Shown here: positions 1 to 64,000 of the stretch, one piece after another | Layout of the letters: each line of letters begins with the position of its first letter | How positions within the stretch are numbered: position 1 is the first letter of the stretch | Virus record (IMG/VR): IMGVR_UViG_2917886563_000007 | Reading direction: 5' to 3' (one strand) | Length of the DNA: 64,000 nt | DNA from: a virus | Taxonomy: Duplodnaviria > Heunggongvirae > Uroviricota > Caudoviricetes | Notes under the pieces: model-generated | The model's database searches: none | The model's input: the letters and a program-made list of their open reading frames with translations, nothing else | Told to the model about the DNA's origin: nothing | Program-made: the position numbers and the translations under genes

Positions 1-708
1 CCGACCACTGAGCCCGCCCTTAATCAGGTTCTCCTGAATACGCTGGTATGTGGTCCACAGATCATTGCTCTCATCCTGCCAGCGGCGTGGGGAGAGTATC
101 TGAGGTGCTGTCACCGGCTGGTGGTCCTCACCGAAACGGTACGTCAGTGCAGCCTGTGCCAGAGCCTGTTGTGCAGGTGGCGTCAGCATCAGCGACTGCA
201 TGGCATCCCGCTTCTCTTCCACACGGTCAAAAATCCCCAGCACTTCATACGCTCCTTCGATCACCTGACTCACCACATCCCCTTTGTGCGGCACACGCAC
301 CTCGCCAAACGACTCACCGCAGACGAGTCCGTTCTGGCATACCGCACGGAATAATCCCGGTAGCATCTGATACGAGCTGGAGCCGTCGTGAGAATTGAGC
401 AGAATAATTTCCGGGACCTGCTTACCGGTAATCTGCCCCTCCCGACGCAGGCGCAGCATGTGCTTTGTATGCTCGCGACGCCCTGGGTCAGGTACTCGAG
501 TCTGGCAGGCAAAGAACGGCTGAAAGCCTTCGCGCTGCAGGTTTTCAAGTACAGTAATTGTTGGTATCCAGGTATACCGGGCACTCCGGGACGCATGCTT
601 CTCCTCACTGAACACACTGGGTACCACGCGATACAACTCTTCACGGGTTAACGGCCGGTCACGACGGATAAGATTTGCTGCGCCAAAGCGCGAAGCCAGA
701 CGGGTCAT
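1..708 (-). CDS. DUF932/YfjQ-YafZ family island protein (N-terminal ~236 codons; 3' end lies beyond window start)
   Basis: Minus-strand ORF with ATG at 706-708 (MTRLASRFGAANLIRRDRPLT...), open to the window edge; N-terminus resembles cryptic-prophage YfjQ/YafZ proteins as recalled; sits downstream of the YfjP-type GTPase as in CP4-57. Confidence 0.6.
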   Translation of the reverse strand, partial: MTRLASRFGAANLIRRDRPLTREELYRVVPSVFSEEKHASRSARYTWIPTITVLENLQREGFQPFFACQTRVPDPGRREHTKHMLRLRREGQITGKQVPEIILLNSHDGSSSYQMLPGLFRAVCQNGLVCGESFGEVRVPHKGDVVSQVIEGAYEVLGIFDRVEEKRDAMQSLMLTPPAQQALAQAALTYRFGEDHQPVTAPQILSPRRWQDESNDLWTTYQRIQENLIKGGLSGR

Positions 709-801
709 AAGCAGACTCCTCATGATGGAAAATACATACAAAAAGCCCCGCCGCAAAATCGCGGCAGGGCTCAGGAAACTACGGGTTGGAATGGTTAATG
801 T

Positions 802-1665
802 TCAGAAGAAGAAATCCCAGACTGCACGGGCGACTGATACCACGATGTTGCGTACAGACTGGATAACTGTCCGAACCGGGGCCGGTATGAGTGGCAGGGA
901 ACTTACAGTGTCCAGTACCGAGCCTACTGTTTCACCAAAATCGTCACGGGCTTTTTTATTAACGGCATCGGTACGAAGAGGAGCACTAAGCTGTACCGCT
1001 ACCGGGCTACTGGCCTCACGCGGAAGGCAACGAATCATACGCTCTGCCATCACCCGCAGTCCCCAATGCAGACGAACCGACACCGCACAGATCGGATTTA
1101 CTGGTTGGAATAACTCATGCAGCAAGCAGATTTTGCGACTGATGTTCTGCTTTTGCTCCCTGGAGAGCTTATCACCGCCGCTGGTGGGTTCAGCCTTATC
1201 CGACTGACTGATAACAAACAGCACCTTATGTCGGTAAGCCTCCCCAATTACCTGATGGTAAAATTGTTCATCCACCCCCAGCGCCCGATCATCAGCCTTA
1301 ATCAGCCACAGTACCAGGTCGAGCCGGGGAAGTTGTTCGCGATACAGGGCGGCGTATTCAGTATCGCGCAAACTACTTTCCCCCACGCCTGGTAGATCAA
1401 CAAGGGTCATAACGCTCTCGCCCACTTGCAGGCTAAATTGTAAGGGGACGCGTGTGCAGGCGACTACATCGCTAACCGGTGAAACCTCACTGGCAAACAG
1501 GGCATTGCACAACGACGATTTTCCTGCCCCGGTTTTACCCATAATGCCGATCACAGGCTCGTAGTGAGTAAGCTGGTTTATCTGCTGCAGAATACGCTCC
1601 GATGCCCATTGCGGCAGGTCGGAAAGCGAGTCCTGCAGGTCAAGTAGACCTTCAATTTTTTTCAT
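802..1665 (-). CDS. YfjP/YkfA/YeeP-family GTPase of cryptic prophage islands
   Basis: ORF-track protein with P-loop GIMGKTGAGKSSLCNALF and DLPG motif; likely start MKKIEGLLDL at 1665 preceded by a GGAG RBS. Confidence 0.8.
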   Translation of the reverse strand: MKKIEGLLDLQDSLSDLPQWASERILQQINQLTHYEPVIGIMGKTGAGKSSLCNALFASEVSPVSDVVACTRVPLQFSLQVGESVMTLVDLPGVGESSLRDTEYAALYREQLPRLDLVLWLIKADDRALGVDEQFYHQVIGEAYRHKVLFVISQSDKAEPTSGGDKLSREQKQNISRKICLLHELFQPVNPICAVSVRLHWGLRVMAERMIRCLPREASSPVAVQLSAPLRTDAVNKKARDDFGETVGSVLDTVSSLPLIPAPVRTVIQSVRNIVVSVARAVWDFFF

Positions 1666-1939
1666 CTCAACTCCGCTGAAAAGTAAAACATAAAACGGTA
1701 AAACCAAATGGTTTTACCGTTTAAAAGGAAATGTTCAGGGGAATGATATATATCTTAATGTTTTTAGAATGGATTCATATATGATGTTGATCTTATTCAA
1801 GATATCCTAGAGTATCATTCTGTTGATAACATATTGAATTTGGTTAAAATAATTGAGCCTGATATCCCTTTTTACTGAATTTCAAGAGGTATTGGGTTGT
1901 GTTCGTTCGCCCAATTCTATTGATGACAAGGAAAAGCAA

Positions 1940-4900
1940 ATGGTTAGTAGCCAGTATCCCCGGGGTTCAGAATGGCATAAGTGGGATTTACATATTCACA
2001 CTCCAGCATCTTTTCATTGGAATGGCCCGAGATTTAAGTCAGATCCACGCTCACCAGAGAACGCCCCACTAGTGGATGCAATGATCAATGCTATGAATGC
2101 AGCAGAACCAATCGCATTTGCGATTATGGATTATTGGACCTTTGATGGATGGTTTGCGTTAAAACATCGATTGACGCAAGAAGATGCCCCCAAGCTAGAA
2201 AAAACCGTTTTTCCTGGAATTGAATTGCGGTTGATGGCGCCAATGCGTGGAAGGCTAAATGCTCACGTTCTTTTTTCTGATCATATACCAGATCAGGAGC
2301 TTATTGATTTCAAGAGTAAACTAGAGGTTGCTCTAATAAATAAGTCATTATCAGATTCAGCCTTAATCCAAATAGCTAGGGAGGCTGCACCAGATAAATT
2401 GCGGCATCATAGTCTCAACCAACAAAAGATTCTTCAATCTGATGCTGATGCTCTCAAGGCTGGTTCAATAATAGCCGAGGTTACATGTGAGAGTTATCAA
2501 AAAGCAATTAACAGTGTCAGCAAAAATCAAGCTATTGGGTACATGCCATTTGATACCAATGATGGGCTTACTGAAATTGAGCGTAACGCGCATTATGCAT
2601 TCGCATTAACTCTTTTCAAGACATCACCAATATTTGAAACAAGGGATTATGCTACGTGGGCAGCTTTCGCTGGTGTAAAGGTCCCTGAAAATGAAAGGTG
2701 GTTTGATGCTTTTCAAAAGGCTTTAAATAATAAACCTAGACTTGCTATTTCAGGGAGTGATGCTCACTGCTTTGTTGGAGAACCTGGTAACAATGATCGC
2801 CGAGGATATGGTGACTACCCTTCAGGAAAGGCAACATGGATAAAGGCTAATCCAACATTTGACGGATTAATGCAAGCAATAAGAGAACCAGCAAAACGTT
2901 CATTTATTGGTGCTATTCCTAAAAAACGGAAATTAGTAAGCGAAAACAGAAGTCTATTTATTGAAAAGCTAGAAGTTAAAAAATCAATTGATTCATCAAT
3001 CAATGAATCCTGGCTCGACAATACGGATATACATTTAAATCACGATTTAGTCGCTATTATTGGTAATAAAGGTAGTGGTAAAAGTGCATTGGCTGATATT
3101 GCAGCGTTGCTTGGTAACTCTAAACAAAGTCATCATTTTTCCTTCCTAAAGGAAAATCGATTTAGAGGAAAAACAGGTGAGCCAGCACGTCACTTCAATG
3201 CAAAAATAGTATGGAGTGATGAAAAAGAGTTAACAAAAAACCTTAATGATAATCCAGCAACTGAAAATGTTGAATTAATAAAATACATTCCACAAGGCCA
3301 TTTTGAAGAGTTGTGTAATGCTCATGTATCGGGCCAATCAGATGCATTTGAAAAAGAACTAAGATCTGTAATCTTCTCACATGCAGATGAATCTATACGC
3401 TTAGGTGCTCATGATTTTGAAGATCTGATAGAAAAGCAGGAGAGCTCTCTTCGAAGCCAACTAGAAAGCTATCGTAGTGAGATGCATAAACTCAATGAAC
3501 AAGTAATGTTTATTGAGAGCCAAATGACCGATGAAGCAAAAAAAGCACTTGATGAAATGTTGGCTCAAAAAGTTAGATTACTGGAAGAGTTGATCAAAGC
3601 AAAGCCAGAAGAAGTTCCTGAACCATCTAATGAGCTTACACAGGAACAACAACAAATATCTGAACAGCTATCAAACATCAATCAAGAATTAGAAAAGTTA
3701 CAGAAGCAGCAAGAATCAGACCTAGAAGAACTTACAAAGTTAGCCGGAAAGAGAAAAGCAAGCAAGAATATTAAGGCTGGTTTTGAAATCGTCAAACGTG
3801 CAGTTAATCAATTTGTGTCAGAGTTTGATTCAGATGCTAAACTCCTTGGTTTGGATATAGAGAGTTTAGTTAGAGTTGATGTTGATGAAAAAACTCTCTC
3901 TGCATTAGACGATGCTGGTTCACTTCGTGAAAAAGAAATCAAAGAACGTCAATTAACCCAAGTGGCTAGTAAACAATTAATTTTGGAGAAAAAAGCTCCA
4001 CTAAATGCACAGTTGAATGCCCCACAACAAGCATACCAGTTGTTTAAAGAACAGCTCAAAGCTTGGGGTGAGAAACATGCAGCATTATTAGGAAACAAAG
4101 ATGATCCAGATACACTCGAAGGTATCAAGCATAGAATATCTAAACTGGAGCAACTTCCAAGTCAACGATTAGAATTACATGAGAAACGAAACGATTTGAC
4201 TCGAAAAATTTTTACAATTCTTAATGAGCAAAAAGAGAATCGTGAAACCCTTTTCGAACCAGTACAATCACTTATTCAAAATAATATTCTTATCCGTGAT
4301 GAATACAAACTACAATTTAGAGCTGAACTAAGTAGCACTGCAGATCTAATTTCAAATAGATTATTTTCCATTGTTAAGCAAGCGTCGGGTGAATTTAGGG
4401 GCGAATCAGAGAGTCTTTCAGTAATTAAAGACCTTATGGATCGACATGATTTAAATGACCAAGAATCTTTACTCATGTTTGTCCAGGAATTGCACAGAAA
4501 ACTAGAGAGTTCTTCTAAGAATCCAGTTGGTGTAGCTTCATTGTTACGCAAAGATCGTACAGCTAATGAAGTTTATGACCTTATTTTTGGCTTAGAGTAC
4601 CTTGAGCCAAGATATACATTAATGTTTCAAGATGCTCAAATAGGACAATTGTCTCCTGGACAAAGAGGGGCCTTACTTCTGATTTTCTATCTGCTTGTGG
4701 ATAAAGGAAATACACCAATAATTCTGGACCAGCCTGAAGAGAATCTTGACAATGAAACTATTGTTAGCCTGCTTGTACCTGTTTTAACGGAAGCAAAGCA
4801 AAAACGACAGATTATTATGGTTACACATAATCCGAATCTTGCAGTTGTTTGTGATGCAGAGCAAATTATCCATTGTGAGTTTGATCGCACAAAGGGGCAC

Positions 4901-5014
4901 AAAATAACATATACCCCAGGAGCTATTGAGTGTAGCGTAATTAATAACAAAGTGGTTGATGTTCTTGAAGGAACTATGCCTGCATTTGATAATCGTAGAA
5001 TGAAGTATATGTGA
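1940..5014 (+). CDS. PHP-domain phosphoesterase fused to SbcC/Rad50/OLD-like ABC ATPase with central coiled coil; candidate single-gene defence nuclease
   Basis: ORF track starts at a TTG at 1853; more likely start is ATG 1940 after an aagga RBS. PHP motifs DLHIHT (1985-2002) and GSDAH (2753-2767); Walker A GNKGSGKS (3062-3085); Lys/Glu/Gln-rich heptad-like region about 3400-4300; ABC signature LSPGQRG (4649-4669); Walker B IILDQPEENLD (4718-4750); H-loop VTHN (about 4820-4831). Visibly AT-rich. Confidence 0.75.
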   Translation: MVSSQYPRGSEWHKWDLHIHTPASFHWNGPRFKSDPRSPENAPLVDAMINAMNAAEPIAFAIMDYWTFDGWFALKHRLTQEDAPKLEKTVFPGIELRLMAPMRGRLNAHVLFSDHIPDQELIDFKSKLEVALINKSLSDSALIQIAREAAPDKLRHHSLNQQKILQSDADALKAGSIIAEVTCESYQKAINSVSKNQAIGYMPFDTNDGLTEIERNAHYAFALTLFKTSPIFETRDYATWAAFAGVKVPENERWFDAFQKALNNKPRLAISGSDAHCFVGEPGNNDRRGYGDYPSGKATWIKANPTFDGLMQAIREPAKRSFIGAIPKKRKLVSENRSLFIEKLEVKKSIDSSINESWLDNTDIHLNHDLVAIIGNKGSGKSALADIAALLGNSKQSHHFSFLKENRFRGKTGEPARHFNAKIVWSDEKELTKNLNDNPATENVELIKYIPQGHFEELCNAHVSGQSDAFEKELRSVIFSHADESIRLGAHDFEDLIEKQESSLRSQLESYRSEMHKLNEQVMFIESQMTDEAKKALDEMLAQKVRLLEELIKAKPEEVPEPSNELTQEQQQISEQLSNINQELEKLQKQQESDLEELTKLAGKRKASKNIKAGFEIVKRAVNQFVSEFDSDAKLLGLDIESLVRVDVDEKTLSALDDAGSLREKEIKERQLTQVASKQLILEKKAPLNAQLNAPQQAYQLFKEQLKAWGEKHAALLGNKDDPDTLEGIKHRISKLEQLPSQRLELHEKRNDLTRKIFTILNEQKENRETLFEPVQSLIQNNILIRDEYKLQFRAELSSTADLISNRLFSIVKQASGEFRGESESLSVIKDLMDRHDLNDQESLLMFVQELHRKLESSSKNPVGVASLLRKDRTANEVYDLIFGLEYLEPRYTLMFQDAQIGQLSPGQRGALLLIFYLLVDKGNTPIILDQPEENLDNETIVSLLVPVLTEAKQKRQIIMVTHNPNLAVVCDAEQIIHCEFDRTKGHKITYTPGAIECSVINNKVVDVLEGTMPAFDNRRMKYM

Positions 5015-5024
5015 TGTTTGCATA

Positions 5025-5066
5025 AAACTGCCCATCTATAAGTTTTAGATGGGCAGTTTCTTTCGA
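5025..5066 (+). terminator. Rho-independent terminator after the PHP-ATPase gene
   Basis: Inverted repeat ctgcccatcta / tagatgggcag (5028-5056) followed by a T-rich run. Confidence 0.6.
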
Positions 5067-5195
5067 AGTTACCGGGGGCACATTGGCAGTGCGATAAATC
5101 AATAATATCTTTTATGATATTCGGATTTATATTATGGAATGATATAAGTGCTTATAAACTTTTACTGGAATTTAATGGGGTTGTATTATAACCAA

Positions 5196-5816
5196 CTACC
5201 CTCGACTGCATCCGAAATTTCTGTCACCTTCACCAAATATTTTTGTATCTAACTTGGTTAAATAGTCTAGACGGGTGAGAAGGTCGTTATACACAATGTC
5301 AAAATCCGGATCGTTAACATTCAATACATATCTACAATTCTCCGGGAAATGAACCAGATTCCTGCAATCCTCAGGTTCAAGATTAAGAGCACTATACCAT
5401 GCTCTAGTTATCATATTAGTGAGCGTACCGCTATGTTCATGATGACCCAAGTGATAGTAAGCATCTTTATTGAAAAATAGACAAGTGTGAAAATGACATT
5501 TTCCACTCTGCGTGTATTCCCTTGCCCAGAGTTGGCGTATTGAATTTGGTTTTATTCTAATCCCAGCGCATACTCTACGGTTTTCACTAGCAGCTAATAT
5601 AGCTTTTAATGAATTTATAAAGCGAGATATTGCTCCAGGTTCAAGATTATGAAAACAACAAACTGTGTCGCCATTATCAAGGATTTTCGGATAATGAAGA
5701 TCAACCCTTAACGCCATAGTTTTGGAGAATTGATGAATAGCATTGTTAATCACGGTAGCAATATTGTCTCTATAAGAGATGATATGATTGCCATGAGTAC
5801 CATTATAGATTTTCAT
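5196..5816 (-). CDS. YfjJ/YagK-family protein (island backbone gene)
   Basis: 206-aa ORF; family resemblance to K-12 cryptic-prophage YfjJ/YagK recalled from memory; position between YfjI-like gene and cargo matches CP4-57 order. Confidence 0.55.
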   Translation of the reverse strand: MKIYNGTHGNHIISYRDNIATVINNAIHQFSKTMALRVDLHYPKILDNGDTVCCFHNLEPGAISRFINSLKAILAASENRRVCAGIRIKPNSIRQLWAREYTQSGKCHFHTCLFFNKDAYYHLGHHEHSGTLTNMITRAWYSALNLEPEDCRNLVHFPENCRYVLNVNDPDFDIVYNDLLTRLDYLTKLDTKIFGEGDRNFGCSRG

Positions 5817-6038
5817 AATAATAAGACCATAGTTGCTCTTATCTTAAATAAGAGCATGTTGATTAATATCTTTTCTATAGAGCAAATGAATTAATGTTTT
5901 GGCAATCACATACAACACTTCTATTAGTTATCAATAGAAACGACAATATATTACCTTTCCACCACCATTTACCTATATCAGGTCTGTTCCAGCCTAAAGA
6001 TTACGAGTGCAATTCGCTCTGCATTTAGCTTTGTACTT

Positions 6039-7484
6039 TTACACGATGTATTGTGTGCTGATAGATTGCATATAGTCTATATCAGGACCGATATATAAAG
6101 ATCTTCCACGTTTAGCTATTCTGATTTTTCCTTGCTGAACTAAAATTTCCAATAAACCATCTGCGACTTTCTTTCTTCTCAATCGATTAGGTCCAAAGGA
6201 GTAAATTAACACTTTGTTAAAATAAATTATGGAGTTGTCTTCGCAATATTTTATAACCCAGTTAAATAATTCTTCAGAATCAACTTGTTCCTCTTTTTTA
6301 TCTAGGAGCTTAGGAGGTGAAAATATACGGATATATTCATCTGTAAACCAAAGTGTAATTTCAATTGCTGCCTCTATGGCTTCTAAAGAAATATCACCTT
6401 CCCCATGGTTAAAATAAAATAGAAGTGCTGATATTCTTGCTGCATTTTCTGCAATTTTAGAAGCATAATCTTTGATGTCAGAAAATAATCCAAATCCAAG
6501 CATCCCCATTTCGGACTCTACTTGATTATGAAATTGTATCCATCTTTCTTGTGCTTCCGGAGAAAAGTAGAGGCAGGTCCGTTTGCTGTTTTTATTTGAT
6601 GCAATGTTTGTCTTAATAATCTCCATTAATCTCTTATGAAACAATGGAAGATGTTCATTTGAAGTGACTGGGTTAGTTATTGTTCTGTAACCTTGTTTCG
6701 AGTGAGGTTGACAAATCAAAAATCGATTGAATATCCCAATTCCCTTTGCTATATCACCTTTATTTTTAATATATCTGCTAATAACGCTAGGTTGCGCCAT
6801 CAATCCTGCTGTTAGGGTTGCATTTTTAATTAATCTATCCGGTTCATTCTTTCTTTGCAGTGTGTATGTAGAACCATCCCACATTTTGTTGAGGAAGGGT
6901 AAGTCACCTAGGATATAGCCATTAAATACAGTTCCTGCTTCATCAGAAAAAATTCCGACAGAACGCCAATGACCGGAAAGATAATCTTTTAAAGCAGCGG
7001 GTGTCGCGTCATTAAATATCATCCTATATTTTATTGGTTCTTCTGGGTAAGAAGAAAGAAGTTCTTCAAGTCTTTTACGATGCTCAGAAATATCTCTATT
7101 GCAGCGAATGTCTGACTTGATTTTTGCTATAATTAATTTCTTTTCAATATCTATTATTTCAATTGTGTTTTTGTATGATAGCATTTCATTTAGATGCTTT
7201 TCAAATAACAATTCTTCAAATTCATATATCGGGTTAAATATTTGTTTGTAAACACCTGTTTTCCTTTCTCCAGAATCGGCGATTGTCAACAAATATAATG
7301 ATGCAGGGCCAGTAATGTTATTTATCCTACATACATCTATACTATTCTGACAGGCTAAAGAAATGGCACTTAGTATAGCTGAAGAAATCAATGATAGTGG
7401 GGCTTGAGTATGCTGTTCTACTTCATAGACAGCATTTCTGGCTAGTGAGGGCAGCGTGTGTACAGGGAAATTTTTATCTAACAT
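6039..7484 (-). CDS. YfjI-like large island protein (possibly DUF3987 family)
   Basis: 481-aa ORF immediately downstream of alpA in the same orientation, as yfjI in CP4-57; family assignment from memory only. Confidence 0.5.
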   Translation of the reverse strand: MLDKNFPVHTLPSLARNAVYEVEQHTQAPLSLISSAILSAISLACQNSIDVCRINNITGPASLYLLTIADSGERKTGVYKQIFNPIYEFEELLFEKHLNEMLSYKNTIEIIDIEKKLIIAKIKSDIRCNRDISEHRKRLEELLSSYPEEPIKYRMIFNDATPAALKDYLSGHWRSVGIFSDEAGTVFNGYILGDLPFLNKMWDGSTYTLQRKNEPDRLIKNATLTAGLMAQPSVISRYIKNKGDIAKGIGIFNRFLICQPHSKQGYRTITNPVTSNEHLPLFHKRLMEIIKTNIASNKNSKRTCLYFSPEAQERWIQFHNQVESEMGMLGFGLFSDIKDYASKIAENAARISALLFYFNHGEGDISLEAIEAAIEITLWFTDEYIRIFSPPKLLDKKEEQVDSEELFNWVIKYCEDNSIIYFNKVLIYSFGPNRLRRKKVADGLLEILVQQGKIRIAKRGRSLYIGPDIDYMQSISTQYIV

Positions 7485-7496
7485 AATAACCTCCTT

Positions 7497-7733
7497 TCAT
7501 CGTTTTTCTTCAGAAGCGAAGAGAGTGTGGATATAGCTTTGAACGTCATCCCAGAGCCAGTAGTTTTTTTTGTTAATTTTTTTTGGTCTTACCAAACCAG
7601 ATGGTAATTGATCTTGGCACAACCATTTTCTGATTGTTTGCGGTTTACAATTCAACAGTTGTGCTAAATCATTAGTAGAAACAAGTCGGATGTTGCTTGG
7701 AGATGATGCTTCACTTATTTGAAATTTGCTCAT
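7497..7733 (-). CDS. alpA: AlpA-family phage/island transcriptional regulator (excisionase-like HTH)
   Basis: 78-aa protein MSKFQISEASSP...LLNCKPQTIRKW...; AlpA-type HTH; located next to a P4-type integrase. Confidence 0.8.
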   Translation of the reverse strand: MSKFQISEASSPSNIRLVSTNDLAQLLNCKPQTIRKWLCQDQLPSGLVRPKKINKKNYWLWDDVQSYIHTLFASEEKR

Positions 7734-8206
7734 GATGCCACCCCGGAGATAAAAACGTGGGCAAATGAAGCAATAGGTAGGACGCAGGCTTTGTTTAAGA
7801 GATAGGAGGCGTTTAAGGAAAGGATAGAGAATAAGGAGGATGATCTGAGTACACTTGCAGGCTCGGGATCACCACCTTCACTTGAACCGGTGGAAAAAGA
7901 TCCCTTTGCTGACTTGGTGCTACTACGATGCGCTCTCGAGGTATGAGTTTTAAATGGCACTGAACGAGAAATCACGTTAGCTAAAGCAATTTTGCATGCC
8001 TTGTTTCGTACATTTTTCCGATAAATAGCCTGATCCATTACATGAAGGGCGACTTTCTTATAGTGGTTTTTAAACCATTGCTCAATGGGGAGTCCATTAG
8101 ATGATGGTGAATGGTATTGGATTTCAAAATTGATCTCGGGCAGTCCAAGCAGATTCGCCAGAATCTCTTGACTATCATCTAACACGGGGTTGTAACTATT
8201 AAACAT
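7730..8206 (-). CDS. Hypothetical island protein between integrase and alpA
   Basis: 158-aa ORF whose stop overlaps the alpA start; no recognisable motif. Confidence 0.4.
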   Translation of the reverse strand: MFNSYNPVLDDSQEILANLLGLPEINFEIQYHSPSSNGLPIEQWFKNHYKKVALHVMDQAIYRKNVRNKACKIALANVISRSVPFKTHTSRAHRSSTKSAKGSFSTGSSEGGDPEPASVLRSSSLFSILSLNASYLLNKACVLPIASFAHVFISGVAS

Positions 8207-8334
8207 TCTGATATTTCTCCTCTAGGGTCGTGAACTAATGAGGCGATTTTTATCCAAGTTTCAATATCTGTCAATAACTCTTTTATTTTTCAGGGTTAAT
8301 GTAACATATTGATATTTAATGAAATCAACGCGTA

Positions 8335-9651
8335 TCAACACTCGATTTTTTCATAAATAGAGGCCTGTTCTAAGATCCAGCTCTCAATTTTTTCATGCCA
8401 TTTACGCAACAAATCTAATGGACGACGACGGTAGTGTTTCTCAGCTAGAGCACTAGGTTTATGGCCCATAATCTGCGCAACTATGCCAGTTGGCACTTCG
8501 ACCCATTCGGCGAGCGTACCAAAACTACGACGTAATCCATGCAGGCTGATGTGTGGTAATTCAGCCTTAGCTAAGGCCCGATTGTGTGCGGAACGCGGTT
8601 CAATAATTTTGCCGCTTTTGCTATTACTCCTGAAAACCCAATCCTCCTTATTTACGTCAGAATTTGGTGTTTGCACCAATGCGCGTAACAGGTGAGTGAC
8701 ATAAGGAGTAAGAGGTATGATACGTTCGCCTTCGATCTTGTCTTTAATCCGCATACTTGACCATTTGAAATCGACGTCAGACCACCGAAGTGACGCAATT
8801 TCTTCGCGTCGCGCTCCGGTGAGTAAAAGTACCTGGAGATAGGCCGATGCAATGGGATTGTTGAGGTTACGCACGGCACTGAACCAGCTTTTTAACTGTT
8901 CTTTTTGTAAGCAATCTCCCGCTTTACTCGCTGATACTGGAACCAATTTTCTCACGTTATGATCTTGTGCAAGATCGCCATGGATTATTCCCTGATATTT
9001 TTTCTGGTAATTAACCCATTTGATAAATGCACGCAACAGACGGTAGGCATGAGCAGTGACGGTAGGCCGATTTTGTCTTTCTGTACTTAGCCATGCGGCA
9101 ATGTTCTCTGGTGTTAGTTCCGATAACGGTAGGTCGAGCAAGCTAGCCAATGGTCCAGCCGAGGTTGGGCCCCGGCCTCTTTTTTTACTTTCTCCTCCAC
9201 GGCTGGACAAGTTCACGTGATCGGCAATATAACGTGCAGAGTAAGGACGTTTAGTTTTTGCGCTGATTCCGGTTCTCAATTCTTGAAGATAATCTTCCCA
9301 AGCGCTTGAGAAGGTTACCTTCGTTTTACGAGATTCAGCCTGCTGTGATTCCGCTTCAGCAATTTTTTCTGCTTTAGCTATACGCGGATCTATCCCAGTA
9401 TCGATTAATGTTTGCAGCCGCCTGGCTTCGGCCCTGGCATCATCAATCCTCCAATCGTTAATGTTGCCAATGGTCATGCGAAGGGTTTTTCCCGCATATA
9501 CGCTTTGGAACACAAAAGCTTTTGTTCCGCGAGTTGCCCGGCATGCCAGAGTTGTTACATCCGCATCCCAAAGAAATGCTTGGTTTTTCCCTTCAGTTAA
9601 AGCAAATTTTCGAATACGCTCGAAGGTGAGTTTTTGTCTCGGAAGTGCCAT
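8335..9651 (-). CDS. int: P4-type tyrosine integrase
   Basis: Likely start MALPRQKLTFERI at 9651; C-terminal tyrosine-recombinase motifs (ARREE, HGLRRSF, GHK...Y); adjacent to a tRNA-Thr 3' fragment. Confidence 0.9.
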   Translation of the reverse strand: MALPRQKLTFERIRKFALTEGKNQAFLWDADVTTLACRATRGTKAFVFQSVYAGKTLRMTIGNINDWRIDDARAEARRLQTLIDTGIDPRIAKAEKIAEAESQQAESRKTKVTFSSAWEDYLQELRTGISAKTKRPYSARYIADHVNLSSRGGESKKRGRGPTSAGPLASLLDLPLSELTPENIAAWLSTERQNRPTVTAHAYRLLRAFIKWVNYQKKYQGIIHGDLAQDHNVRKLVPVSASKAGDCLQKEQLKSWFSAVRNLNNPIASAYLQVLLLTGARREEIASLRWSDVDFKWSSMRIKDKIEGERIIPLTPYVTHLLRALVQTPNSDVNKEDWVFRSNSKSGKIIEPRSAHNRALAKAELPHISLHGLRRSFGTLAEWVEVPTGIVAQIMGHKPSALAEKHYRRRPLDLLRKWHEKIESWILEQASIYEKIEC

Positions 9652-9833
9652 TTTTGGGCTCCAGATGAGAAAGGTTACATCACCATAATGTAACGGCTGG
9701 TGTAAGTAAATTAGGGGAATACACATCAACACCTGTCAATTTTTATCAACAGGTGTGTTTTATAAGTTAATGTTTTATAATGAACTAATTGTTTTAAGAG
9801 TAGGTTTTTAAAGGGGTAAAAGTATAATAACGT

Positions 9834-9884
9834 CGCATTCGTAATGCGAAGGTCGTAGGTTCGACTCCTATTATCGGCACCATC
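9834..9884 (+). repeat. tRNA-Thr (thrW-type) 3' fragment; direct repeat, attL of lambdoid prophage and right-end repeat of the P4-like island
   Basis: cgcattcgtaatgcgaaggtcgtaggttcgactcctattatcggcacca matches the anticodon-to-CCA half of tRNA-Thr(CGU) as recalled; the upstream sequence does not match the 5' half, so not an intact gene. Confidence 0.8.
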
Positions 9885-9896
9885 TAAATCAATAAG

Positions 9897-11060
9897 TTAC
9901 ACATCATTAGTACCTTCCTTATTTTTTGACTGGGACAAATTTGGGACCGATGGGTTCAGGATCGAGTCTATTTGCCGTGCGTGTTCGGTAAGGTGATTAG
10001 GTGCAAGGTGAGCATATCGACGAACCATTTCGATAGACTCCCAGCCTCCCATTTCCTGTAACACTGACAACGGGACTCCGGCTTGAACCAGCCAACTTGC
10101 CCAGGTGTGTCTCAAGTCGTGAAATCTGAAATCATCAATACCAGCCCGTCTCAGCGCCGCTTTCCAGGCTGTGTTTGCGTCATACCGCATCTTCCTTACT
10201 GTTGGCGCTTTCGTTCCGTCTGGTTTGGTACAGCTTTCCTTGTACACAAATACCCAACGGTGATGATTCCCGATTTGTTTTTTCAATACGCGACATGCAG
10301 TATCATTCAGCGCAACGCCAATTGCGCGGTTTGATTTACTCTCTTCCGGGTTTATCCATGCCACCCGGCGCTGCATATCTATTTGTTGCCATTCAAGGTT
10401 GATGATGTTCGAGCGTCTTAAACCTGTTGCCAGTGCAAATTCAACAACAGACTTTAATGGCTCCGGACATTCATCAATCAGCCTTTGTGCTTCATGAGGC
10501 TCCAGCCAGCGGATCCGTTTATTCTTTGGTTGAGGCACTTTAATAATTGGTGCCTTATCCAGCATTTTCCATTCACGCTCTGCGGCTCTTAGCAGGGCCT
10601 TTATAAATGAAAGATGCGTTGCCTTCGTTGCAACGGACGCTGGTTTTGGCGTGTATTCTGGAACTGGTTTCCCTTTTTTTCTGCATGCTTCTGCCCTGAG
10701 TTTCCAGTTTTCCTCATGACGCCGGTTCGTCATTTTCTGCATTGCTGAATAAATTTTTGATTCAGTAATGTCTCTTAGTTGCATTCCTGCGAAATGTTGA
10801 AGCCAGAATCCGATCCGGCTTTTGTCATCGTCCAGTGATTTTTTATGTGCTTTCTCTTCGAGCCACCTGACACACGCCTCCTCGAACGTCATATCAGGTA
10901 TTTCACCAAGTTTGCTGACCCGCCATGCTTCAGCCTTTAGCTTGTCATGGAGCTCTGTCGCCTGCCTTTTGTCCTTTGTTCCAAGAGACTGTTTAAATCT
11001 TTTACCGTTCGGCAATGTGAAACTGGCGTACCATATTTCACCTCTGCGGAAGAGTGACAT
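9897..11060 (-). CDS. int: Phage tyrosine integrase, P22-type (thrW-specific)
   Basis: 387-aa protein [24 protein letters not shown]... close to P22 Int as recalled; stop lies 13 bp from the att repeat. Confidence 0.9.
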
Positions 11061-11287
11061 TTTCTTTCCTCTGTTATGCCATCACCCGCGCTCACCTGGA
11101 CAGTATGCAGCGGAGACTGAAGCGCCGCAATGCAGGCTTGTCGTGTTGTGAGGTAAGGAGATTTTGGTTTAGTGGGGTCTTTGCGTGTTGCCTGTAGGCG
11201 GCCTGTTCGTATCCAGTTGGTAGCGGTAGGTCTGGATATCTTGAGAAACTGACAGGCCTCATCGAGTGTGAGGCTGTATGATTCCAT
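10937..11287 (-). CDS. xis: Excisionase (P22 Xis-like)
   Basis: Start [31 protein letters not shown] at 11287; overlaps the int 5' end. Confidence 0.8.
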
Positions 11288-11537
11288 GGTTACCTCTGCT
11301 TTTTGAACGCATGTCACGTAACTTCTTAATGTGTTCTGCCGTTTCGATCTCTTCTGCTATCCGATCTGCATCAGCTTTATTCACAGGTTCAAAGTCATGA
11401 TTAAAGCGGAACATGCTGGCGATACATGTTCTGCCTTTTCGGATGTAGTGAACTTTGTTGTGAGTGGAACGCAGGATTTTGCAGGGAGTGCCGTGTTGGT
11501 CGACGTACCAGGTGTTAGGGTAAATCACTCTGAACAT
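11259..11537 (-). CDS. Hypothetical early-region protein
   Basis: 92-aa ORF in the early leftward operon; start uncertain. Confidence 0.4.
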   Translation of the reverse strand: MFRVIYPNTWYVDQHGTPCKILRSTHNKVHYIRKGRTCIASMFRFNHDFEPVNKADADRIAEEIETAEHIKKLRDMRSKSRGNHGIIQPHTR

Positions 11538-11850
11538 TCTTGGCCTTGTGTTGTGCGGATTGATATTCAGTGCTGATATTCACCTTTATAGCGAACACCT
11601 TTACCGGTTTATCGCCAAAGTGCGGATGTGTGATTGTCTTCACTTCATATCCGTCATACGGAACATCAATTCTGCGACTGAAATCGTCACGCTTCGGATA
11701 TCCCTTCGTGATGATCAGACTGCCATACTCGCGGTTAACGAGGCGCTTTTTCCAGTAGTCATTAACAAGGCGATACTCTTCCGTTTTCTCTCCGCGAATC
11801 ATGGCATCGAAGTATTCACTTTTAACAGCAAGTTGCAGGTTAGCCATCAC
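11515..11850 (-). CDS. Hypothetical early-region protein
   Basis: 111-aa ORF, stop/start coupled to neighbours. Confidence 0.45.
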   Translation of the reverse strand: MMANLQLAVKSEYFDAMIRGEKTEEYRLVNDYWKKRLVNREYGSLIITKGYPKRDDFSRRIDVPYDGYEVKTITHPHFGDKPVKVFAIKVNISTEYQSAQHKAKNVQSDLP

Positions 11851-12068
11851 TTAATCCCCCTTTGTTTGCGGATAAGCTCCAGATCTTGCTGGCAACTGGC
11901 ACAAGTCCGACAACCCTGAACGGCCAGTCGTCTTCGTTCATCTATCGGATCGCCACACTCACAACAATGAGTGGCGGATACAGCCAGGTGGTTCAGACGG
12001 CGCATTTTTATTGCTGTGTTGCGCTGTAATTCTTCGATTTCTGATGCTGAATCAATGAGGTCTGCCAT
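11847..12068 (-). CDS. TraR/DksA-family C4 zinc-finger protein
   Basis: 73-aa protein with CCECGDPIDERRRLAVQGCRTCASC four-cysteine motif. Confidence 0.7.
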   Translation of the reverse strand: MADLIDSASEIEELQRNTAIKMRRLNHLAVSATHCCECGDPIDERRRLAVQGCRTCASCQQDLELIRKQRGIK

Positions 12069-12164
12069 CTCATTAATCCCTGAATTGTTGGTTAATACGC
12101 GTGAGGGTGAATGCGAATAATAAAAAAGGAGCCTGTAGCTCCCTGATGATTTTGCTTTTCATGT

Positions 12165-12380
12165 TCACCGTTCCTTAAAGACGCCGTTTAACATGCCGAT
12201 CGCCAGGCTTAAATGAGTCGGTGTGAAGCCCATCAGCGTTACCGTTTCGCGGTGCTTCTTTAGTACGCTACGGCAAATGTCATCGACGTTTTTATCCGGA
12301 AACTGCTGTCTGGCTTTTTTGATTTCAGAATTAGCCTGGCGGGCAATGCTGCGAAGGGCGTTTTCTTGCTGATGTGTCAT
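12165..12380 (-). CDS. Hypothetical small early protein
   Basis: ORF-track protein; start choice (12380 or upstream) uncertain. Confidence 0.3.
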   Translation of the reverse strand: MTHQQENALRSIARQANSEIKKARQQFPDKNVDDICRSVLKKHRETVTLMGFTPTHLSLAIGMLNGVFKER

Positions 12381-12456
12381 TGAACAAGTCCCATGTCGGC
12401 AAGCATAAGCACACAGAATATGAAGCCCGCTGCCAGAAAAATGCATTCCGTGGTTG

Positions 12457-13014
12457 TCATGCAGCCTCCCGACGGGCAAGAATCCTTGAGCCGAACGCCA
12501 TCAACTCGCCACGATCAACGGTCGTAAAGTGGCAGTGTGTACGGGGGTATGGGTGCCAGATAATGAGCATCGAGCCTTTATTATTTCCACTCACGGGTTT
12601 CCCGGTGAGTGGGTTAATAAATGCCAGTCGTCCTGCCGTGATGAATCTGACCTCACTGGCGGTTTGTATCGCTTCATGAAACCATCCGACAGATGTGTCA
12701 GCAGGCAGTAACATTACACATCCCACACTACTGAATTTGTTTTCAGTGGCTGCCTTTTTCACAAAAGGGGAAATATTGCTGTATGGTGGATTCAGCCAGA
12801 CATAACCAGAGGCATATCCCATTGCTTCAGGCCATGAAGTGGTTAATGTGTTCTGCTCCTGTGAGATAAAAAGCCGACATAGCCGGTTTTTTTCGTTGGC
12901 TGCAGCATCAAGTTGAAAAACGAACTCTGCATTAAGCGCAGCAAAAATCTCTGGTGGTGTGCGCCAGCTGTCGCGATGTTCGGCAGGAGTATTGCTTCCG
13001 GTGAAATCAGTCAT
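12457..13014 (-). CDS. Phage DNA N6-adenine methyltransferase (Dam-like)
   Basis: 185-aa protein with WRTPPEIF and LNPPYS (NPPY) motifs. Confidence 0.8.
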   Translation of the reverse strand: MTDFTGSNTPAEHRDSWRTPPEIFAALNAEFVFQLDAAANEKNRLCRLFISQEQNTLTTSWPEAMGYASGYVWLNPPYSNISPFVKKAATENKFSSVGCVMLLPADTSVGWFHEAIQTASEVRFITAGRLAFINPLTGKPVSGNNKGSMLIIWHPYPRTHCHFTTVDRGELMAFGSRILARREAA

Positions 13015-13165
13015 ACAGCCCCCCGTTTATTATTTATCTCCTCAGCCAGCCGCTGTGCTTTCAGTGGATTTCTGATAACAGAAAGGCCGGGAAATACCCA
13101 GCCTCGCTTTGTAACGGAGTAGATGAAAGTGATCGCGCCTACCCGGATATTATCGCGAGGATGCT

Positions 13166-13846
13166 TCATCGCCATTGCTCCCCAAATACAAAACCAATTT
13201 CAGCCAGTGCCTCGTCCATTTTTTCGATGAACTCCGGCACCATCTCGTCAAAATTCGCCATGTACTTTTCATCCCGCTCAACCACGACATAATGCAGGCC
13301 TTCACGCTTCATGCGCGGGTCATAGTTGGCAAAGTACCAGGCATCTTTTCGCGTCACCCACATGCTGTACTGCACCTGGGCCATGTAAGCCGACTTTATG
13401 GCCTCGAAACCACCGAGCCGGAACTTCATGAAATCCCGGGAGGTAAACGGGCATTTCAGCTCAAGGCCATTGCCGTCACTGCATAAACCATCGGGAGAGC
13501 AGGCGGTGCGCATACTTTCGTCGCGATAGATGATCGGGGATTCAGTAACATTCACGCCGGAAGTGAATTCAAACAGGGTTCTGGCGTCGTTCTCGTACTG
13601 TTTTCCCCAGGCCAGCGCCTTAGCATTAACTTCCGGAGCCACACCGGTGCAAACCTCAGCCAGCAGGGTGTGGAAGTAGGACATTTTCATGTCAGGCCAC
13701 TTCTTTCCTGAGCGGGGCTTTGCTATCACGTTGTGAACTTCTGAAGCGGTGATGACGCCGAGCCGTAATTTGTGCCATGCATCATCCCCCTGTTCGACAG
13801 CTCTCACGTCGATCCCGGTACGCTGCAGGATAATGTCCGGTGTCAT
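13166..13846 (-). CDS. exo: Lambda-type exonuclease (Red alpha)
   Basis: 226-aa protein [40 protein letters not shown]... essentially lambda Exo as recalled. Confidence 0.95.
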
Positions 13847-14628
13847 GCTGCCACCTTCTGCTCAGTGGCTTTCTGTTTCAGGAATCCAAGAGCTTTCGCT
13901 GCTTCGGCCTGTGTCAGTTCTGACGATGCACGAATGTCGCGGCGAAATATCTGGGAACAGAGCGGCAATAAGTCGTCATCCCATGTTTTATCCAGGGCGA
14001 TCAGCAGAGTGTTAATCTCCTGCATGGTTTCATCGTTAACCGGAGTGATGTCGCGTTCCGGCTGACGTTCTGCAGTGTATGCGGTATTTTCGACAATGCG
14101 CTCGGCTTCATCCTTGTCATAGATACCCGCAAATCCGAAGGCGAGACGGGCACACTGAATCATGGCTTTATGCCGTAACATCCGTTTGGGATGCGACTGC
14201 CACGGCCCCGTGATTTCTCTGCCTTCGCGGGTTTTGAATGGTTCGCGGCGGCATTCATCCATCCACTCGGTAACGCAGATCGGATGATTGCGGTCCTTGC
14301 GGTAAATCCGGCATGTACAGGATTCATTGTCCTGCTCAAAGTCCATGCCATCAAACTGCTGGTTTTCATTGATGATGCGGGACCAGCCATCAACGCCCAC
14401 CACCGGAACGATGCCGTTCTGCTTATCAGGGAAGGCGTAAATTTCTTTCGTCCACGGATTAAGGCCGTACTGGTTGGCGACGATCAGCAATGCGATGAAC
14501 TGCGCATCGCTGGCATCGCCTTTAAATGCTGTCTGGCGAAGAGTGGTGATCAGTTCCTGTGGGTCGACAGAATCCATGCCGACACGTTCAGCCAGCTTCC
14601 CTGCCAGCGTTGCGAGTGCTGTACTCAT
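13843..14628 (-). CDS. bet: Lambda Bet (Red beta) single-strand annealing protein
   Basis: 261-aa protein [37 protein letters not shown]... as lambda Bet. Confidence 0.95.
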
Positions 14629-14633
14629 CCGTT

Positions 14634-14930
14634 TTATACCTCTGAATCAATATCAACCTGGTGGTGAGCAATGGTTTCAACCATGTACCGGATGTGTTCT
14701 GCCATGCGCTCCTGAAACTCAACATCGTCATCAAACGCACGGGTAATGGCTTTTTTGCTGGCCCCGTGGCGTTGCAAATGATCGATGCATAGCGATTCAA
14801 ACAGGTGCTGTGGAAGACCTTTTTCCATGTCGTCTGCCAGTTCTGCCTCTTTCTCTTCACGGGCGATCTGCTGGTAGTGACGCGCCCAGCTCTGAGCCTC
14901 AAGACGATCCTGAATGTAACAAGCGTTCAT
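14634..14930 (-). CDS. gam: Lambda Gam (RecBCD inhibitor), short form
   Basis: 98-aa protein [56 protein letters not shown]... as lambda Gam. Confidence 0.9.
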
Positions 14931-15005
14931 GGCTGAACTCCTGAAAATGGCTGTGAAAATATCGCCAGCGAAATGCCAGGCTGATTAGAAAAACAGGAAA
15001 GGGGA

Positions 15006-15212
15006 TTAGTGATTCAGGCCGTTGCCGCGTCCGTCAAGAAAAACTTCCACGAGCAAGTCACGGGTATAAGTGCGCTCGATGCCGCGATGCAGATAAAGCC
15101 GTCCGCGTAAATTAGCTGATGCTGTCCAGGTACCATCTTTGTGTTTGACCAGCATTCCTGGCATGACCGCACCGCGATTAACGGTCTGCGCTCCGTAATG
15201 TTGATGAACCAT
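15006..15212 (-). CDS. Hypothetical small protein in the kil/cIII position
   Basis: 68-aa ORF downstream of gam; overlaps an alternative-frame ORF; identity not established. Confidence 0.3.
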   Translation of the reverse strand: MVHQHYGAQTVNRGAVMPGMLVKHKDGTWTASANLRGRLYLHRGIERTYTRDLLVEVFLDGRGNGLNH

Positions 15213-15769
15213 AAAAACCCCTGCCCGTAAGCTGGGCTGCTGAACATATAGAGACTTCTGCGCGTATTCAGGCGGTGGATGGCCGCCGGTGTCATAACTA
15301 AGCCGCCTCGTTGAAGCGACTGAGGTATGAAGTATCGAGTTGATTTCAGCTGGTCACACCGACGTTCACGCGTCCGTTTCACCCCTCGCACTCCCCGTAG
15401 CCTGCTGAAATTCAAGCTGCGGATCTAAGCGGTCATCGCAACGGTGAAGCGGTAAATCAGGAGATTGCCGCATTCCTGTGCCGTTGTGATGGATTTATAA
15501 TACCTATTGCTATTGATTATATCAATACGTATAAGTATCGAGCGATAGCGTTTGTTGTTATGCTGTTGATACTGAAAAGAATTTAATGTTGAGGTTTTTT
15601 GTGACATTCGACTCAAAATGGATTTTGCAATTAAATAACCAATTGATAACAATGAAAACATTACGGAGAACTAGATAGGCCAAATTACTTGCCACGAAGA
15701 TAGTTGTAAGCGTTGATAACAATGGTATTGAGGAGGGATACCCCCGACAATTGCGTCAGGGGGGAGGGA

Positions 15770-16156
15770 TTATTGGGCTTTAATGTAATTTTTCAACTTT
15801 GCAGTTTGCTCTACAGCGCTAGGAATGCATCCAAACATATTTGCGCATGAAGTTTGAACAACAATTTCGTTCTTATCGTTTCCTAAAGGTGTTTTTACAA
15901 CCTGATATCCAAGCACGGCACTATTTCCAATAGGAGTGTATGTGGAAATTACCGTTTCATCTGCCATCTGAATTTTCCAACCAGAATTCATTGCTATCCA
16001 AGCTTTGGCTCTCGACCAATATGTATCGCATTGCTCTTTACCTTGACAGTAAACTGGTTGTTGAGCTTGTGCGGCAATTTGGGGATCTATTTTCTGAGCA
16101 CATCCAGAGATGCTAATCAGAATAGCTGCTGTAACGAATAGTTTTCTCATTGACAT
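15770..16156 (-). CDS. Predicted lipoprotein in the rex position downstream of cI; candidate lysogen-expressed exclusion/moron protein
   Basis: N-terminus MSMRKLFVTAAILISISGCAQK has a signal peptide and lipobox ISGC; gene starts ~45 bp downstream of the cI stop on the same strand (start 16156 or 16150). Confidence 0.65.
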   Translation of the reverse strand: MSMRKLFVTAAILISISGCAQKIDPQIAAQAQQPVYCQGKEQCDTYWSRAKAWIAMNSGWKIQMADETVISTYTPIGNSAVLGYQVVKTPLGNDKNEIVVQTSCANMFGCIPSAVEQTAKLKNYIKAQ

Positions 16157-16198
16157 TTCCTTTGTTTTGAATATACAACAAATAAATTGGCAAAAAAA

Positions 16199-16891
16199 TT
16201 ATCCGTGTTTTCTATATGTCTGCGGCATGCTTCCAATGACTTTACCGAAGATGAACACTCGGTTCATCTCGTCTTTCTCGATCGGGTCCCACGGTGAGTA
16301 GCTCTTGTTATCAGAGATAACCAGCAGCTTATCCTTCATCATTTGCAGGCGCTTTACATGGGCTGTGTCGTCGTACAGAAACGCATAGATACCATCACCG
16401 TCGAAAGATTTAACTGTGATATCAACGAACAGCAGATCACCTGGTTCGATCGTTCCTGACATGCTGTCACCGCGCACGTTAATGATGCGGATATTTTCCG
16501 CCTTCCTGCCATCGAACATGTGACGAGCATCGTCAAACGAGTACTCAACCGAGCGTAGAACTTCTACAAACTCACGATTGATGACACCCGGCCCGGCACT
16601 GACTTCTATATCAAGAACGTCAATCTTGAAGTATTTGGAATGGTTGACAGCAGGCTTTTCTGATTGTTGACCGTCATTTCTCATCGGGCCTATGCCTGAC
16701 GAGAGCCACTCTGTTCGAACACCCAATGCATTAGCTATTTCAACAATTTTTGTTGAGCCGCGCGCGTTGCCGCTTGTCAGTCTCCAGATTGTGGGTTGAG
16801 CTACGCCAGACGCCTTTGCAAGAGCGCCTTGAGACATTCCAGATTGTTCCATCGCTAGGTTTAAGCGATCAGCAAGAGTTTCTTTTTTCAT
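16199..16891 (-). CDS. cI: CI-type prophage repressor (HTH_XRE + S24 LexA-like peptidase domain)
   Basis: Start MKKETLADRLNLAMEQSGMSQGALAKASGVAQPTIWRL at 16891; C-terminal S24 domain (RGDSMSGTIEPGDLLFVD ... VKRL); divergent from cro. Confidence 0.85.
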   Translation of the reverse strand: MKKETLADRLNLAMEQSGMSQGALAKASGVAQPTIWRLTSGNARGSTKIVEIANALGVRTEWLSSGIGPMRNDGQQSEKPAVNHSKYFKIDVLDIEVSAGPGVINREFVEVLRSVEYSFDDARHMFDGRKAENIRIINVRGDSMSGTIEPGDLLFVDITVKSFDGDGIYAFLYDDTAHVKRLQMMKDKLLVISDNKSYSPWDPIEKDEMNRVFIFGKVIGSMPQTYRKHG

Positions 16892-17000
16892 AAGTTTTAA
16901 TTTATACGCTTGCGTATTGATGGTCAAAAACGTTTTGCTATTGCTTGAGTTAATACGCATTGCTATTATCTATTTATTGCAATACCAATAGGAATTGATA
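16892..17000. promoter_or_regulatory. cI/cro divergent promoter-operator region (candidate OR)
   Basis: Palindrome ATACGCTTGCGTAT (16904-16917), repeated half-site ATACGC (16953-16958), palindrome TATTGCAATA (16976-16985) between the divergent repressor genes. Confidence 0.5.
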
Positions 17001-17228
17001 ATGACAAATCAAACCATTCAACTCGCAATCAGTATTACAGGTAGTCAAAAACGACTGGCAGATCTCTGCGGTGTAGCCCAACCCACGGTTTGGCGTTGGC
17101 TACACGGTGGCGGAATTGATGCCCGCTATGTAATGAAAATTGTCTCAGCCACTGGTGGAAAGATTAAACCAGCAGATATTCGTCCCGACCTCGCACCATT
17201 GTTTAACGCGAGTAATTCTGCCGCCTAA
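17001..17228 (+). CDS. cro: Cro-like repressor (HTH)
   Basis: Start MTNQTIQLAISITGSQKRLADLCGVAQPTVWRWLHGG at 17001 after an agga RBS; divergent from cI. Confidence 0.7.
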   Translation: MTNQTIQLAISITGSQKRLADLCGVAQPTVWRWLHGGGIDARYVMKIVSATGGKIKPADIRPDLAPLFNASNSAA

Positions 17229-17258
17229 TCTGCGGCGTTAACTGATAAGGCAATTACT

Positions 17259-17798
17259 ATGCAACCACTTACATACCAACAGACTAGCGGATTTAGCCCG
17301 ACTGCGGTGATAAATCGTTCTCAAACAAAACAGGCGCCAGGCCACGAAAAAATCCGTGATGCCGTTCGCGCCTGGTCGGCTGCAGATAATCAGGATGTTG
17401 TTGCCGCACTCATTGTGAATGAGTATCGGGAGCTGGGCGGCGGCACCATCGATTTCCCTGATGATGTCAGCCGTGCACGCCAGAAGTTGTTCCGCTTCCT
17501 CGATAACAAATTCGATTCTGAAAAATACCGAAATAACGTGCGTGAACTGACCCCGGCAATTCTGGCGGTACTACCGCTGGAATATCGCGGCCACCTGGTT
17601 GAGCAGGATAGCTTTATGGCTCGGCTGGCTGAAATGGAAAAGGAACTCAGTGAGGCAAAGCAGGCGGTCATTCTCAACGCACCACGCCACCAGAAACTGA
17701 AGGAAATGAGTGAAGGTATTGTGTCGATGTTTCGTGTGGACCCAGATCTGGCTGGTCCACTGATGGCGATGGTCACCACCATGCTGGGGGCAATATGA
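17259..17798 (+). CDS. CII-position regulatory protein (YdaT-like?)
   Basis: 179-aa ORF immediately after cro; family assignment tentative. Confidence 0.35.
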   Translation: MQPLTYQQTSGFSPTAVINRSQTKQAPGHEKIRDAVRAWSAADNQDVVAALIVNEYRELGGGTIDFPDDVSRARQKLFRFLDNKFDSEKYRNNVRELTPAILAVLPLEYRGHLVEQDSFMARLAEMEKELSEAKQAVILNAPRHQKLKEMSEGIVSMFRVDPDLAGPLMAMVTTMLGAI

Positions 17799-17884
17799 CA
17801 GGTTCAGAAATGGCGAAAGCCGGTCTGCTGGAACAGAACCGACTTTCAGGTGCAAATCGTAACGCACTCATTGCGGGAGGAATT

Positions 17885-18814
17885 ATGGCAAACACTGCTG
17901 AGATATTCAATTTTCCAGTGCCGGATGTGGCACAAAAGGAGCCGCGCGTGGCAGATCTCGATGATGGTTATACGCGCATTGCTAATGAGTTGCTGGAAGC
18001 TGTGATGCTGGCCGGATTAACACAGCACCAGCTTCTGGTCTTCCTGGCTGTCATGCGCAAAACATATGGCTTTAATAAAAAAATGGATTGGGTGAGCAAC
18101 GAGCAACTTTCCGAGTTAACCGGGATATTGCCGCACAAGTGTTCTGCTGCAAAAAGTGTTCTGGTAAAGCGTGGGATTTTTATTCAGAGCGGGCGGAATA
18201 CCGGCATTAATAATGTGGTCAGTGAATGGTCAACATTACCCGAATCAGGTAAGAAAAATAAAGTTTACCTGAAAGAGGTAAATTTACCTGAATCAGGTAA
18301 AAAAAGTTTACCCAAATCAGGTAAAGACGTTTACCTGAATCAGGTAAACACAAAAGACAAACTAACAAAAGACAATATAAAACCTTATTCGTCCGAGAAT
18401 TCTGGCGAATCCTCTGACCAGCCAGAAAACGACCTTCCTGTGGTGAAACCGGATGCTGCGATTCAGAGCGGCAGCAAGTGGGGGACAGCAGAAGACCTGA
18501 CCGCCGCAGAGTGGATGTTTGACATGGTGAAGACCATCGCGCCATCAGCCAGAAAACCGAATTTTGCAGGGTGGGCTAACGATATCCGCCTGATGCGTGA
18601 ACGTGACGGACGTAACCACCGCGACATGTGCGTGCTGTTCCGCTGGGCATGCCAGGACAACTTCTGGTCCGGTAACGTGCTAAGTCCGGCCAAACTCCGC
18701 GACAAGTGGACCCAACTCGAAATCAACCGTAACAAGCAACAGGCTGGCGTGACAGCCGGAAAACCAAAACTCGACCTGACGAACACTGACTGGATTTACG
18801 GGGTGGAGCTATGA
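17885..18814 (+). CDS. O: Replication initiator, lambda O-like
   Basis: Start MANTAEIFNF...VADLDDGYTRIANELLEA...RKTYGFNKKMD resembles lambda O N-terminus; ori iterons lie inside the gene. Confidence 0.85.
   Translation: MANTAEIFNFPVPDVAQKEPRVADLDDGYTRIANELLEAVMLAGLTQHQLLVFLAVMRKTYGFNKKMDWVSNEQLSELTGILPHKCSAAKSVLVKRGIFIQSGRNTGINNVVSEWSTLPESGKKNKVYLKEVNLPESGKKSLPKSGKDVYLNQVNTKDKLTKDNIKPYSSENSGESSDQPENDLPVVKPDAAIQSGSKWGTAEDLTAAEWMFDMVKTIAPSARKPNFAGWANDIRLMRERDGRNHRDMCVLFRWACQDNFWSGNVLSPAKLRDKWTQLEINRNKQQAGVTAGKPKLDLTNTDWIYGVEL
18237..18347. repeat. Replication origin iterons (five copies of TACC(C/T)GAATCAGGTAA-like repeat) inside O, followed by an A-rich segment
   Basis: Repeats at 18237, 18266, 18284, 18309, 18331; A/T-rich tract 18348-18385; same layout as lambda ori inside O. 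Confidence 0.8.
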
Positions 18815-19512
18815 AAAACATCGCCGCACAGATGGTTAATTTTGACCGTGAGCAGATGCGCCGGATCGCCAATAACATGCCGGAACAGTACGACGAAAAG
18901 CCGCAGGTACAGCAGGTAGCGCAGATTATCAATGGTGTGTTCAGCCAGTTACTGGCAACTTTCCCGGCGAGCCTGGCTAACCGTGACCAGAACGAACTGA
19001 ACGAAATCCGCCGCCAGTGGGTTCTGGCTTTCCGGGAAAATGGGATCACCACGATGGAACAGGTTAACGCTGGAATGCGCGTAGCCCGTCGGCAGAATCG
19101 ACCATTCCTGCCATCACCCGGGCAGTTTGTCGCCTGGTGCCGGGAAGAAGCATCCGTTAACGCCGGGCTGCCAAACGTCAGCGAGCTGGTTGATATGGTT
19201 TATGAGTATTGCCGGAAGCGTGGCCTGTATCCAGATGCAGAGTCTTATCCGTGGAAATCAAACGCGCACTACTGGCTGGTTACCAACCTGTACCAGAACA
19301 TGCGGGCCAATGCGCTTACTGATGCGGAATTACGGCGCAAGGCTGCCGATGAACTGGCCTGTATGACCGCGCGAATTAACCGTGGAGAGGCGATACCTGA
19401 ACCAGTAAAACAACTTCCTGTCATGGATGGCAGGCCGCTTAATCGTGTTCAGGCGCTGGCGAAGATCGCCGAAATCAAAGCGAAATTTGGGCTGAAAGGG
19501 GCGAGTGTATGA
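18811..19512 (+). CDS. P: Replication protein P (DnaB helicase loader), lambda P
   Basis: 233-aa protein MKNIAAQMVNFDREQMRRIANNMPEQYDEKPQVQQVAQIINGVF... as lambda P. Confidence 0.95.
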   Translation: MKNIAAQMVNFDREQMRRIANNMPEQYDEKPQVQQVAQIINGVFSQLLATFPASLANRDQNELNEIRRQWVLAFRENGITTMEQVNAGMRVARRQNRPFLPSPGQFVAWCREEASVNAGLPNVSELVDMVYEYCRKRGLYPDAESYPWKSNAHYWLVTNLYQNMRANALTDAELRRKAADELACMTARINRGEAIPEPVKQLPVMDGRPLNRVQALAKIAEIKAKFGLKGASV

Positions 19513-19808
19513 CGGGCAAAGAGGCAATTATTCATTACCTGGGGACGCATAAGAGCTTCTGTGCGCAGGACGTTGCTGAGGTAACAGGCGCAACAGTAAC
19601 CAGCATAAATCAGGCTGCGGCTAAAATGGCGCGGGCAGGAATCTTGGTCATTGATGGTAAGGTCTGGCGAACGGTGTATTACAGGTTCGCTACCAGGGAA
19701 GAACGGGAAGGAAAGGTGAGCACGAATCTGATTTTCAAGGAGTGTCGCCAGAGTGCCGCGATGAAGCGGGTTTTATTTGTTTATGCGGCGGGGGGAGGAA
19801 ATCAGTGA
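19509..19808 (+). CDS. ren: Ren-like protein
   Basis: 99-aa protein MTGKEAIIHYLGTHKSFCAQDVAEVTGATVTSINQAAAKMARAG... as lambda Ren. Confidence 0.85.
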   Translation: MTGKEAIIHYLGTHKSFCAQDVAEVTGATVTSINQAAAKMARAGILVIDGKVWRTVYYRFATREEREGKVSTNLIFKECRQSAAMKRVLFVYAAGGGNQ

Positions 19809-19904
19809 GGTTGACGATAACTAATATCTGGCGCTATATTCTGTGCGTTGCCGCAAAATCGGCACACGGGATTGGCGTCCCGGATAAGGTAATCGCGACT
19901 ACTA

Positions 19905-19928
19905 CACGCCGCGAGCGTGTTTTTTATT
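19905..19928 (+). terminator. Rho-independent terminator downstream of ren
   Basis: cacgc-cgcga-gcgtg hairpin followed by ttttttatt. Confidence 0.55.
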
Positions 19929-33901: not shown

Positions 33902-34234
33902 ATGACGAGCAAAGAAACCTTTACCCATTACCAGCCGCTGGGCAACAGTGACCCGGCTCATACCGCAACCGCACCCGGCGGATTGAGTGCGAAAGCGCCT
34001 GCAATGACCCCGCTGATGCTGGACACCGCCACCCGTAAGCTGGTTGCGTGGGATGGCACCACCGACGGTGCTGCCGTTGGCATTCTTGCGGTTGCTGCTG
34101 ACCAGACCAGCACCACGCTGACGTTCTACAAGTCCGGCACGTTCCGTTATGAGGATGTGCTCTGGCCGGAGGCTGCCAGCGACGAGACGAAAAAACGGAC
34201 CGCGTTTGCCGGAACGGCAATCAGCATCGTTTAA
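33902..34234 (+). CDS. D: Head decoration protein D
   Basis: [42 protein letters not shown]... as lambda gpD. Confidence 0.95.
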
Positions 34235-34288
34235 CTTTACCCTTCATCAACAAAGGCCGCCTGTGCGGCTTTTTTACGGGATTTTTTT

Positions 34289-35314
34289 ATGTCGATGTAC
34301 ACAACCGCCCAGCTGCTGGCGGCAAATGAGCAGAAATTTAAGTTTGATCCGCTGTTTCTGCGTCTCTTTTTCCGTGAAAGCTATCCCTTCACCACGGAGA
34401 AAGTCTATCTCTCACAAATTCCGGGACTGGTAAACATGGCGCTGTACGTTTCGCCGATTGTTTCCGGTGAGGTTATCCGTTCCCGTGGCGGCTCCACCTC
34501 TGAATTTACGCCGGGATATGTCAAACCCAAGCATGAAGTGAATCCGCAGATGACCCTGCGTCGCCTGCCGGATGAAGATCCGCAGAATCTGGCGGATCCG
34601 GCTTACCGTCGCCGTCGCATCATCATGCAGAACATGCGTGACGAAGAGCTGGCCATTGCCCAGGTCGAAGAGATGCAGGCAGTTTCTGCCGTGCTTAAGG
34701 GCAAATACACCATGACCGGTGAAGCCTTCGATCCGGTTGAGGTGGATATGGGCCGCAGTGCGGCGAATAACATCACGCAGTCCGGCGGCACGGAGTGGAG
34801 CAAGCGTGACAAGTCCACGTATGACCCGACCGACGATATCGAAGCCTACGCGCTGAACGCCAGCGGTGTGGTGAATATCATAGTGTTCGATCCGAAAGGC
34901 TGGGCGCTGTTCCGTTCCTTCAAAGCCGTCAGGGAGAAGCTGGATACCCGTCGCGGCTCTCATTCCGAGCTGGAGACAGCGGTGAAAGACCTGGGTAAAG
35001 CGGTGTCCTATAAGGGGATGTATGGCGATGTGGCCATCGTCGTGTATTCCGGACAGTACGTGGAAAACGGTGTCAAAAAGAACTTCCTGCCGGACAACAC
35101 GATGGTGCTTGGGAACACTCAGGCACGCGGTCTGCGCACCTATGGCTGTATTCAGGATGCGGATGCATTGAGTGAGGGTATTAATGCGTCTCCTCGTTAT
35201 CCGAAAAACTGGAAGACATCCGGCGATCCGGCGCGTGAGTTCACCATGATTCAGTCAGCACCGCTGATGCTGCTGGCTGATCCTGATGAGTTCGTGTCCG
35301 TACAACTGGCGTAA
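34289..35314 (+). CDS. E: Major capsid protein E
   Basis: 341 aa MSMYTTAQLLAANEQKFKFDPLFLRLFFRESYPFTTEKVYL... as lambda gpE. Confidence 0.97.
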   Translation: MSMYTTAQLLAANEQKFKFDPLFLRLFFRESYPFTTEKVYLSQIPGLVNMALYVSPIVSGEVIRSRGGSTSEFTPGYVKPKHEVNPQMTLRRLPDEDPQNLADPAYRRRRIIMQNMRDEELAIAQVEEMQAVSAVLKGKYTMTGEAFDPVEVDMGRSAANNITQSGGTEWSKRDKSTYDPTDDIEAYALNASGVVNIIVFDPKGWALFRSFKAVREKLDTRRGSHSELETAVKDLGKAVSYKGMYGDVAIVVYSGQYVENGVKKNFLPDNTMVLGNTQARGLRTYGCIQDADALSEGINASPRYPKNWKTSGDPAREFTMIQSAPLMLLADPDEFVSVQLA

Positions 35315-35355
35315 TCATGGCCCTTCGGGGCCATTTTCTCTCTGTGGAGGAGTCC

Positions 35356-35754
35356 ATGACGAAAGATGAACTGATTGCCCGTCTCCGCTCGCTGGGTGAA
35401 CAACTGAACCGTGATGTCAGCCTGACGGGGACGAAAGAAGAACTGGCGCTCCGTGTGGCAGAGCTGGAAGAGGAGCTTGATGACACGAGTGATATTGCCG
35501 TTCAGGATACCCTTCTCAGCCCGGAAAATGCGCTGACCGGACATGAAAATGAGGTGGTATCAGCGCAGCCGGATACTGTGATTCAGGATACGGCTGAACT
35601 GGTCACGGTCGTGGCACTGGTGACGCTGCATACTGATGCACTTCACGCCATCCGGGATGAACCTGTGGCATTTGTGCTGCCGGGAACGGCGTTCCGTGTC
35701 TCTGCCGGTGTGGCAGCCGAAATGACAGAGCGCGGCCTGGCCAGAATGCAATAA
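35356..35754 (+). CDS. FI: DNA packaging protein FI
   Basis: MTKDELIARLRSLGEQLNRDVSLTGTKEELALRVAELEEELDD as lambda FI. Confidence 0.9.
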   Translation: MTKDELIARLRSLGEQLNRDVSLTGTKEELALRVAELEEELDDTSDIAVQDTLLSPENALTGHENEVVSAQPDTVIQDTAELVTVVALVTLHTDALHAIRDEPVAFVLPGTAFRVSAGVAAEMTERGLARMQ

Positions 35755-35765
35755 CGGGAGGCGCT

Positions 35766-36119
35766 GTGGCTGATTTCGATAACCTGTTCGATGCTGCCAT
35801 TGCCCACGCCGATGAAACGATACGCGGGTACATGGGAACGTCAGCCACCATTACATCCGGTGAGCAGTCCGGTGCTGTAATACGTGGTGTTTTTGATGAC
35901 CCTGAAAATATCAGCTATGCCGGTCCTGGCGTGCGCGTTGAAGGCTCCAGCCCGTCCCTGTTTGTCCGGACTGATGATGTGCGGCAGCTGCGGCGTGGAG
36001 ACACGCTGACCATCGGTGAGGAAAACTTCTGGGTAGACCGGGTTTCGCCGGATGATGGCGGAAGTTGTCATCTCTGGCTTGGGCGTGGCGTGCCGCCTGC
36101 CGTTAACCGTCGCCGCTGA
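35766..36119 (+). CDS. FII: Head completion protein FII
   Basis: 117 aa MADFDNLFDAAIAHADETIRGYMGTSATITSGEQSGAVIRGVFDD as lambda FII. Confidence 0.9.
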   Translation: MADFDNLFDAAIAHADETIRGYMGTSATITSGEQSGAVIRGVFDDPENISYAGPGVRVEGSSPSLFVRTDDVRQLRRGDTLTIGEENFWVDRVSPDDGGSCHLWLGRGVPPAVNRRR

Positions 36120-36130
36120 AAGGGGGATGC

Positions 36131-36709
36131 ATGGCCATAAAAGGTCTTGAGCAGGCCGTTGAAAACCTCAGCCGTATCAGCAAAACGGCGGTGCCCGGTG
36201 CCGCCGCAATGGCCATTAACCGCGTTGCTTCATCCGCGATATCGCAGTCGGCGTCACAGGTTGCCCGTGAGACAAAGGTACGCCGGAAACTGGTAAAGGA
36301 AAGGGCCAGGCTGAAAAGGGCCACGGTCAAAAATCCGCAGGCCAGAATCAAAGTTAACCGGGGGGATTTGCCCGTAATCAAGCTGGGTAATGCGCGGGTT
36401 GTCCTGTCCCGCCGCAGGCGTCGTAAAAAGGGGCAGCGTTCATCCCTGAAAGGTGGCGGTAGCGTGCTTGTGGTGGGTAACCGTCGTATTCCCGGCGCGT
36501 TTATTCAGCAACTGAAAAATGGCCGGTGGCATGTCATGCAGCGTGTGGCCGGGAAAAACCGTTACCCCATTGATGTGGTGAAAATCCCGATGGCGGTGCC
36601 GCTGACCACGGCGTTTAAACAGAATATTGAGCGGATACGGCGTGAGCGTCTTCCGAAAGAGCTGGGCTATGCGCTGCAGCATCAACTGAGAATGGTAATA
36701 AAGCGATGA
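36131..36709 (+). CDS. Z: Tail completion protein Z
   Basis: 192 aa in the lambda Z position. Confidence 0.9.
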   Translation: MAIKGLEQAVENLSRISKTAVPGAAAMAINRVASSAISQSASQVARETKVRRKLVKERARLKRATVKNPQARIKVNRGDLPVIKLGNARVVLSRRRRRKKGQRSSLKGGGSVLVVGNRRIPGAFIQQLKNGRWHVMQRVAGKNRYPIDVVKIPMAVPLTTAFKQNIERIRRERLPKELGYALQHQLRMVIKR

Positions 36710-37101
36710 AACATACTGAACTCCGTGCAGCCGTACTGGATGCACTGGAGAAGCATGACACCGGGGCGACGCTTTTTGATGGTCGCCCCGCTGTTTTTGA
36801 TGAGGAAGATTTTCCGGCAATTGCCGTTTATCTCACCGGCGCTGAATACACGGGCGAAGAGCTGGACAGCGATACCTGGCAGGCGGAGCTGCATATTGAA
36901 GTTTTCCTGCCTGCTCAGGTGCCGGATTCAGAGCTGGATTCGTGGATGGAGTCCCGGATTTATCCGGTGATGAGCGATATCCCGGCACTGTCAGAGTTGA
37001 TCACCAGTATGGTGGCCAGTGGCTATGACTACCGACGCGACGATGATGCGGGCCTGTGGAGTTCAGCCGATCTGACTTATGTCATTACCTATGAAATGTG
37101 A
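36706..37101 (+). CDS. U: Tail terminator protein U
   Basis: 131 aa [56 protein letters not shown] as lambda U. Confidence 0.9.
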
Positions 37102-37108
37102 GGACGCT

Positions 37109-37849
37109 ATGCCTGTACCAAATCCTACAATGCCGGTGAAAGGTGCCGGGACCACACTGTGGGTTTATAAGGGGAACGGTGACCCTTATGCGAACCCACT
37201 TTCAGACGTTGACTGGTCGCGTCTGGCAAAAGTTAAAGACCTGACGCCCGGCGAACTGACCGCTGAGTCCTATGACGACAGCTATCTCGATGATGAAGAT
37301 GCAGACTGGACTGCGACCGGGCAGGGGCAGAAATCAGCCGGAGATACCAGCTTCACGCTGGCGTGGATGCCCGGAGAGCAGGGGCAGCAGGCGCTGCTGG
37401 CGTGGTTTAATGAAGGTGATACCCGTGCCTATAAAATCCGCTTCCCGAACGGCACGGTCGATGTGTTCCGTGGCTGGGTCAGCAGTATCGGTAAAGCGGT
37501 GACGGCTAAGGAAGTGATTACCCGCACGGTGAAGGTCACCAATGTGGGACGTCCGTCGATGGCAGAAGATCGCAGCACGGTGACGGCGGCCACCGGCATG
37601 ACGGTGACACCCGCCAGTGCTTCCGTAGTGAAAGGGCAGAGCACTACGCTGACCGTGGCATTCCAGCCGGAGGGCGCAACCGACAAGAGCTTCCGTGCGG
37701 TGTCTGCGGATAAAACAAAAGCCACCGTGTCGGTCAGCGGTATGACCATCACCGTGAACGGCGTTGCTGCAGGCAAGGTCAACATTCCGGTTGTCTCCGG
37801 TAATGGTGAGTTTGCTGCGGTTGCAGAAATCACCGTCACCGCCAGTTAA
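37109..37849 (+). CDS. V: Major tail protein V
   Basis: Start [22 protein letters not shown] as lambda V; C-terminal Big_2-like domain. Confidence 0.95.
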
Positions 37850-37864
37850 TCCGGAGAGTCAGCG

Positions 37865-38278
37865 ATGTTCCTGAAAACCGAATCATTTGAATATAACGGC
37901 GTGACCGTCACGCTTTCTGAACTGTCAGCCCTGCAGCGTATTGAGCATCTTGCCCTGATGAAACAGCAGGCAGAATCCGACAGTAACCGGAAGTTTACTG
38001 TGGAAGACGTCATCAGAACCGGCGCTTTTGTGGTGGCGATGTCTCTGTGGCATAACCATCCGAAGAAGACGCAGATGCCGTCCATGAATGAAGCCGTTAA
38101 ACAGATTGAGCAGGAAGTGCTTACCACCTGGCCCACAGAGGCAATTTCTCATGCTGAAAACGTGGTGTACCGGCTGTCCGGTATGTATGAGTTTGTGGTG
38201 AATAATGCCCCTGAACAGGCAGAGGACGCCGGGCCTGCAGAGCCTGTTTCTGCGGGAAAGTGTTCGACGGTGAGCTGA
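37865..38278 (+). CDS. G: Tail assembly chaperone G
   Basis: 137 aa MFLKTESFEYNGVTVTLSELSALQRIEHLALMKQQAES as lambda G. Confidence 0.9.
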   Translation: MFLKTESFEYNGVTVTLSELSALQRIEHLALMKQQAESDSNRKFTVEDVIRTGAFVVAMSLWHNHPKKTQMPSMNEAVKQIEQEVLTTWPTEAISHAENVVYRLSGMYEFVVNNAPEQAEDAGPAEPVSAGKCSTVS

Positions 38279-38694
38279 GTTTTGCCCTGAAACTGGCGCG
38301 TGAGATGGGGCGACCCGACTGGCGCGCCATGCTTGCCGGGATGTCATCCACGGAGTATGCCGACTGGCACCGTTTTTACAGCACCCATTATTTTCATGAT
38401 GTTCTGCTGGATATGCACTTTTCCGGGCTGACGTACACCGTGCTCAGCCTGTTTTTCAGCGATCCGGATATGCATCCGCTGGATTTCAGTCTGCTGAACC
38501 GGCGCGAGGCTGACGAAGAGCCTGAAGATGATGTGCTGATGCAGAAAGCGGCAGGGCTTGCCGGAGGCGTTCGTTTTGGCCCGGACGGGAATGAAGTTAT
38601 CCCCGCTTCCCCGGATGTGGCGGACATGACGGAGGATGACGTAATGCTGATGACAGTATCAGAAGGGATCGCAGGAGGAGTCCGGTATGGCTGA
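38254..38694 (+). CDS. T: T portion of the G-T tail assembly chaperone, made by programmed -1 frameshift from G
   Basis: Slippery heptamer GGGAAAG at 38254-38260 near the end of G; overlapping ORF in the -1 frame extends to 38694. Confidence 0.8.
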   Translation, partial: GKVFDGELSFALKLAREMGRPDWRAMLAGMSSTEYADWHRFYSTHYFHDVLLDMHFSGLTYTVLSLFFSDPDMHPLDFSLLNRREADEEPEDDVLMQKAAGLAGGVRFGPDGNEVIPASPDVADMTEDDVMLMTVSEGIAGGVRYG

Positions 38695-41248
38695 ACCGGT
38701 AGGCGATCTGGTCGTTGATTTAAGTCTGGATGCGGCCAGATTTGACGAGCAGATGGCCAGAGTCAGGCGTCATTTTTCCGGTACGGAAACTGATGCGAAA
38801 AAAACAGCGGCAGTCGTTGAACAGTCAATGAACCGGCAGGCGCTGGCTGCACAGAAAGCGGGGATTTCCGTCGGGCAGTATAAAGCCGCCATGCGTATGC
38901 TGCCTGCGCAGTTCACCGACGTGGCCACGCAGCTTGCAGGCGGGCAAAGTCCGTGGCTGATCCTGCTGCAACAGGGTGGTCAGGTGAAGGACTCCTTCGG
39001 CGGGATGATCCCCATGTTCAGGGGGCTTGCCGGTGCGATCACCCTGCCGATGGTCGGGGCCACCTCGCTGGCGGTGGTGACCGGTGCGCTGGCGTATGCC
39101 TGGTATCAGGGCAACTCAACCCTGTCCGATTTCAACAAAACGCTGGTCCTTTCCGGCAATCAGTCGGGTCTGACGGCAGATCGTATGCTGGTCCTGTCCA
39201 GAGCAGGGCAGGCGGCAGGGCTGACGTTTAACCAGACCAGCGAGTCACTCAGCGCACTGGTTAAGGCGGGGGTAAGCGGTGAGGCTCAGATTGCGTCCAT
39301 CAGCCAGAGTGTGGCGCGTTTCTCCTCTGCATCCGGCGTGGAGGTGGACAAGGTCGCTGAAGCCTTCGGGAAGCTGACCACAGACCCGACGTCAGGGCTG
39401 ACAGCGATGGCGCGCCAGTTCCATAACGTGACGGCGGAGCAGATTGCGTATGTTGCTCAGTTGCAGCGTTCCGGCGATGAAGCCGGGGCATTGCAGGCGG
39501 CGAACGAGGCCGCAACGAAAGGGTTTGATGACCAGACCCGACGCCTGAAAGAGAACATGGGCACGCTGGAAACCTGGGCAGACAGGACAGCACGGGCATT
39601 CAAATCCATGTGGGATGCGGTGCTGGATATTGGTCGTCCTGATACCGCTCAGGAGATGCTGATTAAGGCAGAGGCTGCGTTTAAGAAAGCGGACGACATC
39701 TGGAATCTGCGCAAGGATGATTATTTTGTTAACGATGAAGCGCGGGCGCGTTACTGGGATGATCGTGAAAAGGCCCGTCTTGCGCTTGAAGCCGCCCGAA
39801 AGAAGGCTGAACAGCAGAGTCAACAGGACAAAAATGCGCAGCAGCAGAGCGATACCGAAGCGTCACGGCTGAAATATACCGAAGAGGCGCAGAAGGCTTA
39901 CGAACGGCTGCAGACGCCGCTGGAGAAATATACCGCCCGTCAGGAAGAACTGAACAAGGCACTGAAAGACGGGAAAATCCTGCAGGCAGATTACAACACG
40001 CTGATGGCGGCGGCGAAAAAGGATTATGAAGCGACGCTGAAAAAGCCGAAACAGTCCGGCGTGAAGGTGTCTGCGGGCGATCGTCAGGAAGACAATGCTC
40101 ATGCTGCCCTGCTGACGCTTCAGGCAGAACTCCGGACACTGGAGAAGCATGCCGGAGCGAATGAGAAAATCAGCCAGCAGCGCCGGGATTTGTGGAAGGC
40201 AGAAAGTCAGTTCGCGGTACTGGAGGAGGCAGCACAACGTCGCCAGCTGTCCGCACAGGAGAAATCCCTGCTGGCGCATAAAGACGAGACGCTGGAGTAC
40301 AAACGCCAGCTGGCTGCACTTGGCGATAAGGTCACGTATCAGGAGCACCTGAATGCGCTGGCGCAGCAGGCGGATAAATTCGCACAGCAACAACGGGCAA
40401 AACGGGCAGCCATTGAGGCGAAAAACCGGGGGCTGACTGACCGGCAGGCAGCGCGGGACGCCACGGAACAGCGCCTGAAGGAACAGTATGGCGATAATCC
40501 GCTGGCGCTGAATAGCGTCATGTCAGAGCAGAGAAAGACCTGGGCGGCTGAAGACCAGCTTCGTGGAAGCTGGATGGCAGGCCTGAAGTCCGGCTGGAGC
40601 GAGTGGAAAGAGAGCGCCACGGACAGTATGTCGCAGGTTAAAAGTGCTGCCACGCAGACCTTTGATGGTATTGCGCAGAATATGGCGGCGATGCTGACCG
40701 GCAGTGAGCAGAACTGGCGCAGCTTCACCCGTTCCGTGCTGTCCATGATGACAGAAATTCTGCTTAAGCAGGCAATGGTGGGGATTGTCGGGAGTATCGG
40801 CAGCGCCATTGGCGGGGCTGTTGGTGGCGGCGCATCAGCATCAGGCGGTACAGCCATTCAGGCCGCTGCGGCGAAATTCCATTTTGCGACCGGGGGATTT
40901 ACGGGAACCGGCGGCAAATATGAGCCAGCGGGGATTGTTCACCGTGGTGAATTTGTCTTCACGAAGGAGGCAACCAGCCGGATTGGCGTGGGGAATCTCT
41001 ACCGGCTGATGCGCGGCTATGCCACCGGTGGTTATGTCGGTACACCGGGCAGCCTGGCGGACAGCCGGTCGCAGGCGTCCGGGAAGTTTGAGCAGAATAA
41101 CCATGTGGTGATTAATAACGACGGCACGAACGGTCAGATAGGGCCACAGGCGCTGAAGGCTGTTTATGACGTAGCCCGTAAGGCGGCAATGGATGTCGTG
41201 ACCGGGCAGATGCGTGATGGTGGTCTGTTCTCCGGAGGTGGGCGATGA
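38687..41248 (+). CDS. H: Tail tape measure protein H
   Basis: 853 aa, same length and position as lambda gpH. Confidence 0.95.
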   Translation: MAEPVGDLVVDLSLDAARFDEQMARVRRHFSGTETDAKKTAAVVEQSMNRQALAAQKAGISVGQYKAAMRMLPAQFTDVATQLAGGQSPWLILLQQGGQVKDSFGGMIPMFRGLAGAITLPMVGATSLAVVTGALAYAWYQGNSTLSDFNKTLVLSGNQSGLTADRMLVLSRAGQAAGLTFNQTSESLSALVKAGVSGEAQIASISQSVARFSSASGVEVDKVAEAFGKLTTDPTSGLTAMARQFHNVTAEQIAYVAQLQRSGDEAGALQAANEAATKGFDDQTRRLKENMGTLETWADRTARAFKSMWDAVLDIGRPDTAQEMLIKAEAAFKKADDIWNLRKDDYFVNDEARARYWDDREKARLALEAARKKAEQQSQQDKNAQQQSDTEASRLKYTEEAQKAYERLQTPLEKYTARQEELNKALKDGKILQADYNTLMAAAKKDYEATLKKPKQSGVKVSAGDRQEDNAHAALLTLQAELRTLEKHAGANEKISQQRRDLWKAESQFAVLEEAAQRRQLSAQEKSLLAHKDETLEYKRQLAALGDKVTYQEHLNALAQQADKFAQQQRAKRAAIEAKNRGLTDRQAARDATEQRLKEQYGDNPLALNSVMSEQRKTWAAEDQLRGSWMAGLKSGWSEWKESATDSMSQVKSAATQTFDGIAQNMAAMLTGSEQNWRSFTRSVLSMMTEILLKQAMVGIVGSIGSAIGGAVGGGASASGGTAIQAAAAKFHFATGGFTGTGGKYEPAGIVHRGEFVFTKEATSRIGVGNLYRLMRGYATGGYVGTPGSLADSRSQASGKFEQNNHVVINNDGTNGQIGPQALKAVYDVARKAAMDVVTGQMRDGGLFSGGGR

Positions 41249-41574
41249 AAACCTTCCGCTGGAAAGTGAAACCGGGTATGGATGTGGCTTCGGCTCCTTC
41301 CGTCAGGGAGGTGCGCTTTGGTGATGGTTACTCCCAGCGCGCGCCTGCCGGGCTGAATGCCAACCTGAAAACGTACAACGTGACGATTTCTGTTCCCCGT
41401 TGGGAGGCCACGGCGCTGGAATCGTTTCTGGCAGAGCACGGAGGCTGGAAAGCCTTTCTGTGGACGCCGCCTTATGACTGGCGGCAGATAAAGGTGACCT
41501 GCGCAAAATGGACGTCGCGGGTCAGTATGCTGCGTGTTGAGTTCAGCGCAGAGTTTAAGCAGGTGGTGAACTGA
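41245..41574 (+). CDS. M: Tail tip protein M
   Basis: 109 aa in the lambda M position. Confidence 0.9.
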   Translation: MKTFRWKVKPGMDVASAPSVREVRFGDGYSQRAPAGLNANLKTYNVTISVPRWEATALESFLAEHGGWKAFLWTPPYDWRQIKVTCAKWTSRVSMLRVEFSAEFKQVVN

Positions 41575-42272
41575 TGCAGGATATCCGGCAGGAAACACTG
41601 AATGAATGCACCCGTGCGGAGCAGTCGGCCAGCGTGGTGCTCTGGGAGATCGATCTGACAGAGGTCGGTGGAGAACGTTATTTTTTCTGTAATGAGCAGA
41701 ACGAAAAAGGTGAGCCGGTCACCTGGCAGGGGCGGCAGTATCAGGCGTATCCCATTCAGGGGAGCGGATTTGAGATGAACGGCAAAGGAGCCAGTGCCAG
41801 ACCAACGCTGAAAGTATCTAATCTGCACGGTATGGTCACCGGGATGGCGGAAGATCTGCAGAGTCTGGTCGGCGGAACGGTGGTCCGGCGTAAGGTTTAC
41901 GCCCGTTTTCTGGATTCGGTGAACTTCGTCAACGGAAACAGTGACGCCGATCCGGAGCAGGAGGTGATCAGCCGCTGGCGCATCGAACAGTGCAGCGAAC
42001 TGAGCGCGGTCAGTGCCTCTTTTGTACTGTCCACACCGACGGAAACGGACGGCGCTGTTTTTCCGGGGCGCATCATGCTGGCCAACACCTGCACCTGGAG
42101 CTATCGCGGTGATGAGTGCGGTTATAACGGTCCGGCTGTCGCGGATGAATATGACCAGCCGACGTCCGATATCACGAAGGATAAATGCAGCAAATGCCTG
42201 AGTGGCTGTAAGTTTCGCAATAATGTCGGCAACTTTGGCGGCTTCCTTTCCATTAACAAACTTTCGCAGTAA
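41574..42272 (+). CDS. L: Tail tip protein L
   Basis: 232 aa in the lambda L position. Confidence 0.9.
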   Translation: MQDIRQETLNECTRAEQSASVVLWEIDLTEVGGERYFFCNEQNEKGEPVTWQGRQYQAYPIQGSGFEMNGKGASARPTLKVSNLHGMVTGMAEDLQSLVGGTVVRRKVYARFLDSVNFVNGNSDADPEQEVISRWRIEQCSELSAVSASFVLSTPTETDGAVFPGRIMLANTCTWSYRGDECGYNGPAVADEYDQPTSDITKDKCSKCLSGCKFRNNVGNFGGFLSINKLSQ

Positions 42273-42277
42273 ATCCC

Positions 42278-43021
42278 ATGACAGAGACAGAATCAGCGAT
42301 TCTGGCGCACGCCCGACGATGTGCGCCAGCGGAGTCGTGCGGCTTCGTAGTGAGAACGCCGGAGGGGGAAAGATATTTTCCCTGCGTGAATATCTCCGGT
42401 GAGCCGGAGGATTATTTCCGGATGTCGCCGGAGGACTGGCTGCGGGCAGAAATGCAGGGTGAGATTGTGGCGCTGGTGCACAGCCATCCCGGTGGTCTGC
42501 CCTGGCTGAGTGAGGCCGACCGGCGGCTGCAGGTGCAGAGTGATTTGCCGTGGTGGCTGGTCTGCCGGGGGGCGATTCACAAGTTCCGCTGTGTGCCGCA
42601 TCTTACCGGGCGGCGCTTTGAGCACAGGGTGACGGACTGTTACACGCTGTTCCGGGACGCTTACCATCTGGCGGGGATTGAGATGCCGGATTTTACTCGC
42701 GAGGATGACTGGTGGCGTAACGGCCAGAATCTCTATCTGGATAATCTGGAGGCCACAGGGCTGTATCAGGTGCCGTTGCCAGCGGCGCAGCCGGGCGATG
42801 TGCTGCTGTGCTGTTTTGGTTCATCGGTGCCGAATCATGCCGCCATTTACTGTGGTGACGGCGAGCTGCTGCACCATATTCCTGAACAACTGAGCAAACG
42901 AGAGAGGTACACCGACAAATGGCAGCGACGCACACACTCCCTCTGGCGTCACCGGGCATGGCACGCATCTGCCTTTACGGGGATTTGCAACGATTTGGCC
43001 GCCGCATCGACCTTCGTGTGA
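42278..43021 (+). CDS. K: Tail tip assembly protein K (JAB/MPN + NlpC/P60-like)
   Basis: MTETESAILAHARRCAPAESCGFVV... with JAMM motif HSHPGGLPWLSEAD as lambda K; 3' end overlaps I. Confidence 0.9.
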   Translation: MTETESAILAHARRCAPAESCGFVVRTPEGERYFPCVNISGEPEDYFRMSPEDWLRAEMQGEIVALVHSHPGGLPWLSEADRRLQVQSDLPWWLVCRGAIHKFRCVPHLTGRRFEHRVTDCYTLFRDAYHLAGIEMPDFTREDDWWRNGQNLYLDNLEATGLYQVPLPAAQPGDVLLCCFGSSVPNHAAIYCGDGELLHHIPEQLSKRERYTDKWQRRTHSLWRHRAWHASAFTGICNDLAAASTFV

Positions 43022-43590
43022 AAACAGGGGCCGAAGCCATCCGGGCGCTGGCCATGCAGATCCCGGCGTTTCGTCAGAAACTGAGCGACGGCTGGTATCA
43101 GGTACGGATTGCCGGGCGGGATGTCAGCACGTCCGGATTAACGGCGCAGTTACATGAGGCTCTGCCTGACGGCGCTGTGATTCATATTGTTCCCAGAGTC
43201 GCAGGGGCCAAGTCAGGTGGCGTATTCCAGATTGTCCTGGGGGCAGCCGCCATTGCCGGATCATTCTTTACCGCCGGAGCCACCCTTGCAGCATGGGGGG
43301 CTGCCATTGGTGCCGGTGGTATGACCGGCATTCTGTTTTCTCTCGGTGCCAGTATGGTGCTCGGCGGTGTGGCTCAGATGCTGGCACCGAAAGCCAGAAC
43401 TTCCCGCATACAGACAACGGATAACGGTAAGCAGAACACCTATTTCTCCTCACTGGATAACATGGTTGCCCAGGGCAATGTTATGCCTGTTCTGTATGGT
43501 GAAATGCGCGTGGGGTCACGGGTGGTATCTCAGGAGATCAGCACGGCAGACGAAGGGGACGGTGGTCAGGTTGTGGTGATTGGTCGCTGA
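42919..43590 (+). CDS. I: Tail tip assembly protein I
   Basis: 223 aa MAATHTLPLASPGMARICLYGDLQRFGRRIDLRV as lambda I. Confidence 0.9.
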   Translation: MAATHTLPLASPGMARICLYGDLQRFGRRIDLRVKTGAEAIRALAMQIPAFRQKLSDGWYQVRIAGRDVSTSGLTAQLHEALPDGAVIHIVPRVAGAKSGGVFQIVLGAAAIAGSFFTAGATLAAWGAAIGAGGMTGILFSLGASMVLGGVAQMLAPKARTSRIQTTDNGKQNTYFSSLDNMVAQGNVMPVLYGEMRVGSRVVSQEISTADEGDGGQVVVIGR

Positions 43591-43650
43591 TGCAAAATGT
43601 TTTATGTGAAACCGCCTCCGGGCGGTTTTGTCGTTTATGGAGCATGACGA

Positions 43651-46600
43651 ATGGGTAAAGGCAGCAGTAAGGGGCATACCCCGCGCGAAGCGAAGGACAA
43701 CCTGAAATCCACGCAGTTGCTGAGTGTGATCGATGCTATCAGCGAAGGGCCGATTGAAGGTCCGGTGGATGGATTAAAAAGCGTGCTGCTGAACAGTACA
43801 CCGGTGCTGGACAGTGAGGGGAATACCAACATCTCCGGTGTCACGGTGGTGTTCCGGGCAGGTGAGCAGGAGCAGACACCGCCGGAGGGATTTGAATCCT
43901 CCGGTTCCGAGACGGTACTGGGTACGGAAGTGAAATACGACACGCCGATCACCCGGACTATCACGTCTGCAAATATCGACCGTCTGCGCTTTACCTTCGG
44001 TGTGCAGGCACTGGTGGAAACCACCTCAAAGGGTGACAGGAATCCGTCGGAAGTCCGCCTGCTGGTTCAGATACAACGTAACGGTGGCTGGGTGACAGAA
44101 AAAGACATCACCATTAAGGGCAAAACCACGTCGCAGTATCTGGCCTCAGTGGTGGTGGATAACCTGCCGCCGCGCCCGTTTAATATCCGGATGCGCAGGA
44201 TGACGCCGGACAGCACCACAGACCAGCTGCAGAACAAAACACTCTGGTCGTCATACACCGAAATCATCGATGTGAAACAGTGCTACCCGAACACGGCACT
44301 GGTTGGCGTACAGGTGGACTCGGAGCAGTTCGGCAGCCAGCAGGTGAGCCGTAATTATCATCTTCGCGGGCGCATTCTGCAGGTGCCGTCGAACTATAAC
44401 CCGCAGACGCGACAATACAGCGGTATCTGGGACGGAACGTTTAAGCCAGCATACAGCAACAACATGGCATGGTGTCTGTGGGATATGCTGACCCACCCGC
44501 GCTACGGCATGGGGAAACGTCTTGGTGCGGCGGATGTGGATAAATGGGCGCTGTATGTCATCGGCCAGTACTGCGACCAGTCAGTGCCGGACGGCTTTGG
44601 CGGCACGGAGCCGCGCATCACCTGTAATGCGTACCTGACCACACAGCGCAAGGCGTGGGATGTGCTCAGTGATTTCTGCTCGGCGATGCGCTGTATGCCG
44701 GTATGGAACGGGCAGACGCTGACGTTCGTGCAGGACCGACCATCAGATAAGGTGTGGACCTATAACCGCAGTAATGTGGTGATGCCGGATGATGGCGCGC
44801 CGTTCCGCTACAGCTTCAGCGCCCTGAAGGACCGCCATAATGCCGTTGAGGTGAACTGGATTGACCCGGATAACGGCTGGGAGACGGCGACAGAGCTTGT
44901 GGAGGACACGCAGGCCATTGCCCGTTACGGTCGTAACGTCACGAAGATGGATGCCTTTGGCTGTACCAGCCGGGGGCAGGCGCACCGCGCCGGGCTGTGG
45001 CTGATTAAAACGGAACTGCTGGAAACGCAGACCGTGGATTTCAGCGTGGGCGCAGAAGGCCTTCGCCATGTGCCGGGCGATGTTATTGAAATCTGCGATG
45101 ATGACTACGCGGGGATCAGCATCGGCGGGCGCGTGCTGGCGGTGAACAGCCAGACGCGGACACTGACGCTCGACCGTGAAATCACGCTGCCATCCTCCGG
45201 CACCACGCTGATAAGCCTGGTTGACGGTGAGGGTAATCCGGTCAGTGTGGAGGTCCAGTCCGTCACCGACGGCGTGAAAGTGCAAGTGAGTCGGGTTCCT
45301 GACGGGATAGCTGAATACAGCGTATGGGGGCTGAAGCTGCCGACGCTGCGCCAGCGCCTGTTCCGCTGCGTGAGTATCCGTGAGAATGACGACGGCACGT
45401 ATGCCATCACCGCTGTGCAGCATGTGCCGGAGAAAGAGGCCATCGTGGATAACGGGGCGCACTTTGACGGCGACCAGAGCGGCACGGTGAATGGTGTCAC
45501 GCCGCCAGCGGTGCAGCATCTGACCGCAGAAGTCACCGCAGACAGCGGGGAATACCAGGTGCTGGCGCGCTGGGATACGCCGAAGGTGGTGAAGGGGGTG
45601 AGCTTTATGCTTCGCCTGACCGTGGCAGCGGATGACGGCAGTGAGCGGCTGGTCAGCACGGCCCGGACGACAGAAACCACATACCGCTTCACGCAACTGG
45701 CGCTGGGAAACTACAGGCTGACAGTCCGGGCGGCAAATGCCTGGGGGCAGCAGGGCGATCCGGCGTCGGTATCGTTCCGGATTGCCGCACCGGCAGCGCC
45801 GTCGCGGATTGAGCTGACGCCGGGCTATTTTCAGATAACCGCCACGCCGCATCTTGCCGTTTATGACCCGACGGTACAGTTTGAATTCTGGTTCTCGGAA
45901 AAGCGGATTGCGGATATCAGGCAGGTTGAAACCACAGCCCACTATCTTGGCACGGCGCTGTACTGGATAGCCGCCAGTATCAATATCAAACCGGGCCATG
46001 ATTATTATTTTTATATCCGCAGTGTGAACACCGTTGGCAAATCGGCATTCGTGGAGGCTGTCGGTCGGGCGAGCGATGATGCGGAAGGTTACCTGGATTT
46101 TTTCAAAGGCCAGATAACCGAATCCCATCTCGGCAAGGAGCTGCTGGAAAAAGTCGAGCTGACGGAGGATAACGCCAGCAAACTGGAGGAGTTCTCGAAA
46201 GAGTGGAAAGACGCCAACGATAAATGGAATGCCATGTGGGGCGTCAAAATTGAGCAGACCGAAGACGGCAAACATTATGTCGCGGGGCTTGGCCTCAGCA
46301 TGGAGGATACAGAGGAAGGCAAACTGAGCCAGTTCCTGGTTGCCGCTAACCGTATCGCGTTTATTGACCCGGCAAACGGGAATGAAACGCCGATGTTTGT
46401 GGCGCAGGGCAACCAGATATTCATGAACGAAGTGTTCCTGAAGTATCTGACGGCTCCCACCATTACCAGCGGCGGCAATCCGCCGGTATTTTCCCTGACA
46501 CCGGACGGGCGGCTGACGGCGAAAAATGCCGATATCAGCGGTAACGTGAATGCGAACTCCGGGACGCTCAACAACGTCACGATAAATGAGAACTGTACGA

Positions 46601-47064
46601 TTAAGGGAATGCTCGAGGCTACTCAGGTCAGAGGTGACTTCGTTAAAGCTGTATCTAAGCCATTCCCGAAAAAAACTGGCTCGTGGGGCGATACGGAAAC
46701 ACCAGGCGGGACGGTTACAGTCACCATTTACGATGATCATAACTTTGATCGCCAGATTATTATTCCGCCCATTATTTTTAATGGTGTGGCGTATGACGAT
46801 CCGGGGAGCGGTAATAACCCGGGAGGTACGCGATACACGGGTTATGGTTTTGAAGTTCGCAAAAACGGCGTATTAATCGCATCCAGAGAAACTAAAGGAG
46901 CCATTCCCGGTAGTTACAGTGCGGTTATTGATATGCCGAGTGGTGGTGGTAGTGTCACTCTGGAGTTTAAGATTTTCCAGAAAGGCAATCAGGGCGCAGG
47001 TAACATCACAGACTGTACGGTGATTGTGACCAAAAAAGCTGCTTCCGGTATCAGTATCCGTTGA
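43651..47064 (+). CDS. J: Central tail fibre / host specificity protein J
   Basis: 1137 aa [54 protein letters not shown] as lambda J. Confidence 0.95.
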
Positions 47065-47124
47065 AATATTTATAACCCCAATACGGGCGCCAGAAATGGC
47101 GCCTTTTATATTTGTGGAGTGAGT

Positions 47125-49494
47125 ATGGCAGTACAGATTTCAGGTGTGCTGAAAGATGGTGCGGGAAAACCAATACAGAACTGCACTATTCAACTGAAGG
47201 CAAAGCGTAACAGCACCACGGTACTGGTGAACACGGTGGCCTCTGAAAATCCGGATGAAGCCGGGCGTTACAGCATGGATGTTGAGTATGGCCAGTACAG
47301 CGTTATCCTGCTGGTTGAAGGTTTTCCGCCTTCACATGCCGGAACCATTACCGTCTATGAAGGTTCCAGTCCGGGGACGCTGAATGATTTTCTCGGTGCC
47401 ATGACGGAAGATGATGTCATGCCGGAGGCATTGCGCCGTTTTGAGGCTATGGTGGAAGAAGCAGCACGTAACGCTGAAGCTGCCTCTCAGAGCGCAGCGG
47501 CGGCAAAGAAATCCGAAACTGCAGCGGCATCATCGAAGAACGCGGCGAAAACCTCAGAAACGAATGCAGCTAACAGCGCACAGGCGGCAGCGGCCTCACA
47601 GACTGCATCGGCAAACTCCGCGACAGCAGCCAAAAAATCAGAAACCAACGCGAAAAATAGCGAAACAGCCGCAAAGACGAGCGAAACCAACGCAAAGTCC
47701 AGCCAGACGGCAGCGAAAACCAGCGAAACGAATGCCAAAGCCAGTGAAACTGCGGCGAAAAACAGCCAGGCTGCAGCAGCTGAAAGTGAGAGCGCGGCAG
47801 CCGGTTCTGCGACTTCAGCAGCCGGATCAGCAACTGCTGCGGTTAACAGTCAGAAAGCAGCGAAGACGAGTGAAACTAACGCAAAGTCCAGCCAGACGGC
47901 AGCGAAGACCAGCGAAACAAATGCCAAAGCCAGCGAAACTGCGGCGAAAAACAGTCAGGATGCAGCGGCCCAAAGCGAGAGTGCCGCAGCTGGTTCTGCA
48001 AGTGCGGCGGCTTCTTCTGCCACTGCATCAGCCAACAGTCAAAAAGCTGCAAAAACCAGTGAAACCAACGCAAAGGCGAGCGAGACTGCGGCGGCTAACT
48101 CGGCGAAAGCATCCGCTGCAAGCCAGACAGCGGCTAAAGCAAGTGAAGATGCAGCCAGGGAGTACGCAAGCCAGGCAGCTGAGCCGTATAAACAAGTTTT
48201 GCAGCCGTTGCCTGATGTGTGGATACCGTTTAATGACTCGATGGATATGATCACCGGATTTGGCCCGGGATATAAAAAAATAACAGTGCGCGATGATGTG
48301 GTCACTATACCATCCGACAAAATTGTCCCGTTTTCCCGCGCGAGTTCCGCGACCTATATCAATAAGTCCGGCGCTCTTACCATTGCAGAAATTAATGAGC
48401 CACGTTTTGAAAAAGAAGGGCTGTTAATTGAAGGGCAGAGAACTAACTATCTAAAAAATTCTAATACACCGGAATTGTGGTACTACCACAGTTTACTGGC
48501 GAAAGAGTATGGGGTTGATAATTACGGTTTTAATTATGCAACCGTCACCGTGACAGACAGTCTTGTAGGCACAACCAGTAGTTATCAGATTCATAGTGTA
48601 ACAGGAGAGAACAGGTTTTCTCTGTCCATCGGTGAAACCTGCACTTTTTCTGCCCGCTTTCGTGGAGTTAATTCACGTTGTCGCGTCCATATATCTCTTG
48701 TTATTGGCGAAAATGTTAAAACATCCGTTGATGTATGTCTGGAGCCAGATACAGGTGAGGTTAAGGCGTACGGTAATAAGGCGCTGGTGACATTCAGAAC
48801 GGAAAAACAGGGGGACTGGTGTTACTTTGAAACAACATATACCGCCGCAGAGAATATTGACGAAGTGGTATGCGGTTTTTTTATAACCAATCCTGAAGAT
48901 GGTGGTTTTTCTTCTGATTCGTCATTAACAATGACTACGCCGCAAATTGAAAAAGGGCCATGCGCTTCATCGTTTATTATTTCCGGAAACACACCAACCA
49001 CGCGCGCCAGTGATATGGTTATTTTTTCAACCAGAAATAACATAAGTTCTGTCCCTTTAAGCTGTCTTGTTGAAATACATAAAAATTGGGACTCTACGCC
49101 AAATCAGGCCCCACGAATTTTAACCACTATTGGCGTGGCGACTAATGATGAACAACTGGTATTTGCTTTCAGGAAGCCTACAAGTCCGGATGTAGAGCCT
49201 TTACCTTATGTTCAGTTTGGAGTGAGATCTGCATATCTTAGTCCATCTGTGAAGGCCGGGCGCAAAATGATTGCTGGTTTTGTCTGTAATAGCTCGACTG
49301 AATTTCGTTGCTGTTGTAATGGTTACCTGTCACCTGTTCAGACTTCGTCATGGAAGAATACCGGAGCTGCACATGAAATACGTATTGGGGGAACTTCTGC
49401 TGGCGGAGACCGCCACTTGTTTGGTCACGTTCGTAACCTGAGAATATGGCATAAAGAATTAACTGATGCGCAAATGGGGGAGAGTATTAAATGA
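47125..49494 (+). CDS. stf: Side tail fibre Stf (lambda-like N-terminus, divergent C-terminal region)
   Basis: MAVQISGVLKDGAGKPIQNCTIQLKAKRNSTTVLVNTVASENPDEAGRYSMDVEYGQYSVILLVEGFPPSHAGTITVYE as lambda Stf; Ala/Ser/Thr-rich repeats; ATG at 47125. Confidence 0.9.
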   Translation: MAVQISGVLKDGAGKPIQNCTIQLKAKRNSTTVLVNTVASENPDEAGRYSMDVEYGQYSVILLVEGFPPSHAGTITVYEGSSPGTLNDFLGAMTEDDVMPEALRRFEAMVEEAARNAEAASQSAAAAKKSETAAASSKNAAKTSETNAANSAQAAAASQTASANSATAAKKSETNAKNSETAAKTSETNAKSSQTAAKTSETNAKASETAAKNSQAAAAESESAAAGSATSAAGSATAAVNSQKAAKTSETNAKSSQTAAKTSETNAKASETAAKNSQDAAAQSESAAAGSASAAASSATASANSQKAAKTSETNAKASETAAANSAKASAASQTAAKASEDAAREYASQAAEPYKQVLQPLPDVWIPFNDSMDMITGFGPGYKKITVRDDVVTIPSDKIVPFSRASSATYINKSGALTIAEINEPRFEKEGLLIEGQRTNYLKNSNTPELWYYHSLLAKEYGVDNYGFNYATVTVTDSLVGTTSSYQIHSVTGENRFSLSIGETCTFSARFRGVNSRCRVHISLVIGENVKTSVDVCLEPDTGEVKAYGNKALVTFRTEKQGDWCYFETTYTAAENIDEVVCGFFITNPEDGGFSSDSSLTMTTPQIEKGPCASSFIISGNTPTTRASDMVIFSTRNNISSVPLSCLVEIHKNWDSTPNQAPRILTTIGVATNDEQLVFAFRKPTSPDVEPLPYVQFGVRSAYLSPSVKAGRKMIAGFVCNSSTEFRCCCNGYLSPVQTSSWKNTGAAHEIRIGGTSAGGDRHLFGHVRNLRIWHKELTDAQMGESIK
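47692..48069. repeat. Two tandem copies of a 189-bp (63-codon) unit inside stf
   Basis: gcaaagtccagccagacggcagcgaa(a/g)accagcgaaac... occurs at 47692 and again at 47881, in frame. Confidence 0.8.
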
Positions 49495-49772
49495 AAGATT
49501 TAACACTCAAATTTGCAGACAGGGCCGACTTTTCGGCCTTCATGGATAGCACGGGCTATTATGATGACGAGTCGATGCAGGATGATATTCTTATTGACGT
49601 GATAGGTAACGTGTACAAAGAAACCGGAGAACTTACTGAAGATGGCGAGCCGGTATGTGTTAAGGAAGACGGATATTTTGTAAACATGCGCATCATTAAT
49701 GATGTGAAAACACCGTCAATATTCGATGAATACGTGGTTGCTGTTGAGCATCAACTTCGTGGCTGGATGTGA
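49491..49772 (+). CDS. Hypothetical small protein between the two tail fibre genes (possible fibre assembly factor)
   Basis: 93-aa acidic ORF translationally coupled to stf. Confidence 0.4.
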   Translation: MKDLTLKFADRADFSAFMDSTGYYDDESMQDDILIDVIGNVYKETGELTEDGEPVCVKEDGYFVNMRIINDVKTPSIFDEYVVAVEHQLRGWM

Positions 49773-49781
49773 GGAAGAAAA

Positions 49782-50822
49782 ATGGCTACATCGACAGTAA
49801 TTCCTGATGACATCAAAACGCTAAAATCCGATGTTAGTAAACTAAAAACTGATCAAGGAAGCTATGCAACAAAATCATATGTAGACAATAAAACAACATG
49901 GAATAGTTATTGTAATGTAATCTATGATCAAAAGTCATTGCCCACAACTGGAACTATATTTAGCGGTAAGATGCACTTGTCAAATAAGACAGGAGAAACC
50001 GAAAACGCTTATAGTGAGATGTACACCAGAAAAAATATTGACGGCACTAAAGATACAATGACAAGGATTGTCACACACAATGGAACAAAAGGTATCTTCT
50101 GGGATTTTAGCGATCTTTACGGTGGGACATTGATTTTCCCAGGAAATGAAGGTTACTTGAAAATGGGTAAGTGCCTCATGTCTTATGGGAATCGTGTTGA
50201 TAACGCCATGATTAAATTTGATTACACAGACACATTACAAATCAAATATGCTAATCATGGGTCAACCATGACATTAAATACACAGGGAACCGCTCACGCT
50301 GGCGTAACAACTCGAATATGGGGCAATTCTAGCCGCCCGGTTGTTTATGAAGTTGGCGTAGATGAGGCTCTGTATATGTTCTACGCACAGAAAACTACCA
50401 GCAATACCTACGAATTAACGGTTAACGGCGCGTGTAATGCAAGTGCATTTAATCAAGGCTCTGACCGGGATCTGAAAGACAATATTCAGGTGATCGATAA
50501 TGCAACCGACCGCATTCGTAAAATGAACGGCTATACATACACGCTTAAAGAAAACGGTATGCCTTACGCTGGTGTTATTGCACAAGAAGCCCTGGAAGCC
50601 ATCCCCGAAGCCGTAGGGTCTATGATGAAATATCCAGACGGTGGGAGTGGATTAGATGGAGAAGAAGGTGAACGGTATTACACTGTAGATTATTCTGGTG
50701 TTACTGGCTTGCTTGTTCAGGTAGCCAGAGAGTCAGACGACAGAATAACAGCACTGGAAGAAGAAAACGCAGAATTAAGACAAAGATTATCTGCAATTGA
50801 GGCGACGCTTGTGTCTAAATAA
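49782..50822 (+). CDS. Second tail fibre/receptor-binding protein with C-terminal intramolecular chaperone (peptidase S74-like) domain
   Basis: C-terminal SDRDLKDNIQVIDNATDRIRKMNGYTYTLKENGMPYAGVIAQEALEAIPEAV plus terminal coiled coil fits the auto-cleaving chaperone domain of tail fibres and endosialidases. Confidence 0.75.
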   Translation: MATSTVIPDDIKTLKSDVSKLKTDQGSYATKSYVDNKTTWNSYCNVIYDQKSLPTTGTIFSGKMHLSNKTGETENAYSEMYTRKNIDGTKDTMTRIVTHNGTKGIFWDFSDLYGGTLIFPGNEGYLKMGKCLMSYGNRVDNAMIKFDYTDTLQIKYANHGSTMTLNTQGTAHAGVTTRIWGNSSRPVVYEVGVDEALYMFYAQKTTSNTYELTVNGACNASAFNQGSDRDLKDNIQVIDNATDRIRKMNGYTYTLKENGMPYAGVIAQEALEAIPEAVGSMMKYPDGGSGLDGEEGERYYTVDYSGVTGLLVQVARESDDRITALEEENAELRQRLSAIEATLVSK

Positions 50823-50828
50823 TATTAA

Positions 50829-50850
50829 GGGGCCGAGCGCCCCGTTTTAT
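50829..50850 (+). terminator. Rho-independent terminator after the tail fibre gene
   Basis: ggggc-cgagc-gcccc hairpin followed by gttttatt. Confidence 0.6.
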
Positions 50851-50864
50851 TGGGTAGGATGAAA

Positions 50865-51158
50865 ATGGATATAACACCTTTCCTTCATGCACTTTGTGCT
50901 GTGGCTGCGCAGGTACTGATTGGCCTTTTTACCGGAAACTGGGCTTACGGAGCTATAGCCGGTTGTACGTTCTTCATTGCGCGTGAACACACCCAGGCAG
51001 AATATCGCTGGATTGAAATGTTCGGGCACGGCAAGCGTATGAATATGCCGTGGTGGGGCGGTTTTGATCCACGCGCGTGGGATGTAGCAAGCCTGATGGA
51101 TTTTTCTGTGCCGGTGGTGGCGTGTCTGCTGGTCTGGGTATTTATCCGTTCAACATAA
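50865..51158 (+). CDS. Small predicted inner-membrane protein (cargo)
   Basis: About 97 aa from MKMDITPF (AGGA RBS 5 nt upstream); two hydrophobic segments. Confidence 0.5.
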   Translation: MDITPFLHALCAVAAQVLIGLFTGNWAYGAIAGCTFFIAREHTQAEYRWIEMFGHGKRMNMPWWGGFDPRAWDVASLMDFSVPVVACLLVWVFIRST

Positions 51159-51454
51159 AAAGTCGCAGCAACTTGTCATGGCGGAATACTGCGGCTGGCT
51201 GGTGAGCTATCGATAGTGCGAGTATGGAATGATTTCCAGCCATTATAGATTTTACGTATTTTTTTGCATGAGAGGATTTGCACCACCTCCCACCGACCAT
51301 CTATGACTATACGCCACCATTTCTAGGGCTGCTATGTGCCAGAAGCGGACATTATGACAGCCAGGAAGCCCTTATCTGAACGAAAAAAATAATGTCGTTG
51401 GGATGGTTTACTTTACAATGTCAGTTTTAAACAGCCTACAAAACAGGTGATCAC

Positions 51455-52357
51455 GTGCATGCCAACATGATTGAATACCTAAATATTTTCATACAGGTTG
51501 TTGAGCAGGGTAGCTTCACTAAAGCTGCTGATGTACTTCAGATCCATCGCCCCACCGTGAGCAAAGCAATACAGCAGATAGAGCATGATCTGGGTGTAAA
51601 ACTCATTTATCGCACAACCCGAAAGCTGAGCGTTACTGCTGAAGGGGATGAGTTCTATCATCATGCCAGGCATGTCCTGGCCGAAGTTAATGACATGATG
51701 GCCAGTTTTTCACCGACTCTTCCACCGCGAGGACGCCTGAGACTTGATGTGCCCCTGGCGCTGGCGCATTCCATATTGATCCCTAATCTTAGGCATTTTC
51801 AGACACTGTATCCAGGTATTGAAGTTGTGCTGGTTTCTTCGGATAAAAAAACTGATTTGATCACGGAAGGCGTAGATTGCCTTATCCGCCTGGGTGCGCT
51901 TCAGGATTCTAGTTTTATATCCAGACGTCTTGGTGACATCCGGATGGTTACCTGTGCAGCCCCGTCTTACCTGCAGCAGCATGAGCGGCCAGAAACACTT
52001 GCGGATCTGGATAAACATCGGGCAATTAACTTTTTTAGCGACCACAGTCGTGACGTCATGGAATGGAAGTTTATCGAAAACGGGAGCATTGTTTCGCTAC
52101 GTCCTGCGGGCAGCCTGCTGGTTGATAATTCCGATATTCTGCTTTCCTGTGCTCTGGCTGGTCTGGGCATTATCCAAGCTACCTATGATGCCGTTGCTCC
52201 CCATATTGCTTCCGGCGCTCTTGAAGAGATTCTGCCGCAATACCCATCGGTGTCAAAGCCCGTGTCAGTGATGTATCCCGACAGGCGCTACCTTTCTCCA
52301 AAAGTGCGCGTCTTTATCGACTGGTTCAGTGATGTTCTGGCCACGCAGATCCGCTGA
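51455..52357 (+). CDS. LysR-family transcriptional regulator (cargo)
   Basis: N-terminal HTH IFIQVVEQGSFTKAADVLQIHRPTVSKAIQQIEHDLGVKLIYRTTRKLSVTAEG; start may be ATG 51467 rather than GTG 51455. Confidence 0.85.
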   Translation: MHANMIEYLNIFIQVVEQGSFTKAADVLQIHRPTVSKAIQQIEHDLGVKLIYRTTRKLSVTAEGDEFYHHARHVLAEVNDMMASFSPTLPPRGRLRLDVPLALAHSILIPNLRHFQTLYPGIEVVLVSSDKKTDLITEGVDCLIRLGALQDSSFISRRLGDIRMVTCAAPSYLQQHERPETLADLDKHRAINFFSDHSRDVMEWKFIENGSIVSLRPAGSLLVDNSDILLSCALAGLGIIQATYDAVAPHIASGALEEILPQYPSVSKPVSVMYPDRRYLSPKVRVFIDWFSDVLATQIR

Positions 52358-52506
52358 AGCAGGCGGATTGTTAATGGATAATTAATACTGAAGTTCCCTC
52401 TCAGCTATTTCTGGTGTGTTTGTAACAACGTAGATTGTTCACAAATGATTCGGGCATCCCTTCGGCATTATTCTGAAGGAGTGCCTTTAACTGAAGAGAG
52501 CTGAAT

Positions 52507-53499
52507 ATGTCTAAAGTTATTACCTTTAACCGTACCGGAGGCCCGGAAGTGCTGGAATTTGTTGATGTACAGGTGCCTGCGCCGACAGCGGGTGAAGTGC
52601 AGATCCGCGTACATGCGATAGGTATCAACCGTGCAGAAATCATGTACCGCAACGGCCAGTATGTTATTGAGCCGGAATTTCCGGCACGTCTTGGTTATGA
52701 AGCGGCTGGCGTTGTGCAGGCCGTAGGTGAGAATGTTGATGAGTTTACCATTGGAGATCTGGTCAGCGTTATCCCTTCATTTATGTTTAATGAATACGGT
52801 ATGTACGGTGAAGTGGTCAATGCACCTGTGCATGCTATCGTGAAGCATCCTGAAAACCTTTCTTTTGAGGAAGCCGCTGCAAGCTGGATGATGTATGTCA
52901 CCGCTTATGGTGCGCTGGTTGAATATGGCAATCTTCAGGCTGGTCAGAATGTTGTGATCCGCGCAGCATCAAGCAGCGTAGGTCTGGCTGCCATACAGAT
53001 AGCTAACATGCTGGGTGCAAACCCAATTGCACTCACTCGGACCTCTGAAAAAAGTGAAATGCTACTGAAAGCTGGCGCAGCTGCCGTCATTGCTACTGCA
53101 GAGCTGGATATGGTTGCTGAAATCAATCGAACAACAGATGGCGTAGGTGCCCATATTGTTTTTGATCCCGTCGGCGGGCCGGACGTGGCAAAACTGACGC
53201 AGGTGATGGCATCACAGGGCATGTTTTTCCAGTATGGCGCGCTCGATAGCCGTGACATGCTTGTGCCTGTATTTAATATTCTCGGTAAGCATCTCACTCT
53301 GCGTGGATATGAGCTGTTTGAAATCACGACTGATTCTGAAAAAATGGCGCGCGCAAAATCCTTCATAACAGAAGGCTTACGAGCTGGCAAACTGAAACCG
53401 GTCATCGATAAAACGTTCCCGTTCGAAGAGATTGCAGACGCCCAGCGCTATATGGAGGCCAATGGCCAGGTAGGCAAAATAGTCGTGACCGTTGAGTAA
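52507..53499 (+). CDS. Medium-chain dehydrogenase/reductase family quinone oxidoreductase-like protein (cargo)
   Basis: 330 aa; GroES-like N-terminal domain and nucleotide-binding motif AASSSVGLAAIQIA typical of NADPH:quinone reductase / zinc-type ADH superfamily. Confidence 0.8.
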   Translation: MSKVITFNRTGGPEVLEFVDVQVPAPTAGEVQIRVHAIGINRAEIMYRNGQYVIEPEFPARLGYEAAGVVQAVGENVDEFTIGDLVSVIPSFMFNEYGMYGEVVNAPVHAIVKHPENLSFEEAAASWMMYVTAYGALVEYGNLQAGQNVVIRAASSSVGLAAIQIANMLGANPIALTRTSEKSEMLLKAGAAAVIATAELDMVAEINRTTDGVGAHIVFDPVGGPDVAKLTQVMASQGMFFQYGALDSRDMLVPVFNILGKHLTLRGYELFEITTDSEKMARAKSFITEGLRAGKLKPVIDKTFPFEEIADAQRYMEANGQVGKIVVTVE

Positions 53500-53830
53500 T
53501 CCTTACCACAGCATTTTATAAATGAGCCTGGTGAAGCCTGGATATTATCCAGGCTTCGATGCAATGGCTCCGGCAGGTACTGCCTTCGATTTCCACGACT
53601 TGAAAATTAAATGTCCTTTTCTCGCTTAAAGGGGGACCTTCAGATCCAAGAGGCTGTCCGCTTGGTGCCAGGAGCGGACGTTACTAACGTGATGATGAGA
53701 TCATCTACGAGAAACAAGTCATATGGGATATATTTCCAATAGAATATGAAAGATTAAACCCTGACTGGAGTTCATCCATTATTTATTACAAGTGAGATTT
53801 TATACAAGAAAAAGGATAAATATTAATTTT

Positions 53831-54274
53831 TCAGAAACCTCTAAATTCATGTAATTTTGAAGATAGCTCTTCATTCTTTTTTATGAAGTCTAATAAATAC
53901 TCTTCAGTTATTATTATTTGATTTCCATCCTTATACTTAGTTGCTAACATCTGGTTATCATTATCTGATGAGATACCTTCCGGAGCGGTGATGCGAAAAC
54001 TATGCATTATTCTATTGCGGATAATGACAAGCTCTTCAAAAAGAGTAGCAATAGTATCGTCTGATTTTTTTGAAATGGTTTCTTTGATAGGGATTTTAAG
54101 CTGGCCAGAAGTTTTATCTATTAACGCATACCAGTTGTAACTTTCATCATCATCTTCCCTTAAAATATTTTCAATGATAAAACCATTGTTGGAGTTGAAA
54201 ACACAAACGGCAGTGCCAACAAGTTCTCTATATTTTTTTGACGGTAATGATTGGCGCGAAAAAACTTCATACAT
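53831..54274 (-). CDS. Hypothetical protein, attR-proximal AT-rich cluster (contains an Rx4H motif; HEPN-like?)
   Basis: 147-aa ORF with gaggg RBS; motif RNRIMH near the centre; AT-rich. Confidence 0.5.
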   Translation of the reverse strand: MYEVFSRQSLPSKKYRELVGTAVCVFNSNNGFIIENILREDDDESYNWYALIDKTSGQLKIPIKETISKKSDDTIATLFEELVIIRNRIMHSFRITAPEGISSDNDNQMLATKYKDGNQIIITEEYLLDFIKKNEELSSKLHEFRGF

Positions 54275-54439
54275 GATAATTTAACCCTCATGAAAGTAGG
54301 TGATAATATCAGAGTTGAACTCTGCTCCGGCAGTGGAGCGCAACCAAATTCGCAGCATTTTCAGTCCTATCCTAACTCTGCTCACTGTATGTCACAAGCG
54401 GAATTTAATAACATCAGGCTATCCCCTTAGCAGGACTGG

Positions 54440-54697
54440 TCACCAGTTATCTTTTGATAAATCAAGGGCTGCAGATTGAATCCATCGCTCATAGGCAGTT
54501 CCCAATTGCCCTATGCTTTGGATACCAGGGATATTCATTGTCAAAATAGCTTGATGGTTAACCTGTTTCGCCCCCCATAAATACCCATACTCTACGTACC
54601 CTCTGATTTTCAAAGCCCTACAAATTACTTCTTTTCTAAAAAAAGCATCAAGTTGAATGTTTTTTGTATAATTAAAGAGATGGTTCTCAGCATTCAT
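54440..54697 (-). CDS. Hypothetical protein; possibly the C-terminal part of a frameshifted gene continuous with 54687-55169
   Basis: 85-aa ORF whose ATG lies 11 nt inside the upstream ORF, just after an A7 (plus-strand T7) tract. Confidence 0.4.
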   Translation of the reverse strand: MNAENHLFNYTKNIQLDAFFRKEVICRALKIRGYVEYGYLWGAKQVNHQAILTMNIPGIQSIGQLGTAYERWIQSAALDLSKDNW

Positions 54698-55169
54698 CTC
54701 TATGAAGTCTTTTTTTATTTTGTATTACTGACAACACTTTCTCTTTATTTAACACTCTACCATAATACGAGGTTCCATCATTGCAGTGTGCGTATATCTC
54801 ATTGAAGTAAACGGATGCTCCTCGCCAATCAGCGAAGCTCAAGGACTCCCCGCTCAGGTGGTTATGATGCAATACAAAGTTAGGCCGATTACTGATTGAG
54901 TCCAGCAATGCTGAAGAGGGATTTGCTCGATTCTCTAGTTTTTCTGTACTGAATTCGAGTAGCGGACCTTTAGGGCAATGAAGTGAAGCAGAGTATTCCC
55001 AGCGTGCACACTCACCGGCTTCGACTAACAATAGTGCGGTTATTTGTTCTAAGTCAGTCATGTTTCTTAACATGCTTAGCTCCCATAGCTTATTGACTAA
55101 TGTATATCGGCAACACGACTCCACATCTTGAGATATCTCTTCATTTTTTGAATCCAGATGTGAGCACAA
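54687..55169 (-). CDS. Hypothetical protein with a divergent JAB/RadC-like HNH..S..D motif
   Basis: 160-aa ORF; motif LHHNHLSGESLSFAD with an upstream Glu (LLVEAGE); the match to JAMM/RadC is imperfect (one residue short). Confidence 0.4.
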   Translation of the reverse strand: MCSHLDSKNEEISQDVESCCRYTLVNKLWELSMLRNMTDLEQITALLLVEAGECARWEYSASLHCPKGPLLEFSTEKLENRANPSSALLDSISNRPNFVLHHNHLSGESLSFADWRGASVYFNEIYAHCNDGTSYYGRVLNKEKVLSVIQNKKRLHRDEC

Positions 55170-55508
55170 TCGTTTAGTTGCATCTTTATTACTTTTTTCA
55201 CACTAGGTATGTCAATTTATAACGAAATTTAAACTTCCGCTCTTCGCTCATAGCAGACATTCACTACAGTTATGGCAGAAAGGTATGCATGTTGGGTGTG
55301 GGGAAGTAGTGAAAGAAAAGAAGACTGCTGAGCCGTTTGTCGTCACGTTTATCTTCATTGGCTATGCGAGTCGTAATACAAGATGGGACAAAACTGAGAC
55401 ACATAAGGCCTCACAATGGCTTGCAAGGCTTTACATGTTTTGATGTGGTGGGACGTGTGAGCGCAGTGTTGATGGGGTAATGCTTTGAATTAGAATCGGA
55501 TTCTTATA

Positions 55509-55556
55509 ATTCGTAATGCGAAGGTCGTAGGTTCGACTCCTATTATCGGCACCATC
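55509..55556 (+). repeat. tRNA-Thr 3' fragment, second direct repeat (attR of lambdoid prophage)
   Basis: attcgtaatgcgaaggtcgtaggttcgactcctattatcggcaccatc repeats the 9834-9884 sequence; no tRNA 5' half upstream. Confidence 0.8.
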
Positions 55557-57656
55557 AAGAAAATCAATAACTTAGCTTAACTTCTCTAAGAAATTGTATC
55601 TTCTGTTATCACTTACAAACGCCTATACGTTGTTATGGGCTTTGGTAGTGTAACACGTATGGGCGAGTAGTTCCCAGGCTCAACCTCGTAACAAGTTCCT
55701 TTGAAGCTGGAAGACGTGCCACCGTCTCTAAACCTTCTACCAAAACTCTTAGCAAGATGTTCCACACCTGGCGCGGTGTCCAATGATGCTACACGTCGTG
55801 AGACGTTGCAGAGGATAAACAGGCTAAATGATGGGAAGAGTTTTAAGTGCAATAGTGGATTAAAGCCCACCTCTTCAAAACCTAACTTGATCGGGAAAGA
55901 ATCAAGCTCTAGCACGGTTTCGTCCACCGGAGTACAACGGGTGCCTGATAAGAGAAGAACTGCTAAGACTTCATAGCTTTTGTGAAAAAGCCCTTTTTAG
56001 TGGATACGCCTACGGCGCTTATTTTTTGGTATAACCATCAAAGGCGCTTTATGGCTCCTATTGTCTTGAAAATGTATCTTTACTTGTATTGTGTTTTATG
56101 CGTAGTCTCCCTGTGTAGTATGTAACTTGTTAATTTTCATATGAATACAGAGGCACACGATGAAAAACATTGCAGCTATAAAACGTAATAACCGCAAGAT
56201 TCACGCTCGTAAGTTCCTGTCTACGCCAGAAGGAAAAGCCTGGCTAGAGCGTAAACAGAGAGAGAACGAAGAAAGAAAACTCCTTAGTGAGTTGAAATGG
56301 CTTAGAGAGGATTTCTGAAAATCTCCAGAACGCAACAGGACGCATTCTAACGCTGTTTTCATTGCTTGGTATAGGAATGTACAGGTGATGTGTGTTTAAT
56401 GCGTCTGTGAGCTTGTTTTGTGCCTTATTTTGCATTTTCATAATGCAGAAGAGAACACGGAAAGCCTTAAAATTAATTATTGGGGTATTTAAGGCTATTT
56501 TCAGGGTATTTAAGGGTATTAAACTTGATTTAATTGATTAAAATATAAACAGATAGTTCTGTATCTTATTGATTTATAAGGTTGTTTTTAAATAAAGGTA
56601 AATAAAAAATAAATAGCCATAAATAGCTATAAATACATCTAAATACCTATATCCCTTCCCTTATGGCTAGATTGCGAGAAGTGCTTAACGCGATTTTCAG
56701 CGCCCCCCGATCTGGAAAATCCAGAATCCCCAAATATCAGCAAGGAATTTTCTTGCGTAATCAACATCGTTTTTACCTATTAAATCATTACACAGAAAGC
56801 CTTTCTGTAATGTCTCTCACTAAACTTTCACTAAACACGAGAATGATCGGTTTTATGTCGGATCAGATGCTAGAAACAGCACCACGTCTCACAAGGGCTG
56901 TAAGCGATGAAACCAGTGTTTATGCGGGTGCAGGTCAAAATATAGGCCAAAATCCATTTAACATAATAAACGTAATATGCACTAAGGAACACATAGAACG
57001 CCTTGAATTGATGTATCAGGGGAAAAGTGATGGATTTTTTACGTAGGAGCACGAGAGGGCTTATGTTGACTTTTGTATGCTATGAAATATAATTAAAGGT
57101 TTTTTTTGTTTTTATCGTGTGATGTAGTGGATTACACAGGGGAATAGATTAAATGGTGTTCTGTTTATACAGGTTTATTTGTTAGATCAACAATTTGGCA
57201 TTTCTAAACAGATGTTTGAACGTTGCCAAATGTCTTGACAACACAAGAAAAGGGCTTGCTATGCCACGCATTACACGAAATAAGGCTGTAAAAACAAAAT
57301 AAATTTTAAAATTTGCACAAACGAGAAAACTCGTTCAGAAACAAGCAGAACAATTTTTAGCCAACAATTTCTGATGGTGTGCTGTAAGCCGCATCACACA
57401 AGGTTTTGCGAAAGTGATGTAAAAGTGAAGAAAGTAAGAATTGCACTTTTAAGCTGCTTTTCATTGAATTTTTTAGTATGGAATTACACAGGGAATAGAG
57501 AGCATTATTCTATGATTTACACAGGGAATATAGGGGGATTATGGCACACACATAGAAAGGCATTACACAGGGTGAGTGCTATGTGATGATTGGTAGTAAC
57601 GGTAGGTCACTGTGAGCTACCCCCTATCAAGTCTAACAGGGGTTTATATGTAGTGG

Positions 57657-58874
<1,218 letters not shown>

Positions 58875-58885
<11 letters not shown>

Positions 58886-59681
58886 AATTTACTATGCCAC
58901 TACAGAGATACTTCCTACGACCTTGATCACCCATCATCGAATCGACGCCGCTTCTATAGGCCCATTCTGTAATGTTGTTCATCTGGTTAACGTCTACACC
59001 GCCCAGCTTCGCACGGCTATACAATTCACCCAGCGTTTCAGCATTCGCAAAGCTGTTAGTAACAAATTCAGAGGCTTTGCTCATAGCCATATACGTAGCG
59101 CCAGCGCCTAAGCCACCCAGCATAACAGCCGCAGCACCGCCGCCAATACTCCCGCTACCCTTAACAGGTGCATAGGCTTTAGCGTGAGCGTTACGATTGC
59201 CATTAATCTTACGTTGTTGCTGTTGTAGGCGTTTCATTTGGCTATTCATACGTGCCAGACTAATAGCTCCTCTTTCATATTGGAGGGCAATTTCTCTAGC
59301 CTGTGCAATAGCTTTATATTGTTCCGCTACAGAAAGGCGGTGCAATGCACTAATGCTTGATCCAACGTCTAAAAGCTTTAATTCTGCCTTCTCTTTGCGT
59401 GCTGCCAGGGCTTTTTGTTCTCTTGCAACTACACGTTGAGCGGCTAATTGTGCTTTAGCATTAGCTTTATCAGCCTGTTCTTGCTTTTTAGCAATATCGT
59501 CTACGTCTTTTTTTGCTTTAGCGGTTGATTGTTTATGTGTCTTAACACGCAATTCTATATCTTTCACCGCCGCCATTTGTTTACGAAGTTTTTCTACTTC
59601 TGCTTTTGCTTTCTCTAATGATGGTCGATCAACCTGGAAGGTGACAACGTTTGATAAGCGGCTGACGTTAAGTTCTAACAT
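58875..59681 (-). pseudogene. Phage structural gene (tape-measure-like, coiled-coil, Lys/Ala-rich) truncated by the IS3-family insertion
   Basis: 268-codon ORF running from 59681 into the IS end, where the frame terminates; no continuation on the other side of the IS. Confidence 0.5.
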
Positions 59682-59715
59682 GCTAATTGTTTCCCTGTAT
59701 TATGATTGTTGTTTA

Positions 59716-59913
59716 TTATTGTTTTTTAGAGCAATAGTATTGAATTGCTTCGAAAGTGCTGCACCCAGTCTGAAAGACACGCTGGCGCACATTATTTGCA
59801 TCAATTTCTAAAAGGCGGCAAAGCGCCGATGTGTTTATAACTGATTCCTCGCTAATAGCTGCCAGTTCTTTTACAGCCTTAAGAATAAAGGATTGTGGGT
59901 TTTCTGTATTCAT
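59716..59913 (-). CDS. Hypothetical small protein
   Basis: 65-aa ORF between the capsid-like gene and the disrupted gene. Confidence 0.35.
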   Translation of the reverse strand: MNTENPQSFILKAVKELAAISEESVINTSALCRLLEIDANNVRQRVFQTGCSTFEAIQYYCSKKQ

Positions 59914-60064
59914 TGGTTTTCTCTCACATACATATTTTTATTTGGGTTTGTAGACAGTAGAAAAACAAAAAGGGCAAAGAGATTCGTTACTGTATTTGCG
60001 CCTACAGGTTAGTTAATCCCTTTACCCTTATTGCCCCGATGGGGAATCGTCTATTAACGCTTTA

Positions 60065-61096
60065 TTACGCAGCAGATCCGAAGATGATAGCTTGCGGAAT
60101 GTTGTTTACTGGCAGATAAGATGTCTCAGTAACCACAGATGGGAATTGGAATTCATCCTTGATTAGATATTGGTGATGCAACACGGCATCTTGACCTAAC
60201 TCAGCATGACGCACACCAACGCCGCTATGAAGCTGGTAACACTGTGCCGCTTTATCCATTACCGGAACAATTGCGAAACCGTTCTCTCCGATGTGAGCAA
60301 CAATCTCAGGAAACATTGACACATCAATAACAGTGATCCCACCAATCTGGAAAGAGTCATAGGCTGGGTTAGAATCAACCATACGGGTAAACAGGGCCGT
60401 AGCACTCGCATCGCCTGCATATTTCACCATGTCACTGATCAGCGGGTTAGATGACAAACCATCAGCAGCAGCGCCAGCAGCAAAGATAATTACACCAGTT
60501 CGCTTTGCAGCAAGACCAGACCCCAGCTTTTCACTCTGTAAGCGCACCGCTTTACGAATAGCAAGGAACGGGTTAACAGTAGTCGATGCAAAGTCGATAG
60601 CGGGTACCGTGGTTTTAGCCTGACCGTCGAGGAAGTCGAGATCACCTTGTCCGGCATATTCAGATTCAACTTTCAGGCCCAGCAGCGCGGTAATCAGATC
60701 CACTTCAACACGGTTTGCGTGTGAACGGTAATGAGCCTCAGAGAAATCATTAACCGCTACCAGCATAGCATCAGAACGGTTTGGATATTGGCGGCTGTAT
60801 TGTTCCAGGTCACGAGAAGTAACAGCGTTAATACTGCCGACGTGTTTCATCTGGAAAAGTTTGTTTGACCATTCCTGACGTTTAGAGGCGTTCCAGTCGC
60901 TTTGAGCGTAAGGCGAGGTTTCCCCAGCTACCTGCACAAACTGATCAATCAGGTCGGTAAGAAGAATGCTGTTTTCTGTATGATATTGCACATCGAACAG
61001 ATCGAGATTAGTAATCAGGGTATTAAGTGCATTCTCATAAGCAAAAGGAGTTACTACCGCAGTATTAACGCCAAAATATGTTGATAAATCATTCAT
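60065..61096 (-). CDS. Putative major capsid protein (lambda E-like size and context)
   Basis: 343-aa ORF directly downstream of a ~127-aa gene, the same arrangement as lambda D-E; no direct sequence match recalled. Confidence 0.4.
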   Translation of the reverse strand: MNDLSTYFGVNTAVVTPFAYENALNTLITNLDLFDVQYHTENSILLTDLIDQFVQVAGETSPYAQSDWNASKRQEWSNKLFQMKHVGSINAVTSRDLEQYSRQYPNRSDAMLVAVNDFSEAHYRSHANRVEVDLITALLGLKVESEYAGQGDLDFLDGQAKTTVPAIDFASTTVNPFLAIRKAVRLQSEKLGSGLAAKRTGVIIFAAGAAADGLSSNPLISDMVKYAGDASATALFTRMVDSNPAYDSFQIGGITVIDVSMFPEIVAHIGENGFAIVPVMDKAAQCYQLHSGVGVRHAELGQDAVLHHQYLIKDEFQFPSVVTETSYLPVNNIPQAIIFGSAA

Positions 61097-61110
61097 TATT
61101 ATTTTCCTTG

Positions 61111-61494
61111 TTAAGTCGTAGGGATCGCAAGTTCTTCATAACCAGCAATTACAAAGCCGAGAGATTGCAGTTTTGCAATAACACTTGCCTTTTCCATACT
61201 GTTAAATTCAATCCCATCTTCAGCCAGAATAACGAAAGTAGGATGTGCAACCACTATGCTTTCCTGTCCTTCATAAGCCGGTTCAACTGCTACGTGAGCT
61301 ATATCAGAAGCGGTTGTTGCTTTGGTGCCATCGGCTTTCAGCAAAGCCCCGACAATAAGATCGTCAGTGAGAGGTGAAGCCAGTTTGACGAGGCGATCTT
61401 GCAGCACTGGATCAGCAGCGTAAGCTACTACCTTACAGCGTGAACGGGAGTTATCCGCATTCACTGCTTTTAATTTTCCATATGGGTTAGCCAT
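61111..61494 (-). CDS. Putative head decoration/scaffold protein
   Basis: 127-aa ORF immediately upstream of the capsid-like gene. Confidence 0.35.
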   Translation of the reverse strand: MANPYGKLKAVNADNSRSRCKVVAYAADPVLQDRLVKLASPLTDDLIVGALLKADGTKATTASDIAHVAVEPAYEGQESIVVAHPTFVILAEDGIEFNSMEKASVIAKLQSLGFVIAGYEELAIPTT

Positions 61495-61498
61495 AAGA

Positions 61499-61738
61499 TT
61501 ATTTTCCTTTCAGTTGTTTAATTTTAGATTTAAGGGCATCAGCAAGACTAACCGCATCAGCCGATTTAAATAATTGAGCAGTGGTAGAACGAAGACTTTC
61601 GGGAGTAACTCCCAACAGTGCGGCAACCTTAATGAGGTTTTCATCACTAACAATCATCGTTTCCCCGTCTTTGCTGATAATCATTTCTTGTTTCATAAAT
61701 AACGTTCCTGTTAGTGCCAGACAAATAAAAAGCCCCAA
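61499..61738 (-). CDS. Hypothetical small protein
   Basis: 79-aa ORF (likely start MKQEMIIS) coupled to the downstream gene. Confidence 0.35.
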   Translation of the reverse strand: MGLFICLALTGTLFMKQEMIISKDGETMIVSDENLIKVAALLGVTPESLRSTTAQLFKSADAVSLADALKSKIKQLKGK

Positions 61739-62680
61739 TGCCGTAAGAGGTTAATTCTGACCAGCAAAGGGGCTTTAACGTGCGGGCAATTACATAATTG
61801 ATAAGTTAAACTATAAGAGGATTAAACATATCAGCAAATACACTTTTTAAATATACTTGATGATATGCTTAAAGGGTGAATAGATACTCCTGAAAACATG
61901 CTCTTAGGAAAACATGCGGAATCAATCAGGAATATCTATTCGGGGCGCGGTGGCCAACCGCTATCTTTCATGGTGTGGATGCACCAGTCAGATTTTAAGG
62001 AATCACTATTCCAATCTACTCACAGATTAAATTTTTAATAATGATTAACTACACCAACAGTAATCTACCGTTTCAGAAAATCGTTTTTACAACCAAAGCT
62101 TATAGATCCGCATTCTATAAAACCCGTTTTGCTATCAATATTTCCAAAGTTTATTGCACCATTCTTAGCTAAACTCTCTCTGCTTGCGGCTAACGCTATG
62201 CAGATGATTGTTTTTGACAACAACTTAATAGATTATTCTGTTACTAACTTCTGTCATTAAATAATAGTTTAATGATGTTAGTAAATAGTTATAAAATATA
62301 ACTATCAGTGTAAGGCTCTTTAATGTTTTCTGACAAAATAAGGAGCTTTAGGATAAGCATAGATGAAAAATAAGAGCGGGAAGGGCAAGGAGATAACACC
62401 TACCCGCTTTTATCAAAATTAAGCACAATGCCTAACAACATTCATCAACACAACGTAGAAACAATCAACAATCAAAGAGGGAGTTATGATTATTCTAAAA
62501 CTTCTTGAGAGATGGAAGGTAATATTTGTTAGAGGTTAATGCCACTCAACCTTTGAGGCTATCACCTTCCATATGCAGGGATTTATGACAGTAGAAGGAT
62601 TAACACCAGTCAAAACCTTTTTATCTACCCCTAATATCATTATATAATGATATCGTTATAAATGCAAATGATTTTCATTA

Positions 62681-62989
62681 TCACTTAGAAGAAATAGCAC
62701 TTTTTGCTAAATCATCTACTAATTGCTGAATCTCTTCACTTGCAGCCTTTAACGTGCTGGCGGTGTATGTGATGATTTGAGTGCACAGCCTGGCATCGTC
62801 CTCTGATAGCTCTAAATCGCTCACCAGAGAGATAAAATCGTCAAGGCTTACATTCACCTTCATTAAGCTAATAACGCATTGAGAGAGCGTGTAATCGCAT
62901 AAATCTGAATAGGCTTGATTTATTCTTGTTTGTAGTGAGATAGTCAGATCTAAAAGTTGTTCCATTGCATTGCTAATATCTTCTTCCAT
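62681..62989 (-). CDS. Hypothetical protein
   Basis: 102-aa acidic ORF, AT-rich. Confidence 0.35.
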   Translation of the reverse strand: MEEDISNAMEQLLDLTISLQTRINQAYSDLCDYTLSQCVISLMKVNVSLDDFISLVSDLELSEDDARLCTQIITYTASTLKAASEEIQQLVDDLAKSAISSK

Positions 62990-63234
62990 TATGCGGCTTC
63001 TCCTTGTAATGCATCATTAATCATATTCAATACGATGTTAAAAGGTGTCTTGAGCGTCAGCACTTCATCACGATAACGCTCTAATGCTTCGTAGTCTTCT
63101 GTTTCTTTTGCCAGTCGGATTAACTCAGCATAGTTTTTTGCATCAGACAGGATCATCTGAAATAATTGTGTTTCTTGAATATAGCCAATCATTATTTTTC
63201 CTTTTTCGAATATTTTCATTGGGCGCTTATACAT
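62989..63234 (-). CDS. Hypothetical protein
   Basis: 81-aa ORF coupled to the downstream ORF. Confidence 0.35.
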   Translation of the reverse strand: MYKRPMKIFEKGKIMIGYIQETQLFQMILSDAKNYAELIRLAKETEDYEALERYRDEVLTLKTPFNIVLNMINDALQGEAA

Positions 63235-63249
63235 ACACCCATCATTTTA

Positions 63250-63633
63250 TTAGTTAGAACGTTTGTTAGAAGCTAATGTATCTTCTAAATGAGCCATCAG
63301 ATCGACTTCCGATGCACCACCTACACAATTATTGAAAGCGTTAAATCCCAAAAAATGATGATAGGAGCTAAACCCTAAAAGCTGCCAACGTTTCAGAGTG
63401 CCATCAGAAATGATAGTTTGTTTTCTTGTTCTTGGGCGAAAGTAAACGCCTGGCATTGACTGGATTATTTCTAATTCTTCATCGCTTAATTCAGGGGATT
63501 CTGCTTCAAGAATAAATATTATCTCTTCCCCTGGAATTTCGTTATTGGTGTGTGTCGGTGGACGTTGTCTTGTTGAATTGAAGTTACTGTTTTTTTCAAT
63601 ACGTTTTAAGTTGTTCTTTTTCTTTCTTCCCAT
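63250..63633 (-). CDS. Hypothetical protein
   Basis: 127-aa ORF with basic N-terminus MGRKKKNNLKRIEKN. Confidence 0.35.
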   Translation of the reverse strand: MGRKKKNNLKRIEKNSNFNSTRQRPPTHTNNEIPGEEIIFILEAESPELSDEELEIIQSMPGVYFRPRTRKQTIISDGTLKRWQLLGFSSYHHFLGFNAFNNCVGGASEVDLMAHLEDTLASNKRSN

Positions 63634-63730
63634 TTTTCCCTCTTTTTATGTGGATTATAAAAACTGGACGCCATTGTTACGATGAATATCGCCATAAATG
63701 CATTTGCCATATGTATTGCCCAATCTGTTG

Positions 63731-64000
63731 TTATTGATTGTTTGTGATAAACAATTCAAAATCTTTGTTTAATTTCAAAAGACGAAATGTAGTGCTGTTA
63801 ATCCCTTCATAATCCAGCACACCGAACGATGTAAAATGGTTTAACCAATGATTCACATGTTGTGCGCTGTAGCCGCCTAAACTACAAAAGCTAACCACTG
63901 TCGGGGGTGAGAACTCTATGTCCAAGACAGCTTTTAAAATGTGGTATCCGCTCTCAGTTATTTCAATAGTTTTGTTTCCTATAGTGATGTTATAAGTCAT
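63731..64000 (-). CDS. Hypothetical protein (may extend beyond window end)
   Basis: 89-aa ORF whose start codon sits exactly at the window edge. Confidence 0.3.
   Translation of the reverse strand: MTYNITIGNKTIEITESGYHILKAVLDIEFSPPTVVSFCSLGGYSAQHVNHWLNHFTSFGVLDYEGINSTTFRLLKLNKDFELFITNNQ

Follow-up and report, generated by a model that had tools for sequence, protein, structure and literature searches.

Ppl is a single-gene anti-phage system attributed to Gao et al. 2020; the study of P2/P4 hotspots by Rousset et al. 2022 was considered as its source and discarded, as Ppl is absent there. Restriction of T7 by Ppl and a phage counter-gene have been reported. Its mechanism (Xu et al. 2026, Mol Cell 86:180), as summarised in PMC12904381, is that of an NTP-gated exonuclease of the PHP (polymerase and histidinol phosphatase) fold that responds to 3'-OH ends; according to secondary sources, the PHP domain of E. 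coli Ppl is a 3'-5' ssDNA exonuclease on which NTPs act as inhibitors and 3'-OH ends as stimulators. The related TrlF was first described in Photorhabdus laumondii, where it is encoded in the three-gene operon of the temperature restriction locus (TRL; Hapeshi et al. 2020, PMC7554251). Growth arrest at 36 °C, the only known phenotype of TRL, was traced to the adjacent gene trlG rather than to trlF (PMC7554251). None of the papers found links TRL with Ppl.

The window analysed here, a stretch of 64,000 nucleotides, carries a 1024-aa ORF on the plus strand of an island, in line with the ORF of about 1020 aa claimed in an earlier note made from the letters of this DNA. The gene encodes a stand-alone TrlF-family PHP-ABC ATPase, a divergent homologue of Ppl, and was probably acquired horizontally as the sole cargo of a CP4-type defence slot. 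The features of the locus are as follows.

802..1665, minus strand: YfjP-like GTPase backbone gene, 287 aa from the ATG at 1665 (Pfam MMR_HSR1/Dynamin_N)
1693..1722, no strand assigned: hairpin with a 13-bp stem at the junction of backbone and cargo
1823..1850, plus strand: sigma-70 promoter-like site, TTGATA-16 nt-TAAAAT (10 of 12 consensus positions; consensus match only)
1928..1933, plus strand: ribosome-binding site AAGGAA, 6 nt before the ATG at 1940 (direct reading of the sequence)
1940..5014, plus strand: TrlF-family PHP-ABC ATPase gene, 1024 aa plus stop (NF045780 match and lengths of homologues)
1964..2944, plus strand: PHP domain, residues ~9-335 (AF2 and Foldseek, invariant ligand columns)
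2960..3400, plus strand: N-terminal lobe of the ABC ATPase, residues ~341-487 (Walker A GNKGSGKS at 3062-3085, Q-loop Q452 at 3293-3295)
3401..4309, plus strand: antiparallel coiled-coil insertion, residues ~488-790 (AF2 helices, Foldseek alignments)
4310..5011, plus strand: C-terminal lobe of the ABC ATPase, residues ~791-1024 (Pfam and NCBIfam matches, motif conservation)
5025..5066, no strand assigned: intrinsic-terminator-like hairpin, 14-bp stem and 7-nt loop, with U-rich runs on both strands
5196..5816, minus strand: YagK/YfjJ-like backbone gene, 206 aa (Pfam PF11726, E 3e-53; phrog_25019)

Between the genes at 802-1665 and 5196-5816, no other ORF of at least 60 aa was found except for antisense ones that lie within the gene, nor any plausible small ORF, and the gene is the only cargo of this interval, as had been proposed. 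The YfjP-like GTPase gene shared 86-90% DNA identity with an E. coli gene for a 'GTPase family protein' that precedes yfjQ/yafZ DUF932. The homology of the backbone with that of E. coli ET245 stopped at position 1698, at the junction hairpin. In E. coli K-12 the same slot has the order yfjJ-[abpB abpA yfjM rnlA rnlB]-yfjP, i.e. AbpAB and RnlAB, while that of ET245 contains BRO and a ThiF/multiubiquitin/DUF6527 cluster; the slot is thus variable, and the rnlAB pair named for K-12 in the earlier note is indeed there. The visible part of the island, which continues past the left edge of the window, encodes an integrase, an AlpA-like HTH protein, a DUF3987/YfjI protein (phrog_2373, 'DNA helicase') and YagK/YfjJ. 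The term 'P4-like' used earlier holds in the K-12 naming sense (CP4-type: integrase, AlpA, YfjI/DUF3987, YfjJ), but no P4 satellite hallmark (alpha primase-helicase, sid/psu/delta capsid-size genes, cos) was seen in the visible part, and the Rfam search found no P4-type RNA in the island part within the window. The island resembles the CP4-57/CP4-6 class rather than a complete P4.

Profile comparison revealed that the protein matched the NCBIfam model NF045780, "TrlF family AAA-like ATPase", with 678.7 bits (E 2e-203; residues 8-1023, profile positions 1-943 of 944) at a model cutoff of 350 bits. Ppl itself (WP_000233113.1) matched the same model over its full length with 476.5 bits. Alignment of the profile of the 81-sequence subfamily with Ppl by hhalign gave a probability of 99.9% (E 4.8e-32) over 823 columns (9-1020 against 2-888), and BLASTP against Ppl recovered three motif islands in collinear order; the global identity of the two proteins was approximately 20%. 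On these scores, the protein is a member of the TrlF family and a divergent, full-length homologue of Ppl. The Ppl-specific model NF042955, on which true Ppl reaches 1330.5 bits, gave 76.5 bits against its cutoff of 1000, within the C-terminal 323 residues only. Similarly, the PADLOC model for Ppl (PDLC02208) matched residues 899-1019 only (64.4 bits), PADLOC also matched AriA, and PHROGs contained no family for the protein. The earlier note had implied novelty and could not assign the gene to a named defence family; this part does not stand. The note itself had listed prior characterisation of the family under a name as a refutation, and the protein falls, at 679 bits against a cutoff of 350, in the named TrlF family, alongside the validated anti-phage Ppl with its published mechanism. 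The gene encodes a divergent relative of a known defence protein, with a putative role in defence, and not a novel kind.

The order of elements in the two proteins is the same: an N-terminal PHP domain (DxHxH[ST], GSDAH) is followed by Walker A GxxGSGKS, a coiled-coil insert, the SPGQ[RK] signature, the DQPE[ED] Walker B, the H-loop and a C-terminal EG..AF..R tail. Both are encoded by single genes on mobile elements and both pass the NCBIfam TrlF model. Unlike Ppl (891 aa), the protein has 1024 aa with a longer coiled coil, and its PHP region is about 64-84 residues longer (GSDAH at residue 272 against 208, Walker A at 375 against 290), so sensing could differ between the two.

The N-terminal PHP phosphoesterase proposed earlier was clear by fold, while Pfam and sequence profiles left it undetected. 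In a full-length Foldseek search the ATPase and coiled coil swamped the matches, and a separate N-terminal model was therefore needed. The AF2 model of residues 1-338 had a pLDDT of 94.9 and a pTM of 0.92, and all 21 of its 21 best Foldseek matches in the PDB were PHP domains (E 1.7e-7 to 4.7e-4), with RNase AM, BAD_1165, Cv1693, Pol III alpha, PolC and DnaE1 among the folds matched. Pfam searches of the whole protein and of residues 1-345 alone, at E values up to 10, did not find PHP; against the sequences of the PDB, neither phmmer nor two profile searches returned a PHP chain, with just a faint match to PsfC (E 0.15). Since these searches missed the domain, its assignment rests on the fold, the motifs and the homology to Ppl. 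The motifs DLHIHT (residues 16-21, 1985-2002) and GSDAH (residues 272-276, 2753-2767) contribute to the candidate metal ligands D16/H18/H20, D64, E95, H109 and D274/H276. In an alignment of 81 sequences with 29-82% identity, D16, H18, H20, D64, E95, D274 and H276 were invariant, and H109 was conserved in at least 90%.

The remainder of the protein is a split ABC ATPase, as had been described earlier, with SMC/Rad50-type lobes parted by an antiparallel coiled coil of about 300 aa. The earlier motif coordinates all agreed by arithmetic on the translation: Walker A occupies residues 375-382, the signature LSPGQRG residues 904-910 (4649-4669) and the Walker B/D-loop IILDQPEENLD residues 927-937 (4718-4750). 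The H-loop is H963 (4826-4828), and the C-terminal lobe ends with a conserved LEGT..AF..R tail. Residues G375, G378 and K381, Q452, P906, G907 and G910, D930, Q931, P932 and E933, and H963 were invariant or nearly so in the same alignment. Invariance of the columns of both active sites at 29-82% identity indicates selection on both. The coiled coil, placed earlier at about 3400-4300, was predicted across helices 493-790 (nt ~3416-4309), which the AF2 model resolved as 493-553, 568-635, 651-717 and 726-789. The apex at approximately residues 636-650 (LGLDIESLVRVDVDE) contains no Cys, and the insertion has neither a CxxC zinc hook nor a hinge domain.

Pfam matched SMC_N and AAA_21 in the ATPase, and fold and profile comparison placed the head and coiled coil with Rad50, SMC, MukB, JetC, LmuB, RecN and AriA; Rad50, SMC and AriA were matched by profile as well as by fold, with Rad50 being the best structural and profile match. 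As in SbcCD/Mre11-Rad50, a predicted metal-dependent phosphoesterase nuclease is combined with an ABC ATPase that is SMC-like and carries an antiparallel coiled coil. Unlike in SbcCD/Mre11-Rad50, the nuclease is fused in cis and is of the PHP fold rather than the calcineurin-like fold of Mre11/SbcD, the coiled coil is short and lacks a zinc hook, no SbcD-like gene is adjacent, and the gene does not belong to the core repair genes. The OLD-family/AAA_21 ATPases (Gabija GajA, PARIS AriA, retron Ec78/Septu-type) share the DxPE Walker-B ABC ATPase coupled to a nuclease effector, and AriA was among the best PDB matches of the ATPase; sensing of NTP levels has been reported for Gabija. The present protein differs from them in an N-terminal PHP in place of a C-terminal TOPRIM domain, which Pfam and NCBIfam did not find (the C-terminus is the ABC C-lobe), and in a much longer coiled-coil insert. 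Lamassu LmuB and Wadjet JetC share the SMC-like head, the coiled coil and the defence context. However, those systems are multi-subunit, with a separate effector, kleisin or KITE proteins, whereas the gene here encodes a single polypeptide with a fused PHP effector.

The distribution of the gene is patchy. A search of 5,426 complete E. coli genomes gave no DNA match to it, near or distant, while the right flank of the window is about 98% E. coli. The exact protein was present on one public contig of 8.9 kb, and the closest relatives (79-82% identity) were in Vibrio. The TrlF family as a whole comprised 1,354 representatives at 50% clustering (E <= 1e-30). The V. parahaemolyticus homologue (82% identity), part of an integrative element at mnmE, immediately follows a type III R-M pair. 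Distant members adjoin AbiJ, NucS-like and type ISP R-M genes, and also HsdR and a DUF4011 helicase. Members on plasmids adjoin a Gabija-like pair with Abi, or Abi with PLD, or sit between ccdAB and vapB. The context is thus one of defence or mobile elements without a conserved partner gene. The patchy distribution and these mobile-element contexts led to the rejection of a housekeeping role like that of SbcCD.

A main role in competition among mobile elements or in processing of DNA ends, in which the protein would act on plasmids, hairpins or linear DNA in the manner of Wadjet, Lamassu or SbcCD for the benefit of the island instead of in phage defence, is an unlikely explanation. It would suit the structurally nearest ATPases (Rad50, MukB, JetC of Wadjet and LmuB of Lamassu), the SbcCD-like layout of ATPase, coiled coil and nuclease, and the frequency of the family on conjugative plasmids, which made up 831 of the 1,155 plasmid records with a family member. 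On the other hand, a generic anti-plasmid activity is hard to square with presence on hundreds of plasmids, Ppl as the nearest characterised homologue restricts phage, absence from the 5,426 E. coli genomes argues against a core repair gene, and the protein has neither a hinge nor a zinc hook, with no kleisin and no partner resembling Mre11.

The neighbourhood also bears on the relation to Photorhabdus. The family that carries the TrlF name was matched at 679 bits, and the Photorhabdus protein, compared by description, is large and annotated as 'histidinol phosphatase' (PHP). The gene might be one component of a TRL-type multi-gene module of growth arrest or stress (trlR-trlF-trlG), being inert alone or having a physiological rather than an antiviral role; the family name derives from that operon, the deletion of which lifts the arrest at 36 °C while complementation restores it (PMC7554251). 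We regard this as quite improbable. Unlike trlF, the gene lacks the operon partners trlR and trlG, its neighbours being the GTPase gene and the YagK/YfjJ-like gene: neither a TrlG-like (AlbA_2 and HATPase_c_4) nor a TrlR-like (small HTH) gene is adjacent to it, and such neighbours were likewise absent at ten other loci, nine contexts of family members and the Ppl locus. Moreover, every temperature-tolerant Photorhabdus mutant was affected in trlG, with no mutation in trlF (PMC7554251), and Ppl functions as a single gene.

Most likely, the gene alone would provide defence against phage through a PHP exonuclease that is gated by NTPs as in Ppl, and the defence role given in the earlier note remains the best reading of the gene, as drawn from homology to Ppl. 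By that homology, and following the Ppl mechanism as summarised in PMC12904381, the protein would probably dimerise through ATP-sandwiched heads. In the resting state, cellular NTPs bound at the ATPase and PHP sites would keep it inactive. Phage infection would deplete NTPs and yield DNA with free 3'-OH ends, upon which the PHP domain would degrade DNA in the 3'-5' direction and the infection would be halted.

The trigger and substrate of this subfamily may not be those of Ppl. A wider reading, which we hold only tentatively and consider rather doubtful, is that the enlarged-PHP subfamily of about 1024 aa has another trigger or substrate than Ppl, that the TrlF family is a very large and largely unannotated clade of Ppl-like defences with NTP-gated nucleases, and that temperature restriction in Photorhabdus reflects autoimmune activation of a defence operon of TrlF and TrlG upon changes in nucleotide pools or DNA ends at 36 °C.

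Should the gene restrict phage, the range of Ppl with experimental support, now one narrow equivalog, would grow to a deep family. The subfamilies of this family share only 20-27% identity, carry no annotation beyond 'TrlF family AAA-like ATPase' and escape the PADLOC Ppl model. The result would also document a further type of cargo for the CP4-type yfjJ-yfjP slot, beside AbpAB, RnlAB and the ThiF/multiubiquitin cluster, and offer a clue to the mechanism behind temperature restriction in Photorhabdus. As regards annotation, the Ppl models of defence finders need broadening, or a TrlF-level model should be added.

Two starts could be considered for the ORF on the plus strand, a TTG (1853..5014) and an ATG (1940..5014). 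The TTG start, used by the public gene call P0001 (1053 aa), was dropped in favour of the ATG because AAGGAA lies 6 nt upstream of the latter, the promoter-like site would initiate transcription past the TTG, and full-length homologues have 1022-1030 aa with alignments beginning at residues 2-8 of the protein. The promoter region claimed earlier contains the promoter-like TTGATA-16-TAAAAT; such sites numbered 16 in the region compared with 11.3 ± 3.2 in shuffles, an enrichment that was not significant. Rfam gave no match in the 5' leader of the gene or in the island. The gene was earlier called AT-rich, and its G+C content is low (0.35-0.42). This is not gene-specific, as values of 0.33-0.38 continue through the adjacent backbone genes to approximately 8 kb and the contrast exists only with the GTPase side (0.52-0.58).

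It is very improbable that the gene is a passenger without function, its ORF intact in appearance but silent or decaying in this host following recent transfer from a Vibrio-like donor. Its rarity, with a single 8.9-kb public contig for the exact protein and the nearest relatives in Vibrio, and a G+C content lower than in the adjacent GTPase gene and in most of the window would be compatible with such a fate. Against it, the ORF is full-length with every catalytic residue intact, a ribosome-binding site, a promoter-like site and a terminator are present, and the full-length AF2 model is confident throughout. The gene is transcribed opposite to the flanking backbone genes, as had been noted. 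The terminator that had been assigned to it at 5025-5066 corresponds to a strong hairpin (5025-5059) with a U-rich tail (-23.9 kcal/mol, z = -6.2; none of 200 shuffles as good), placed between the convergent TrlF and YagK/YfjJ-like genes.

The interval between the YfjP-like GTPase gene and the YagK/YfjJ-like gene was found to hold one long forward-strand ORF, which runs to 5014 from either TTG at 1853 or ATG at 1940. The ATG at 1940, giving 1024 aa, is likely the start codon, because the ribosome-binding site, a promoter-like site and the lengths of homologues all fit it. The Shine-Dalgarno sequence AAGGAA lies 6 nt 5' of this ATG, the transcript start predicted from the promoter-like TTGATA-16-TAAAAT (1823–1850) falls downstream of the TTG, and full-length homologues are 1022–1030 aa long with alignments beginning at residue 2–8. 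In public annotation, the identical protein (P0001) is called from the TTG with 1053 aa, the extra part corresponding to window 1853–1939. No second credible ORF, large or small, could be found in the interval, in agreement with the single-gene cargo proposed in an earlier note made from the sequence alone. The motif coordinates in that note were all exact (DLHIHT, 1985–2002; GSDAH, 2753–2767; GNKGSGKS, 3062–3085; LSPGQRG, 4649–4669; IILDQPEENLD, 4718–4750). The terminator that it proposed could also be recovered, as a hairpin 3' of the stop codon (5025–5059) with a U-rich tail (−23.9 kcal/mol, z = −6.2), located between convergent genes with T-runs on either strand. The gene is AT-rich as claimed (G+C 0.35–0.42), but this is not specific to it, since low G+C continues across the backbone genes to about 8 kb. 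In the window the island shows the following features.

Features of the island (coordinates, strand where noted, description)
802–1665, minus strand: YfjP-like GTPase, bordering the cargo slot on one side; a DUF932 gene comes next
1940–5014, plus strand: TrlF-family gene, cargo
5196–5816, minus strand: YagK/YfjJ, island backbone, other border of the cargo slot
6039–7484: DUF3987/YfjI protein, island backbone
7497–7733: AlpA-like HTH protein, island backbone
7730–8206, minus strand: 158-aa ORF without a Pfam or PHROG family, syntenic with a "hypothetical protein" in E. coli ET245
8335–9732: intF-like integrase, island backbone

Pfam analysis of the whole protein matched the ABC ATPase alone (SMC_N, AAA_21). 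A full-length match was obtained with NCBIfam NF045780, "TrlF family AAA-like ATPase" (678.7 bits against a cutoff of 350), while the NCBIfam models Spaf_1101 and "anti-phage protein Ppl" gave weak matches confined to the C-terminus, and the sole PADLOC match was Ppl, also C-terminal, with 64 bits. In an exhaustive HMMER search, 7,194 cluster representatives passed E ≤ 1e-3 and 1,354 passed E ≤ 1e-30; most are about 1,000 aa long with end-to-end matches, and the weaker matches may be generic ABC ATPases. The TrlF family is very large, and the PADLOC and NCBIfam Ppl models miss the window protein and most other TrlF subfamilies. High novelty could not be sustained for the gene, because its family has already been characterised under a system name.

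The AlphaFold2 model of the full-length protein (pLDDT 89.8, pTM 0.74) had its best PDB matches among Rad50, SMC heads, MukB, JetC, LmuB, RecN and AriA (E 2e-9 to 1e-4), and a sequence profile searched against the PDB matched Rad50, AriA and SMC6 as well. In this model, helices 493–790 run out and back as the two arms of an antiparallel coiled coil that is inserted between the ATPase lobes. For the N-terminus, Pfam gave nothing at E ≤ 10 on residues 1–345 and the PDB profile search gave nothing significant for PHP. Since sequence methods could not verify the PHP domain, residues 1–338 were modelled separately (pLDDT 94.9, pTM 0.92); the best 21 PDB matches in Foldseek were all PHP domains (E 1.7e-7 to 4.7e-4), including RNase AM/YciV, BAD_1165, Cv1693 and the PHP domains of Pol III alpha, PolC and M. 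tuberculosis DnaE1. Both domain assignments of the earlier note, an N-terminal PHP phosphoesterase and a split ABC ATPase with a coiled coil, were therefore correct, the remainder of the protein being Rad50/SMC-like. Conservation was assessed in an alignment of 81 sequences with 29–82% identity to the query. The PHP-type ligand residues D16/H18/H20, D64, E95, H109 and D274/H276 were invariant or nearly so, as were the ATPase residues G375/G378/K381, Q452, P906/G907/G910, D930/Q931/P932/E933 and H963. The two intact predicted enzymatic modules are under purifying selection, and it is very improbable that the gene is a silent passenger.

The name TrlF derives from the Photorhabdus laumondii temperature restriction locus, trlR-trlF-trlG (PMC7554251). 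Without this operon the bacterium grows at 36 °C, and the spontaneous temperature-tolerant mutants were all in trlG; that study assigned no role to trlF, which is annotated as "histidinol phosphatase" (PMC7554251). It is quite unlikely that the window gene belongs to a TRL-like multi-gene module, as this name might suggest, since no partner gene is present; no TrlG- or TrlR-like neighbour was seen at any inspected family locus. A single-gene PHP and ATPase anti-phage system, ppl, was introduced by Gao et al. 2020, and its mechanism was published by Xu et al. 2026 (Mol Cell 86:180). As outlined in a 2026 review (PMC12904381), Ppl is an ssDNA 3'-5' exonuclease inhibited by NTPs occupying both the PHP and NTPase domains, and is released when phage infection depletes nucleotides and phage homing endonucleases generate 3'-OH ends. 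The trigger and the counter-gene reported for Ppl are T7 gene 5.3 and Bas63 gp130, respectively. Our literature search found no paper tying the Photorhabdus locus to Ppl-type defence, although the NCBIfam TrlF model implicitly unites the two.

Direct comparison was made with an annotated Ppl from E. coli plasmid pCY708 (WP_000233113.1), which matched NF045780 over its full length and above the cutoff (476.5 bits). The profile of the window subfamily aligned with it across 823 columns that span residues 9–1020 (99.9% probability, E 4.8e-32), and BLASTP recovered in the same order the N-terminal GSxWxKxDxHxHTPAS box, the SDAH-to-Walker-A stretch and the C-terminal lobe. Family, architecture and catalytic residues are thus shared; however, global identity is about 20%, the window protein falls outside the narrow (equivalog) Ppl, and its PHP region is about 64–84 residues longer. 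Plasmid-borne TrlF subfamilies differ among themselves to a like degree (20–27% identity). The window protein is a new member of the already named TrlF family with a function inferred from Ppl, and by this analogy it probably acts as a single-gene Ppl-like anti-phage nuclease-ATPase. From Ppl and the general behaviour of SMC/Rad50 proteins, the ATPase heads would engage as an ATP-sandwich dimer and NTP occupancy would keep the PHP exonuclease off; upon infection, the loss of NTPs and the presence of free 3'-OH DNA ends would activate it, leading to DNA degradation and arrest of phage replication. A trigger identical to that of Ppl can be proposed only tentatively because of the low identity and the longer PHP region.

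The window gene has a single-gene organisation, and family members reside in defence or mobile neighbourhoods. One public contig of 8.9 kb encodes the exact protein and carries the same island. Its nearest relatives (79–82% aa identity) are from Vibrio. The closest named homologue (82%), from V. parahaemolyticus, is encoded right after a type III R-M pair within an integrative element located on the 3' side of mnmE, and a V. cholerae IncC plasmid carries another close relative. The V. parahaemolyticus element (contig 1078–15144) encodes MobI, RhuM, N6_N4_Mtase and ResIII (type III R-M), AlpA, DUF927 and an integrase; with its stacked defence cargo, it is laid out like a mobilisable island. A Serratia member is a lone chromosomal insertion, a K. 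pasteurii member is on an IncFII plasmid, and further members adjoin AbiJ, NucS-like and type ISP R-M genes, or HsdR and a DUF4011 helicase. Divergent TrlF genes were located on F-type conjugative plasmids: in K. pneumoniae pKp11-42 (1253–8996) beside a Gabija-like ATP-binding protein/UvrD-helicase pair and Abi, and in EPEC E2348/69 pMAR2 (2548–6837) between ccdAB and vapB; another F-type plasmid member is beside Abi and PLD. Family members were present in 1,155 plasmid records. A Wadjet-, Lamassu- or SbcCD-like role in competition between mobile elements or in DNA-end processing is hard to reconcile with carriage by hundreds of plasmids and is considered unlikely, and Ppl-like anti-phage activity is preferred. 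Among 50,697 phage records only 7 contained a family member. Four such records (PQ189346.1, OR848124.1, OR846775.1 and PP438423.1) are just 14–22 kb long, and on account of this length they may not be phages but satellites or phage-inducible islands.

The island backbone corresponds to E. coli islands of the CP4-57/CP4-6 class. In K-12 CP4-57 the same interval is occupied by abpB-abpA ("anti-bacteriophage protein"), yfjM and rnlA-rnlB, which confirms the variable cargo including rnlAB given in the earlier note. In E. coli ET245 (NZ_CP100978.1), whose backbone is 88–89% identical to that of the window, the slot (9750–15775) holds a BRO protein, a DUF6527, ThiF adenylyltransferase and multiubiquitin-domain cluster, a winged-helix regulator and a hypothetical protein. 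These different contents in K-12 and ET245 mark the slot as a defence-cargo hotspot. The ET245 multiubiquitin cluster is of the ubiquitin-like conjugation defence type, and the ET245 cargo is on the strand opposite to the backbone, as is the window gene. A hairpin with a 13-bp stem (1693–1722), positioned exactly where ET245 backbone homology stops (alignment covering 1–1698), is 32 bp upstream from the start codon of the GTPase gene; it may serve the slot as a junction or insulator element. No match to the TrlF gene DNA, near or distant, was found in 5,426 complete E. coli genomes, in contrast to the right end of the window, which is about 98% identical to E. coli; this flank (58.9–64 kb) matches an E. 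coli arrangement of nine hypothetical proteins and a flotillin family protein.

No tRNA or tmRNA gene was found anywhere in the 64-kb window. A lambdoid prophage fills about 9.9–53 kb, and its integrase gene (9897–11060) is on the same strand as the intF-like gene (8335–9732), 164 bp apart; both are tyrosine integrases. Rfam gave no matches in the island, and the gathering-score matches isrK (19849–19925), C4 antisense RNA (19951–20035) and cspA thermoregulator (24600–24992) are all inside the prophage. Low-G+C patches within and beyond the prophage, at 21000–22000 (0.38), 24000–26000 (0.41) and 62000–64000 (0.34–0.36), could be further moron or accessory cargo.

Follow-up and report, generated by a model that had tools for sequence, protein, structure and literature searches.

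The window analysed here, a stretch of 64,000 nucleotides of viral DNA, carries on its minus strand a gene (hereafter the dam-like gene) that probably encodes an intact orphan N6-adenine methyltransferase of the phage Dam family, most likely directed at GATC, which would be expressed early and protect the replicating phage DNA. As a second, unrelated and probably GATC-specific methylase in phages of Dam+ enterobacteria, such an enzyme bears on anti-restriction and possibly on the evasion of mismatch repair during recombination. The gene itself is of a known type, well populated and routinely annotated, and it confirms the presence here of a solitary Dam-family methylase, as in hundreds of other E. 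coli prophages, which amounts to a correct annotation and little beyond. Coordinates of the gene, its motifs and its neighbours are collected in Table 1.

Table 1. Features of the prophage region around the dam-like gene, in window coordinates.
Feature	Position	Strand	Basis
attL, 48-bp direct repeat, 3' half of a tRNA gene	9837..9884	+	repeat search
Integrase	9897-11060	-	ORF list
Excisionase	10937-11317	-	PHROG/profile typing
DUF4222	11259-11537	-	Pfam
PHROG 625 ORF	11515-11850	-	PHROG
DksA/TraR zinc finger	11847-12068	-	Pfam, PHROG
Terminator-like hairpin and T-run 3' of the orf61-like gene	12126..12144	-	consensus scan only
orf61-like gene, 71 aa	12165-12380	-	PHROG 303; 'orf61' in PhiR30_1; RefSeq gene model
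Hydrophobic 27-aa ORF (MTTTECIFLAAGFIFCVLMLADMGLVQ), unannotated	12377..12460	-	ATGA overlaps to dam stop and orf61-like start
dam-like gene	12457..13014	-	ORF list, PF05869, TIGR01712, PHROG 111, PADLOC oMTase, fold, pN/pS
Residues 127-147 (AGRLAFINPLTGKPVSGNNKG), conserved loop resembling a hairpin and flanked by two strands, candidate element for DNA recognition	12574..12636	-	alignment and AF2 secondary structure
Motif IV NPPY, residues 75-78, catalytic adenine-binding motif	12781..12792	-	sequence; invariant in both alignments
FQLDAAA, residues 33-39, first beta strand of the model, putative AdoMet-binding motif I-like segment	12898..12918	-	D36 and A39 invariant; strand 33-38 in AF2 model
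orf60a homologue (DUF1317)	13011-13175	-	PF07026, E=7e-33; 'orf60a' in phage PhiR30_1
exo	13166-13846	-	Pfam YqaJ, PHROG
bet	13843-14628	-	Pfam RecT, PHROG
gam	14634-14930	-	Pfam Gam, PHROG
kil homologue	15006-15212	-	PHROG 294, E=1.5e-36
128-aa low-GC ORF	15770-16156	-	ORF list
cI-type repressor	16199-16960	-	homologous position annotated 'S24 family peptidase' (RefSeq homologue) / cI
attR, second 48-bp repeat copy	55509..55556	+	repeat search

Family, conservation and distribution of the dam-like gene

The initial annotation had described a Dam-like methyltransferase with an NPPY motif, and this description holds in every part: the ORF runs exactly over 12457-13014, from ATG to TGA, encodes 185 residues (ORF list of the window), and NPPY can be read directly from the sequence as residues 75-78. 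The protein, which contains VWLNPPYSNISPF, matches over their full length, and above the curated thresholds, two family HMMs, namely, Pfam PF05869 'DNA N-6-adenine-methyltransferase (Dam)' (E=2.3e-56; 190.5 bits against a gathering cut-off of 28.1 bits; profile positions 1-168 of 169) and NCBIfam TIGR01712 phage_N6A_met, an equivalog model for 'phage N-6-adenine-methyltransferase' (166.9 bits against a cut-off of 97.05 bits; profile positions 3-165 of 165). It also matches PHROG 111 'DNA methyltransferase' (E=7e-78), and these family matches are well past chance level. Together with NPPY, an N-terminal W-x-TP and an LD-x-x-A segment are present, and W17, T19, P20, D36, A39 and N75-P-P-Y78 are invariant with respect to the VT2-type, HP2 and Tls enzymes and 43 closer homologues. 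The predicted architecture is that of a small single domain (about 170-240 aa in the family) with an AdoMet-methyltransferase fold and without a separate target-recognition domain; little is present beyond the catalytic domain itself. On these sequence features, the dam-like gene is a real and intact member of the T1/HP1/VT2 phage 'Dam' family of N6-adenine DNA methyltransferases.

In an alignment of the protein with a VT2-type Dam (YYZ-2008 gp34), HP2 Dam, the T1-like Tls Dam and five closer homologues, all 30 invariant columns are kept in the dam-like protein. They include S7, T9, W17, T19, P20, D36, A39, N43, the NPPYS block, P83 and D106, as well as S108, W111, F112, E121, R129, F132, G138, N144 and K146. 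The last five of these lie in the loop formed by residues 127-147, where they are identical in the dam-like protein, YYZ-2008 gp34, HP2 Dam and Tls Dam, and we infer that this loop is the best candidate for the DNA-recognition element of the protein. An AlphaFold2 model built from 43 homologues reached a pLDDT of 74.6 and a pTM of 0.76, with residues 1-10 and 39-53 being unreliable. A search of PDB chains with the protein, by sequence and by profile, returned no match, which indicates that the PF05869 family is without a solved structure. With regard to selection, relatives at 72-86% protein identity display pS values of 0.76-0.88, corresponding to saturated synonymous sites, and pN values of 0.085-0.19, and a comparison with near-identical copies gives a dN/dS of 0.06-0.08. 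The dam-like gene is under strong purifying selection, with a pN/pS of about 0.1.

The same gene, at 95-99% nucleotide identity, is found in 312 of 5426 complete E. coli genomes, and among the matches listed it is annotated as 'phage N-6-adenine-methyltransferase' beside a 'DUF1317 family protein'. The isolated phage PhiR30_1 has an identical layout (kil-gam-bet-exo-orf60a-MTase-orf61-TraR-...-int), with the gene already annotated. The 90% cluster of the nearest database relative holds 537 sequences, and the whole family comprises 8564 clusters at 50% identity (E<=1e-3), with matches in 2067 phage records. Close relatives either carry a C5-cytosine methylase as an N-terminal fusion (the product of related locus L010, with PF00145 and PF05869, has 619 aa) or are followed by the gene for one.

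Operon setting and orphan status

The gene lies between two 48-bp direct repeats, which bound a lambdoid prophage of about 45.7 kb and bear out its description as prophage-encoded. Prophage genes that could be typed include replication genes, NinB, RusA, Q, tail-fibre genes, an antirepressor, a LysR regulator, and a zinc dehydrogenase, while the sizes of other prophage ORFs fit, by size alone, lysis, terminase and tail genes. On the opposite strand of the nin region, a low-GC ORF of 240 aa (20968-21690) shows only a weak match to an invasin Ig domain. An island adjoining the prophage encodes a 1053-aa SMC/AAA ATPase with PADLOC matches to Ppl, AriA and mad3.

The neighbours of the dam-like gene are all on its own strand, in the order kil-gam-bet-exo-orf60a-dam-orf61-DksA/TraR-...-xis-int, and the locus corresponds to the 'exo-xis' segment that lambdoid phages carry in their leftward early operon. 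This agrees with the placement of the gene among early genes: in the direction of transcription, gam, bet, exo and orf60a precede it, and the orf61-like gene, DksA/TraR, xis and int follow. The preceding exo, bet and gam genes of this operon form a Red recombination module (13166..14930). In lambda and VT2-Sakai, the order at the same place is exo-orf60a-orf63-orf61, and here dam occupies the orf63 slot. The gene junctions are tight: the dam ATG is overlapped by the orf60a TGA (GTATGA), a Shine-Dalgarno-like GGGGG run precedes this start by a few bases, the dam TGA overlaps the ATG of the 27-codon ORF, and the TGA of the latter overlaps the orf61-like ATG. The 27-aa ORF is identical in E. coli 2016C-3878 and PhiR30_1, and thus offers no variation for a coding test. 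An ATGA overlap between the methylase and the next gene, whatever this next gene is, occurs in 15 of 22 related genomic loci, so that translational coupling into the operon is a conserved feature. To judge from these ATGA overlaps, translation of the dam-like gene is coupled to both neighbours. A promoter scan of the region yielded 8 promoter-like sites, against 10 expected from shuffled sequence, and neither pL nor an N-type antiterminator could be firmly located in the prophage.

The initial annotation had further noted the lack of a cognate restriction gene nearby and taken the methylase for an orphan, and both points are supported by the survey of the locus and its relatives. The best PADLOC model for the dam-like protein is 'oMTase' (orphan methyltransferase; 3.9e-32), and none of its neighbours matched a PADLOC defence model. 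No restriction endonuclease was recognised by Pfam or PHROG among the immediate neighbours, the lambda-type Exo being the only nuclease. Beyond these neighbours, the scan extended to the nin region, the cargo at the right end, further non-structural ORFs of the prophage and the adjacent island, and again no restriction enzyme was recognised, nor any defence match among these further prophage ORFs, with the limit, inherent to HMMs, that small or novel nucleases can escape detection, which applies to the 27-aa ORF, the PHROG 625 ORF and the ORFs at 20968-21690, 53831-54274 and 54687-55169. The SMC/AAA ATPase of the island was discarded as a restriction partner, since its gene is not part of the prophage and its product is no endonuclease.

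The survey was extended to about 100 related loci, namely, 22 prophages of other Enterobacteriaceae and 80 IMG/VR viral contigs with close relatives of the methylase (72-99% identity). Among their neighbours, no recognised restriction family was found in the 20 commonest or largest neighbour clusters, the viral-contig census covering relatives of at least 72% identity, i.e., the exo-xis sub-clade only. The neighbour clusters include DksA/TraR (45 loci), an orf61-like cluster (38 loci), DUF1317 (36 loci), YqaJ exonuclease (35 loci), DUF4222 (27 loci) and Bet (24 loci), the orf61-like and Bet clusters having been recognised via the window's own genes. RecT, integrases, NinX and C5 methylases are also among them, and seven clusters had no family match. 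The gene 3' of the methylase varies by locus (orf61-like, C5 methyltransferase, Xis-like, or other), and so does the 5' gene. The methylase is therefore kept while its neighbours change, which is the behaviour of a solitary gene and not of a restriction-modification module. Membership of a Type II restriction-modification system was rejected, no candidate endonuclease having been recognised. With no restriction endonuclease recognised and the methylase retained among changing neighbours, the dam-like gene is, on its gene context, an orphan (solitary) phage methyltransferase.

Target site and biological role

T1 Dam and HP1 Dam are GATC-specific and, to our knowledge, the PF05869 members with an experimentally assigned site (T1, HP1 and VT-2) are all GATC-specific. 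The specificity of T1 Dam was reportedly established by Auer and Schweiger in 1984 and Schneider-Scherzer et al. in 1990. The dam-like protein shares 47% identity with VT2-Sakai orf32 over 178 aa, 45% with T1 Dam over 164 aa, 41% with Tls Dam, and 40% with HP2 Dam. Bases 1-26000 of VT2-Sakai contain a single annotated methyltransferase, orf32, located between ninB and ninE, and this was taken as M.EcoVT2Dam, an orphan methyltransferase; GATC specificity is predicted for the M.EcoVT2 homologues (REBASE-based; PMC6602927). In view of the 40-47% identity to the T1, VT2 and HP2 Dams and of the conserved candidate recognition hairpin, the target of the enzyme, if active, is most likely GATC, an assignment that we hold with reasonable though not full confidence. 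The GATC content of the prophage (113 observed vs 190 expected) gives a ratio of 0.59, a moderate under-representation that is similar to those of CTAG and GGCC and is therefore uninformative on specificity.

A flipped-adenine mechanism is general to (D/N)PP(Y/F/W) amino-methyltransferases. In the dam-like enzyme, N75-P-P-Y78 would hold the flipped adenine while its N6 receives a methyl group from AdoMet. Judging from its position, the gene would be silent under cI repression of the prophage and expressed after infection or induction. Early-only expression is proposed on two grounds, namely, the location of the gene downstream of the leftward early region under cI control, and the lack of any better-than-chance promoter of its own; since pL and an N-type antiterminator are not firmly located, we infer the timing. 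The most likely job of the enzyme would then be to keep fast-replicating phage DNA fully methylated where host Dam is limiting, and progeny DNA, bearing the 'self' mark of the host, would be shielded from methylation-sensitive restriction at the target site. The fusion or adjacency of a C5 methylase in relatives fits a putative DNA-protection cassette. GATC-specific methylation-sensitive restriction systems are not known to be common in enterobacteria and, host Dam being present, the benefit of a second GATC methylase is uncertain. The function of phage Dam enzymes has been described as 'still not well understood' (PMC7556043).

It is unlikely that an enzyme of this same family recognises a site other than GATC, and acts as an anti-restriction methylase against a particular enterobacterial system rather than as a mimic of host Dam. 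Identity to characterised enzymes is just 40-47%, the loop formed by residues 39-60 is variable and modelled with low confidence, and the C5-cytosine methyltransferase fused or adjacent in close relatives has the look of a multi-specificity cassette. Other specificities (GANTC or non-specific) can be displayed by unrelated phage methylases, but the two compared here, phiLM21_p027 and phiP27 L24, are outside the family. The GANTC-specific phiLM21_p027 has no PF05869 match and no similarity to the dam-like protein, a statement that holds, among GANTC enzymes, for phiLM21_p027 alone. The non-specific phiP27 L24, a homologue of OS31_p25, belongs to PF01555 and is unrelated (BLASTP E=3.5, no similarity), and Hia5 has been described as a D12/Dam-related DPPY enzyme (PMC3299994). 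Within the family, R129, F132, G138, N144 and K146 are invariant between the dam-like protein and GATC enzymes and every member known to have an experimentally assigned site points the same way, all of which argues for GATC.

A second alternative, which is compatible with GATC specificity and differs in the biological role proposed, appears improbable. Hyper-methylation of GATC during lytic growth would strip MutH of hemimethylated sites, and thereby transiently blind mismatch repair when Red (Exo/Bet) acts on diverged DNA. The dam-like gene, like most of its close relatives, is separated from the preceding gam-bet-exo genes of its operon by a single small ORF, a RecT/Bet or YqaJ exonuclease gene occurs no farther than 2.2 kb away in the majority of the 80 related viral loci, and the VT2-type homologue of Stx phages directly follows, and overlaps, ninB/orf, which encodes a recombination mediator. 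Engineered co-expression of Dam and lambda Beta, moreover, makes recombineering more efficient through suppression of mismatch repair (PMC4770203). However, this linkage is not family-wide, as T1 dam lies about 7 kb from recE/erf and HP2 dam after rep, and temperate-phage early regions are so dense in replication and recombination genes that proximity is weak evidence. The C5 methylase fusion of the relatives also fits protection better. If such a role were true, Red recombination of diverged phage and prophage DNA, the source of lambdoid mosaicism, would escape anti-recombination, and the dam-like gene would parallel in nature the engineered plasmids that combine Beta and Dam for recombineering.

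The initial annotation had offered an epigenetic role beside the anti-restriction one. Such a role in lysogens is less likely, since repression should keep the gene silent there and the chromosomal GATC sites are already saturated by host Dam. In its specific form, in which the methylase is expressed in the lysogen and supplements host Dam, thus stabilising lysogeny or altering host expression, it is very improbable. Host Dam is reported as needed for stable 933W lysogeny, and the Dam homologue of the Phi24B nin region has been proposed to supplement host Dam in lysogens (PMC3342100). Nevertheless, the dam-like gene belongs to the cI-controlled leftward early region, where promoter-like sites fall short of the number expected by chance, and with a GATC target, little new information would be writable on sites that host Dam saturates. 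Finally, it is scarcely credible that the methylase represents half of a restriction-modification or toxin-like pair with an unrecognised small neighbour, or an inactive relic: restriction enzymes often escape HMM detection, orf60a, the 27-aa ORF, the orf61-like gene and the PHROG 625 ORF have no assigned function, and an MmcB-like PD-(D/E)XK protein lies just downstream in four related viral loci, but the neighbours, of 27-111 aa, are below the typical size of type II endonucleases, are conserved exo-xis genes that occur in lambda and VT2-Sakai too, there without a methylase beside them, and vary among relatives while the methylase stays; in addition, the orphan-methyltransferase model is the best PADLOC match, and the intact motifs and low pN/pS speak against a relic.

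Comparison with known Dam-type enzymes

The dam-like protein was not assigned to PF02086 (MethyltransfD12), the alpha-class family of E. coli Dam, T4 Dam and DpnM, which is characterised by DPPY, an FxGxG motif I and an inserted recognition domain. It has no detectable sequence relationship to these enzymes and no PF02086 match, and unlike them (about 260-280 aa, with a dedicated hairpin-bearing DNA-recognition domain), it has no such domain. A specificity shared between the dam-like protein and PF02086 enzymes would be convergent, as has been remarked of most phage Dam-like proteins (PMC5537653). The M.EcoGI/GII group, phiP27 L24, OS31_p25 and Hia5 are, like ours, orphan adenine methylases of phages or prophages from E. 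coli and its relatives, and are thought to be broadly anti-restriction. The dam-like protein is not a member of these non-specific methylase families (the PF01555 M.EcoGII/phiP27 L24 type and the Hia5 type), and nothing in its sequence suggests a relaxed specificity.

Within PF05869, T1 Dam (M.EcoT1Dam), the founder of the family, and T1-like Dams such as Tls carry the same motifs as ours. Unlike ours, the T1-like Dams span 237-246 aa; they are extended at the N-terminus by about 45 aa and have 14 additional residues inserted ahead of the GRLAFI hairpin. T1 is moreover a virulent siphovirus, whose dam lies in a helicase/replication cluster, unlike our prophage gene. The HP1/HP2 Dam (PF05869, 172 aa) is, as ours, an orphan of a temperate phage, encoded in its early operon. 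The HP2 enzyme, however, comes from a P2-like phage of a different host, its gene is placed after rep, and its motif I region reads LDTCA instead of our LDAAA.

M.EcoVT2Dam (orf32 of the Stx2 phage VT2-Sakai) is, like ours, a single PF05869 domain, of 175 aa, and this gene type is also present in 933W, Phi24B and YYZ-2008. The VT2-type YYZ-2008 gp34 shares NPPY and the other alignment-invariant residues with the dam-like protein. M.EcoVT2Dam is likewise an orphan in a lambdoid E. coli prophage, with a start overlapping the upstream gene, whereas it resides in the rightward nin region (ninB-ninE) and our gene in the leftward exo-xis region, and more than half of the residues differ. Between orf60a and orf61, VT2-Sakai holds orf63, and our prophage holds dam.

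Neighbours of the methylase gene in related loci

Many Enterobacter-type prophages encode the Dam domain (the counterpart of the PF05869 methylase studied here) as the C-terminal portion of a fusion protein, exemplified by a 619-residue product in the related locus L010, in which it is combined with an N-terminal C5-cytosine methyltransferase domain (PF00145). Extended ORFs of 482 to 661 residues, putative fusions by their length, are present in L088, L094-L096, L098-L100, L102-L105, L107 and L109, and in L008, L019 and L086 the dam gene is followed downstream by a separate C5 methylase gene. This arrangement in the relatives resembles a cassette of orphan methylases with two specificities.

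Among the 80 related IMG/VR viral loci, the sole nuclease-like neighbour found is an MmcB-like protein of the PD-(D/E)XK superfamily. In four of the loci (L089 and three others) its gene follows the dam homologue at a distance of some 200 nt, past the orf61-like gene; it is absent from the window.

Features of the window and of two related loci, with their coordinates
Feature	Location	Strand	Remarks
Dam fusion, 619 aa	L010 4687-6546		PF00145 plus PF05869
MmcB-like protein, 288 aa	L089 3764-4630		PD-(D/E)XK superfamily
SMC/AAA ATPase, 1053 aa	1853-5014		Second element; PADLOC matches to Ppl, mad3, AriA
YagK/YfjJ protein	5196-5816		Second element
DUF3987 protein	6039-7484		Second element
P4-type integrase	8335-9732		Second element
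48-bp perfect direct repeat	9837-9884 and 55509-55556		Prophage ends
PHROG 625 ORF, 111 aa	11515-11850	-	Between DksA/TraR and DUF4222 genes
Hydrophobic ORF, 27 codons	12377-12460	-	Unannotated
ORF, 128 aa	15770-16156	-	PHROG 16082 (unknown function)
ORF, 240 aa	20968-21690	-	nin region, opposite strand
LysR-family regulator and zinc-dependent alcohol dehydrogenase-like gene	51455-53499		Within att repeats

Small ORFs of the early-left region

The apparent gap of 76 nt between the methylase and orf61-like genes is occupied by a 27-codon ORF (MTTTECIFLAAGFIFCVLMLADMGLVQ), joined to each of them by an ATGA stop/start overlap. E. coli 2016C-3878 and phage PhiR30_1 carry the ORF with the same sequence; it is missing from the Enterobacter-type relatives, where the methylase stop coincides with the orf61-like start. 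The ORF could encode a small membrane peptide, or be merely a coupling spacer. Further downstream, the PHROG 625 ORF, which has no Pfam match, is lacking in E. coli 2016C-3878 and PhiR30_1, whose regions are otherwise near-identical, and its presence or absence is an instance of exo-xis mosaicism.

Prophage ends and the adjoining element

The prophage ends are marked by a direct repeat that matches a tRNA gene over its 3' half, with the anticodon loop TTCGTAA; this gene looks like tRNA-Thr(CGU), thrW. ARAGORN detected no complete tRNA in the window. The E. coli 2016C-3878 prophage, which has a closely related early-left region, uses a tRNA-Arg(UCU) site instead. Directly adjoining the prophage, positions 1-9800 carry a second mobile element, whose SMC/AAA ATPase is a candidate anti-phage defence gene. 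Compared with complete E. coli genomes, this flank shows no stretch above 95% nucleotide identity, the best among the matches listed reaching 86-89%.

Accessory genes within the prophage

Past the tail-fibre genes, the LysR regulator and dehydrogenase pair are non-phage cargo or the leftover of another insertion. The 240-aa ORF, of low GC content (0.36-0.39), belongs to no family in Pfam, PHROG or PADLOC, its single hit, at E=0.0035, being a weak match with an Ig-like domain of the invasin type, and it is probably a moron for a surface protein. Directly downstream of cI, and within another low-GC stretch (0.37), lies the 128-aa ORF, whose N-terminus looks like a lipoprotein signal. It is possibly an exclusion or conversion gene expressed in the lysogen, and the position that it holds is occupied in lambda by rexAB.

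Follow-up and report, generated by a model that had tools for sequence, protein, structure and literature searches.

A PHROG 16082 lipoprotein gene in the slot between the cI repressor and the left operators of a prophage, with phage exclusion as a possible function

The window analysed in this study is the whole 64,000-nt stretch of the IMG/VR record IMGVR_UViG_2917886563_000007. On its minus strand, a small gene encoding a lipoprotein lies directly downstream of the cI repressor gene of a lambda-like prophage and ahead of the left operators. The features of the locus are given one per line, with their coordinates in the window, their strand and the basis of the call.
15497..15525, minus strand: pL-like promoter TTGATA-17-TATTAT, lying over the left operators (consensus scan; pattern match only).
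15500..15538, no strand: left operator cluster, sites 15500-15517 and 15521-15538 (repeat families, exact motif).
15592..16199, minus strand: cargo cassette made of the gene, its 42-48-nt leader and a 178-nt 3' non-coding part (blastn break-points 16200 and 15591).
15741..15762, minus strand: GC-rich 8-bp hairpin, 8 nt past the stop codon and without a U-tract; possible 3' end or weak terminator (folding).
15770..16150, minus strand: lipoprotein gene, 126 aa from the second ATG (128 aa from the ATG at 16156) (ORF list, sequence, PGAP, PHROG 16082, selection).
15772-15770, minus strand: stop codon of the lipoprotein gene (ORF list and sequence).
16100..16150, minus strand: signal peptide MRKLFVTAAILISISG and Cys17, predicted to be lipid-modified (direct reading; Cys17 invariant in 86 relatives).
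16151..16198, minus strand: gap between cI and the lipoprotein gene, without a promoter-like site, a terminator-like site or structure (scan; fold z 0.05).
16158..16162, minus strand: Shine-Dalgarno AAGGA, 7 nt 5' of the second ATG (direct reading).
16199..16891, minus strand: cI repressor, 230 aa, HTH and Peptidase_S24 domains (Pfam; start as called by PGAP in EC01).
16899..16927, minus strand: pRM-like promoter TTGACC-17-TAAATT (consensus scan; pattern match only).
16904..16999, no strand: right operator cluster by the cI and cro starts, sites 16904-16921 and 16982-16999 (repeat families, exact motif).
16955-16972, no strand: degenerate operator-like site in the right cluster (repeat families).

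The ORF list and direct reading of the sequence both gave a minus-strand ORF of 128 aa at 15770..16156. Two in-frame ATGs are present, at 16156 and 16150, and the Shine-Dalgarno AAGGA (16162-16158) precedes the first by 1 nt and the second by 7 nt. The identical gene of E. coli EC01 is called by PGAP as a 381-nt CDS (WP_001228516.1), and the nearest homologues are 125-126 aa long. Because of the Shine-Dalgarno spacing, the PGAP annotation in EC01 and the length of the closest homologues, the true product is most likely the 126-aa protein starting at the second ATG (MRKLFVT...; MRKLFVTAAILISISGC...). The ORF of the original prediction is therefore present as described, and its product is most likely two residues shorter than the 128 aa first given. 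An AAGGA of a like kind was also found 5' of the homologues.

The N-terminus consists of a basic n-region (MRK), a hydrophobic stretch (LFVTAAILIS) and the lipobox ISGC, which is encoded at 16111-16100 and follows the pattern [LVI][ASTVI][GAS]C. In an alignment of 86 family members, which are 29-41% identical to the query except for the two closest (83% and 57%), the lipobox Cys was invariant and the Gly before it near-invariant. The mature part contains four further Cys (35, 41, 102 and 108 in the 126-aa numbering), and all of them were invariant in the same alignment. Both the ISGC lipoprotein signal and the several mature-part Cys that had been noted from the sequence were thus recovered. 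Since residue +2 is Ala, sorting to the outer membrane is predicted from the Lol avoidance rule of E. coli. That the ORF is a genuine lipoprotein gene is nearly certain.

The cI gene of the window is 96-97% identical at the DNA level to the cI of 4A7, Lambda_4C10, PhiR68_2 and others. It ends with a stop codon at 16201-16199, which leaves 42 nt to the first ATG of the lipoprotein gene or 48 nt to the second, in agreement with the distance of about 45 bp on the same strand that had been stated. Across the 64-kb window, the 18-bp operator-like motif ATACN8ATTGAT is matched perfectly at just four sites, which form two clusters. Judged by its position, the pRM-like promoter would place the transcript start near the cI ATG (16891), so that the mRNA, like that of lambda, would have no leader. 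The pL-like promoter reads toward kil-gam-bet-exo. By blastn, phages with the cI of the window lose homology at the cI stop (16200), and homology resumes at 15591 in 4A7 or at 15532 in PhiR68_2. For phages of other immunity (PhiR34_1 and Turner), homology ends at 15498, just before the left operators. The two operator clusters and the loss of homology at 15498 place the lipoprotein gene between cI and oL/pL, like rexAB, and the rex position proposed earlier is confirmed by these operator motifs and break-points.

The break-points in related phages also set the limits of the cargo cassette at 15592-16199. Two marks of a moron were found: a composition unlike that of the flanks (GC 0.35-0.41 vs about 0.52) and absence from otherwise near-identical phages. 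The slot is empty or otherwise filled in 4A7, PhiR68_2, PhiR34_1 and Turner. With the same cI, the slot of 4A7 (L107 2003-3419) holds the PADLOC candidate defence pair PDC-M11 A and B (E 3e-133 and 7e-52), and that of PhiR68_2 (L001 1450-2905) holds two ORFs of 341 and 149 aa, for which no Pfam or PADLOC match was found. The slot is empty in PhiR34_1 and Turner. These varied contents agree with the view of the repressor/cI-to-N region as a recognised mosaic moron site (PMC7067206). One repressor is accompanied by the lipoprotein, by the PDC-M11 pair, by two unknown genes or by nothing, and the locus neatly illustrates, in nature, how cargo is exchanged in the slot from cI to oL. In the 3' non-coding part of the cassette, the 12-nt sequence TTGATAACAATG occurs as an exact direct repeat at 15643-15654 and 15713-15724, the two copies being 70 bp apart.

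Transcription of the gene was considered from the anatomy of the locus. The promoter and terminator scan of the gap between cI and the lipoprotein gene found none, and folding of the gap RNA gave no structure (z 0.05). Past the gene, the hairpin at 15741-15762 was not called by the terminator scan, and the window copy is without the canonical terminator of its relatives. An 83%-identical homologue lies behind a 79%-identical cI in Hafnia (L118), and 83%-identical homologues also lie behind two cI types (L011 and L012/L004) with no BLAST similarity to the window cI or to each other. The gaps between cI and the homologue are 45, 73 and 95 nt in the L118, L011 and L012/L004 loci. These homologues share the ribosome-binding region 5' of the gene, the promoter scan gave no match to a promoter of their own, and a canonical GC-hairpin and T-run terminator is located about 37 nt past the stop codon. 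After this terminator comes a pL-like promoter, followed in L011 and L004 by an N-type gene. This layout is that of lambda, pRM-cI-X-tImm. DNA homology of these copies to the window copy is restricted to the mature-coding part, so that the gene has been placed at the same relative position in different immunity regions.

In Salmonella phage BTP1, cI and bstA are separated by 88 bp, and RNA-seq showed them to be a single operon driven by the cI promoter (PMC7067206). The authors of a recent lambdoid-phage survey take it that the cI transcript probably includes the genes immediately to its left (PMC12315714). On this anatomy and precedent, co-expression of the lipoprotein with cI in lysogens is judged probable. 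The co-transcription proposed in the original prediction holds as a reading of the anatomy (a gap without signal, a recurring gene order and a terminator after the gene) and of the cI-bstA precedent, and the predicted expression in the lysogen is well supported by both.

The locus was compared with the two best-known arrangements of this kind. Like lambda rexA-rexB, the lipoprotein gene occupies the slot from the cI stop to oL/pL, on the cI strand and without an intervening signal; a terminator precedes pL in its close relatives, and the slot is a mosaic cargo site (PMC7067206). It differs from rexA-rexB in being one gene and not two, and in encoding a predicted exported lipoprotein, whereas RexA and RexB are a cytoplasmic DNA-binding sensor and a polytopic membrane protein. 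Neither Pfam nor PHROG gave the lipoprotein a match related to Rex. BstA, a large cytoplasmic abortive-infection protein, is without homology to it. With a single accessory gene directly 3' of cI (PMC7067206), the cI-bstA pair of BTP1 is the best precedent for the cI-lipoprotein architecture.

The lipoprotein matched PHROG 16082 (function unknown) with E 1.1e-67, residues 3-128 being aligned to profile positions 1-129 of 130, and its relatives from other loci likewise matched this PHROG. A profile search of 1.8 billion cluster representatives (clusters at 50% identity) returned 1082 relatives with E<=1e-3, of which 403 reached E<=1e-10. A tblastn search of 50,697 phage records yielded only two distant matches. 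In the Pfam scan, no family reached E<=1 except TM_HPP, a spurious hit (E 0.031, sub-threshold and unrelated), NCBIfam gave no match, and 0 families of PADLOC-DB 2.0 reached E<=0.01. When the PDB sequences were searched with the family profile, matches were confined to the PDZ part of fused relatives, and an initial profile search of genome contigs with the distant-relative alignment gave no match. No paper on the lipoprotein was found in the literature searched by accession numbers, PHROG id and related terms. The source name 'YceK' carried by one database copy is backed by no family search. By these profile matches, the lipoprotein belongs to the large uncharacterised family PHROG 16082, outside any characterised family. 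The earlier statement that no homologue could be named is replaced by a large family present in phages, small plasmids and Burkholderiaceae chromosomes. That the protein is not Bor or Cor was borne out: the Pfam families Lambda_Bor and TraT did not match it, and the Cor PHROG (phrog_1119) reached E 0.06 over residues 3-31 only, which is the signal peptide.

Strong purifying selection acts on the gene, with pN/pS of 0.05-0.13. In comparisons with the 83%-identical homologues, pS was 0.69-0.86 (near saturation) and pN was 0.09, falling to 0.05 in the mature part; two of the homologues differ from each other by 22 synonymous vs 0 non-synonymous changes. The AlphaFold2 model made from the 86-sequence alignment (mean pLDDT 94.6, pTM 0.83) has a tether helix followed by a strand-helix-four-strand-helix domain. 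The predicted fold is a generic helix-grip/TBP-like alpha+beta fold, like that of BamC-N, Flpp3 and KA1. Resemblance to the N-domain of BamC and to Francisella Flpp3 (DUF3568) comes with 11-13% sequence identity and is at the level of the fold only, since the match is no better than those to KA1 domains and many unrelated proteins. The pattern of four Cys is confined to the present family and sets it apart from the BamC N-domain and Flpp3. Remote homology and structure searches thus led to PHROG 16082, with a generic fold likeness and no characterised family. Among the side observations on the family, a C-terminal DegP/DegQ-like PDZ domain was seen in about one member in ten (P0059, P0058, P0074, P0129; L116/L117), one PDZ-fused gene being in a phage-like region near terminase, and P0012 is a tandem duplication of the lipoprotein domain.

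In the assembly collection, 1339 indexed blocks contain the exact lipoprotein. Eight places were inspected and all pair it with the same 230-aa cI, truncated in one case. The cI-lipoprotein pair travels jointly among prophages that differ in integrase, attachment site and nin cargo. Among complete E. coli genomes, 12 of the 5426 carry the lipoprotein. Strains TW11681 and 504239 of E. coli have the identical pair of cI and lipoprotein genes. The EC01 prophage (L110, NZ_CM169500.1 3153436-3176000), at the lambda attachment site, is a defective remnant with truncated integrase and gam, no head genes and only a minority of the tail genes; cI, the lipoprotein gene, a SNIPE-associated-domain gene and a lipocalin gene are kept intact. 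The nin region of several cI-lipoprotein prophages was observed to contain a NADAR and PRTase-CE gene pair, and that of others a SNIPE/T5orf172 gene (defence-like nin-region cargo of L121, L123, L124, L127 and L128 at 222-1854).

Relatives at 40-58% identity occupy other classic phage cargo slots. One such slot follows mnt-arc-ant in a region of the immI kind. Others lie within tail modules, where the copy has its own promoter-like site and terminator, and beside a Bro-N gene that precedes tail and tailspike genes. Still others belong to a nin-like region and to the immunity region of a further prophage. Genes of the sieA, cor and gp15 types sit in these other slots. Two tail-module copies (L014 4374-4784 and L016 4374-4721) overlap the start of a second, unrelated lipoprotein gene, forming a two-lipoprotein cargo block; the second genes belong to phrog_890 ('lipoprotein') and phrog_914 (unknown).

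Outside phages, ColE1-type plasmids of 2.5-8.6 kb from Citrobacter, Salmonella and Enterobacter carry a 72%-identical copy (WP_032201349.1) as their main cargo (plasmids inspected: L111-L114, i.e. NZ_CP091549.1, NZ_CP073046.1, NZ_CP056713.1 and NZ_CP141253.1). A convergent 69-aa ORF was noted beside this copy in three of the four inspected plasmids; none is listed for NZ_CP056713.1, whose gene table is incomplete. One ColE1-type plasmid carries the pair of lipoprotein gene and 69-aa ORF twice. A conserved partner gene was considered and rejected: the convergent small ORFs downstream of the gene (L011, L012/L004, L005 and the plasmids) are mutually unrelated and absent from the window, from which it follows that the lipoprotein needs no dedicated partner. 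In Burkholderia, Paraburkholderia and Caballeronia, chromosomal homologues (146-199 aa) keep a syntenic place by gshA, and this gshA-side site is a conserved core-genome position in Burkholderiaceae. The Burkholderiaceae homologues of L018-L023 (169-188 aa) are all by gshA (glutamate-cysteine ligase) and are followed by an MFS transporter and a MarR regulator. The plasmid and Burkholderiaceae homologues point to an ancestral role that is cellular and not specifically anti-phage.

The following mechanism is proposed. From sequence rules, the lipoprotein would be exported via Sec and lipidated at Cys17, and Lol would deliver it to the inner leaflet of the outer membrane, since residue +2 is Ala. 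The mature protein of about 110 residues would consist of a tether of about 15 residues and one compact helix-grip alpha+beta domain facing the periplasm, probably locked by two disulfides. By anatomy and precedent, its gene would be the second one of the repressor maintenance operon pRM-cI-lipoprotein; from a second place in this operon, it would be made constitutively in the lysogen, as are lambda rexAB and BTP1 bstA. By analogy, the lipoprotein may act solo on a conserved component of the envelope and protect the carrier cell, because it occurs solo on phages, on plasmids and in a retained remnant. The likeliest effect would be that adsorption or genome entry of superinfecting phages is blocked at the outer membrane or in the periplasm.

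Several small phage lipoproteins, such as Cor (phi80, N15, HK022) and Llp (T5), act solo at the outer membrane, and Cor, Llp and Ltp are precedents for exclusion lipoproteins. The mEp Lpp proteins are likewise small phage-encoded lipobox lipoproteins acting solo at the outer membrane, and they exclude coliphages when expressed alone (PMC11893012). Phage exclusion would be the likeliest benefit for three reasons: the slot of the sister phages holds defence cargo, the other slots occupied by the family are sieA-, cor- and gp15-type sites, and the coliphage lipoproteins exclude phages on their own. The present lipoprotein differs from Cor, Llp and mEp Lpp in being larger, in having another predicted fold and in being unlinked to a receptor-binding protein, and comparison by Pfam, PHROG and the model gave no sequence or fold similarity to any characterised exclusion lipoprotein. 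The whole account, that of a lysogen-expressed, periplasm-facing outer-membrane lipoprotein whose likeliest effect is phage exclusion, is put forward tentatively. Exclusion itself, which is argued by analogy, is a possible function and is rated a little lower.

A Cor-like block of the receptor used by the phage itself was considered separately. The J C-terminus of the prophage was found in at least 600 IMG/VR contigs, as against 9 for the lipoprotein, and only a single contig contains both; relatives of the lipoprotein also occur in tailspike phages and other tail types. Since the lipoprotein is not linked to this J C-terminus or to one receptor-binding tail-tip type, masking of the phage's own receptor is judged unlikely.

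A broader form of protection can be formulated, in which a conserved proteobacterial envelope protein was recruited as a single-gene envelope defence, the outer-membrane helix-grip lipoprotein blocking a conserved step in the entry of macromolecules across the periplasm. The source would be the gshA-side gene of Burkholderiaceae and the PDZ-fused forms, and the gene would have been spread by phages of several tail types and by ColE1 plasmids. If this were true, protection would reach unrelated phages and possibly colicins, beyond the masking of one receptor. This broader form is regarded as unlikely.

Among the explanations that involve no phage exclusion, a host-fitness or virulence role of the Bor/Iss/TraT type survives best and is doubtful. 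The lipoprotein would then alter the outer membrane (serum or complement resistance, robustness, colonisation) and not phage sensitivity. Bor of lambda, Iss of ColV plasmids and TraT are outer-membrane lipoproteins carried by phages and plasmids and expressed in the carrier cell; the present gene has the same genetic logic as Bor on a phage and Iss or TraT on plasmids. In line with such a role, it is a single gene for a predicted outer-membrane lipoprotein found on phages and small plasmids, its carriers are enteric bacteria from human and animal sources, and it is intact in a defective prophage. However, the Pfam scan gave no homology to Bor/Iss, the occurrence of homologues in environmental phages and soil Burkholderiaceae speaks against a role specific to host animals, and the other cargo of the same slot is defence-like.

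An orphan periplasmic immunity protein or inhibitor is improbable. It would neutralise a colicin or bacteriocin, a type VI amidase, muramidase or lipase effector, or a lysozyme, which would suit a small, disulfide-containing, single-domain periplasmic lipoprotein acting solo. It would also suit the main cargo of tiny ColE1-type plasmids, as ColE1-type replicons are classic carriers of bacteriocin and immunity genes.

It is very improbable that the lipoprotein serves the phage cycle itself, for example in induction, lysis timing or release, with expression mainly from pRE or in lytic growth. Such a role is suggested by the window copy, which is without a clean terminator before oL/pL, and by RexAB of lambda, which also affects the lysogenic-to-lytic transition (work cited in PMC12315714). 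However, the plasmid and chromosomal copies have no phage cycle to serve, and the tail-module copies have their own promoter-like site and terminator, as is typical of lysogen-expressed morons. Finally, a chance ORF or decayed pseudogene in an AT-rich spacer, which the low GC of the region (0.35-0.41) and the lack of a curated family match could suggest, was rejected as next to impossible in view of the purifying selection, the more than 1000 cluster representatives, the five invariant Cys, the confident fold (pLDDT 94.6) and the correctly spaced ribosome-binding site.

The lipoprotein is an ordinary kind of phage cargo, a mobile-element cargo lipoprotein, built from an unstudied protein family. 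If phage exclusion or envelope protection were true, a structurally new single-gene family would join the outer-membrane exclusion factors Cor, Llp, Bor/Iss and TraT. With more than 1000 clusters at 50% identity, the family is large; it is also under strong constraint and common to phages, small plasmids and chromosomes, so one experiment would annotate many genes. If the lipoprotein had no phenotype, it would be merely another uncharacterised moron.

The neighbouring early region was also inspected. No N-like gene was found between the pL-like promoter and kil (15006-15212; stretch 15213-15497), folding of the 283-nt pL leader was no better than that of shuffled sequences (z -1.27), and Rfam gave no credible RNA in 14000-19000. 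The missing N-like gene bears on early-left antitermination in this group of phages, which also includes 4A7 and PhiR68_2. On the other side of cI, Cro (16995-17228) is a YdaS-family HTH protein, and the gene in the cII position (17259-17798) encodes a 179-aa YdaT-domain protein (Pfam 7e-30) and not a lambda-type CII.

Follow-up and report, generated by a model that had tools for sequence, protein, structure and literature searches.

The closest described relative of the locus reported here is the replication origin of phage lambda. Ori-lambda spans positions 39034-39160 and comprises four 18-bp iterons and a 38-bp AT-rich sequence (PMC3349717). Dimers of the initiator protein O bind the inverted-repeat iterons to form an O-some, whose A+T-rich neighbour opens when the DNA is negatively supercoiled; P then brings DnaB, and transcription from pR is needed for activation (PMC5043065, PMC7466680). 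Variations on this theme are also on record. The Stx phages have six iterons, only four of which are strongly bound, the extra promoter-proximal ones being weak yet required (PMC7466680). The iterons of plasmids are direct repeats and are bound by initiator monomers (PMC5043065).

How does a lambdoid prophage with a non-lambda type of iteron compare with these systems? The DNA analysed here (hereafter the window, all 64,000 nucleotides of it) holds a complete-looking lambdoid prophage, whose left part has integrase, bet, and exo and whose right part has terminase, portal, capsid, and tail genes. Within it, positions 18236-18385 are very probably the vegetative (theta-mode) origin of the prophage—an ori-lambda-like element with a different initiator/iteron specificity.

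The iteron array and its register with ori-lambda

Between 18236 and 18347 the window contains five copies of a 17-bp dyad-symmetric repeat with the consensus TTACCYGAATCAGGTAA. Every copy has the internal inverted repeat TTACCTGA.TCAGGTAA, the start-to-start spacing is 29/19/24/23 nt, and the last copy adjoins an A-rich tract:

18236-18252: iteron 1, TTACCCGAATCAGGTAA; extra unit relative to lambda's four
18265-18281: iteron 2, TTACCTGAAAGAGGTAA; variant centre (AAAGAG), aligns to lambda iteron 1
18284-18300: iteron 3, TTACCTGAATCAGGTAA; aligns to lambda iteron 2
18308-18324: iteron 4, TTACCCAAATCAGGTAA; aligns to lambda iteron 3
18331-18347: iteron 5, TTACCTGAATCAGGTAA; aligns to lambda iteron 4 and adjoins the A-rich tract
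18348-18385: A-rich tract, 38 bp, ACACAAAAGACAAACTAACAAAAGACAATATAAAACCT; presumed DNA-unwinding element and hinge between mosaic modules

A first-pass annotation of the sequence had described five iterons and an A-rich tract inside the O coding sequence. The five units, the tract, and their place within O all stand, but the array begins at 18236 (18235 with the flanking T) and not at 18237, and the centre of unit 2 is a variant. Tandem Repeats Finder also picked up this array. The degenerate iteron motif, allowed up to two mismatches, had five matches on both strands of the 64 kb, all of them in the array, whereas a mean of 0.10 matches is expected from shuffled sequence and none of 100 shuffles reached five. 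Since the motif occurs nowhere else in the window, the immunity region included, we rule out that the repeats are operators or DnaA boxes.

As a reference we used the lambda record (NC_001416), in which four iterons are annotated at 39034-39118 inside O. In a three-way DNA alignment, iterons 2-5 of the window fall in register with lambda iterons 1-4, with a spacing of 19/24/23 versus 20/24/23, and the two A-rich tracts match base for base at their starts (ACACAAAAGACA). Unit 1 amounts to a 30-nt insertion on the left relative to lambda, and the linker of the O protein is longer by ten residues.

A mosaic initiator gene and its early-operon context

The array lies within an O-type initiator gene that is followed by a P gene and preceded by two regulatory genes:

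16995-17228, + strand: cro-like gene (Pfam YdaS/HTH)
17259-17798, + strand: cII-like gene (Pfam YdaT)
17885-18814, + strand: O-type initiator gene, 309 aa (Pfam Phage_rep_O, E 1.8e-34)
17885-18235, + strand: part of O coding for the N-terminal (origin-binding) domain, of non-lambda type (54% DNA and 49% protein identity to lambda)
18386-18814, + strand: part of O coding for the C-terminal region, of lambda type (96% DNA identity to lambda), presumed P-interaction domain
18811-19512, + strand: P gene, helicase loader (Pfam Phage_lambda_P, E 9e-62), overlapping the end of O

Over its full length, the O-like protein is 68% identical to lambda O. Followed along the gene, the DNA is 54% identical to that of lambda in the N-terminal part, 49% in the iterons, 76% in the A-rich tract—which is homologous to the AT-rich region of lambda—and 96% from 18386 to the stop, and the protein is almost lambda-identical from about residue 190 of the 339-aa reading frame. 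The Phage_rep_O domain ends just 5' of the repeats, and the lambda-identical C-terminal part begins just 3' of them. Read from these identities, the O-like protein is clearly a mosaic of a non-lambda N-terminal part and a lambda-type C-terminal part. The first-pass annotation had also named lambda P as the helicase loader, and this is borne out by the gene that follows O, whose product shares 227/233 residues (97%) with lambda P.

Where does the O gene start? The reading frame is open from ATG 17795 (17795-18814, + strand; 339 aa), and two relatives, phage PhiR26_1 and a RefSeq E. coli genome, have O annotated from this start, which overlaps the cII-like stop. The likely start is ATG 17885, to which a Shine-Dalgarno sequence and the alignments with lambda O and phi80 gp15 all point: M31, encoded by ATG 17885, aligns with M1 of lambda O, and the Shine-Dalgarno sequence GGGAGGA that precedes this codon is kept in phi80 gene 15. 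The 30 additional codons from ATG 17795 would span the putative oop-like region described below.

The gene order is that of lambda (i.e., a divergent S24-type repressor, cro-like, cII-like, O, and P). Phi80 cII (180 aa) and the cII-like protein (179 aa) share 66% identity, and the early regulatory genes are, to judge from such matches, of phi80/Rac type, with the O C-terminus and P of lambda type. The cro-like and cII-like genes match Pfam families called "YdaS_toxin" and "YdaT_toxin" and are named Cro and cII in the records of relatives. These YdaS/YdaT matches suggested the Rac prophage origin (oriJ, ydaU/ydaV) as a further candidate, which is ruled out; YdaU of K-12 is a DUF1376 protein, not Phage_rep_O. 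A simple consensus scan of the cI-cro interval found no site for a rightward promoter.

Prophage surroundings and distribution of the module

Several other features of the window bear on the prophage as a whole. Rfam matches to isrK (19849-19925) and C4 antisense RNA (19951-20035) lie directly upstream of an ORF (20084-20689) with BRO-N and P22AR_C domains, and the whole of 19849-20689, directly behind the ren-like gene, resembles an inserted secondary immunity cassette of the P1/P7 c4-antirepressor type. At 24600-24992 there is a full-length match to the cspA thermoregulator 5' UTR (Rfam RF01766, 156 bits), implying a probable cold-shock protein gene within the prophage region. No tRNA gene was found anywhere in the 64-kb window, and the integration site is therefore not a tRNA within it. 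The left ~9.8 kb (1-9833, before the integrase) were never contiguous with the prophage in complete E. coli genomes, where the best places cover only 9834-17000.

How widespread is the replication module? A 516-nt query detected the N-terminal/iteron module in 2,428 of 5,426 complete E. coli genomes, and query coverage reached at least 80% in 2,272 of the 5,426 (about 42%), almost always at 95-99% identity. The whole O-P region also occurs, about 96% identical, in 15 named phage records, and laboratory E. coli strains (K-12 MG1655, C) are given as the host in several of them. One E. coli example has the module in the context O-P-ren-emrE-ybcK, which we take to be the DLP12 neighbourhood of K-12.

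So wide a distribution raises the question of whether the origin, although intact in sequence, is an inert relic of a decaying prophage. Many copies in the 2,272 complete E. coli genomes likely sit in defective prophages, and at least one, that in the O-P-ren-emrE-ybcK context, resembles the cryptic DLP12 region. We nevertheless consider this very unlikely for the window: O and P are both full length there, the prophage extends from integrase to tail genes with recombination, immunity, replication, terminase, and capsid genes in between, the module is carried at about 96% identity by named phage records that give laboratory strains as host, and the iteron arms are under purifying selection (see below).

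The flanks of the array

Between the cII-like stop (17798) and ATG 17885 is a gap of 86 nt, which contains a stable hairpin at ~17815-17847 (fold z = -2.45), and a promoter-like site directed leftward (TTGAAT-17-CATAAT, the -10 being TG-extended) lies at 17910..17882 on the minus strand. Both sit where pO/oop lies in lambda and the M3 RNA in phi80. An oop-like antisense RNA may thus be encoded upstream of O (17799-17910, minus strand); the candidate has low similarity to phi80 M3, and its hairpin is without a clear U tail.

On the other side of the array, the A-rich tract (18348-18385) is 63% A and 74% A+T, compared with 52% A+T in the window; a 15-nt direct repeat, ACAAAAGACAA(A/T), lies within the tract. 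An A-rich repeat of the ACAAAAGACAAT type was detected directly in the window, lambda, the Klebsiella phages, P22, and Nil2. The Klebsiella relatives are 90% identical to the window through the tract and 31% identical beyond it. Because homology with Klebsiella phages ends after the tract and homology with lambda rises within it, the tract can be seen as the hinge of two exchangeable modules.

Might the array serve mainly for titration or handcuffing, i.e., to sequester the O protein of a superinfecting phage with the same type of replication or to auto-limit initiation? Plasmids carrying lambda oop and iterons inhibit rep-lambda phages, the AT-rich part being dispensable (PMC3349717), and the window has an oop-like arrangement upstream of its array. 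In lambda, however, this inhibition is an added property of the origin and not an alternative to it, and the A-rich tract, which titration alone would not need, is kept beside the iterons at 90-95% conservation. We therefore consider titration as the main function very unlikely; here too, a role in titration or exclusion would be a property added to the origin.

Conservation of the iteron arms

The repeats are also coding sequence, and so it matters whether it is the DNA or the peptide that is conserved. Three of the iterons translate to LP(E/K)SGK and two to VYL(K/N)(E/Q)VN: one DNA word read in two frames. The O N-terminal gene of the window has counterparts of 79-80% identity in three Klebsiella phages, two of which (6 LV-2017 and GZ7) were read in detail and keep all five units at identical spacings. 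Between these two and the window, the arms are identical at 49/50 positions, compared with 80% in the centres, 56% in the spacers, and 71% in the upstream coding sequence. The same ranking emerged from 51 distinct arrays from viral contigs, with a mean column conservation of 0.994 in the arms, 0.93 in the centres, 0.82 in the spacers, and 0.85 in the upstream coding sequence; in these arrays, the selection pattern in part dictates the values for units 3-5 and for the start of the A-rich tract, and units 1 and 2, which lie outside it, have equally conserved arms.

Because the repeats are read in two frames and their arms are conserved above the spacers and the coding sequence, we conclude that selection acts on the DNA and not on the peptide; by this measure, the iteron arms are under purifying selection. 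A rival idea is that the repeats are a mere repetitive peptide linker between O domains, with selection on the protein and no function as DNA sites; in its favour, the array is translated and lies in a low-complexity linker between two conserved O domains. It has next to no chance of being right. One DNA unit gives unrelated peptides in its two reading frames, its dyad symmetry would be meaningless in a peptide, and the arms are conserved above the flanking coding sequence with spacers below it, which together exclude a repeat that matters only as peptide; the array is also in register with the experimentally defined iterons of lambda.

Co-inheritance of the iterons and the O N-terminal domain

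Are the iterons tied to a particular part of O? We looked from both directions. Among 120 viral contigs picked purely by the presence of two adjacent iterons, the O N-terminal domain was 67-99% identical to that of the window in 119. Conversely, the 80 closest relatives were picked by a profile of the first 117 residues of O, whose codons all precede the repeats; a TTACC-type array was present in all 80 loci, with the 29/19/24/23 spacing in 74. Viral loci also included array variants with 3, 4, 7, and 9 iterons, as expected for tandem sites, and one variant has the 29/19 spacing three times, a duplication of the first two units.

The partner encoded downstream varies from locus to locus. About 74 loci have a close lambda P. 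At least 23 loci, and the Klebsiella phages, have a DnaC-type loader together with another kind of O C-terminus; a distant P, 35-38% identical to lambda P, occurs in four (L055, L080, L094, and L128), and a DnaB-type helicase in one (L101). On the evidence of these samples, the O N-terminal coding region makes up one portable cassette with the iterons and the A-rich tract. In nature, different O C-terminal/loader modules are attached to this cassette, with the junction at the A-rich tract or immediately beyond it. The proposal in the first-pass annotation that the iteron sequence sets replication specificity is supported in the same measure, the iteron type being strictly co-inherited with the O N-terminal domain and independent of the type of loader; indirectly, this also favours binding of the iterons by O.

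Which part of the N-terminal domain might recognise the iterons? Residues 1-69 fail to predict the iteron type: over this stretch, identity is 74% between lambda and mEpX1 and 75% between the window and SEN34, yet in both pairs the iterons differ. Overall identity across residues 70-117 is no clean predictor either; SEN34 and Nil2, only 38% identical in that stretch, have the same iteron arms. A comparison of nine sequences, which include three same-iteron pairs, drew attention to residues ~81-86 (counted from the 17885 start). At this place the window and Klebsiella GZ7 have LPHKCS, P22 and the Providencia phage have (P/S)TKCS, and SEN34 and Nil2 have HHTH. That each same-iteron pair shares a short motif at this place is suggestive, and we put it forward as a hypothesis for the recognition determinant. 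These residues coincide with a helix in a low-confidence single-sequence model (mean pLDDT 42) and fall in non-significant profile matches to the helix-turn-helix and wing of MarR-type regulators. A PDB search with the O protein and with the nine-sequence N-terminal profile returned no significant relative; the only matches, themselves non-significant, were MarR-type winged-helix regulators over residues 67-107 (E 0.4-1.2).

Proposed mechanism and significance

The reading that we favour is that the locus is most likely a lambda-type origin fired by the phage's own O with lambda P as the loader, because all the sequence components are present and the C-terminal O/P half is essentially that of lambda. 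The phage's own O dimers would bind each of the five iterons through their N-terminal domain, and the resulting bent O-some, on supercoiled DNA, would destabilise the A-rich tract of 38 bp. A P-DnaB complex would then be recruited by the lambda-type C-terminal domain of O, so that the host helicase would be loaded at the tract, and rightward early transcription through cro-cII-O would both supply O and P and activate the origin. O binding, unwinding, helicase loading, and the transcription requirement are all modelled here on lambda by homology.

On present sequence evidence, the element itself is of a known, textbook origin type; what is new is its specificity class, which is uncharacterised. 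Its architecture will look ordinary to a specialist, and the understanding of such origins is unchanged. A text search of the available literature library gave no match to the exact iteron sequence. Origin or protein-binding features are present in the records of 434, 21, lambda, and phi80; the record of PhiR26_1, which has the iteron type of the window and was read in detail, is without either, and the records read for relatives call the O gene only "replication protein" or "DNA replication protein O" and show no origin.

What the analysis provides is a putative origin pinpointed for a very common family of E. coli/Klebsiella lambdoid prophages, and its practical value is modest. Possession of lambda P and a lambda-like O C-terminus does not guarantee membership in the rep-lambda specificity group, which bears on predicting replication compatibility, prophage exclusion, and the behaviour of lambda-dv-like vectors. 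The natural chimeras also form a data set for O-iteron recognition and O-loader pairing: one cassette occurs with four kinds of loader and, conversely, N-terminal domains that are 74-75% identical over residues 1-69 carry different iterons. A more far-reaching proposal, which we regard as tentative and rather unlikely, is that the TTACC iterons, with the A-rich tract and the O N-terminal domain, define a distinct replication-specificity (incompatibility) group. Its many resident prophage copies, together with the oop-like element, could serve as decoys that titrate the O protein of superinfecting phages with the same type of replication. If this were true, the specificity group would be among the commonest in E. 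coli, and its type-specific exclusion would be analogous to the "inhibition phenotype" of lambda. The code that pairs O with its iteron arms would, as a separate matter, lie in residues ~81-86, where a putative recognition helix begins.

Comparison with other phage and plasmid origins

How does the iteron itself compare with those of other phages? The first-pass annotation had called for a comparison with lambda, 21, and phi80, which we ran and extended to other phages:

Phages 21 and 434: iteron the same as lambda's own
Phi80: iteron TTCCCGAAAACGGGAA (annotated gp15 sites)
P22: iteron TTTACCAGATCGGTAAA
Providencia PSTNGR2lys: iteron TTTACCGAAACGGTAAA
Nil2: iteron TTAGCCAAGTCGGCTAA
SEN34: iteron TTAGCGGAAGTTGCTAA
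mEpX1: iteron TGTCTCGAAGTTAGAGACA

The iteron of the window differs from those of lambda, 21, 434, and phi80 alike. Array geometry is similar in seven other O-family phages, with a spacing of about 20/24/23 where four copies were found; in SEN34, only three iterons were detected. The iteron of the window matches no sampled type, and the nearest in its arms is that of P22.

The P22 gene 18 origin, along with that of Providencia PSTNGR2lys, resembles the window in having dyad iterons—four, spaced 20/24/23—inside an O-family gene, with near-identical arms (TTTACC...GGTAAA) and the ACAAAAGACAAT A-rich repeat. It differs in the gap between the arms, which is 5 nt in P22 and 7 nt in all five units of the window, in an O N-terminal domain that is 58% identical, and in its partner, the DnaB-type helicase gp12 instead of P. 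By sequence the window thus falls outside the P22 gene 18 group (TTTACC-N5-GGTAAA), although cross-recognition may occur. The phi80 gene 15 origin has the same architecture, with four annotated gp15 sites, and the neighbouring cII-like gene is 66% identical. Its iteron differs, however, and the identity of gp15 is 42% over the whole protein and 40% within the N-terminal domain; the window is therefore excluded from the phi80 specificity group of TTCCCGAAAACGGGAA-type gp15 sites.

The Stx phages 933W and P27 offer a parallel for the extra unit, in that additional promoter-proximal iterons lengthen their O linker as well. Their six iterons are of lambda type and are bound by lambda O, whereas the window has another type and one extra unit instead of two. 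By analogy with the weak promoter-proximal sites of these phages, unit 1 and the variant unit 2 of the window may be weak or accessory sites. Plasmid iteron origins of the Rep/pi type likewise place initiator-binding repeats beside an A+T-rich unwinding region (PMC5043065). The units of the window differ from theirs in being palindromic, for which dimer binding is expected, in having a Phage_rep_O initiator, and in lying inside the initiator gene.

The likeness to ori-lambda (lambda, 434, and 21) goes furthest: the site lies inside O between the parts that encode its domains, the iterons are dyads, and the A-rich tract is homologous. The differences lie in the iteron, ATCCCTCAAAACGAGGGA in lambda versus TTACCYGAATCAGGTAA in the window, in the number of units (four versus five), and in the O N-terminal domain, which is 49% identical. 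With arms TTACC/GGTAA and an iteron region 49% identical to that of lambda, the window is excluded from the rep-lambda specificity group (ATCCCTCAAAACGAGGGA-type; lambda, 434, 21, and the Stx phages). It nonetheless has the parts of a lambda-type origin—a site in the initiator gene, a dyad array, an A+T-rich region of ~40 bp, and, in cis, an O-family initiator and a loader.

Follow-up and report, generated by a model that had tools for sequence, protein, structure and literature searches.

The stf gene of a lambda-like E. coli prophage and the two genes that follow it probably form a single module, whose products would build one branched, two-part side tail fibre. The prophage lies in a 64-kb stretch of DNA, referred to as the window hereafter, in which stf, ORF93 and ORF346 succeed one another on the same strand (Table 1); the preliminary description had correctly located a 93-aa and a 346-aa ORF after stf. 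Measured against its PHROG profile, each of the three ORFs is full length.

Table 1 Components of the side-fibre module and their positions in the window
Feature	Position	Strand	Remarks
stf, proximal side tail fibre	47119..49494	+	791 aa counted from GTG 47119
ORF93, small acidic accessory protein	49491..49772	+	ATG overlaps the stf stop (ATGA)
ORF346, distal (branch) fibre precursor	49782..50822	+	C-terminal S74 chaperone, self-cleavage predicted
ORF346 aa 1-30, conserved N-terminal anchor (MATSTVIPDDIKTLKSDVSKLK...)	49782..49871	+	presumably docks onto Stf/ORF93
ORF346 aa 31-105, hypervariable segment, candidate receptor-contact region	49872..50096	+	predicted beta-sandwich
ORF346 aa ~163-226, conserved distal domain before the predicted cleavage site	50268..50459	+	related to a T4 gp34 domain
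ORF346 aa 227-346, S74 intramolecular chaperone domain	50460..50819	+	then C-terminal coiled-coil helix
Terminator-like hairpin GGGGCCGAGCGCCCC then GTTTTATT	50829..50851	+	closes the stf-ORF93-ORF346 unit; consensus match only

ORF346 starts 10 nt past the stop codon of ORF93, with AGGA just upstream. For stf, an alternative start at ATG 47125 (MAVQISG...) agrees with the annotated start in phage Tritos. A hairpin comparable to that closing the module, likewise a consensus match only, is located upstream of stf at 47085-47104; the count of terminator-like hairpins is no higher than the shuffled expectation. On the 3′ side, ORF102 lies next to the module, and host genes come after it. In phage Tritos, a PinR recombinase gene is situated downstream of the module.

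In Stf, an N-terminal attachment domain of the lambda-Stf type is followed by an Ala-rich repeat shaft and by a variable, putatively lectin-like C-terminal region, which terminates in RHLFGHVRNLRIWHKELTD. The N-terminus corresponds to PF08400 phage_tail_N (E 6e-67), aa 3-96 match the 'Tail fiber protein' of PDB 9e7m (E 2.6e-49), and the tblastn match to lambda Stf is confined to aa 1-97, where the identity of 88.7% suggests the same attachment to the tail tip. The NCBIfam GTA_spike_fiber domain was found at aa 436-630 (E 2.6e-18), and Laminin_G_3 (PF13385) matches the C-terminal end at a sub-threshold score (E 9e-5; 23.1 bits, cut-off 27.6), over the last third of the profile only. Among 14 lambdoid homologues, Stf is hypervariable at aa 453-602 and aa 663-752. 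The lambda Stf-Tfa pair occupies the same position after J; compared with lambda, the entire distal part of Stf and tfa are replaced, lom is absent, and there is no Caudo_TAP-type assembly protein, while ORF93 and an S74 fibre come after a putative lectin-like fibre end. Consistently with this, lambda Tfa, Lom and the C-terminal half of Stf (orf-314) gave no tblastn match in the window at E ≤ 0.01, and neither ORF93 nor ORF346 matched the Tfa family in Pfam, NCBIfam or PHROG.

ORF346 is a tail-fibre protein, as had been proposed: besides carrying the S74 domain, it matches phrog_4563 'tail fiber protein' over aa 1-346 of 346 (E 2.8e-201), and a 97%-identical cluster bears the name 'tail fiber domain-containing protein [Escherichia]'. 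Three regions can be distinguished ahead of its chaperone domain. One is the N-terminal anchor, whose conservation is 0.92-0.98 among 36 distinct homologues and for which AF2 predicts a helix at aa 9-29; it recurs in tunus gp83 (71% over 24 aa), in a 234-aa allele of the distal fibre (70% over 27 aa), and in IrisVonRoten Gp24 (59% over 17 aa, E 0.012). Another is the segment of aa 31-105, with a conservation of 0.42-0.61; AF2 places strands at aa 58-110 (block pLDDT 78-85). The last is the distal domain, in which W180, G181 and R185 are invariant: positions 163-219 of the homologue profile match the T4 gp34 chains 5nxf, 4uxe and 9x3r (E 2e-8 to 8e-8). This pre-cleavage domain thus resembles T4 gp34 and not a T5-type tip. 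T5-type tips bind the receptor at the segment adjoining the cleavage site; the position of the binding site in ORF346 is uncertain, because its most variable part is aa 31-105 and not the segment by the cleavage site. The distal part and the chaperone are also found at positions 985-1201 of phrog_6578 (1210 aa), and positions 1-200 of the same profile match Stf aa 35-223, which indicates that a long Stf-type fibre made of one chain also ends in them. The AF2 monomer of ORF346, based on a 42-sequence alignment, was poor (mean pLDDT 63.3, pTM 0.31), and Foldseek found no PDB match for it at E ≤ 0.001; such an uninformative monomer model is expected of an intertwined trimer.

The C-terminal intramolecular chaperone signature reported previously was confirmed: both quoted motifs are present, and PF13884 Peptidase_S74 matches aa 227-278 (E 3.4e-14; 53.3 bits, cut-off 22), and the match spans positions 1-57 of the 58 in the profile. 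The first motif, SDRDLKDNIQ, begins at Ser227 (codon 50460-50462), and the second, GVIAQEALEAIPEAV, corresponds to aa 264-278. The domain occupies the last 120 aa, behind the part that matches the tail-fibre PHROGs and T4 gp34, and includes an AF2 helix at aa 304-345 (pLDDT 84-93). At its start, Ser227-Asp-Arg-Asp-Leu-Lys232 (Lys232 codon 50475-50477) presents a catalytic-type Ser/Lys pair five residues apart; S227, D228 and K232 are each kept in at least 90% of 42 homologues, and this stretch aligns with the SSDRRIK motif of S16 gp37. The corresponding pairs are Ser911/Lys916 in endoNF and Ser1264/Lys1269 in T5 pb1. It is thus predicted from the sequence that Ser227 is the nucleophile and the cleavage position and Lys232 the general base, and that processing of ORF346 leaves 226 aa as the mature fibre and sets the 120-aa chaperone free. 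The signature had also been described as that seen in T5 L-shaped fibres and endosialidases. This is true at the level of the S74 family (PF13884 / MEROPS S74), in which endosialidase K1F, T5 pb1, S16 gp37 and the eukaryotic MYRF share with ORF346 the Ser-x4-Lys at the domain start; direct matches were limited to the S16 gp37 chaperone (6f45, E 1.1e-9) and MYRF (7dc3, E 0.0097), and the PDB search gave no direct sequence match of ORF346 to T5 pb1 or endosialidase chains. Like the other family members, ORF346 has a C-terminal helix and carries the domain at the end of a fibre protein; unlike them, its predicted mature part is very short, at 226 aa.

This three-gene module is common, is already annotated in many coliphages, and is not new. 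Among 5426 complete E. coli genomes, 517 contain the stretch from ORF93 to ORF346. The general pattern is a proximal fibre ending in RHLFGHxRNxRIW, a protein of ~92 aa, and a distal S74 fibre starting with M-x-T-x-T-V-I-P; the same gene order and junction motifs were found in Tritos (lambdoid), ESCO3 (Nonagvirus), VogelGryff (Seuratvirus), tunus (T1-like) and IrisVonRoten (T5-like). Of 80 IMG/VR loci retrieved, 78 reach past ORF93, and all 78 have an anchor-bearing gene 10 nt after it. The anchor was found in 60 phage records, all from phage groups carrying ORF93; it directly adjoins an ORF93 homologue in every locus inspected or compared by coordinates, and it was not seen away from ORF93 and a proximal fibre that ends in RHLFGH..RIW. 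Since the anchor-bearing phages differ in their tail tips, the anchor must presumably have its conserved partner in the Stf end and/or ORF93.

Two known systems are instructive here. In IrisVonRoten (Bas32), the genes for Gp22, Gp23 and Gp24 have the same order and coupled starts as those in the window. AlphaFold-Multimer models place Gp24 on the proximal fibre Gp22, whose C-terminal domain is described as galectin-like and protruding (Humolli et al. 2025, PMC11990801). Gp22 ends in RHLFGHIRNFRIWHKELTD and is 42% identical to Stf aa 132-790, each with a candidate lectin-like C-terminal domain, while the N-terminal attachment is T5-type (with LtfC) in IrisVonRoten and lambda-Stf type in the window. 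Gp23, a 92-aa middle protein, is the counterpart of ORF93, and goes undiscussed in PMC11990801. Gp24 starts with MVTKTVIPTDITKLK and, like the distal fibre here, ends in a PF13884 domain, but is 574 aa long, with published 'T-shaped' dual binding domains, against 346 aa for ORF346; the two are alignable at their ends only, that is, in the anchor and the chaperone. The other system is the L-shaped LtfA/LtfB fibre of the T5-like phages DT57C and DT571/2, in which the second protein joins the virion by way of the first and each has its own receptor-recognition region, the receptors being O-antigens (Golomidova et al. 2016, PMC4728585). It provides a genetic precedent for branched fibres. Autocleaving pfam13884 C-terminal domains occur in both DT57C proteins, whereas here the distal ORF346 alone has one and Stf has a putative lectin-like end; the LtfB anchor is described as phiEco32 gp15-like (PMC4728585).

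The following assembly can be proposed. Stf trimers would attach to the tail tip via the lambda-type N-terminal domain and display the hypervariable lectin-like C-terminal region, and ORF93, coupled to stf translation, may serve the Stf end as an assembly factor or connector. ORF346 would trimerise with the aid of its own C-terminal chaperone, which would then cut itself off at Ser227 to leave the 226-aa distal fibre, and this fibre would attach where Stf and ORF93 meet, through the ~30 conserved residues at its N-terminus. Each side fibre on the virion would then offer two variable regions for binding, and the receptors would most probably be surface glycans such as O-antigen.

The two distinct fibres envisaged in the preliminary description agree with this proposal in part: since both Stf and ORF346 contain hypervariable segments, two binding specificities are plausible, but a single branched fibre with two variable binding regions appears likeliest, ahead of two independent fibres. 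An independent second fibre fixed directly to the tail tip, giving two separate fibre types per virion, is unlikely even though ORF346 is encoded separately, behind a ribosome-binding site of its own, and some phages do have long fibres and short ones side by side as distinct structures (PMC11990801): ORF346 lacks PF08400 and any other tail-attachment domain, PF08400 being found in Stf alone; its anchor is common to lambda-like, T1-like, 9g-like and T5-like phages of unrelated tail tips, always in the company of ORF93 and the RHLFGH-type end; and its IrisVonRoten homologue is modelled on the proximal fibre. It is quite unlikely, too, that a defective prophage has left the module as an inert relic, from which no functional fibre is made. 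Shortened E. coli copies are numerous (90-, 194-, 227- and 299-aa versions in the IMG/VR loci, and 'partial' database entries), and laboratory lambda has a frameshifted stf (PMC11990801), but in the window all three ORFs are full length and the catalytic residues of ORF346 are intact, dN/dS is 0.05-0.36, the rest of the prophage retains long ORFs that fit integrase, terminase, portal, tape measure and J, and near-identical modules are present in isolated, plaque-forming phages. Very improbable is a literal replacement of Tfa by ORF346 as a trans-acting Stf chaperone outside the virion, in spite of its gene sitting in the tfa position and of the names 'endosialidase chaperone' and 'putative lateral tail fiber chaperone' given to homologues in ESCO3, JK16, VogelGryff and PeterMerian: these names just echo the Pfam family title, S74 domains, including those in endosialidase and T5 pb1, work in cis, helping the polypeptide that precedes them, the 226 upstream residues of ORF346 are themselves fibre-like with a T4 gp34-like domain and a hypervariable segment, the same distal part and chaperone are C-terminal in the 1210-aa fibre family that also matches a proximal part of Stf, and this C-terminal end of Stf is also found in variants that lack any ORF346 homologue.

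The claim that tfa had been replaced accordingly holds for position, no Tfa being detectable in the window by tblastn, and fails for function, as the ORF346 chaperone would act on ORF346 itself. ORF93 follows this Stf end even where the distal fibre is missing, and is therefore the better candidate for a Tfa substitute; it is more likely than ORF346 to be the functional stand-in. It is present without the distal fibre in Lambda_2G7a, ev243 and the rV5-like CarlMeissner, always behind a fibre ending in RHLFGH..., and these three contexts led us to reject ORF93 as a part of the S74 fibre. Its earlier designation as a 93-aa unknown ORF is right as to length and function, whereas its distribution is known; the literature search gave nothing specific on a published ORF93 function or on the module in lambdoid phages. 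It matches phrog_1361 over its full length (E 2e-45), is 37% identical to IrisVonRoten Gp23, and belongs to a ubiquitous type of protein, common to lambdoid, T1-like, Dhillonvirus, 9g/Seurat-like, T5-like and rV5-like coliphages. The ORF93 model shows a confident alpha/beta fold, for which no informative structural relative was found, and there is no likeness to known tail-fibre chaperones. When the ORF93 profile was searched against 1.84 billion representatives, 91 proteins were obtained, several of which are PKD- or TPR-repeat proteins of 1300-6100 aa matched by many short stretches; a repeat-domain family was nevertheless rejected, since hhalign of ORF93 with one repeat protein gave a probability of 54% only and the model is not the all-beta PKD fold. 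The identity of ORF93 tracks the neighbouring distal-fibre anchor and not the last 300 aa of Stf, which fits a connector role but could equally reflect simple linkage. We consider it an evenly balanced proposal that ORF93 (phrog_1361) is an unrecognised dedicated assembly factor or connector for RHLFGH..RIW lectin-like fibre ends and a docking platform for interchangeable S74-type distal fibres. The module as a whole offers little that is new, since its fibre gene is both abundant and annotated, and has been modelled before in a related phage.

The range of E. coli surface types open to adsorption by this temperate phage probably depends in part on the side-fibre module. Its conserved junctions (the Stf end, ORF93, the distal anchor and the chaperone) flank variable segments, a layout that suits the swapping of receptor-binding parts when lambda-based particles are engineered. 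The idea of an exchange cassette is borne out as allele replacement by recombination, with a 346-aa and a ~234-aa allele of the distal fibre and a mosaic dS, and not as inversion: this window has no invertase beside the module. A host-range switch by inversion was likewise rejected, as ORF102 and host genes follow here, unlike PinR in Tritos. Variable segments are present in both Stf and ORF346, with dN/dS < 0.4, and ORF346 is under purifying selection (dN/dS 0.22-0.36), as is its anchor (0.05-0.14). Within ORF346, aa 31-105 show dN of about 0.6 and dS ≥ 2, against dS of 0.04-0.35 in the anchor and chaperone segments, and this contrast indicates that aa 31-105 are a recombined allele.

The two ORFs described downstream of stf, the side tail fibre gene, were found at the coordinates given in the preliminary description, and both motifs quoted there from the second product are present (table). 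The first product, ORF93 (93 aa), corresponds end to end to phrog_1361 (unknown function), and the second, ORF346 (346 aa), to phrog_4563 ('tail fiber protein'; E 2.8e-201). The proposed S74-type chaperone was borne out by the Pfam profile: aa 227-278 of ORF346 match PF13884 (Peptidase_S74, 'chaperone of endosialidase') with E 3.4e-14 and 53.3 bits (cut-off, 22 bits), and Ser227, Asp228 and Lys232 are each kept in at least 90% of the sequences in an alignment of 42 homologues. In the PDB, the profile built from this alignment matched solved chains of three kinds: gp37 of Salmonella phage S16, at the end that bears the chaperone (6f45; E 1.1e-9); MYRF, the S74 relative from eukaryotes (7dc3; E 0.0097); and T4 gp34, over the 60 residues directly before the predicted cleavage site (E about 2e-8). 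It did not directly match the T5 pb1 and endosialidase chains there; the tie to these proteins runs through the Pfam family and not through a pairwise match.

Features in and around the fibre unit
Feature	Position	Strand	Remark
Hairpin before stf	47085-47104		GC hairpin with T-run
Stf shaft repeat	47450-48150		aa ~110-345
ORF93	49491-49772	+	ATG overlaps stf stop codon (ATGA)
ORF346	49782-50822	+	start 10 nt past ORF93 stop, AGGA ahead
ORF346 Ser227 codon	50460-50462	+	SDRDLK starts here; Lys232 five residues further
ORF346 second motif, GVIAQEALEAIPEAV	aa 264-278
Hairpin after ORF346	50829-50843		GC hairpin with T-run
phrog_1443 gene	50850-51158	+	~97-102 aa, hydrophobic; start more likely ATG 50862/50868; 3' of the hairpin after ORF346

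The two terminator-like hairpins exactly bracket the stf-ORF93-ORF346 unit, the regional total of such sites being not above the shuffled expectation. The phrog_1443 gene (unknown function), whose product looks like a small membrane-protein moron, is the last phage gene and is followed by a host LysR-family gene; it also lies 3' of the fibre module in Tritos, Lambda_2G7a and ev243, with or without an S74 fibre. The host flank is E. coli, and the surrounding prophage carries long ORFs as expected for an intact lambdoid.

When the whole 64-kb window was searched by tblastn with lambda Tfa (the tail fibre assembly protein encoded after stf in lambda), with Lom and with the C-terminal half of lambda Stf, none of them gave a match. 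The lambda-like part of Stf is only its first 97 residues (88.7% identity), which also match the solved Stf N-terminal chain 9e7m (E 2.6e-49) and PF08400. Thus, the tail-attachment end is lambda's, and all the distal parts come from a different module. These parts include an NCBIfam GTA head-spike-fibre domain (aa 436-630) ahead of a putatively lectin-like C-terminal end with a sub-threshold match to Laminin_G_3 (concanavalin-A-like lectin; E 9e-5). The shaft consists of a long repeat rich in Ala, Ser, Thr and Lys (AAKTSETNAKSSQTAAK...), which yields long spurious ORFs both in other reading frames and on the complementary strand.

This three-gene fibre module is found across phage families. 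ORF93-ORF346 DNA occurs in 517 of the 5426 complete E. coli genomes (identity about 90%, coverage 80% or more), where it is annotated as 'hypothetical protein' and 'tail fiber domain-containing protein', and the 90%-identity protein clusters have hundreds to thousands of members. The same arrangement occurs in isolated phages, namely the lambdoids Tritos, HannyBb, 2G7b and PhiR46_1 and the virulent Nonagvirus ESCO3. By tblastn, ORF93 was found in 187 phage records (lambdoids, T1-like Drexlerviridae, Dhillonvirus, Queuovirinae, T5-like phages and, with partial coverage, rV5-like myoviruses); in each of the loci inspected or listed, it directly follows a gene for a lateral or side tail fibre. 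In the loci read, the fibre 5' of ORF93 always ends in RHLFGHxRNxRIWHKxLTD, and the gene 3' of it, where present, always starts M-x-T-x-T-V-I-P-x-D-I-x-x-L-K and ends in PF13884. Of the 80 IMG/VR prophage loci that have a close ORF93, 78 reach beyond it, and every one of these carries such a distal-fibre gene 10 nt further on, as a 346-aa or a ~234-aa allele, the latter also passing PF13884. In one of the 80 (L055), the protein upstream of ORF93 lacks the RHLFGH..RIW end and ends ...VFAGRTDVRKFIGEY, perhaps because of a frameshift or because the fibre ends differently there. This fibre module is ordinary for coliphages, being widespread and annotated already; the mildly novel thread is ORF93 only, an uncharacterised and very widely shared protein.

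The earlier observation is confirmed and its interpretation is largely right, with two corrections. One is that the 'two distinct fibres' are better read as one branched fibre. The anchor, the conserved N-terminal ~30 residues of ORF346, occurs in 60 phage records, all from ORF93-bearing groups, and directly adjoins an ORF93 homologue wherever both positions were compared. ORF346 has no attachment domain, the tail tips of the anchor-bearing phages are as unlike as those of lambda, T1 and T5, and the anchor has just two constant partners, namely the fibre end of the RHLFGH type and ORF93. The T5-like IrisVonRoten has the same trio (Gp22/Gp23/Gp24), its Gp22 being 42% identical to Stf over aa 132-790. 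In the published AlphaFold-Multimer models (PMC11990801), Gp22, the proximal fibre, bears Gp24 at its end and has a protruding galectin-like C-terminal domain, possibly an additional binding domain. Branched two-protein fibres were shown genetically in DT57C (PMC4728585). Judging from the co-occurrence and the homologue's model, ORF346 far more probably docks on the fibre end or ORF93 than attaches to the tail independently.

The other correction concerns the claim that ORF346 replaces tfa: the absence of a Tfa match stands, and ORF93 is the better candidate for the substitute, as a trans-acting helper or a structural connector. No locus was seen that had the distal fibre but lacked ORF93, whereas ORF93 occurs with no distal fibre in three settings: in Lambda_2G7a and ev243, where the order is stf, ORF93 and the small membrane-protein gene, and in the rV5-like CarlMeissner. 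In all three, the fibre that precedes ORF93 has the RHLFGH end, so ORF93 goes with the proximal fibre's lectin-like end; since the S74 fibre has its own folding aid, ORF93 is left as the candidate helper or connector. The identity of ORF93 tracks that of the adjacent anchor (93-97% with 97%, 37% with 37%, and 49% with 57%) and not that of the last 300 residues of Stf (28-41% throughout), which counts against a simple chaperone. This tracking suits a connector, but may be mere linkage. The ORF93 profile also gave multi-stretch matches in giant PKD- or TPR-repeat proteins (P0361, P0368, P0382 and others); one near-full-length stretch in P0361 reached an hhalign probability of only 54%, and the likeness is probably a shared beta-hairpin motif (DG..Y.V.VRI.DD) and not homology.

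In the lambdoid Stf homologues, conservation covers the first ~450 and last ~40 residues, with hypervariable stretches at aa 453-602 and 663-752; in ORF346, it covers the anchor, the gp34-like domain and the chaperone, with a variable segment at aa 31-105. The dN/dS values are 0.05-0.36 in all segments. The dS values rise from 0.04-0.35 in the anchor and chaperone of ORF346 to at least 2 in aa 31-105, a pattern that marks alleles replaced through recombination between conserved linkers. The suggested 'exchange cassette' thus holds as allele replacement and not as an invertible switch, of which there is no sign in the window. A PinR-type site-specific recombinase gene lies just 3' of the same module in Tritos (L001, 7730-8320) and has no counterpart beside the module in the window. 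Because variable segments occur in both Stf and ORF346, each protein has regions that could plausibly contact a receptor. The analogy to DT57C and the BASEL phages suggests that the candidate receptors are probably O-antigen-type glycans. Finally, the 346-aa fibre gene is truncated (90, 194, 227 or 299 aa) in several IMG/VR E. coli prophages (L009, L010, L012, L047 and L061), which suggests that the distal fibre often decays in resident prophages.

Follow-up and report, generated by a model that had tools for sequence, protein, structure and literature searches.

A mobile two-gene cassette encoding a RadC-like JAB-fold protein and a probable HEPN protein just inside attR of a lambdoid prophage

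The AT-rich block next to attR in the window analysed here, a 64,000-nucleotide stretch of Caudoviricetes DNA (IMG/VR record IMGVR_UViG_2917886563_000007), is a 1.6-kb two-gene cargo cassette situated just inside attR of a lambdoid prophage. The anatomy of the block, consisting of two genes, a JAB fold, a HEPN-like protein and a mobile cassette, is established with high confidence, and a role as a conflict module of the abortive-infection type is put forward tentatively. The three minus-strand ORFs described in a sequence-only reading of this DNA are present at exactly the coordinates claimed for them (Table 1), and its account of the block as AT-rich is likewise borne out. GC content is 0.374 over 53656-55260 versus 0.48 for the whole 64-kb window, placing the block in the lowest ~10% among windows of the same size, and is 0.327 in the 147-aa gene versus 0.488 in the neighbouring LysR/zinc-ADH genes. 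The claimed adjacency to attR also stands, as the 48-bp tRNA-Thr-like repeat has an exact partner beside a tyrosine integrase gene; the two repeats therefore delimit a prophage of ~9.8-55.6 kb, and the block ends ~250 bp inside attR. The surroundings of the cassette are mosaic and contain an integrase remnant, tRNA fragments and an IS3 element. An icd-type attachment site, suspected from a phage-21 match at 55232-55400, was rejected, since the actual att repeat is the tRNA-Thr-like 3' end. The proposed three-gene cluster, however, consists of two genes, with the 160-aa and 85-aa ORFs representing the two halves of a single gene of ~210 aa.

Table 1. Positions of the cassette, its genes and motifs, and the prophage ends in the window
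Feature	Position	Strand	Basis or remark
ORF, 147 aa	53831-54274	(-)	HEPN-like gene
ORF, 85 aa	54440-54697	(-)	C-terminal part of split JAB gene
ORF, 160 aa	54687-55169	(-)	N-terminal part of split JAB gene
Mobile cassette: JAB gene, 165-nt spacer, HEPN gene and short flanks	53653..55231	(-)	
JAB gene, ~210 aa, modelled RadC-like JAB/JAMM fold and C-terminal helical domain, +1 frameshift	54440..55073	(-)	
A7 homopolymer with extra A	54710..54716	(-)	A6 in 18/18 related loci
JAMM-like motif codons H69-H-N-H72-LSGESLS79-FA-D82	54828..54869	(-)	conservation in 37 diverse members
E26 codon, upstream part of JAMM-like motif	54996-54998	(-)	
Rx4H codons R86-N-R-I-M-H91, predicted catalytic site	54002..54019	(-)	conservation and modelled helix end
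Intergenic spacer between JAB and HEPN genes, 165 nt	54275..54439	(-)	
attR core, 48-bp repeat, tRNA-Thr-like 3' end	55509..55556	(+)	exact direct repeat
attL, partner of attR	9837-9884		adjoins integrase
Tyrosine integrase	9897-11060		Phage_integrase domain, E 5e-48

Relatives of the 160-aa ORF are 200-245 aa in length and run straight on into the sequence of the 85-aa ORF, and the ~210-aa gene is intact in every relative (P0121-P0138). At the split, the window reads VIQNKKRLHRDEC followed immediately by a stop codon, whereas the relatives read NKKDFIEMNAENHLF and continue. The split is caused by one extra A in a homopolymer that is one nucleotide shorter in all related loci, and the resulting frameshift falls at ~residue 120, on the border between the JAB domain and the C-terminal domain. 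Removal of one A restores a 210-aa protein whose gene is 3 nt, and whose product is 1 aa, apart from the Citrobacter copy. Given that the lesion is confined to a single homopolymer and that the repaired gene is near-identical to other copies, the extra A has arisen by mutation very recently or else is a sequencing error; a product identical to the 85-aa ORF is recorded in one assembly only (GCA_004745245.1). The downstream half keeps its native ATG, which overlaps the premature stop. The TTG start of the 160-aa ORF (55169) is probably wrong, and the true start is probably the ATG at 55073-55071, which has GGGAG upstream, the relatives beginning with MLR. Two apparent 'hypothetical proteins' in the annotation of the window are thus one frameshifted gene and, because the JAB gene is broken by the extra A, at most the HEPN half of the cassette is intact in the window copy.

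The intact relative P0122, which is 83% identical to the two halves encoded in the window, was modelled with AlphaFold in place of the split gene (mean pLDDT 87.2). In this model, the N-terminal part of the first gene product takes a RadC-like JAB (JAMM, or MPN) fold, and the suggestion that the HNH..S..D motif is JAB/RadC-like is supported both by the model and by the conservation of the HHNH..S..D residues. Across 37 divergent family members, E26, H72 and D82 are invariant and H69, H70, N71, S77 and S79 are nearly so. The motif, composed of E26, H70xH72, S79 and D82, reads E...HxHx6Sx2D rather than the E...HxHx7Sx2D of JAMM proteins, so that its loop is one residue shorter, and its HNH[L/P]SG core is typical of RadC. 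Judged from the alignment, all the predicted metal and catalytic residues are present in the JAB domain, and residues ~110-210 form a helical domain with invariant residues of its own (FFRK, Y162 and WG). The family is very small, with 70 representatives at E <= 1e-3 among 1.84 billion proteins, no model in Pfam, NCBIfam, PHROGs or PADLOC covers it, and the window JAB protein does not match the RadC model PF04002. MuF-like head proteins, a portal protein and an LPD39 polyvalent protein carry its most distant relatives as C-terminal domains, and two of these relatives give weak RadC or Toxin-JAB1 matches over the homologous region. RadC-clade JAB domains have been described in a polyvalent-protein setting by Iyer et al., with a proposed role in nucleic-acid processing (PMC5512222).

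The second gene product, of 147 aa, has 712 relatives at E <= 1e-3, the best 120 of which are 62-100% identical to it, and the window protein is 99% identical to widespread intact copies. A genome scan recovered the gene at 52-74% identity in Proteobacteria, Firmicutes, Bacteroidota, Actinobacteria, Saccharibacteria and Paceibacteria, and it is carried by 57 plasmids, 41 of which are from Lactococcus and include pMRC01. An AlphaFold model of the protein (pLDDT 85.9) is a helical bundle, its long helices spanning residues 13-40, 48-70, 74-90 and 124-145 and a three-stranded beta insert occupying 93-122. The Rx4H motif, which the sequence-only reading had likened to that of HEPN RNases, gained support on two counts: RNRIMH straddles the end of modelled helix 3, and R86, R88 and H91 are invariant, with N87 nearly so, in 39 sequences from several phyla. 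The position of the motif at that helix end is the canonical HEPN arrangement described by Anantharaman et al. (PMC3710099). Profile searches pointed mainly to HEPN families. Pfam matches among the 39 family members were all below threshold (RiboL-PSP in 14/39, Apea in 10/39 and Cthe2314 in 6/39), the best having E-values of 3e-4 to 8e-4, and the window protein scored 15.3 bits against PF18735 (E 0.019), below the gathering threshold of 28.4 bits. An hhalign comparison with the 255-aa RiboL-PSP family described below aligned the motif together with the following strand and helix (E 0.003, probability 10%). A Foldseek search of the model against the PDB returned no significant match, a PDB sequence search with profiles of both cassette families returned nothing meaningful, and neither the JAB nor the 147-aa protein had a match in PHROGs. 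The 147-aa protein is very likely a minimal HEPN protein, and is a predicted RNase in which the Rx4H site is intact.

A comparison of the Citrobacter and Pectobacterium copies gives dN/dS values of ~0.19 (HEPN gene) and ~0.46 (JAB gene), showing purifying selection on both. Together with the 712 relatives of the HEPN protein, these values indicate that the two are real genes rather than chance ORFs.

The cassette is also mobile as a unit. Homology to window positions 53613/53656-55258/55272 extends at 98.2% identity into Citrobacter amalonaticus and Providencia and at 90% into Pectobacterium, ending on both sides in flanks that differ among the three. A prophage of E. coli GDSC2BY4G at the same tRNA site keeps the LysR-ADH genes and the attR-proximal segment, its homology to the window running over 51189-53652 and then 55232-55567 with 144 unrelated bp in between; from this empty site, 53653-55231 is identified as a clean insertion. 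At 90-98% identity, the cassette is present in at least nine different contexts, and the order, strand and spacer length of the 210-aa gene, 165-nt spacer and 147-aa gene are constant in all copies. These contexts include positions downstream of a type I R-M operon, adjoining Mrr in a TrbL-bearing ICE, immediately before the integrase of a P4-like satellite, flanked by a GIY-YIG gene on one side and three dynamin-like genes on the other, behind umuDC where a lambdoid prophage ends, within a CP4-57-like island with Antirestrict, RadC and CbeA, beside a partial integrase, and in a Pectobacterium integrase island. The cassette is therefore recurrent cargo of defence islands and MGE hotspots. Terminal inverted or direct repeats were absent from its ends, suggesting that it probably moves by recombination, and neither protein was found in 50,697 sequenced phage genomes.

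Conservation as a unit, on which the sequence-only reading had made its proposal depend, holds for the arrangement of the cassette in these contexts but not for the pairing itself, which is not obligate. The JAB gene lies upstream of the HEPN gene in 2 of 80 genome loci and is absent from the other 78. Clustering of the neighbours at 83 loci revealed no conserved partner for the solo HEPN gene, the commonest being integrases (9 loci) and XRE-type regulators (7 loci), and the gene abuts ArdC in pMRC01 and in Holdemanella elements. A Yersinia HEPN gene that is 89% identical occurs without JAB and shares only 53659-54379 with the window; the genes upstream of it (140 aa and 356 aa) are unrelated to the JAB profile, and the ~105 nt of spacer nearest the HEPN gene have moved with it. 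JAB relatives, in turn, occur unpaired at prophage ends, where they lie between SRAP and umuC, as well as downstream of BstA and after an ArdC-N/MPTase gene in Rahnella. The co-occurrence of toxin and antitoxin that is obligate in type II and type VII systems is thus lacking, each gene occurring alone even among close relatives. The toxin-antitoxin module suggested earlier is consequently unlikely in its classical, mutually dependent form, in view of the solo HEPN genes, including that of Yersinia, the JAB genes often found without any HEPN gene, and the window copy, in which JAB is broken and HEPN is not.

The spacer and its surroundings were also searched for RNA and regulatory elements. An RNA antitoxin, of type III or resembling AbiF/RCd22, was rejected as a candidate on three grounds: Rfam gave no match at E <= 1 within 53500-55600, the spacer shows no gain in folding over shuffled sequence (z = -0.04), and repeats were absent near the HEPN gene. 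Promoter-like sites are no more frequent than in shuffled sequence, and the spacer has none on the coding strand. Terminator-like sites are enriched, with 6 found versus 1.3 expected.

The association of JAB with HEPN recurs with a second HEPN family. Three loci, one from Enterobacter hormaechei and one each from an IMG/VR and a JGI contig, have a JAB relative that is 59-61% identical to P0122 and is followed, in the same gene order as in the cassette, by a different HEPN protein of 255 aa. This protein passes the PF18735 model (32.4 bits, E 1e-7) and matches a PHROGs family of unknown function, and its gene also occurs alone in the P2 gpA-ogr hotspot.

With the three ORFs as given, Pfam, NCBIfam and PADLOC returned a single weak HEPN match and an AbiN match on the 85-aa fragment, which is spurious. 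The PADLOC scan suggested in the sequence-only reading matched neither protein to a known defence system; PADLOC-DB 2.0 (2023) held no credible match for the split ORFs, the intact JAB protein, or the 147-aa or 255-aa HEPN proteins, and the case for a defence role is therefore drawn from context. PADLOC 2.0, Pfam, NCBIfam, PHROGs and the literature that could be searched contain no description of a JAB-HEPN pair or of either of the two families. HEPN-based conflict modules on mobile elements are well known; a JAB partner for HEPN, as far as was found, is apparently unreported.

Among known systems, the HEPN protein is closest to solo defence elements of prophages. HepS, a HEPN Solo defence element of the Salmonella prophage Gifsy-1, is latent until a phage tail protein adds to its beta-sheet (PMC13043305), and Tha is reported to be a trigger-activated solo HEPN defence of S. 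aureus prophages (PMC11087260). The 147-aa protein resembles both in its small size, its canonical Rx4-6H site and its carriage by a prophage, and in having homologues from Bacillaceae to Enterobacteriaceae without a conserved partner gene. As a counterpart to the beta-sheet trigger site of HepS, its model places the three-stranded beta insert directly after the catalytic His, although there is no detectable sequence homology between the 147-aa protein and HepS (PDB 9OIK). RiboL-PSP-HEPN (PF18735), which is distantly related to AbiD/AbiF according to Anantharaman et al. 2013 (PMC3710099), is the Pfam entry closest to the family, the two having in common R[NH]xIxH followed by a short strand and the final helix. 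The 147-aa protein is, however, ~100 residues shorter than the 255-aa proteins and has neither an L-PSP fusion nor a ParB operon.

For the JAB protein, the likeness is to RadC-like JAB proteins (PF04002), which include YeeS, YkfG and YfjY of E. coli cryptic prophages. The common features are the JAMM fold with the HNH[PL]SG...S..D signature, a location on prophages, ICEs and islands, where ArdC, antirestriction or TA genes are often close by, and relatives fused to MuF, portal or LPD domains, whereas the window protein differs from RadC in its metal-site loop, shorter by one residue, and in the extra ~100-aa helical C-terminal domain. HEPN-MNT (HepT/MntA, type VII TA) is a precedent for enzymatic control of HEPN activity and is similarly a two-gene module with an enzyme gene beside a minimal HEPN RNase. 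The cassette differs from it in having a JAB-fold hydrolase as partner instead of a nucleotidyltransferase, in the non-obligate pairing of its genes and in its HEPN protein, which belongs to another family. Unlike the JAB peptidases of CBASS (Cap3), Bil and Bub systems, no copy of the cassette is accompanied by E1, E2 or ubiquitin-like genes, and the RadC clade is thought to lack the groove for a ubiquitin tail (PMC5512222).

From the anatomy, the contexts and these parallels, an abortive-infection-type conflict module composed of a latent HEPN RNase and a JAB accessory is the reading tentatively favoured; with its putative defence role included, it falls somewhat short of an even chance. We infer an RNase activity, a trigger, a role in defence and an interaction between the JAB and HEPN proteins. 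In such a module, the HEPN protein would be made constitutively and kept as an inactive oligomer until a component of an invading phage or other mobile element triggered it, possibly by binding to the beta insert next to H91. The triggered protein would then cleave RNA (tRNA, rRNA or mRNA) without a metal, and the outcome would be a stop to growth or to invader replication, and with it abortive infection or loss of the invader. The JAB protein would serve as a dispensable helper that tunes the HEPN RNase, senses for it or resets it, and not as an antitoxin that the RNase requires.

Several other readings have to be weighed against the conflict module. It is rather unlikely that the two genes are independent cargo, a solo HEPN gene and an unrelated RadC-like JAB gene for DNA or RNA processing that were joined once in an Enterobacterales lineage and have been carried along together ever since. 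Such an origin would agree with the 78 of 80 HEPN loci, from more than five phyla, that lack both JAB and any conserved neighbour, with the HEPN unit that moves with ~105 nt of upstream sequence in Yersinia, and with the solo JAB genes beside SRAP and umuC, BstA and ArdC; the 165-nt gap would leave room for separate promoters, and only the HEPN gene is intact in the window. It fits poorly, however, with a gene order, strand and spacer length that have stayed unchanged over at least nine relocations at 90-98% identity, and with the independent pairing of a JAB relative, in the same order, with a different HEPN family. A toxin-antitoxin addiction module, in which a constitutively toxic HEPN RNase and an upstream JAB antitoxin would stabilise the mobile element, is very unlikely, as the supposed toxin is almost always found without its antitoxin, the antitoxin is frameshifted in the window beside an intact toxin, the solo HEPN copies have neither a structured RNA nor a small ORF as a conserved neighbour, and PADLOC gives no match although its library covers TA-type defence proteins. 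What speaks for addiction is the antitoxin-first gene order, the small size and the location on mobile elements, as well as the frequency of HEPN toxins in TA systems (PMC7641770). A RadC-like JAB gene was further seen before a CbeA/CbtA-type module in CP4-57-like islands (L117, L120). RadC-like JAB genes generally precede such modules in islands of this type.

The ArdC neighbours and the MuF, portal and polyvalent fusions fit an offensive or establishment role as well as one in defence. Both proteins might accordingly be imagined to serve the mobile element by countering rival elements or the recipient cell, the mode of action proposed for polyvalent-protein domains, but this is distinctly improbable: the cassette is also found in resident, non-transferring contexts and classic defence hotspots (a P4-like satellite, R-M loci and prophage ends), neither protein appears among the sequenced phage genomes searched, and the solo JAB and HEPN proteins carry no packaging or secretion domain. 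The evidence in its favour comes from the distant JAB relatives in MuF-like, portal and LPD39 polyvalent proteins, a class treated in PMC5512222, from the JAB gene after ArdC-N/MPTase in Rahnella, from the HEPN genes that abut ArdC in pMRC01 and Holdemanella elements, and from the 41 Lactococcus plasmids with the HEPN gene. Least likely of all, the window copy would be in decay and no longer functional. The +1 frameshift occurs in the window sequence only and the surroundings are mosaic, with the integrase remnant, IS3 element and tRNA fragments, as would befit a remnant; against this, the lesion is single and, lying in a homopolymer, may be a sequencing error, the repaired JAB protein is 1 aa from intact copies, the HEPN protein is 99% identical to widespread intact copies, and the downstream half retains the native ATG that overlaps the premature stop.

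Should the cassette protect against phages or plasmids as a conflict module, it would be a compact module with a partner domain apparently unreported with HEPN. HEPN RNases are recurrent abortive-infection effectors, and the solo elements HepS (PMC13043305) and Tha (PMC11087260) have been understood only recently. A more far-reaching possibility, considered unlikely, is that the RadC-like JAB protein works as a genuine enzymatic partner of the solo HEPN RNase, making the pair a new kind of two-gene immune module, and that the 147-aa family, at 52-74% identity across at least five phyla, is among the most widely transferred single-gene RNase defences. The JAB protein might gate the HEPN RNase, for instance through processing of the FRG[FY] tail conserved at the C-terminus of the HEPN protein, or might alternatively process RNA ends or nucleotides, and either activity would be the first biochemical role for the RadC clade. 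RadC-like JAB proteins are ubiquitous on mobile elements and, to our knowledge, have no known activity; a tractable assay for them would come from a two-gene cassette whose output can be read as RNase activity or toxicity. The name 'selenium binding protein', given by NCBI to nearly all relatives of the 147-aa protein, was rejected, no literature support for it having been found. The HEPN family, which has no Pfam or PADLOC model, is thus a large misannotated one, with at least 712 clusters that range from Proteobacteria to Saccharibacteria and many copies on plasmids.

At the Pectobacterium locus L003, the divergent gene just upstream of the cassette encodes a protein with a weak match to RiboL-PSP-HEPN (E 0.0016), so that the JAB gene there stands between two HEPN-like genes. 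The Yersinia enterocolitica locus L137 possesses an overlapping gene pair for which no Pfam match was found in either the 140-aa or the 356-aa protein, and this pair could be an alternative partner set. On metagenome contig L100, a distant JAB-family gene lies approximately 830 nt downstream of a gene with a RelA/SpoT domain, and two short ORFs on the opposite strand separate the two. ArdC-family antirestriction genes of conjugative elements are recurrent neighbours of both cassette genes, each independently: the HEPN gene lies beside ArdC at L142 (pMRC01) and at L078-L081 (Holdemanella), and the JAB gene lies beside ArdC at L005-L007 (Rahnella).

Features at related loci (L-numbers) and at the prophage ends in the window
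Feature	Location	Context
Second HEPN-like gene, 268 aa, RNIIAH motif	L003:6651-7457 (Pectobacterium)	Divergent, just upstream of the JAB-HEPN cassette
Overlapping gene pair, 140 aa and 356 aa	L137:2217-3706 (Yersinia enterocolitica)	Precedes 89%-identical HEPN gene; JAB absent
998-aa protein with RelA/SpoT nucleotidyltransferase domain	L100:167-3163 (metagenome contig)	Same strand as distant JAB-family gene
Second integrase, P4-type, 465 aa, Arm-DNA-bind_3	8335-9732	Directly outside attL
att repeat, 48 bp	9837-9884 and 55509-55556	3' end of tRNA-Thr-like gene
Putative IS3-family element (275-aa and 103-aa ORFs)	57657-58831	Just outside attR

In the alignment of the HEPN family (A3), the terminal sequence ..LHxFRG[FYH] is shared by nearly all members, and R145 and G146, at the extreme C-terminus, are nearly invariant. 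The occurrence of this conserved terminal RG-x alongside a JAB-fold partner is a curious pairing.

Between the cassette and attR, the stretch 55232-55567 is 87-93% identical to a sequence that 1486 of the 5426 complete E. coli genomes contain and that also occurs in phage 21 and lambda hybrids, where it lies near attP/int. Annotation is mostly absent for the matching sequence, and the phage 21 counterpart overlaps annotations of a 'putative membrane protein' and a CII site. Just outside attR, the 275-aa ORF reads, from its translation, as a putative transposase, and the ORF pair looks like an IS3-family element. In the matching assembly, the annotation includes a transposase of the rve family at a distance of approximately 3 kb from the cassette.

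Despite the tRNA-Thr-like att repeat, an intact tRNA was not found by ARAGORN over the whole window, and this, together with the P4-type integrase outside attL, points to islands arranged in tandem at a single tRNA site. A 3.1-kb chromosomal ORF (1853-5014) has no megablast match in any of the 5,426 complete E. coli genomes, so the host is not E. coli; P0001, whose sequence is identical to the HEPN protein, is nevertheless assigned to E. coli by NCBI naming. The prophage itself carries a Gifsy-like feature set: at gathering level, Rfam detects genes for the antisense RNAs isrK and C4 as well as a thermoregulator element of the cspA type (19849-20035 and 24600-24992).

Follow-up and report, generated by a model that had tools for sequence, protein, structure and literature searches.

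The window, by which we mean the whole 64,000-nt stretch of DNA analysed, carries on its minus strand two apparent open reading frames (ORFs) that meet at a run of adenines (Table 1). The run is exactly 7 nt long, and the ATG of the 85-aa ORF lies 11 nt before the stop codon of the upstream ORF, giving an 11-nt overlap downstream of the run. This arrangement had been described in an earlier sequence-only reading of the locus and was confirmed on the minus strand, where the junction reads ...TCA GTA ATA CAA AAT AAA AAA AGA CTT CAT AGA GAT GAA TGC TGA. The frame of the 85-aa ORF is open upstream through the run, and a recount of the frames showed that a 1-nt change does fuse the two. Deletion of one A produces a single ORF that is 242 aa long when read from the TTG, slightly less than the ~246 aa originally proposed for the fusion, or 210 aa when read from the probable ATG; addition of two As also joins the frames. 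The fused in silico translation contains ...VIQNKKDFIEMNAENHL... across the junction. Judged from the sequence, the true start of the gene is likely the ATG at 55073-55071 with its upstream GGGAG ribosome-binding site, an assignment supported by the equivalent MLR/MFR being the start in most homologues. The upstream ORF corresponds to the N-terminal part of this gene followed by seven out-of-frame residues (RLHRDEC), and holds E26 and an H70-x-H72-x6-S79-x2-D82 motif. The 85-aa ORF corresponds to the C-terminal 87 residues of the gene, begins at a non-conserved internal Met and carries an invariant FFRKEVI...YVEY..WG block.

Table 1. Features of the locus and of the programmed frameshift sites elsewhere in the window.
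Feature	Position	Strand	Remarks
Apparent upstream ORF	54687..55169	-	160 aa from TTG, or 128 aa from ATG 55073
Apparent downstream ORF	54440..54697	-	85 aa; annotated TGB62984.1
Homopolymer run	54710..54716	-	A7 on coding strand, T7 on plus strand; apparent frameshift site
Single gene for 210-aa JAMM/MPN-fold protein	54440..55073	-	intact if the run is A6
GGGAG ribosome-binding site	55080..55084	-	6 nt upstream of probable true start ATG
HEPN-like gene	53831..54274	-	147 aa; downstream of JAB-like gene; NCBI label 'selenium binding protein'
Mobile two-gene cassette (1.44 kb)	53815..55258	-	upstream region (~185 nt), JAB-like gene, 165-nt spacer, HEPN-like gene
IS3-family insertion sequence	57657-58830	-	
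IS3-family programmed -1 site (A AAA AAG)	58571-58565	-	between orfA (HTH) and orfB (rve)
Lambda-type G/GT programmed -1 site (G GGA AAG)	38254-38260	+	overlap of Phage_TAC_2 and Phage_tail_T ORFs (tail assembly chaperone)

Two ORFs at a homopolymer do not by themselves exceed what is expected by chance. The window contains 25 A7/T7 runs, and in a mechanical test a 1-nt indel extended an ORF by at least 60 codons at 8 of its 142 homopolymer runs. The case for a single gene was therefore built on homologues and not on the pattern. A search with the fused translation against 5.8 billion proteins recovered 22 homologue clusters, all of them single proteins aligned across the junction, which gives a clear yes to the question raised by the earlier reading of whether homologues are single ORFs. 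Cluster sizes were 189-245 aa (203-245 aa for complete proteins) in addition to one 155-aa fragment, and query coverage was at least 97% in 18 of the 22, the remainder being shorter or partial predictions. When 1.84 billion cluster representatives were searched with a profile, just 80 relatives emerged. Those of full length align to profile positions ~2-207, across position ~121, and nearly all of them are single proteins spanning the junction; in the more distant ones the match, to ~6-170, is a C-terminal domain within a larger protein and again crosses position 121. Residues F144, R146, K147, R152, Y162, W166 and G167 are invariant in the C-terminal half, and the start Met of the 85-aa ORF is not conserved among the homologues.

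An AlphaFold2 model built on the homologue alignment predicted one compact fold (pLDDT 89.5, pTM 0.87), in which the junction residues K121/D122 lie within a helix spanning 110-136, and a strand at 160-165 and the conserved C-terminal residues are part of the same fold. Together, these results show that both ORFs belong to one gene, divided in this sequence by a 1-nt change within the A run, as had been suggested. The same reading had also allowed for two translationally coupled genes, and had named homologues with two overlapping genes and the same A7 tract as a refutation of the split gene; the homologues are instead single in-frame ORFs. With no conserved internal Met, continuous homologues and one helix running across the junction, two translationally coupled genes are therefore excluded.

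A related explanation is programmed recoding, either by a +1 shift at AAA-AGA or by transcriptional slippage on the A7, or else a pair of translationally coupled genes with separate products by design. In the zero frame the rare Arg codon AGA follows AAA AAA, where a +1 slip would yield the full protein, and there is an 11-nt overlap between the downstream ATG and the upstream stop region. Against this, the two-ORF layout occurs in no homologue other than one in Dickeya with a 7-nt deletion, and alleles with identical flanks are in frame at A6. The internal Met lacks a usable Shine-Dalgarno sequence before it in addition to being unconserved, a -1 slip would reach a stop after 3 codons, and the junction falls inside one helix of a single domain. 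Furthermore, the genuine programmed sites of the window, in the IS3-family element and in the tail assembly chaperone genes (Table 1), look different and are conserved. We consider recoding or coupling so improbable here that it hardly enters the choice between readings.

In fold comparisons the 210-aa protein was found to have an MPN fold, the figures for the listed proteins being PfJAMM1 8.8, Rpn11 8.7, BRCC36 8.0, AfJAMM 7.5, BilC 7.2, Cap3 6.9 and RadC 5.4, with the related deaminase fold next. H70, H72 and D82 are invariant in the family alignment, and conservation reaches at least 90% at S79 and E26. From H-x-H to S this JAMM-like motif has a spacer of 6 residues, compared with 7 in the JAMM E...HxHx7Sx2D, and the family also has an invariant AHCxDxTxYxG block and a C-terminal (helical) extension of ~100 residues. 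Neither the fused protein nor the neighbouring gene product gave anything above threshold when scanned with Pfam, NCBIfam, PHROGs and PADLOC. For the curated JAB profiles (PF01398, PF14464, PF04002) there was no Pfam match to the window protein at E<=1, and a profile search of PDB sequences returned a chance match only. The sole profile link was a weak RadC match of one distant relative (P0220, E 0.0087, below the cut-off). Foldseek searches against viral models recovered uncharacterised phage proteins, 'minor capsid' proteins and RadC/JAB/MPN proteins, and in the distant relatives (P0215-P0232) the JAB-like domain forms the C-terminal end of Phage_Mu_F minor head proteins and also of a phage portal protein. 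These MuF and portal fusions suggest virion-delivered effectors. On the basis of the fold comparisons, the JAMM-like motif, the Foldseek matches and the distant relatives, the 210-aa protein is regarded as a JAMM/MPN-fold, probably RadC-like, protein of mobile elements, a call made at the level of the fold and not of membership among catalytic JAMM proteins.

Downstream of the JAB-like gene lies a gene for a 147-aa HEPN-like protein. Its R86-N-R-x-x-H91 motif is invariant in 23 diverse homologues and agrees with the Rx4-6H motif of HEPN RNases, and the 'selenium binding protein' name looks like a misnomer. The HEPN-like family is found at 62-70% identity across Proteobacteria and Firmicutes, in more than 712 clusters and always as mobile-element cargo. 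The two genes form a mobile cassette that is 97.8-100% identical across unrelated genomic contexts and genera. Here it occupies the moron region of a lambdoid prophage, where it follows the tail fibres, a LysR regulator and a quinone oxidoreductase; elsewhere it is located in an integrase island and, in Dickeya, beside an OLD-TOPRIM/UvrD (Gabija-like) pair. A scan of genome contigs recovered cassette alleles at 5 loci only, megablast found no match to the cassette in plasmids or phages, and it was absent from all 5426 complete Escherichia coli genomes. More distant JAB-like homologues adjoin ArdC-like, SRAP and UmuDC genes, and a HEPN gene accompanies some of them but not others. Acinetobacter Tn7-like cargo and a Virgibacillus prophage carry the HEPN-like gene but no JAB-like gene. 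As each is also found apart from the other, pairing of the two genes is facultative, and the persistence of HEPN-only variants makes a toxin-antitoxin dependency unlikely. A search of the literature on RiboL-PSP and on combined JAB and HEPN systems found nothing relevant.

Several observations were made around these genes. In the Acinetobacter Tn7-like element (L010 1-4444, Logan SRR35213436), the HEPN-like homologue adjoins ThiF/BubE (Bub-type ubiquitin-like) genes and an unannotated 314-aa protein, all of them cargo of a TniQ/TniB/rve transposon. A relationship of this 314-aa upstream partner to the JAB-like protein was considered and rejected, the two being unrelated on testing; likewise, a 255-aa HEPN protein beside an Enterobacter homologue resembles the 147-aa protein at the level of the motif only. 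At the upstream end of the cassette, positions 55233-55600 comprise ~360 nt of non-coding DNA that is 91-97% identical to unannotated DNA in 5164 of the 5426 complete E. coli genomes (median 2 copies), where the copies adjoin variable island cargo. A permissive Rfam scan of 55150-57650 gave no match. Within the prophage, Rfam matches at 19849-20035 and 24600-24992 on the plus strand were to isrK Hfq-binding sRNA, C4 antisense RNA and a cspA-type thermoregulator 5'UTR.

To assess the state of the A run, we compared the window with other assemblies. It is 100% identical to PDHX01000024.1 (GCA_004745245.1) over 23.4 kb, and among ~15 billion proteins the exact 85-aa ORF is present in a single contig only (PDHX, TGB62984.1, 338,232 nt). 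PDHX00000000 is an assembly of Escherichia cryptic clade II strain E4736, built from Ion Torrent single-end reads (35-400 nt, 100x) with MIRA, SPAdes and manual finishing (PMC6639607). A second contig, VATT01000034.1 (GCA_005781225.1, 90,876 nt), encodes the intact 210-aa protein under the name '[Escherichia sp. E4736]'. Where the window (PDHX01000024.1) has T7 at 54710 and GGCC at 45060, VATT01000034.1, compared over 17,888 nt (39782-57669), has T6 and GGGC. The Logan assembly SRR8835208 (21,888 nt, 33651-55538) likewise has T6 and GGGC, and Logan SRR6053163 (15,758 nt, 39781-55538) has T6 and GG-C. These two positions, both at homopolymer boundaries, are the sole differences from the window in each of the three comparisons.

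The difference at 45060 is synonymous in gene J (43651-47064, plus strand) between the window and VATT or SRR8835208. In SRR6053163, which we infer to be the E4736 Ion Torrent read set, the GG-C is an undercall that splits gene J into 497 and 643 aa. It is a flow-space error signature at the other odd site of PDHX, and the base at 45060 in the window is probably another flow-space homopolymer miscall. At the run itself, A6 was found in every intact close allele recovered, which answers the proposed comparison of tract length in homologous loci. The six sources of these alleles, spread over at least four genera, comprise three further assemblies of this prophage (L006/L032, L007/L033, L030) and three loci elsewhere, namely a metagenome contig (L008), Citrobacter amalonaticus (L021) and Providencia (L022). 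The A6 translation (L006/L007) is 100% identical to the in silico fusion. The A7, one base longer than in all of these, was seen among close alleles in the PDHX assembly only, and pattern scans of metagenome and viral contigs revealed no tract-length variants.

Ion Torrent chemistry miscalls homopolymer length, and a residual homopolymer error in an assembly from this platform is commonplace. The A7 would then be a homopolymer-length miscall in the PDHX assembly of E4736, the true run would be A6, positions 54440-55073 would hold one intact 210-aa gene, and the organism would have no frameshift, switch or coupling. We favor this explanation, which was not among the three readings offered earlier, because of the platform and the A6 in the other E4736 assembly and in the read-set assemblies, and because the second PDHX-specific difference also lies at a homopolymer boundary. 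Judged from assemblies rather than reads, we place its probability at roughly 0.85, and we infer that A6 rather than A7 is the true state. Two circumstances would weaken the artefact reading: SRR8835208 may come from a sister strain covered by the same study, and PDHX and VATT may share one set of reads.

Few errors in PDHX were found within the compared span, which counts against an artefact. There was no further discrepancy among 30 A/T runs of at least 6 nt, the phage structural genes of the window are unbroken, and against E. coli relatives at 96-98% identity the window shows four 1-nt indels only, all intergenic. The idea of an assembly riddled with homopolymer errors was accordingly rejected, the flagged sites at 17786, 23047 and 26349 matching E. 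coli SF-468 without an indel. An error at A7 would thus be an isolated residual one and not pervasive noise.

The scarcity of other homopolymer discrepancies in PDHX is also a point for a genuine mutation, the main rival explanation. It would consist of a very recent A6-to-A7 replication slippage in the PDHX culture, or of a mixed A6/A7 population, and the JAB-like gene would thereby be a pseudogene of fresh origin in that lineage. Apart from the extra A, the cassette shows no change relative to intact alleles, as expected of a recent event. However, A6 is present in the second assembly of the same named strain and in two read-set assemblies, a real mutation between cultures of one strain within ~18 kb is improbable a priori, and the other PDHX difference lies at a homopolymer boundary where the Ion Torrent-like read set shows an undercall. 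The platform is moreover known for exactly this kind of error. The recent frameshift pseudogene that the sequence-only reading had listed first is thus conceivable but unlikely, with an Ion Torrent assembly set against A6 in the others.

Genuine disruptions of the same gene in Dickeya dadantii and in E. coli islands also speak for a real mutation. In D. dadantii JAIZFY010000018.1 (L009 3449-5043), a 7-nt deletion between AATA repeats, GTAATA[CAAAATA]AAAAAGAC, falls in the same A-rich spot and splits the gene, again leaving an annotated 85-aa ORF; the A-rich stretch is thus a real mutational hot spot elsewhere, a further argument against an artefact. In ~20 E. coli contigs with an integrase/DUF5906/resolvase island, a 422-nt internal deletion has removed residues 16-155 (deletion alleles L001/L002/L003/L005 3624-3832). 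The JAB-like gene is losable and the A-rich stretch is fragile. The HEPN-like gene is intact in both the Dickeya and the E. coli disruptions, and loss of the JAB-like gene is therefore tolerated or favored. That the A7 really exists in at least part of the E4736 population, and is thereby a third independent inactivation of the JAB-like gene with the HEPN-like gene kept, is in our view unlikely, a little more so than a recent slippage as such. If true, it would point to an undescribed two-gene mobile module of a JAMM-fold and a HEPN-like protein, with the JAB-like partner recurrently switched off by selection and the A-rich stretch as preferred target.

Two independent lesions in one A-rich stretch, the A7 and the Dickeya deletion, and the presence of a coding homopolymer might also be taken to indicate a slipped-strand, phase-variable switch in which the A run toggles the JAB-like gene at high frequency. 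Established mononucleotide A/T contingency tracts are typically longer than 6-7 nt, which is the length here, and all intact close alleles have exactly A6. Conservation of the NKK codons ends with the closest clade, the window has many A7/T7 runs, and the Dickeya lesion is a deletion between repeats and not a change in tract length. The on/off switch suggested earlier is left without support by the short tract, the A6 of every intact close allele and the absence of the tract from distant homologues, and we regard it as highly improbable.

With a homopolymer miscall as the preferred reading, the A7 has no importance as a frameshift and is best handled as an assembly error; the annotation of TGB62984.1 as a separate 85-aa 'hypothetical protein' should give way to the merged 210-aa gene, and the sequencing platform should be checked before homopolymer frameshifts in this window are read biologically. 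What the locus does contain is of modest interest: an unannotated JAMM/MPN-fold family of small size, with 80 representatives among 1.84 billion proteins, whose JAB-like/HEPN-like cassette occurs in prophages, islands and defence neighbourhoods, and for which the virion-protein fusions of the JAB-like domain suggest a role in conflicts between mobile elements and their hosts.

Compared with JAMM/MPN+ proteins, such as the RadC-like JABs of phages and conjugative elements and the defence JABs of Cap3/BilC type, the 210-aa protein differs in its 6-residue spacer, the extra block, the C-terminal extension and the lack of a curated profile match; unlike Cap3/BilC-type systems, the cassette has no ubiquitin-like or CD-NTase partner gene. 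For the 147-aa protein the systems for comparison are HEPN-domain RNases, of RiboL-PSP type and the MNT-HEPN toxin HI0074. Programmed sites (IS3 orfA/orfB, lambda G/GT and the prfB +1 site) likewise combine overlapping frames with a slippery-looking A run. However, the two-frame layout of IS3 and lambda G/GT is conserved, whereas here the homologues are single in-frame ORFs, the shift would be +1 and there is no conserved stimulator. Contingency loci among the surface and restriction-modification genes of Neisseria, Haemophilus and Campylobacter also have a coding mononucleotide run that decides the frame, but the tract here is short, invariant at A6 and not family-wide, with no evidence of reversible variation. 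The closest likeness is to the homopolymer artefacts of flow-based sequencing (Ion Torrent, 454), in which, as here, a single extra base appears in a run of at least 6 nt and is absent from other assemblies of the same strain, although PDHX, with its 100x coverage, has few such errors over the ~20 kb that are comparable.
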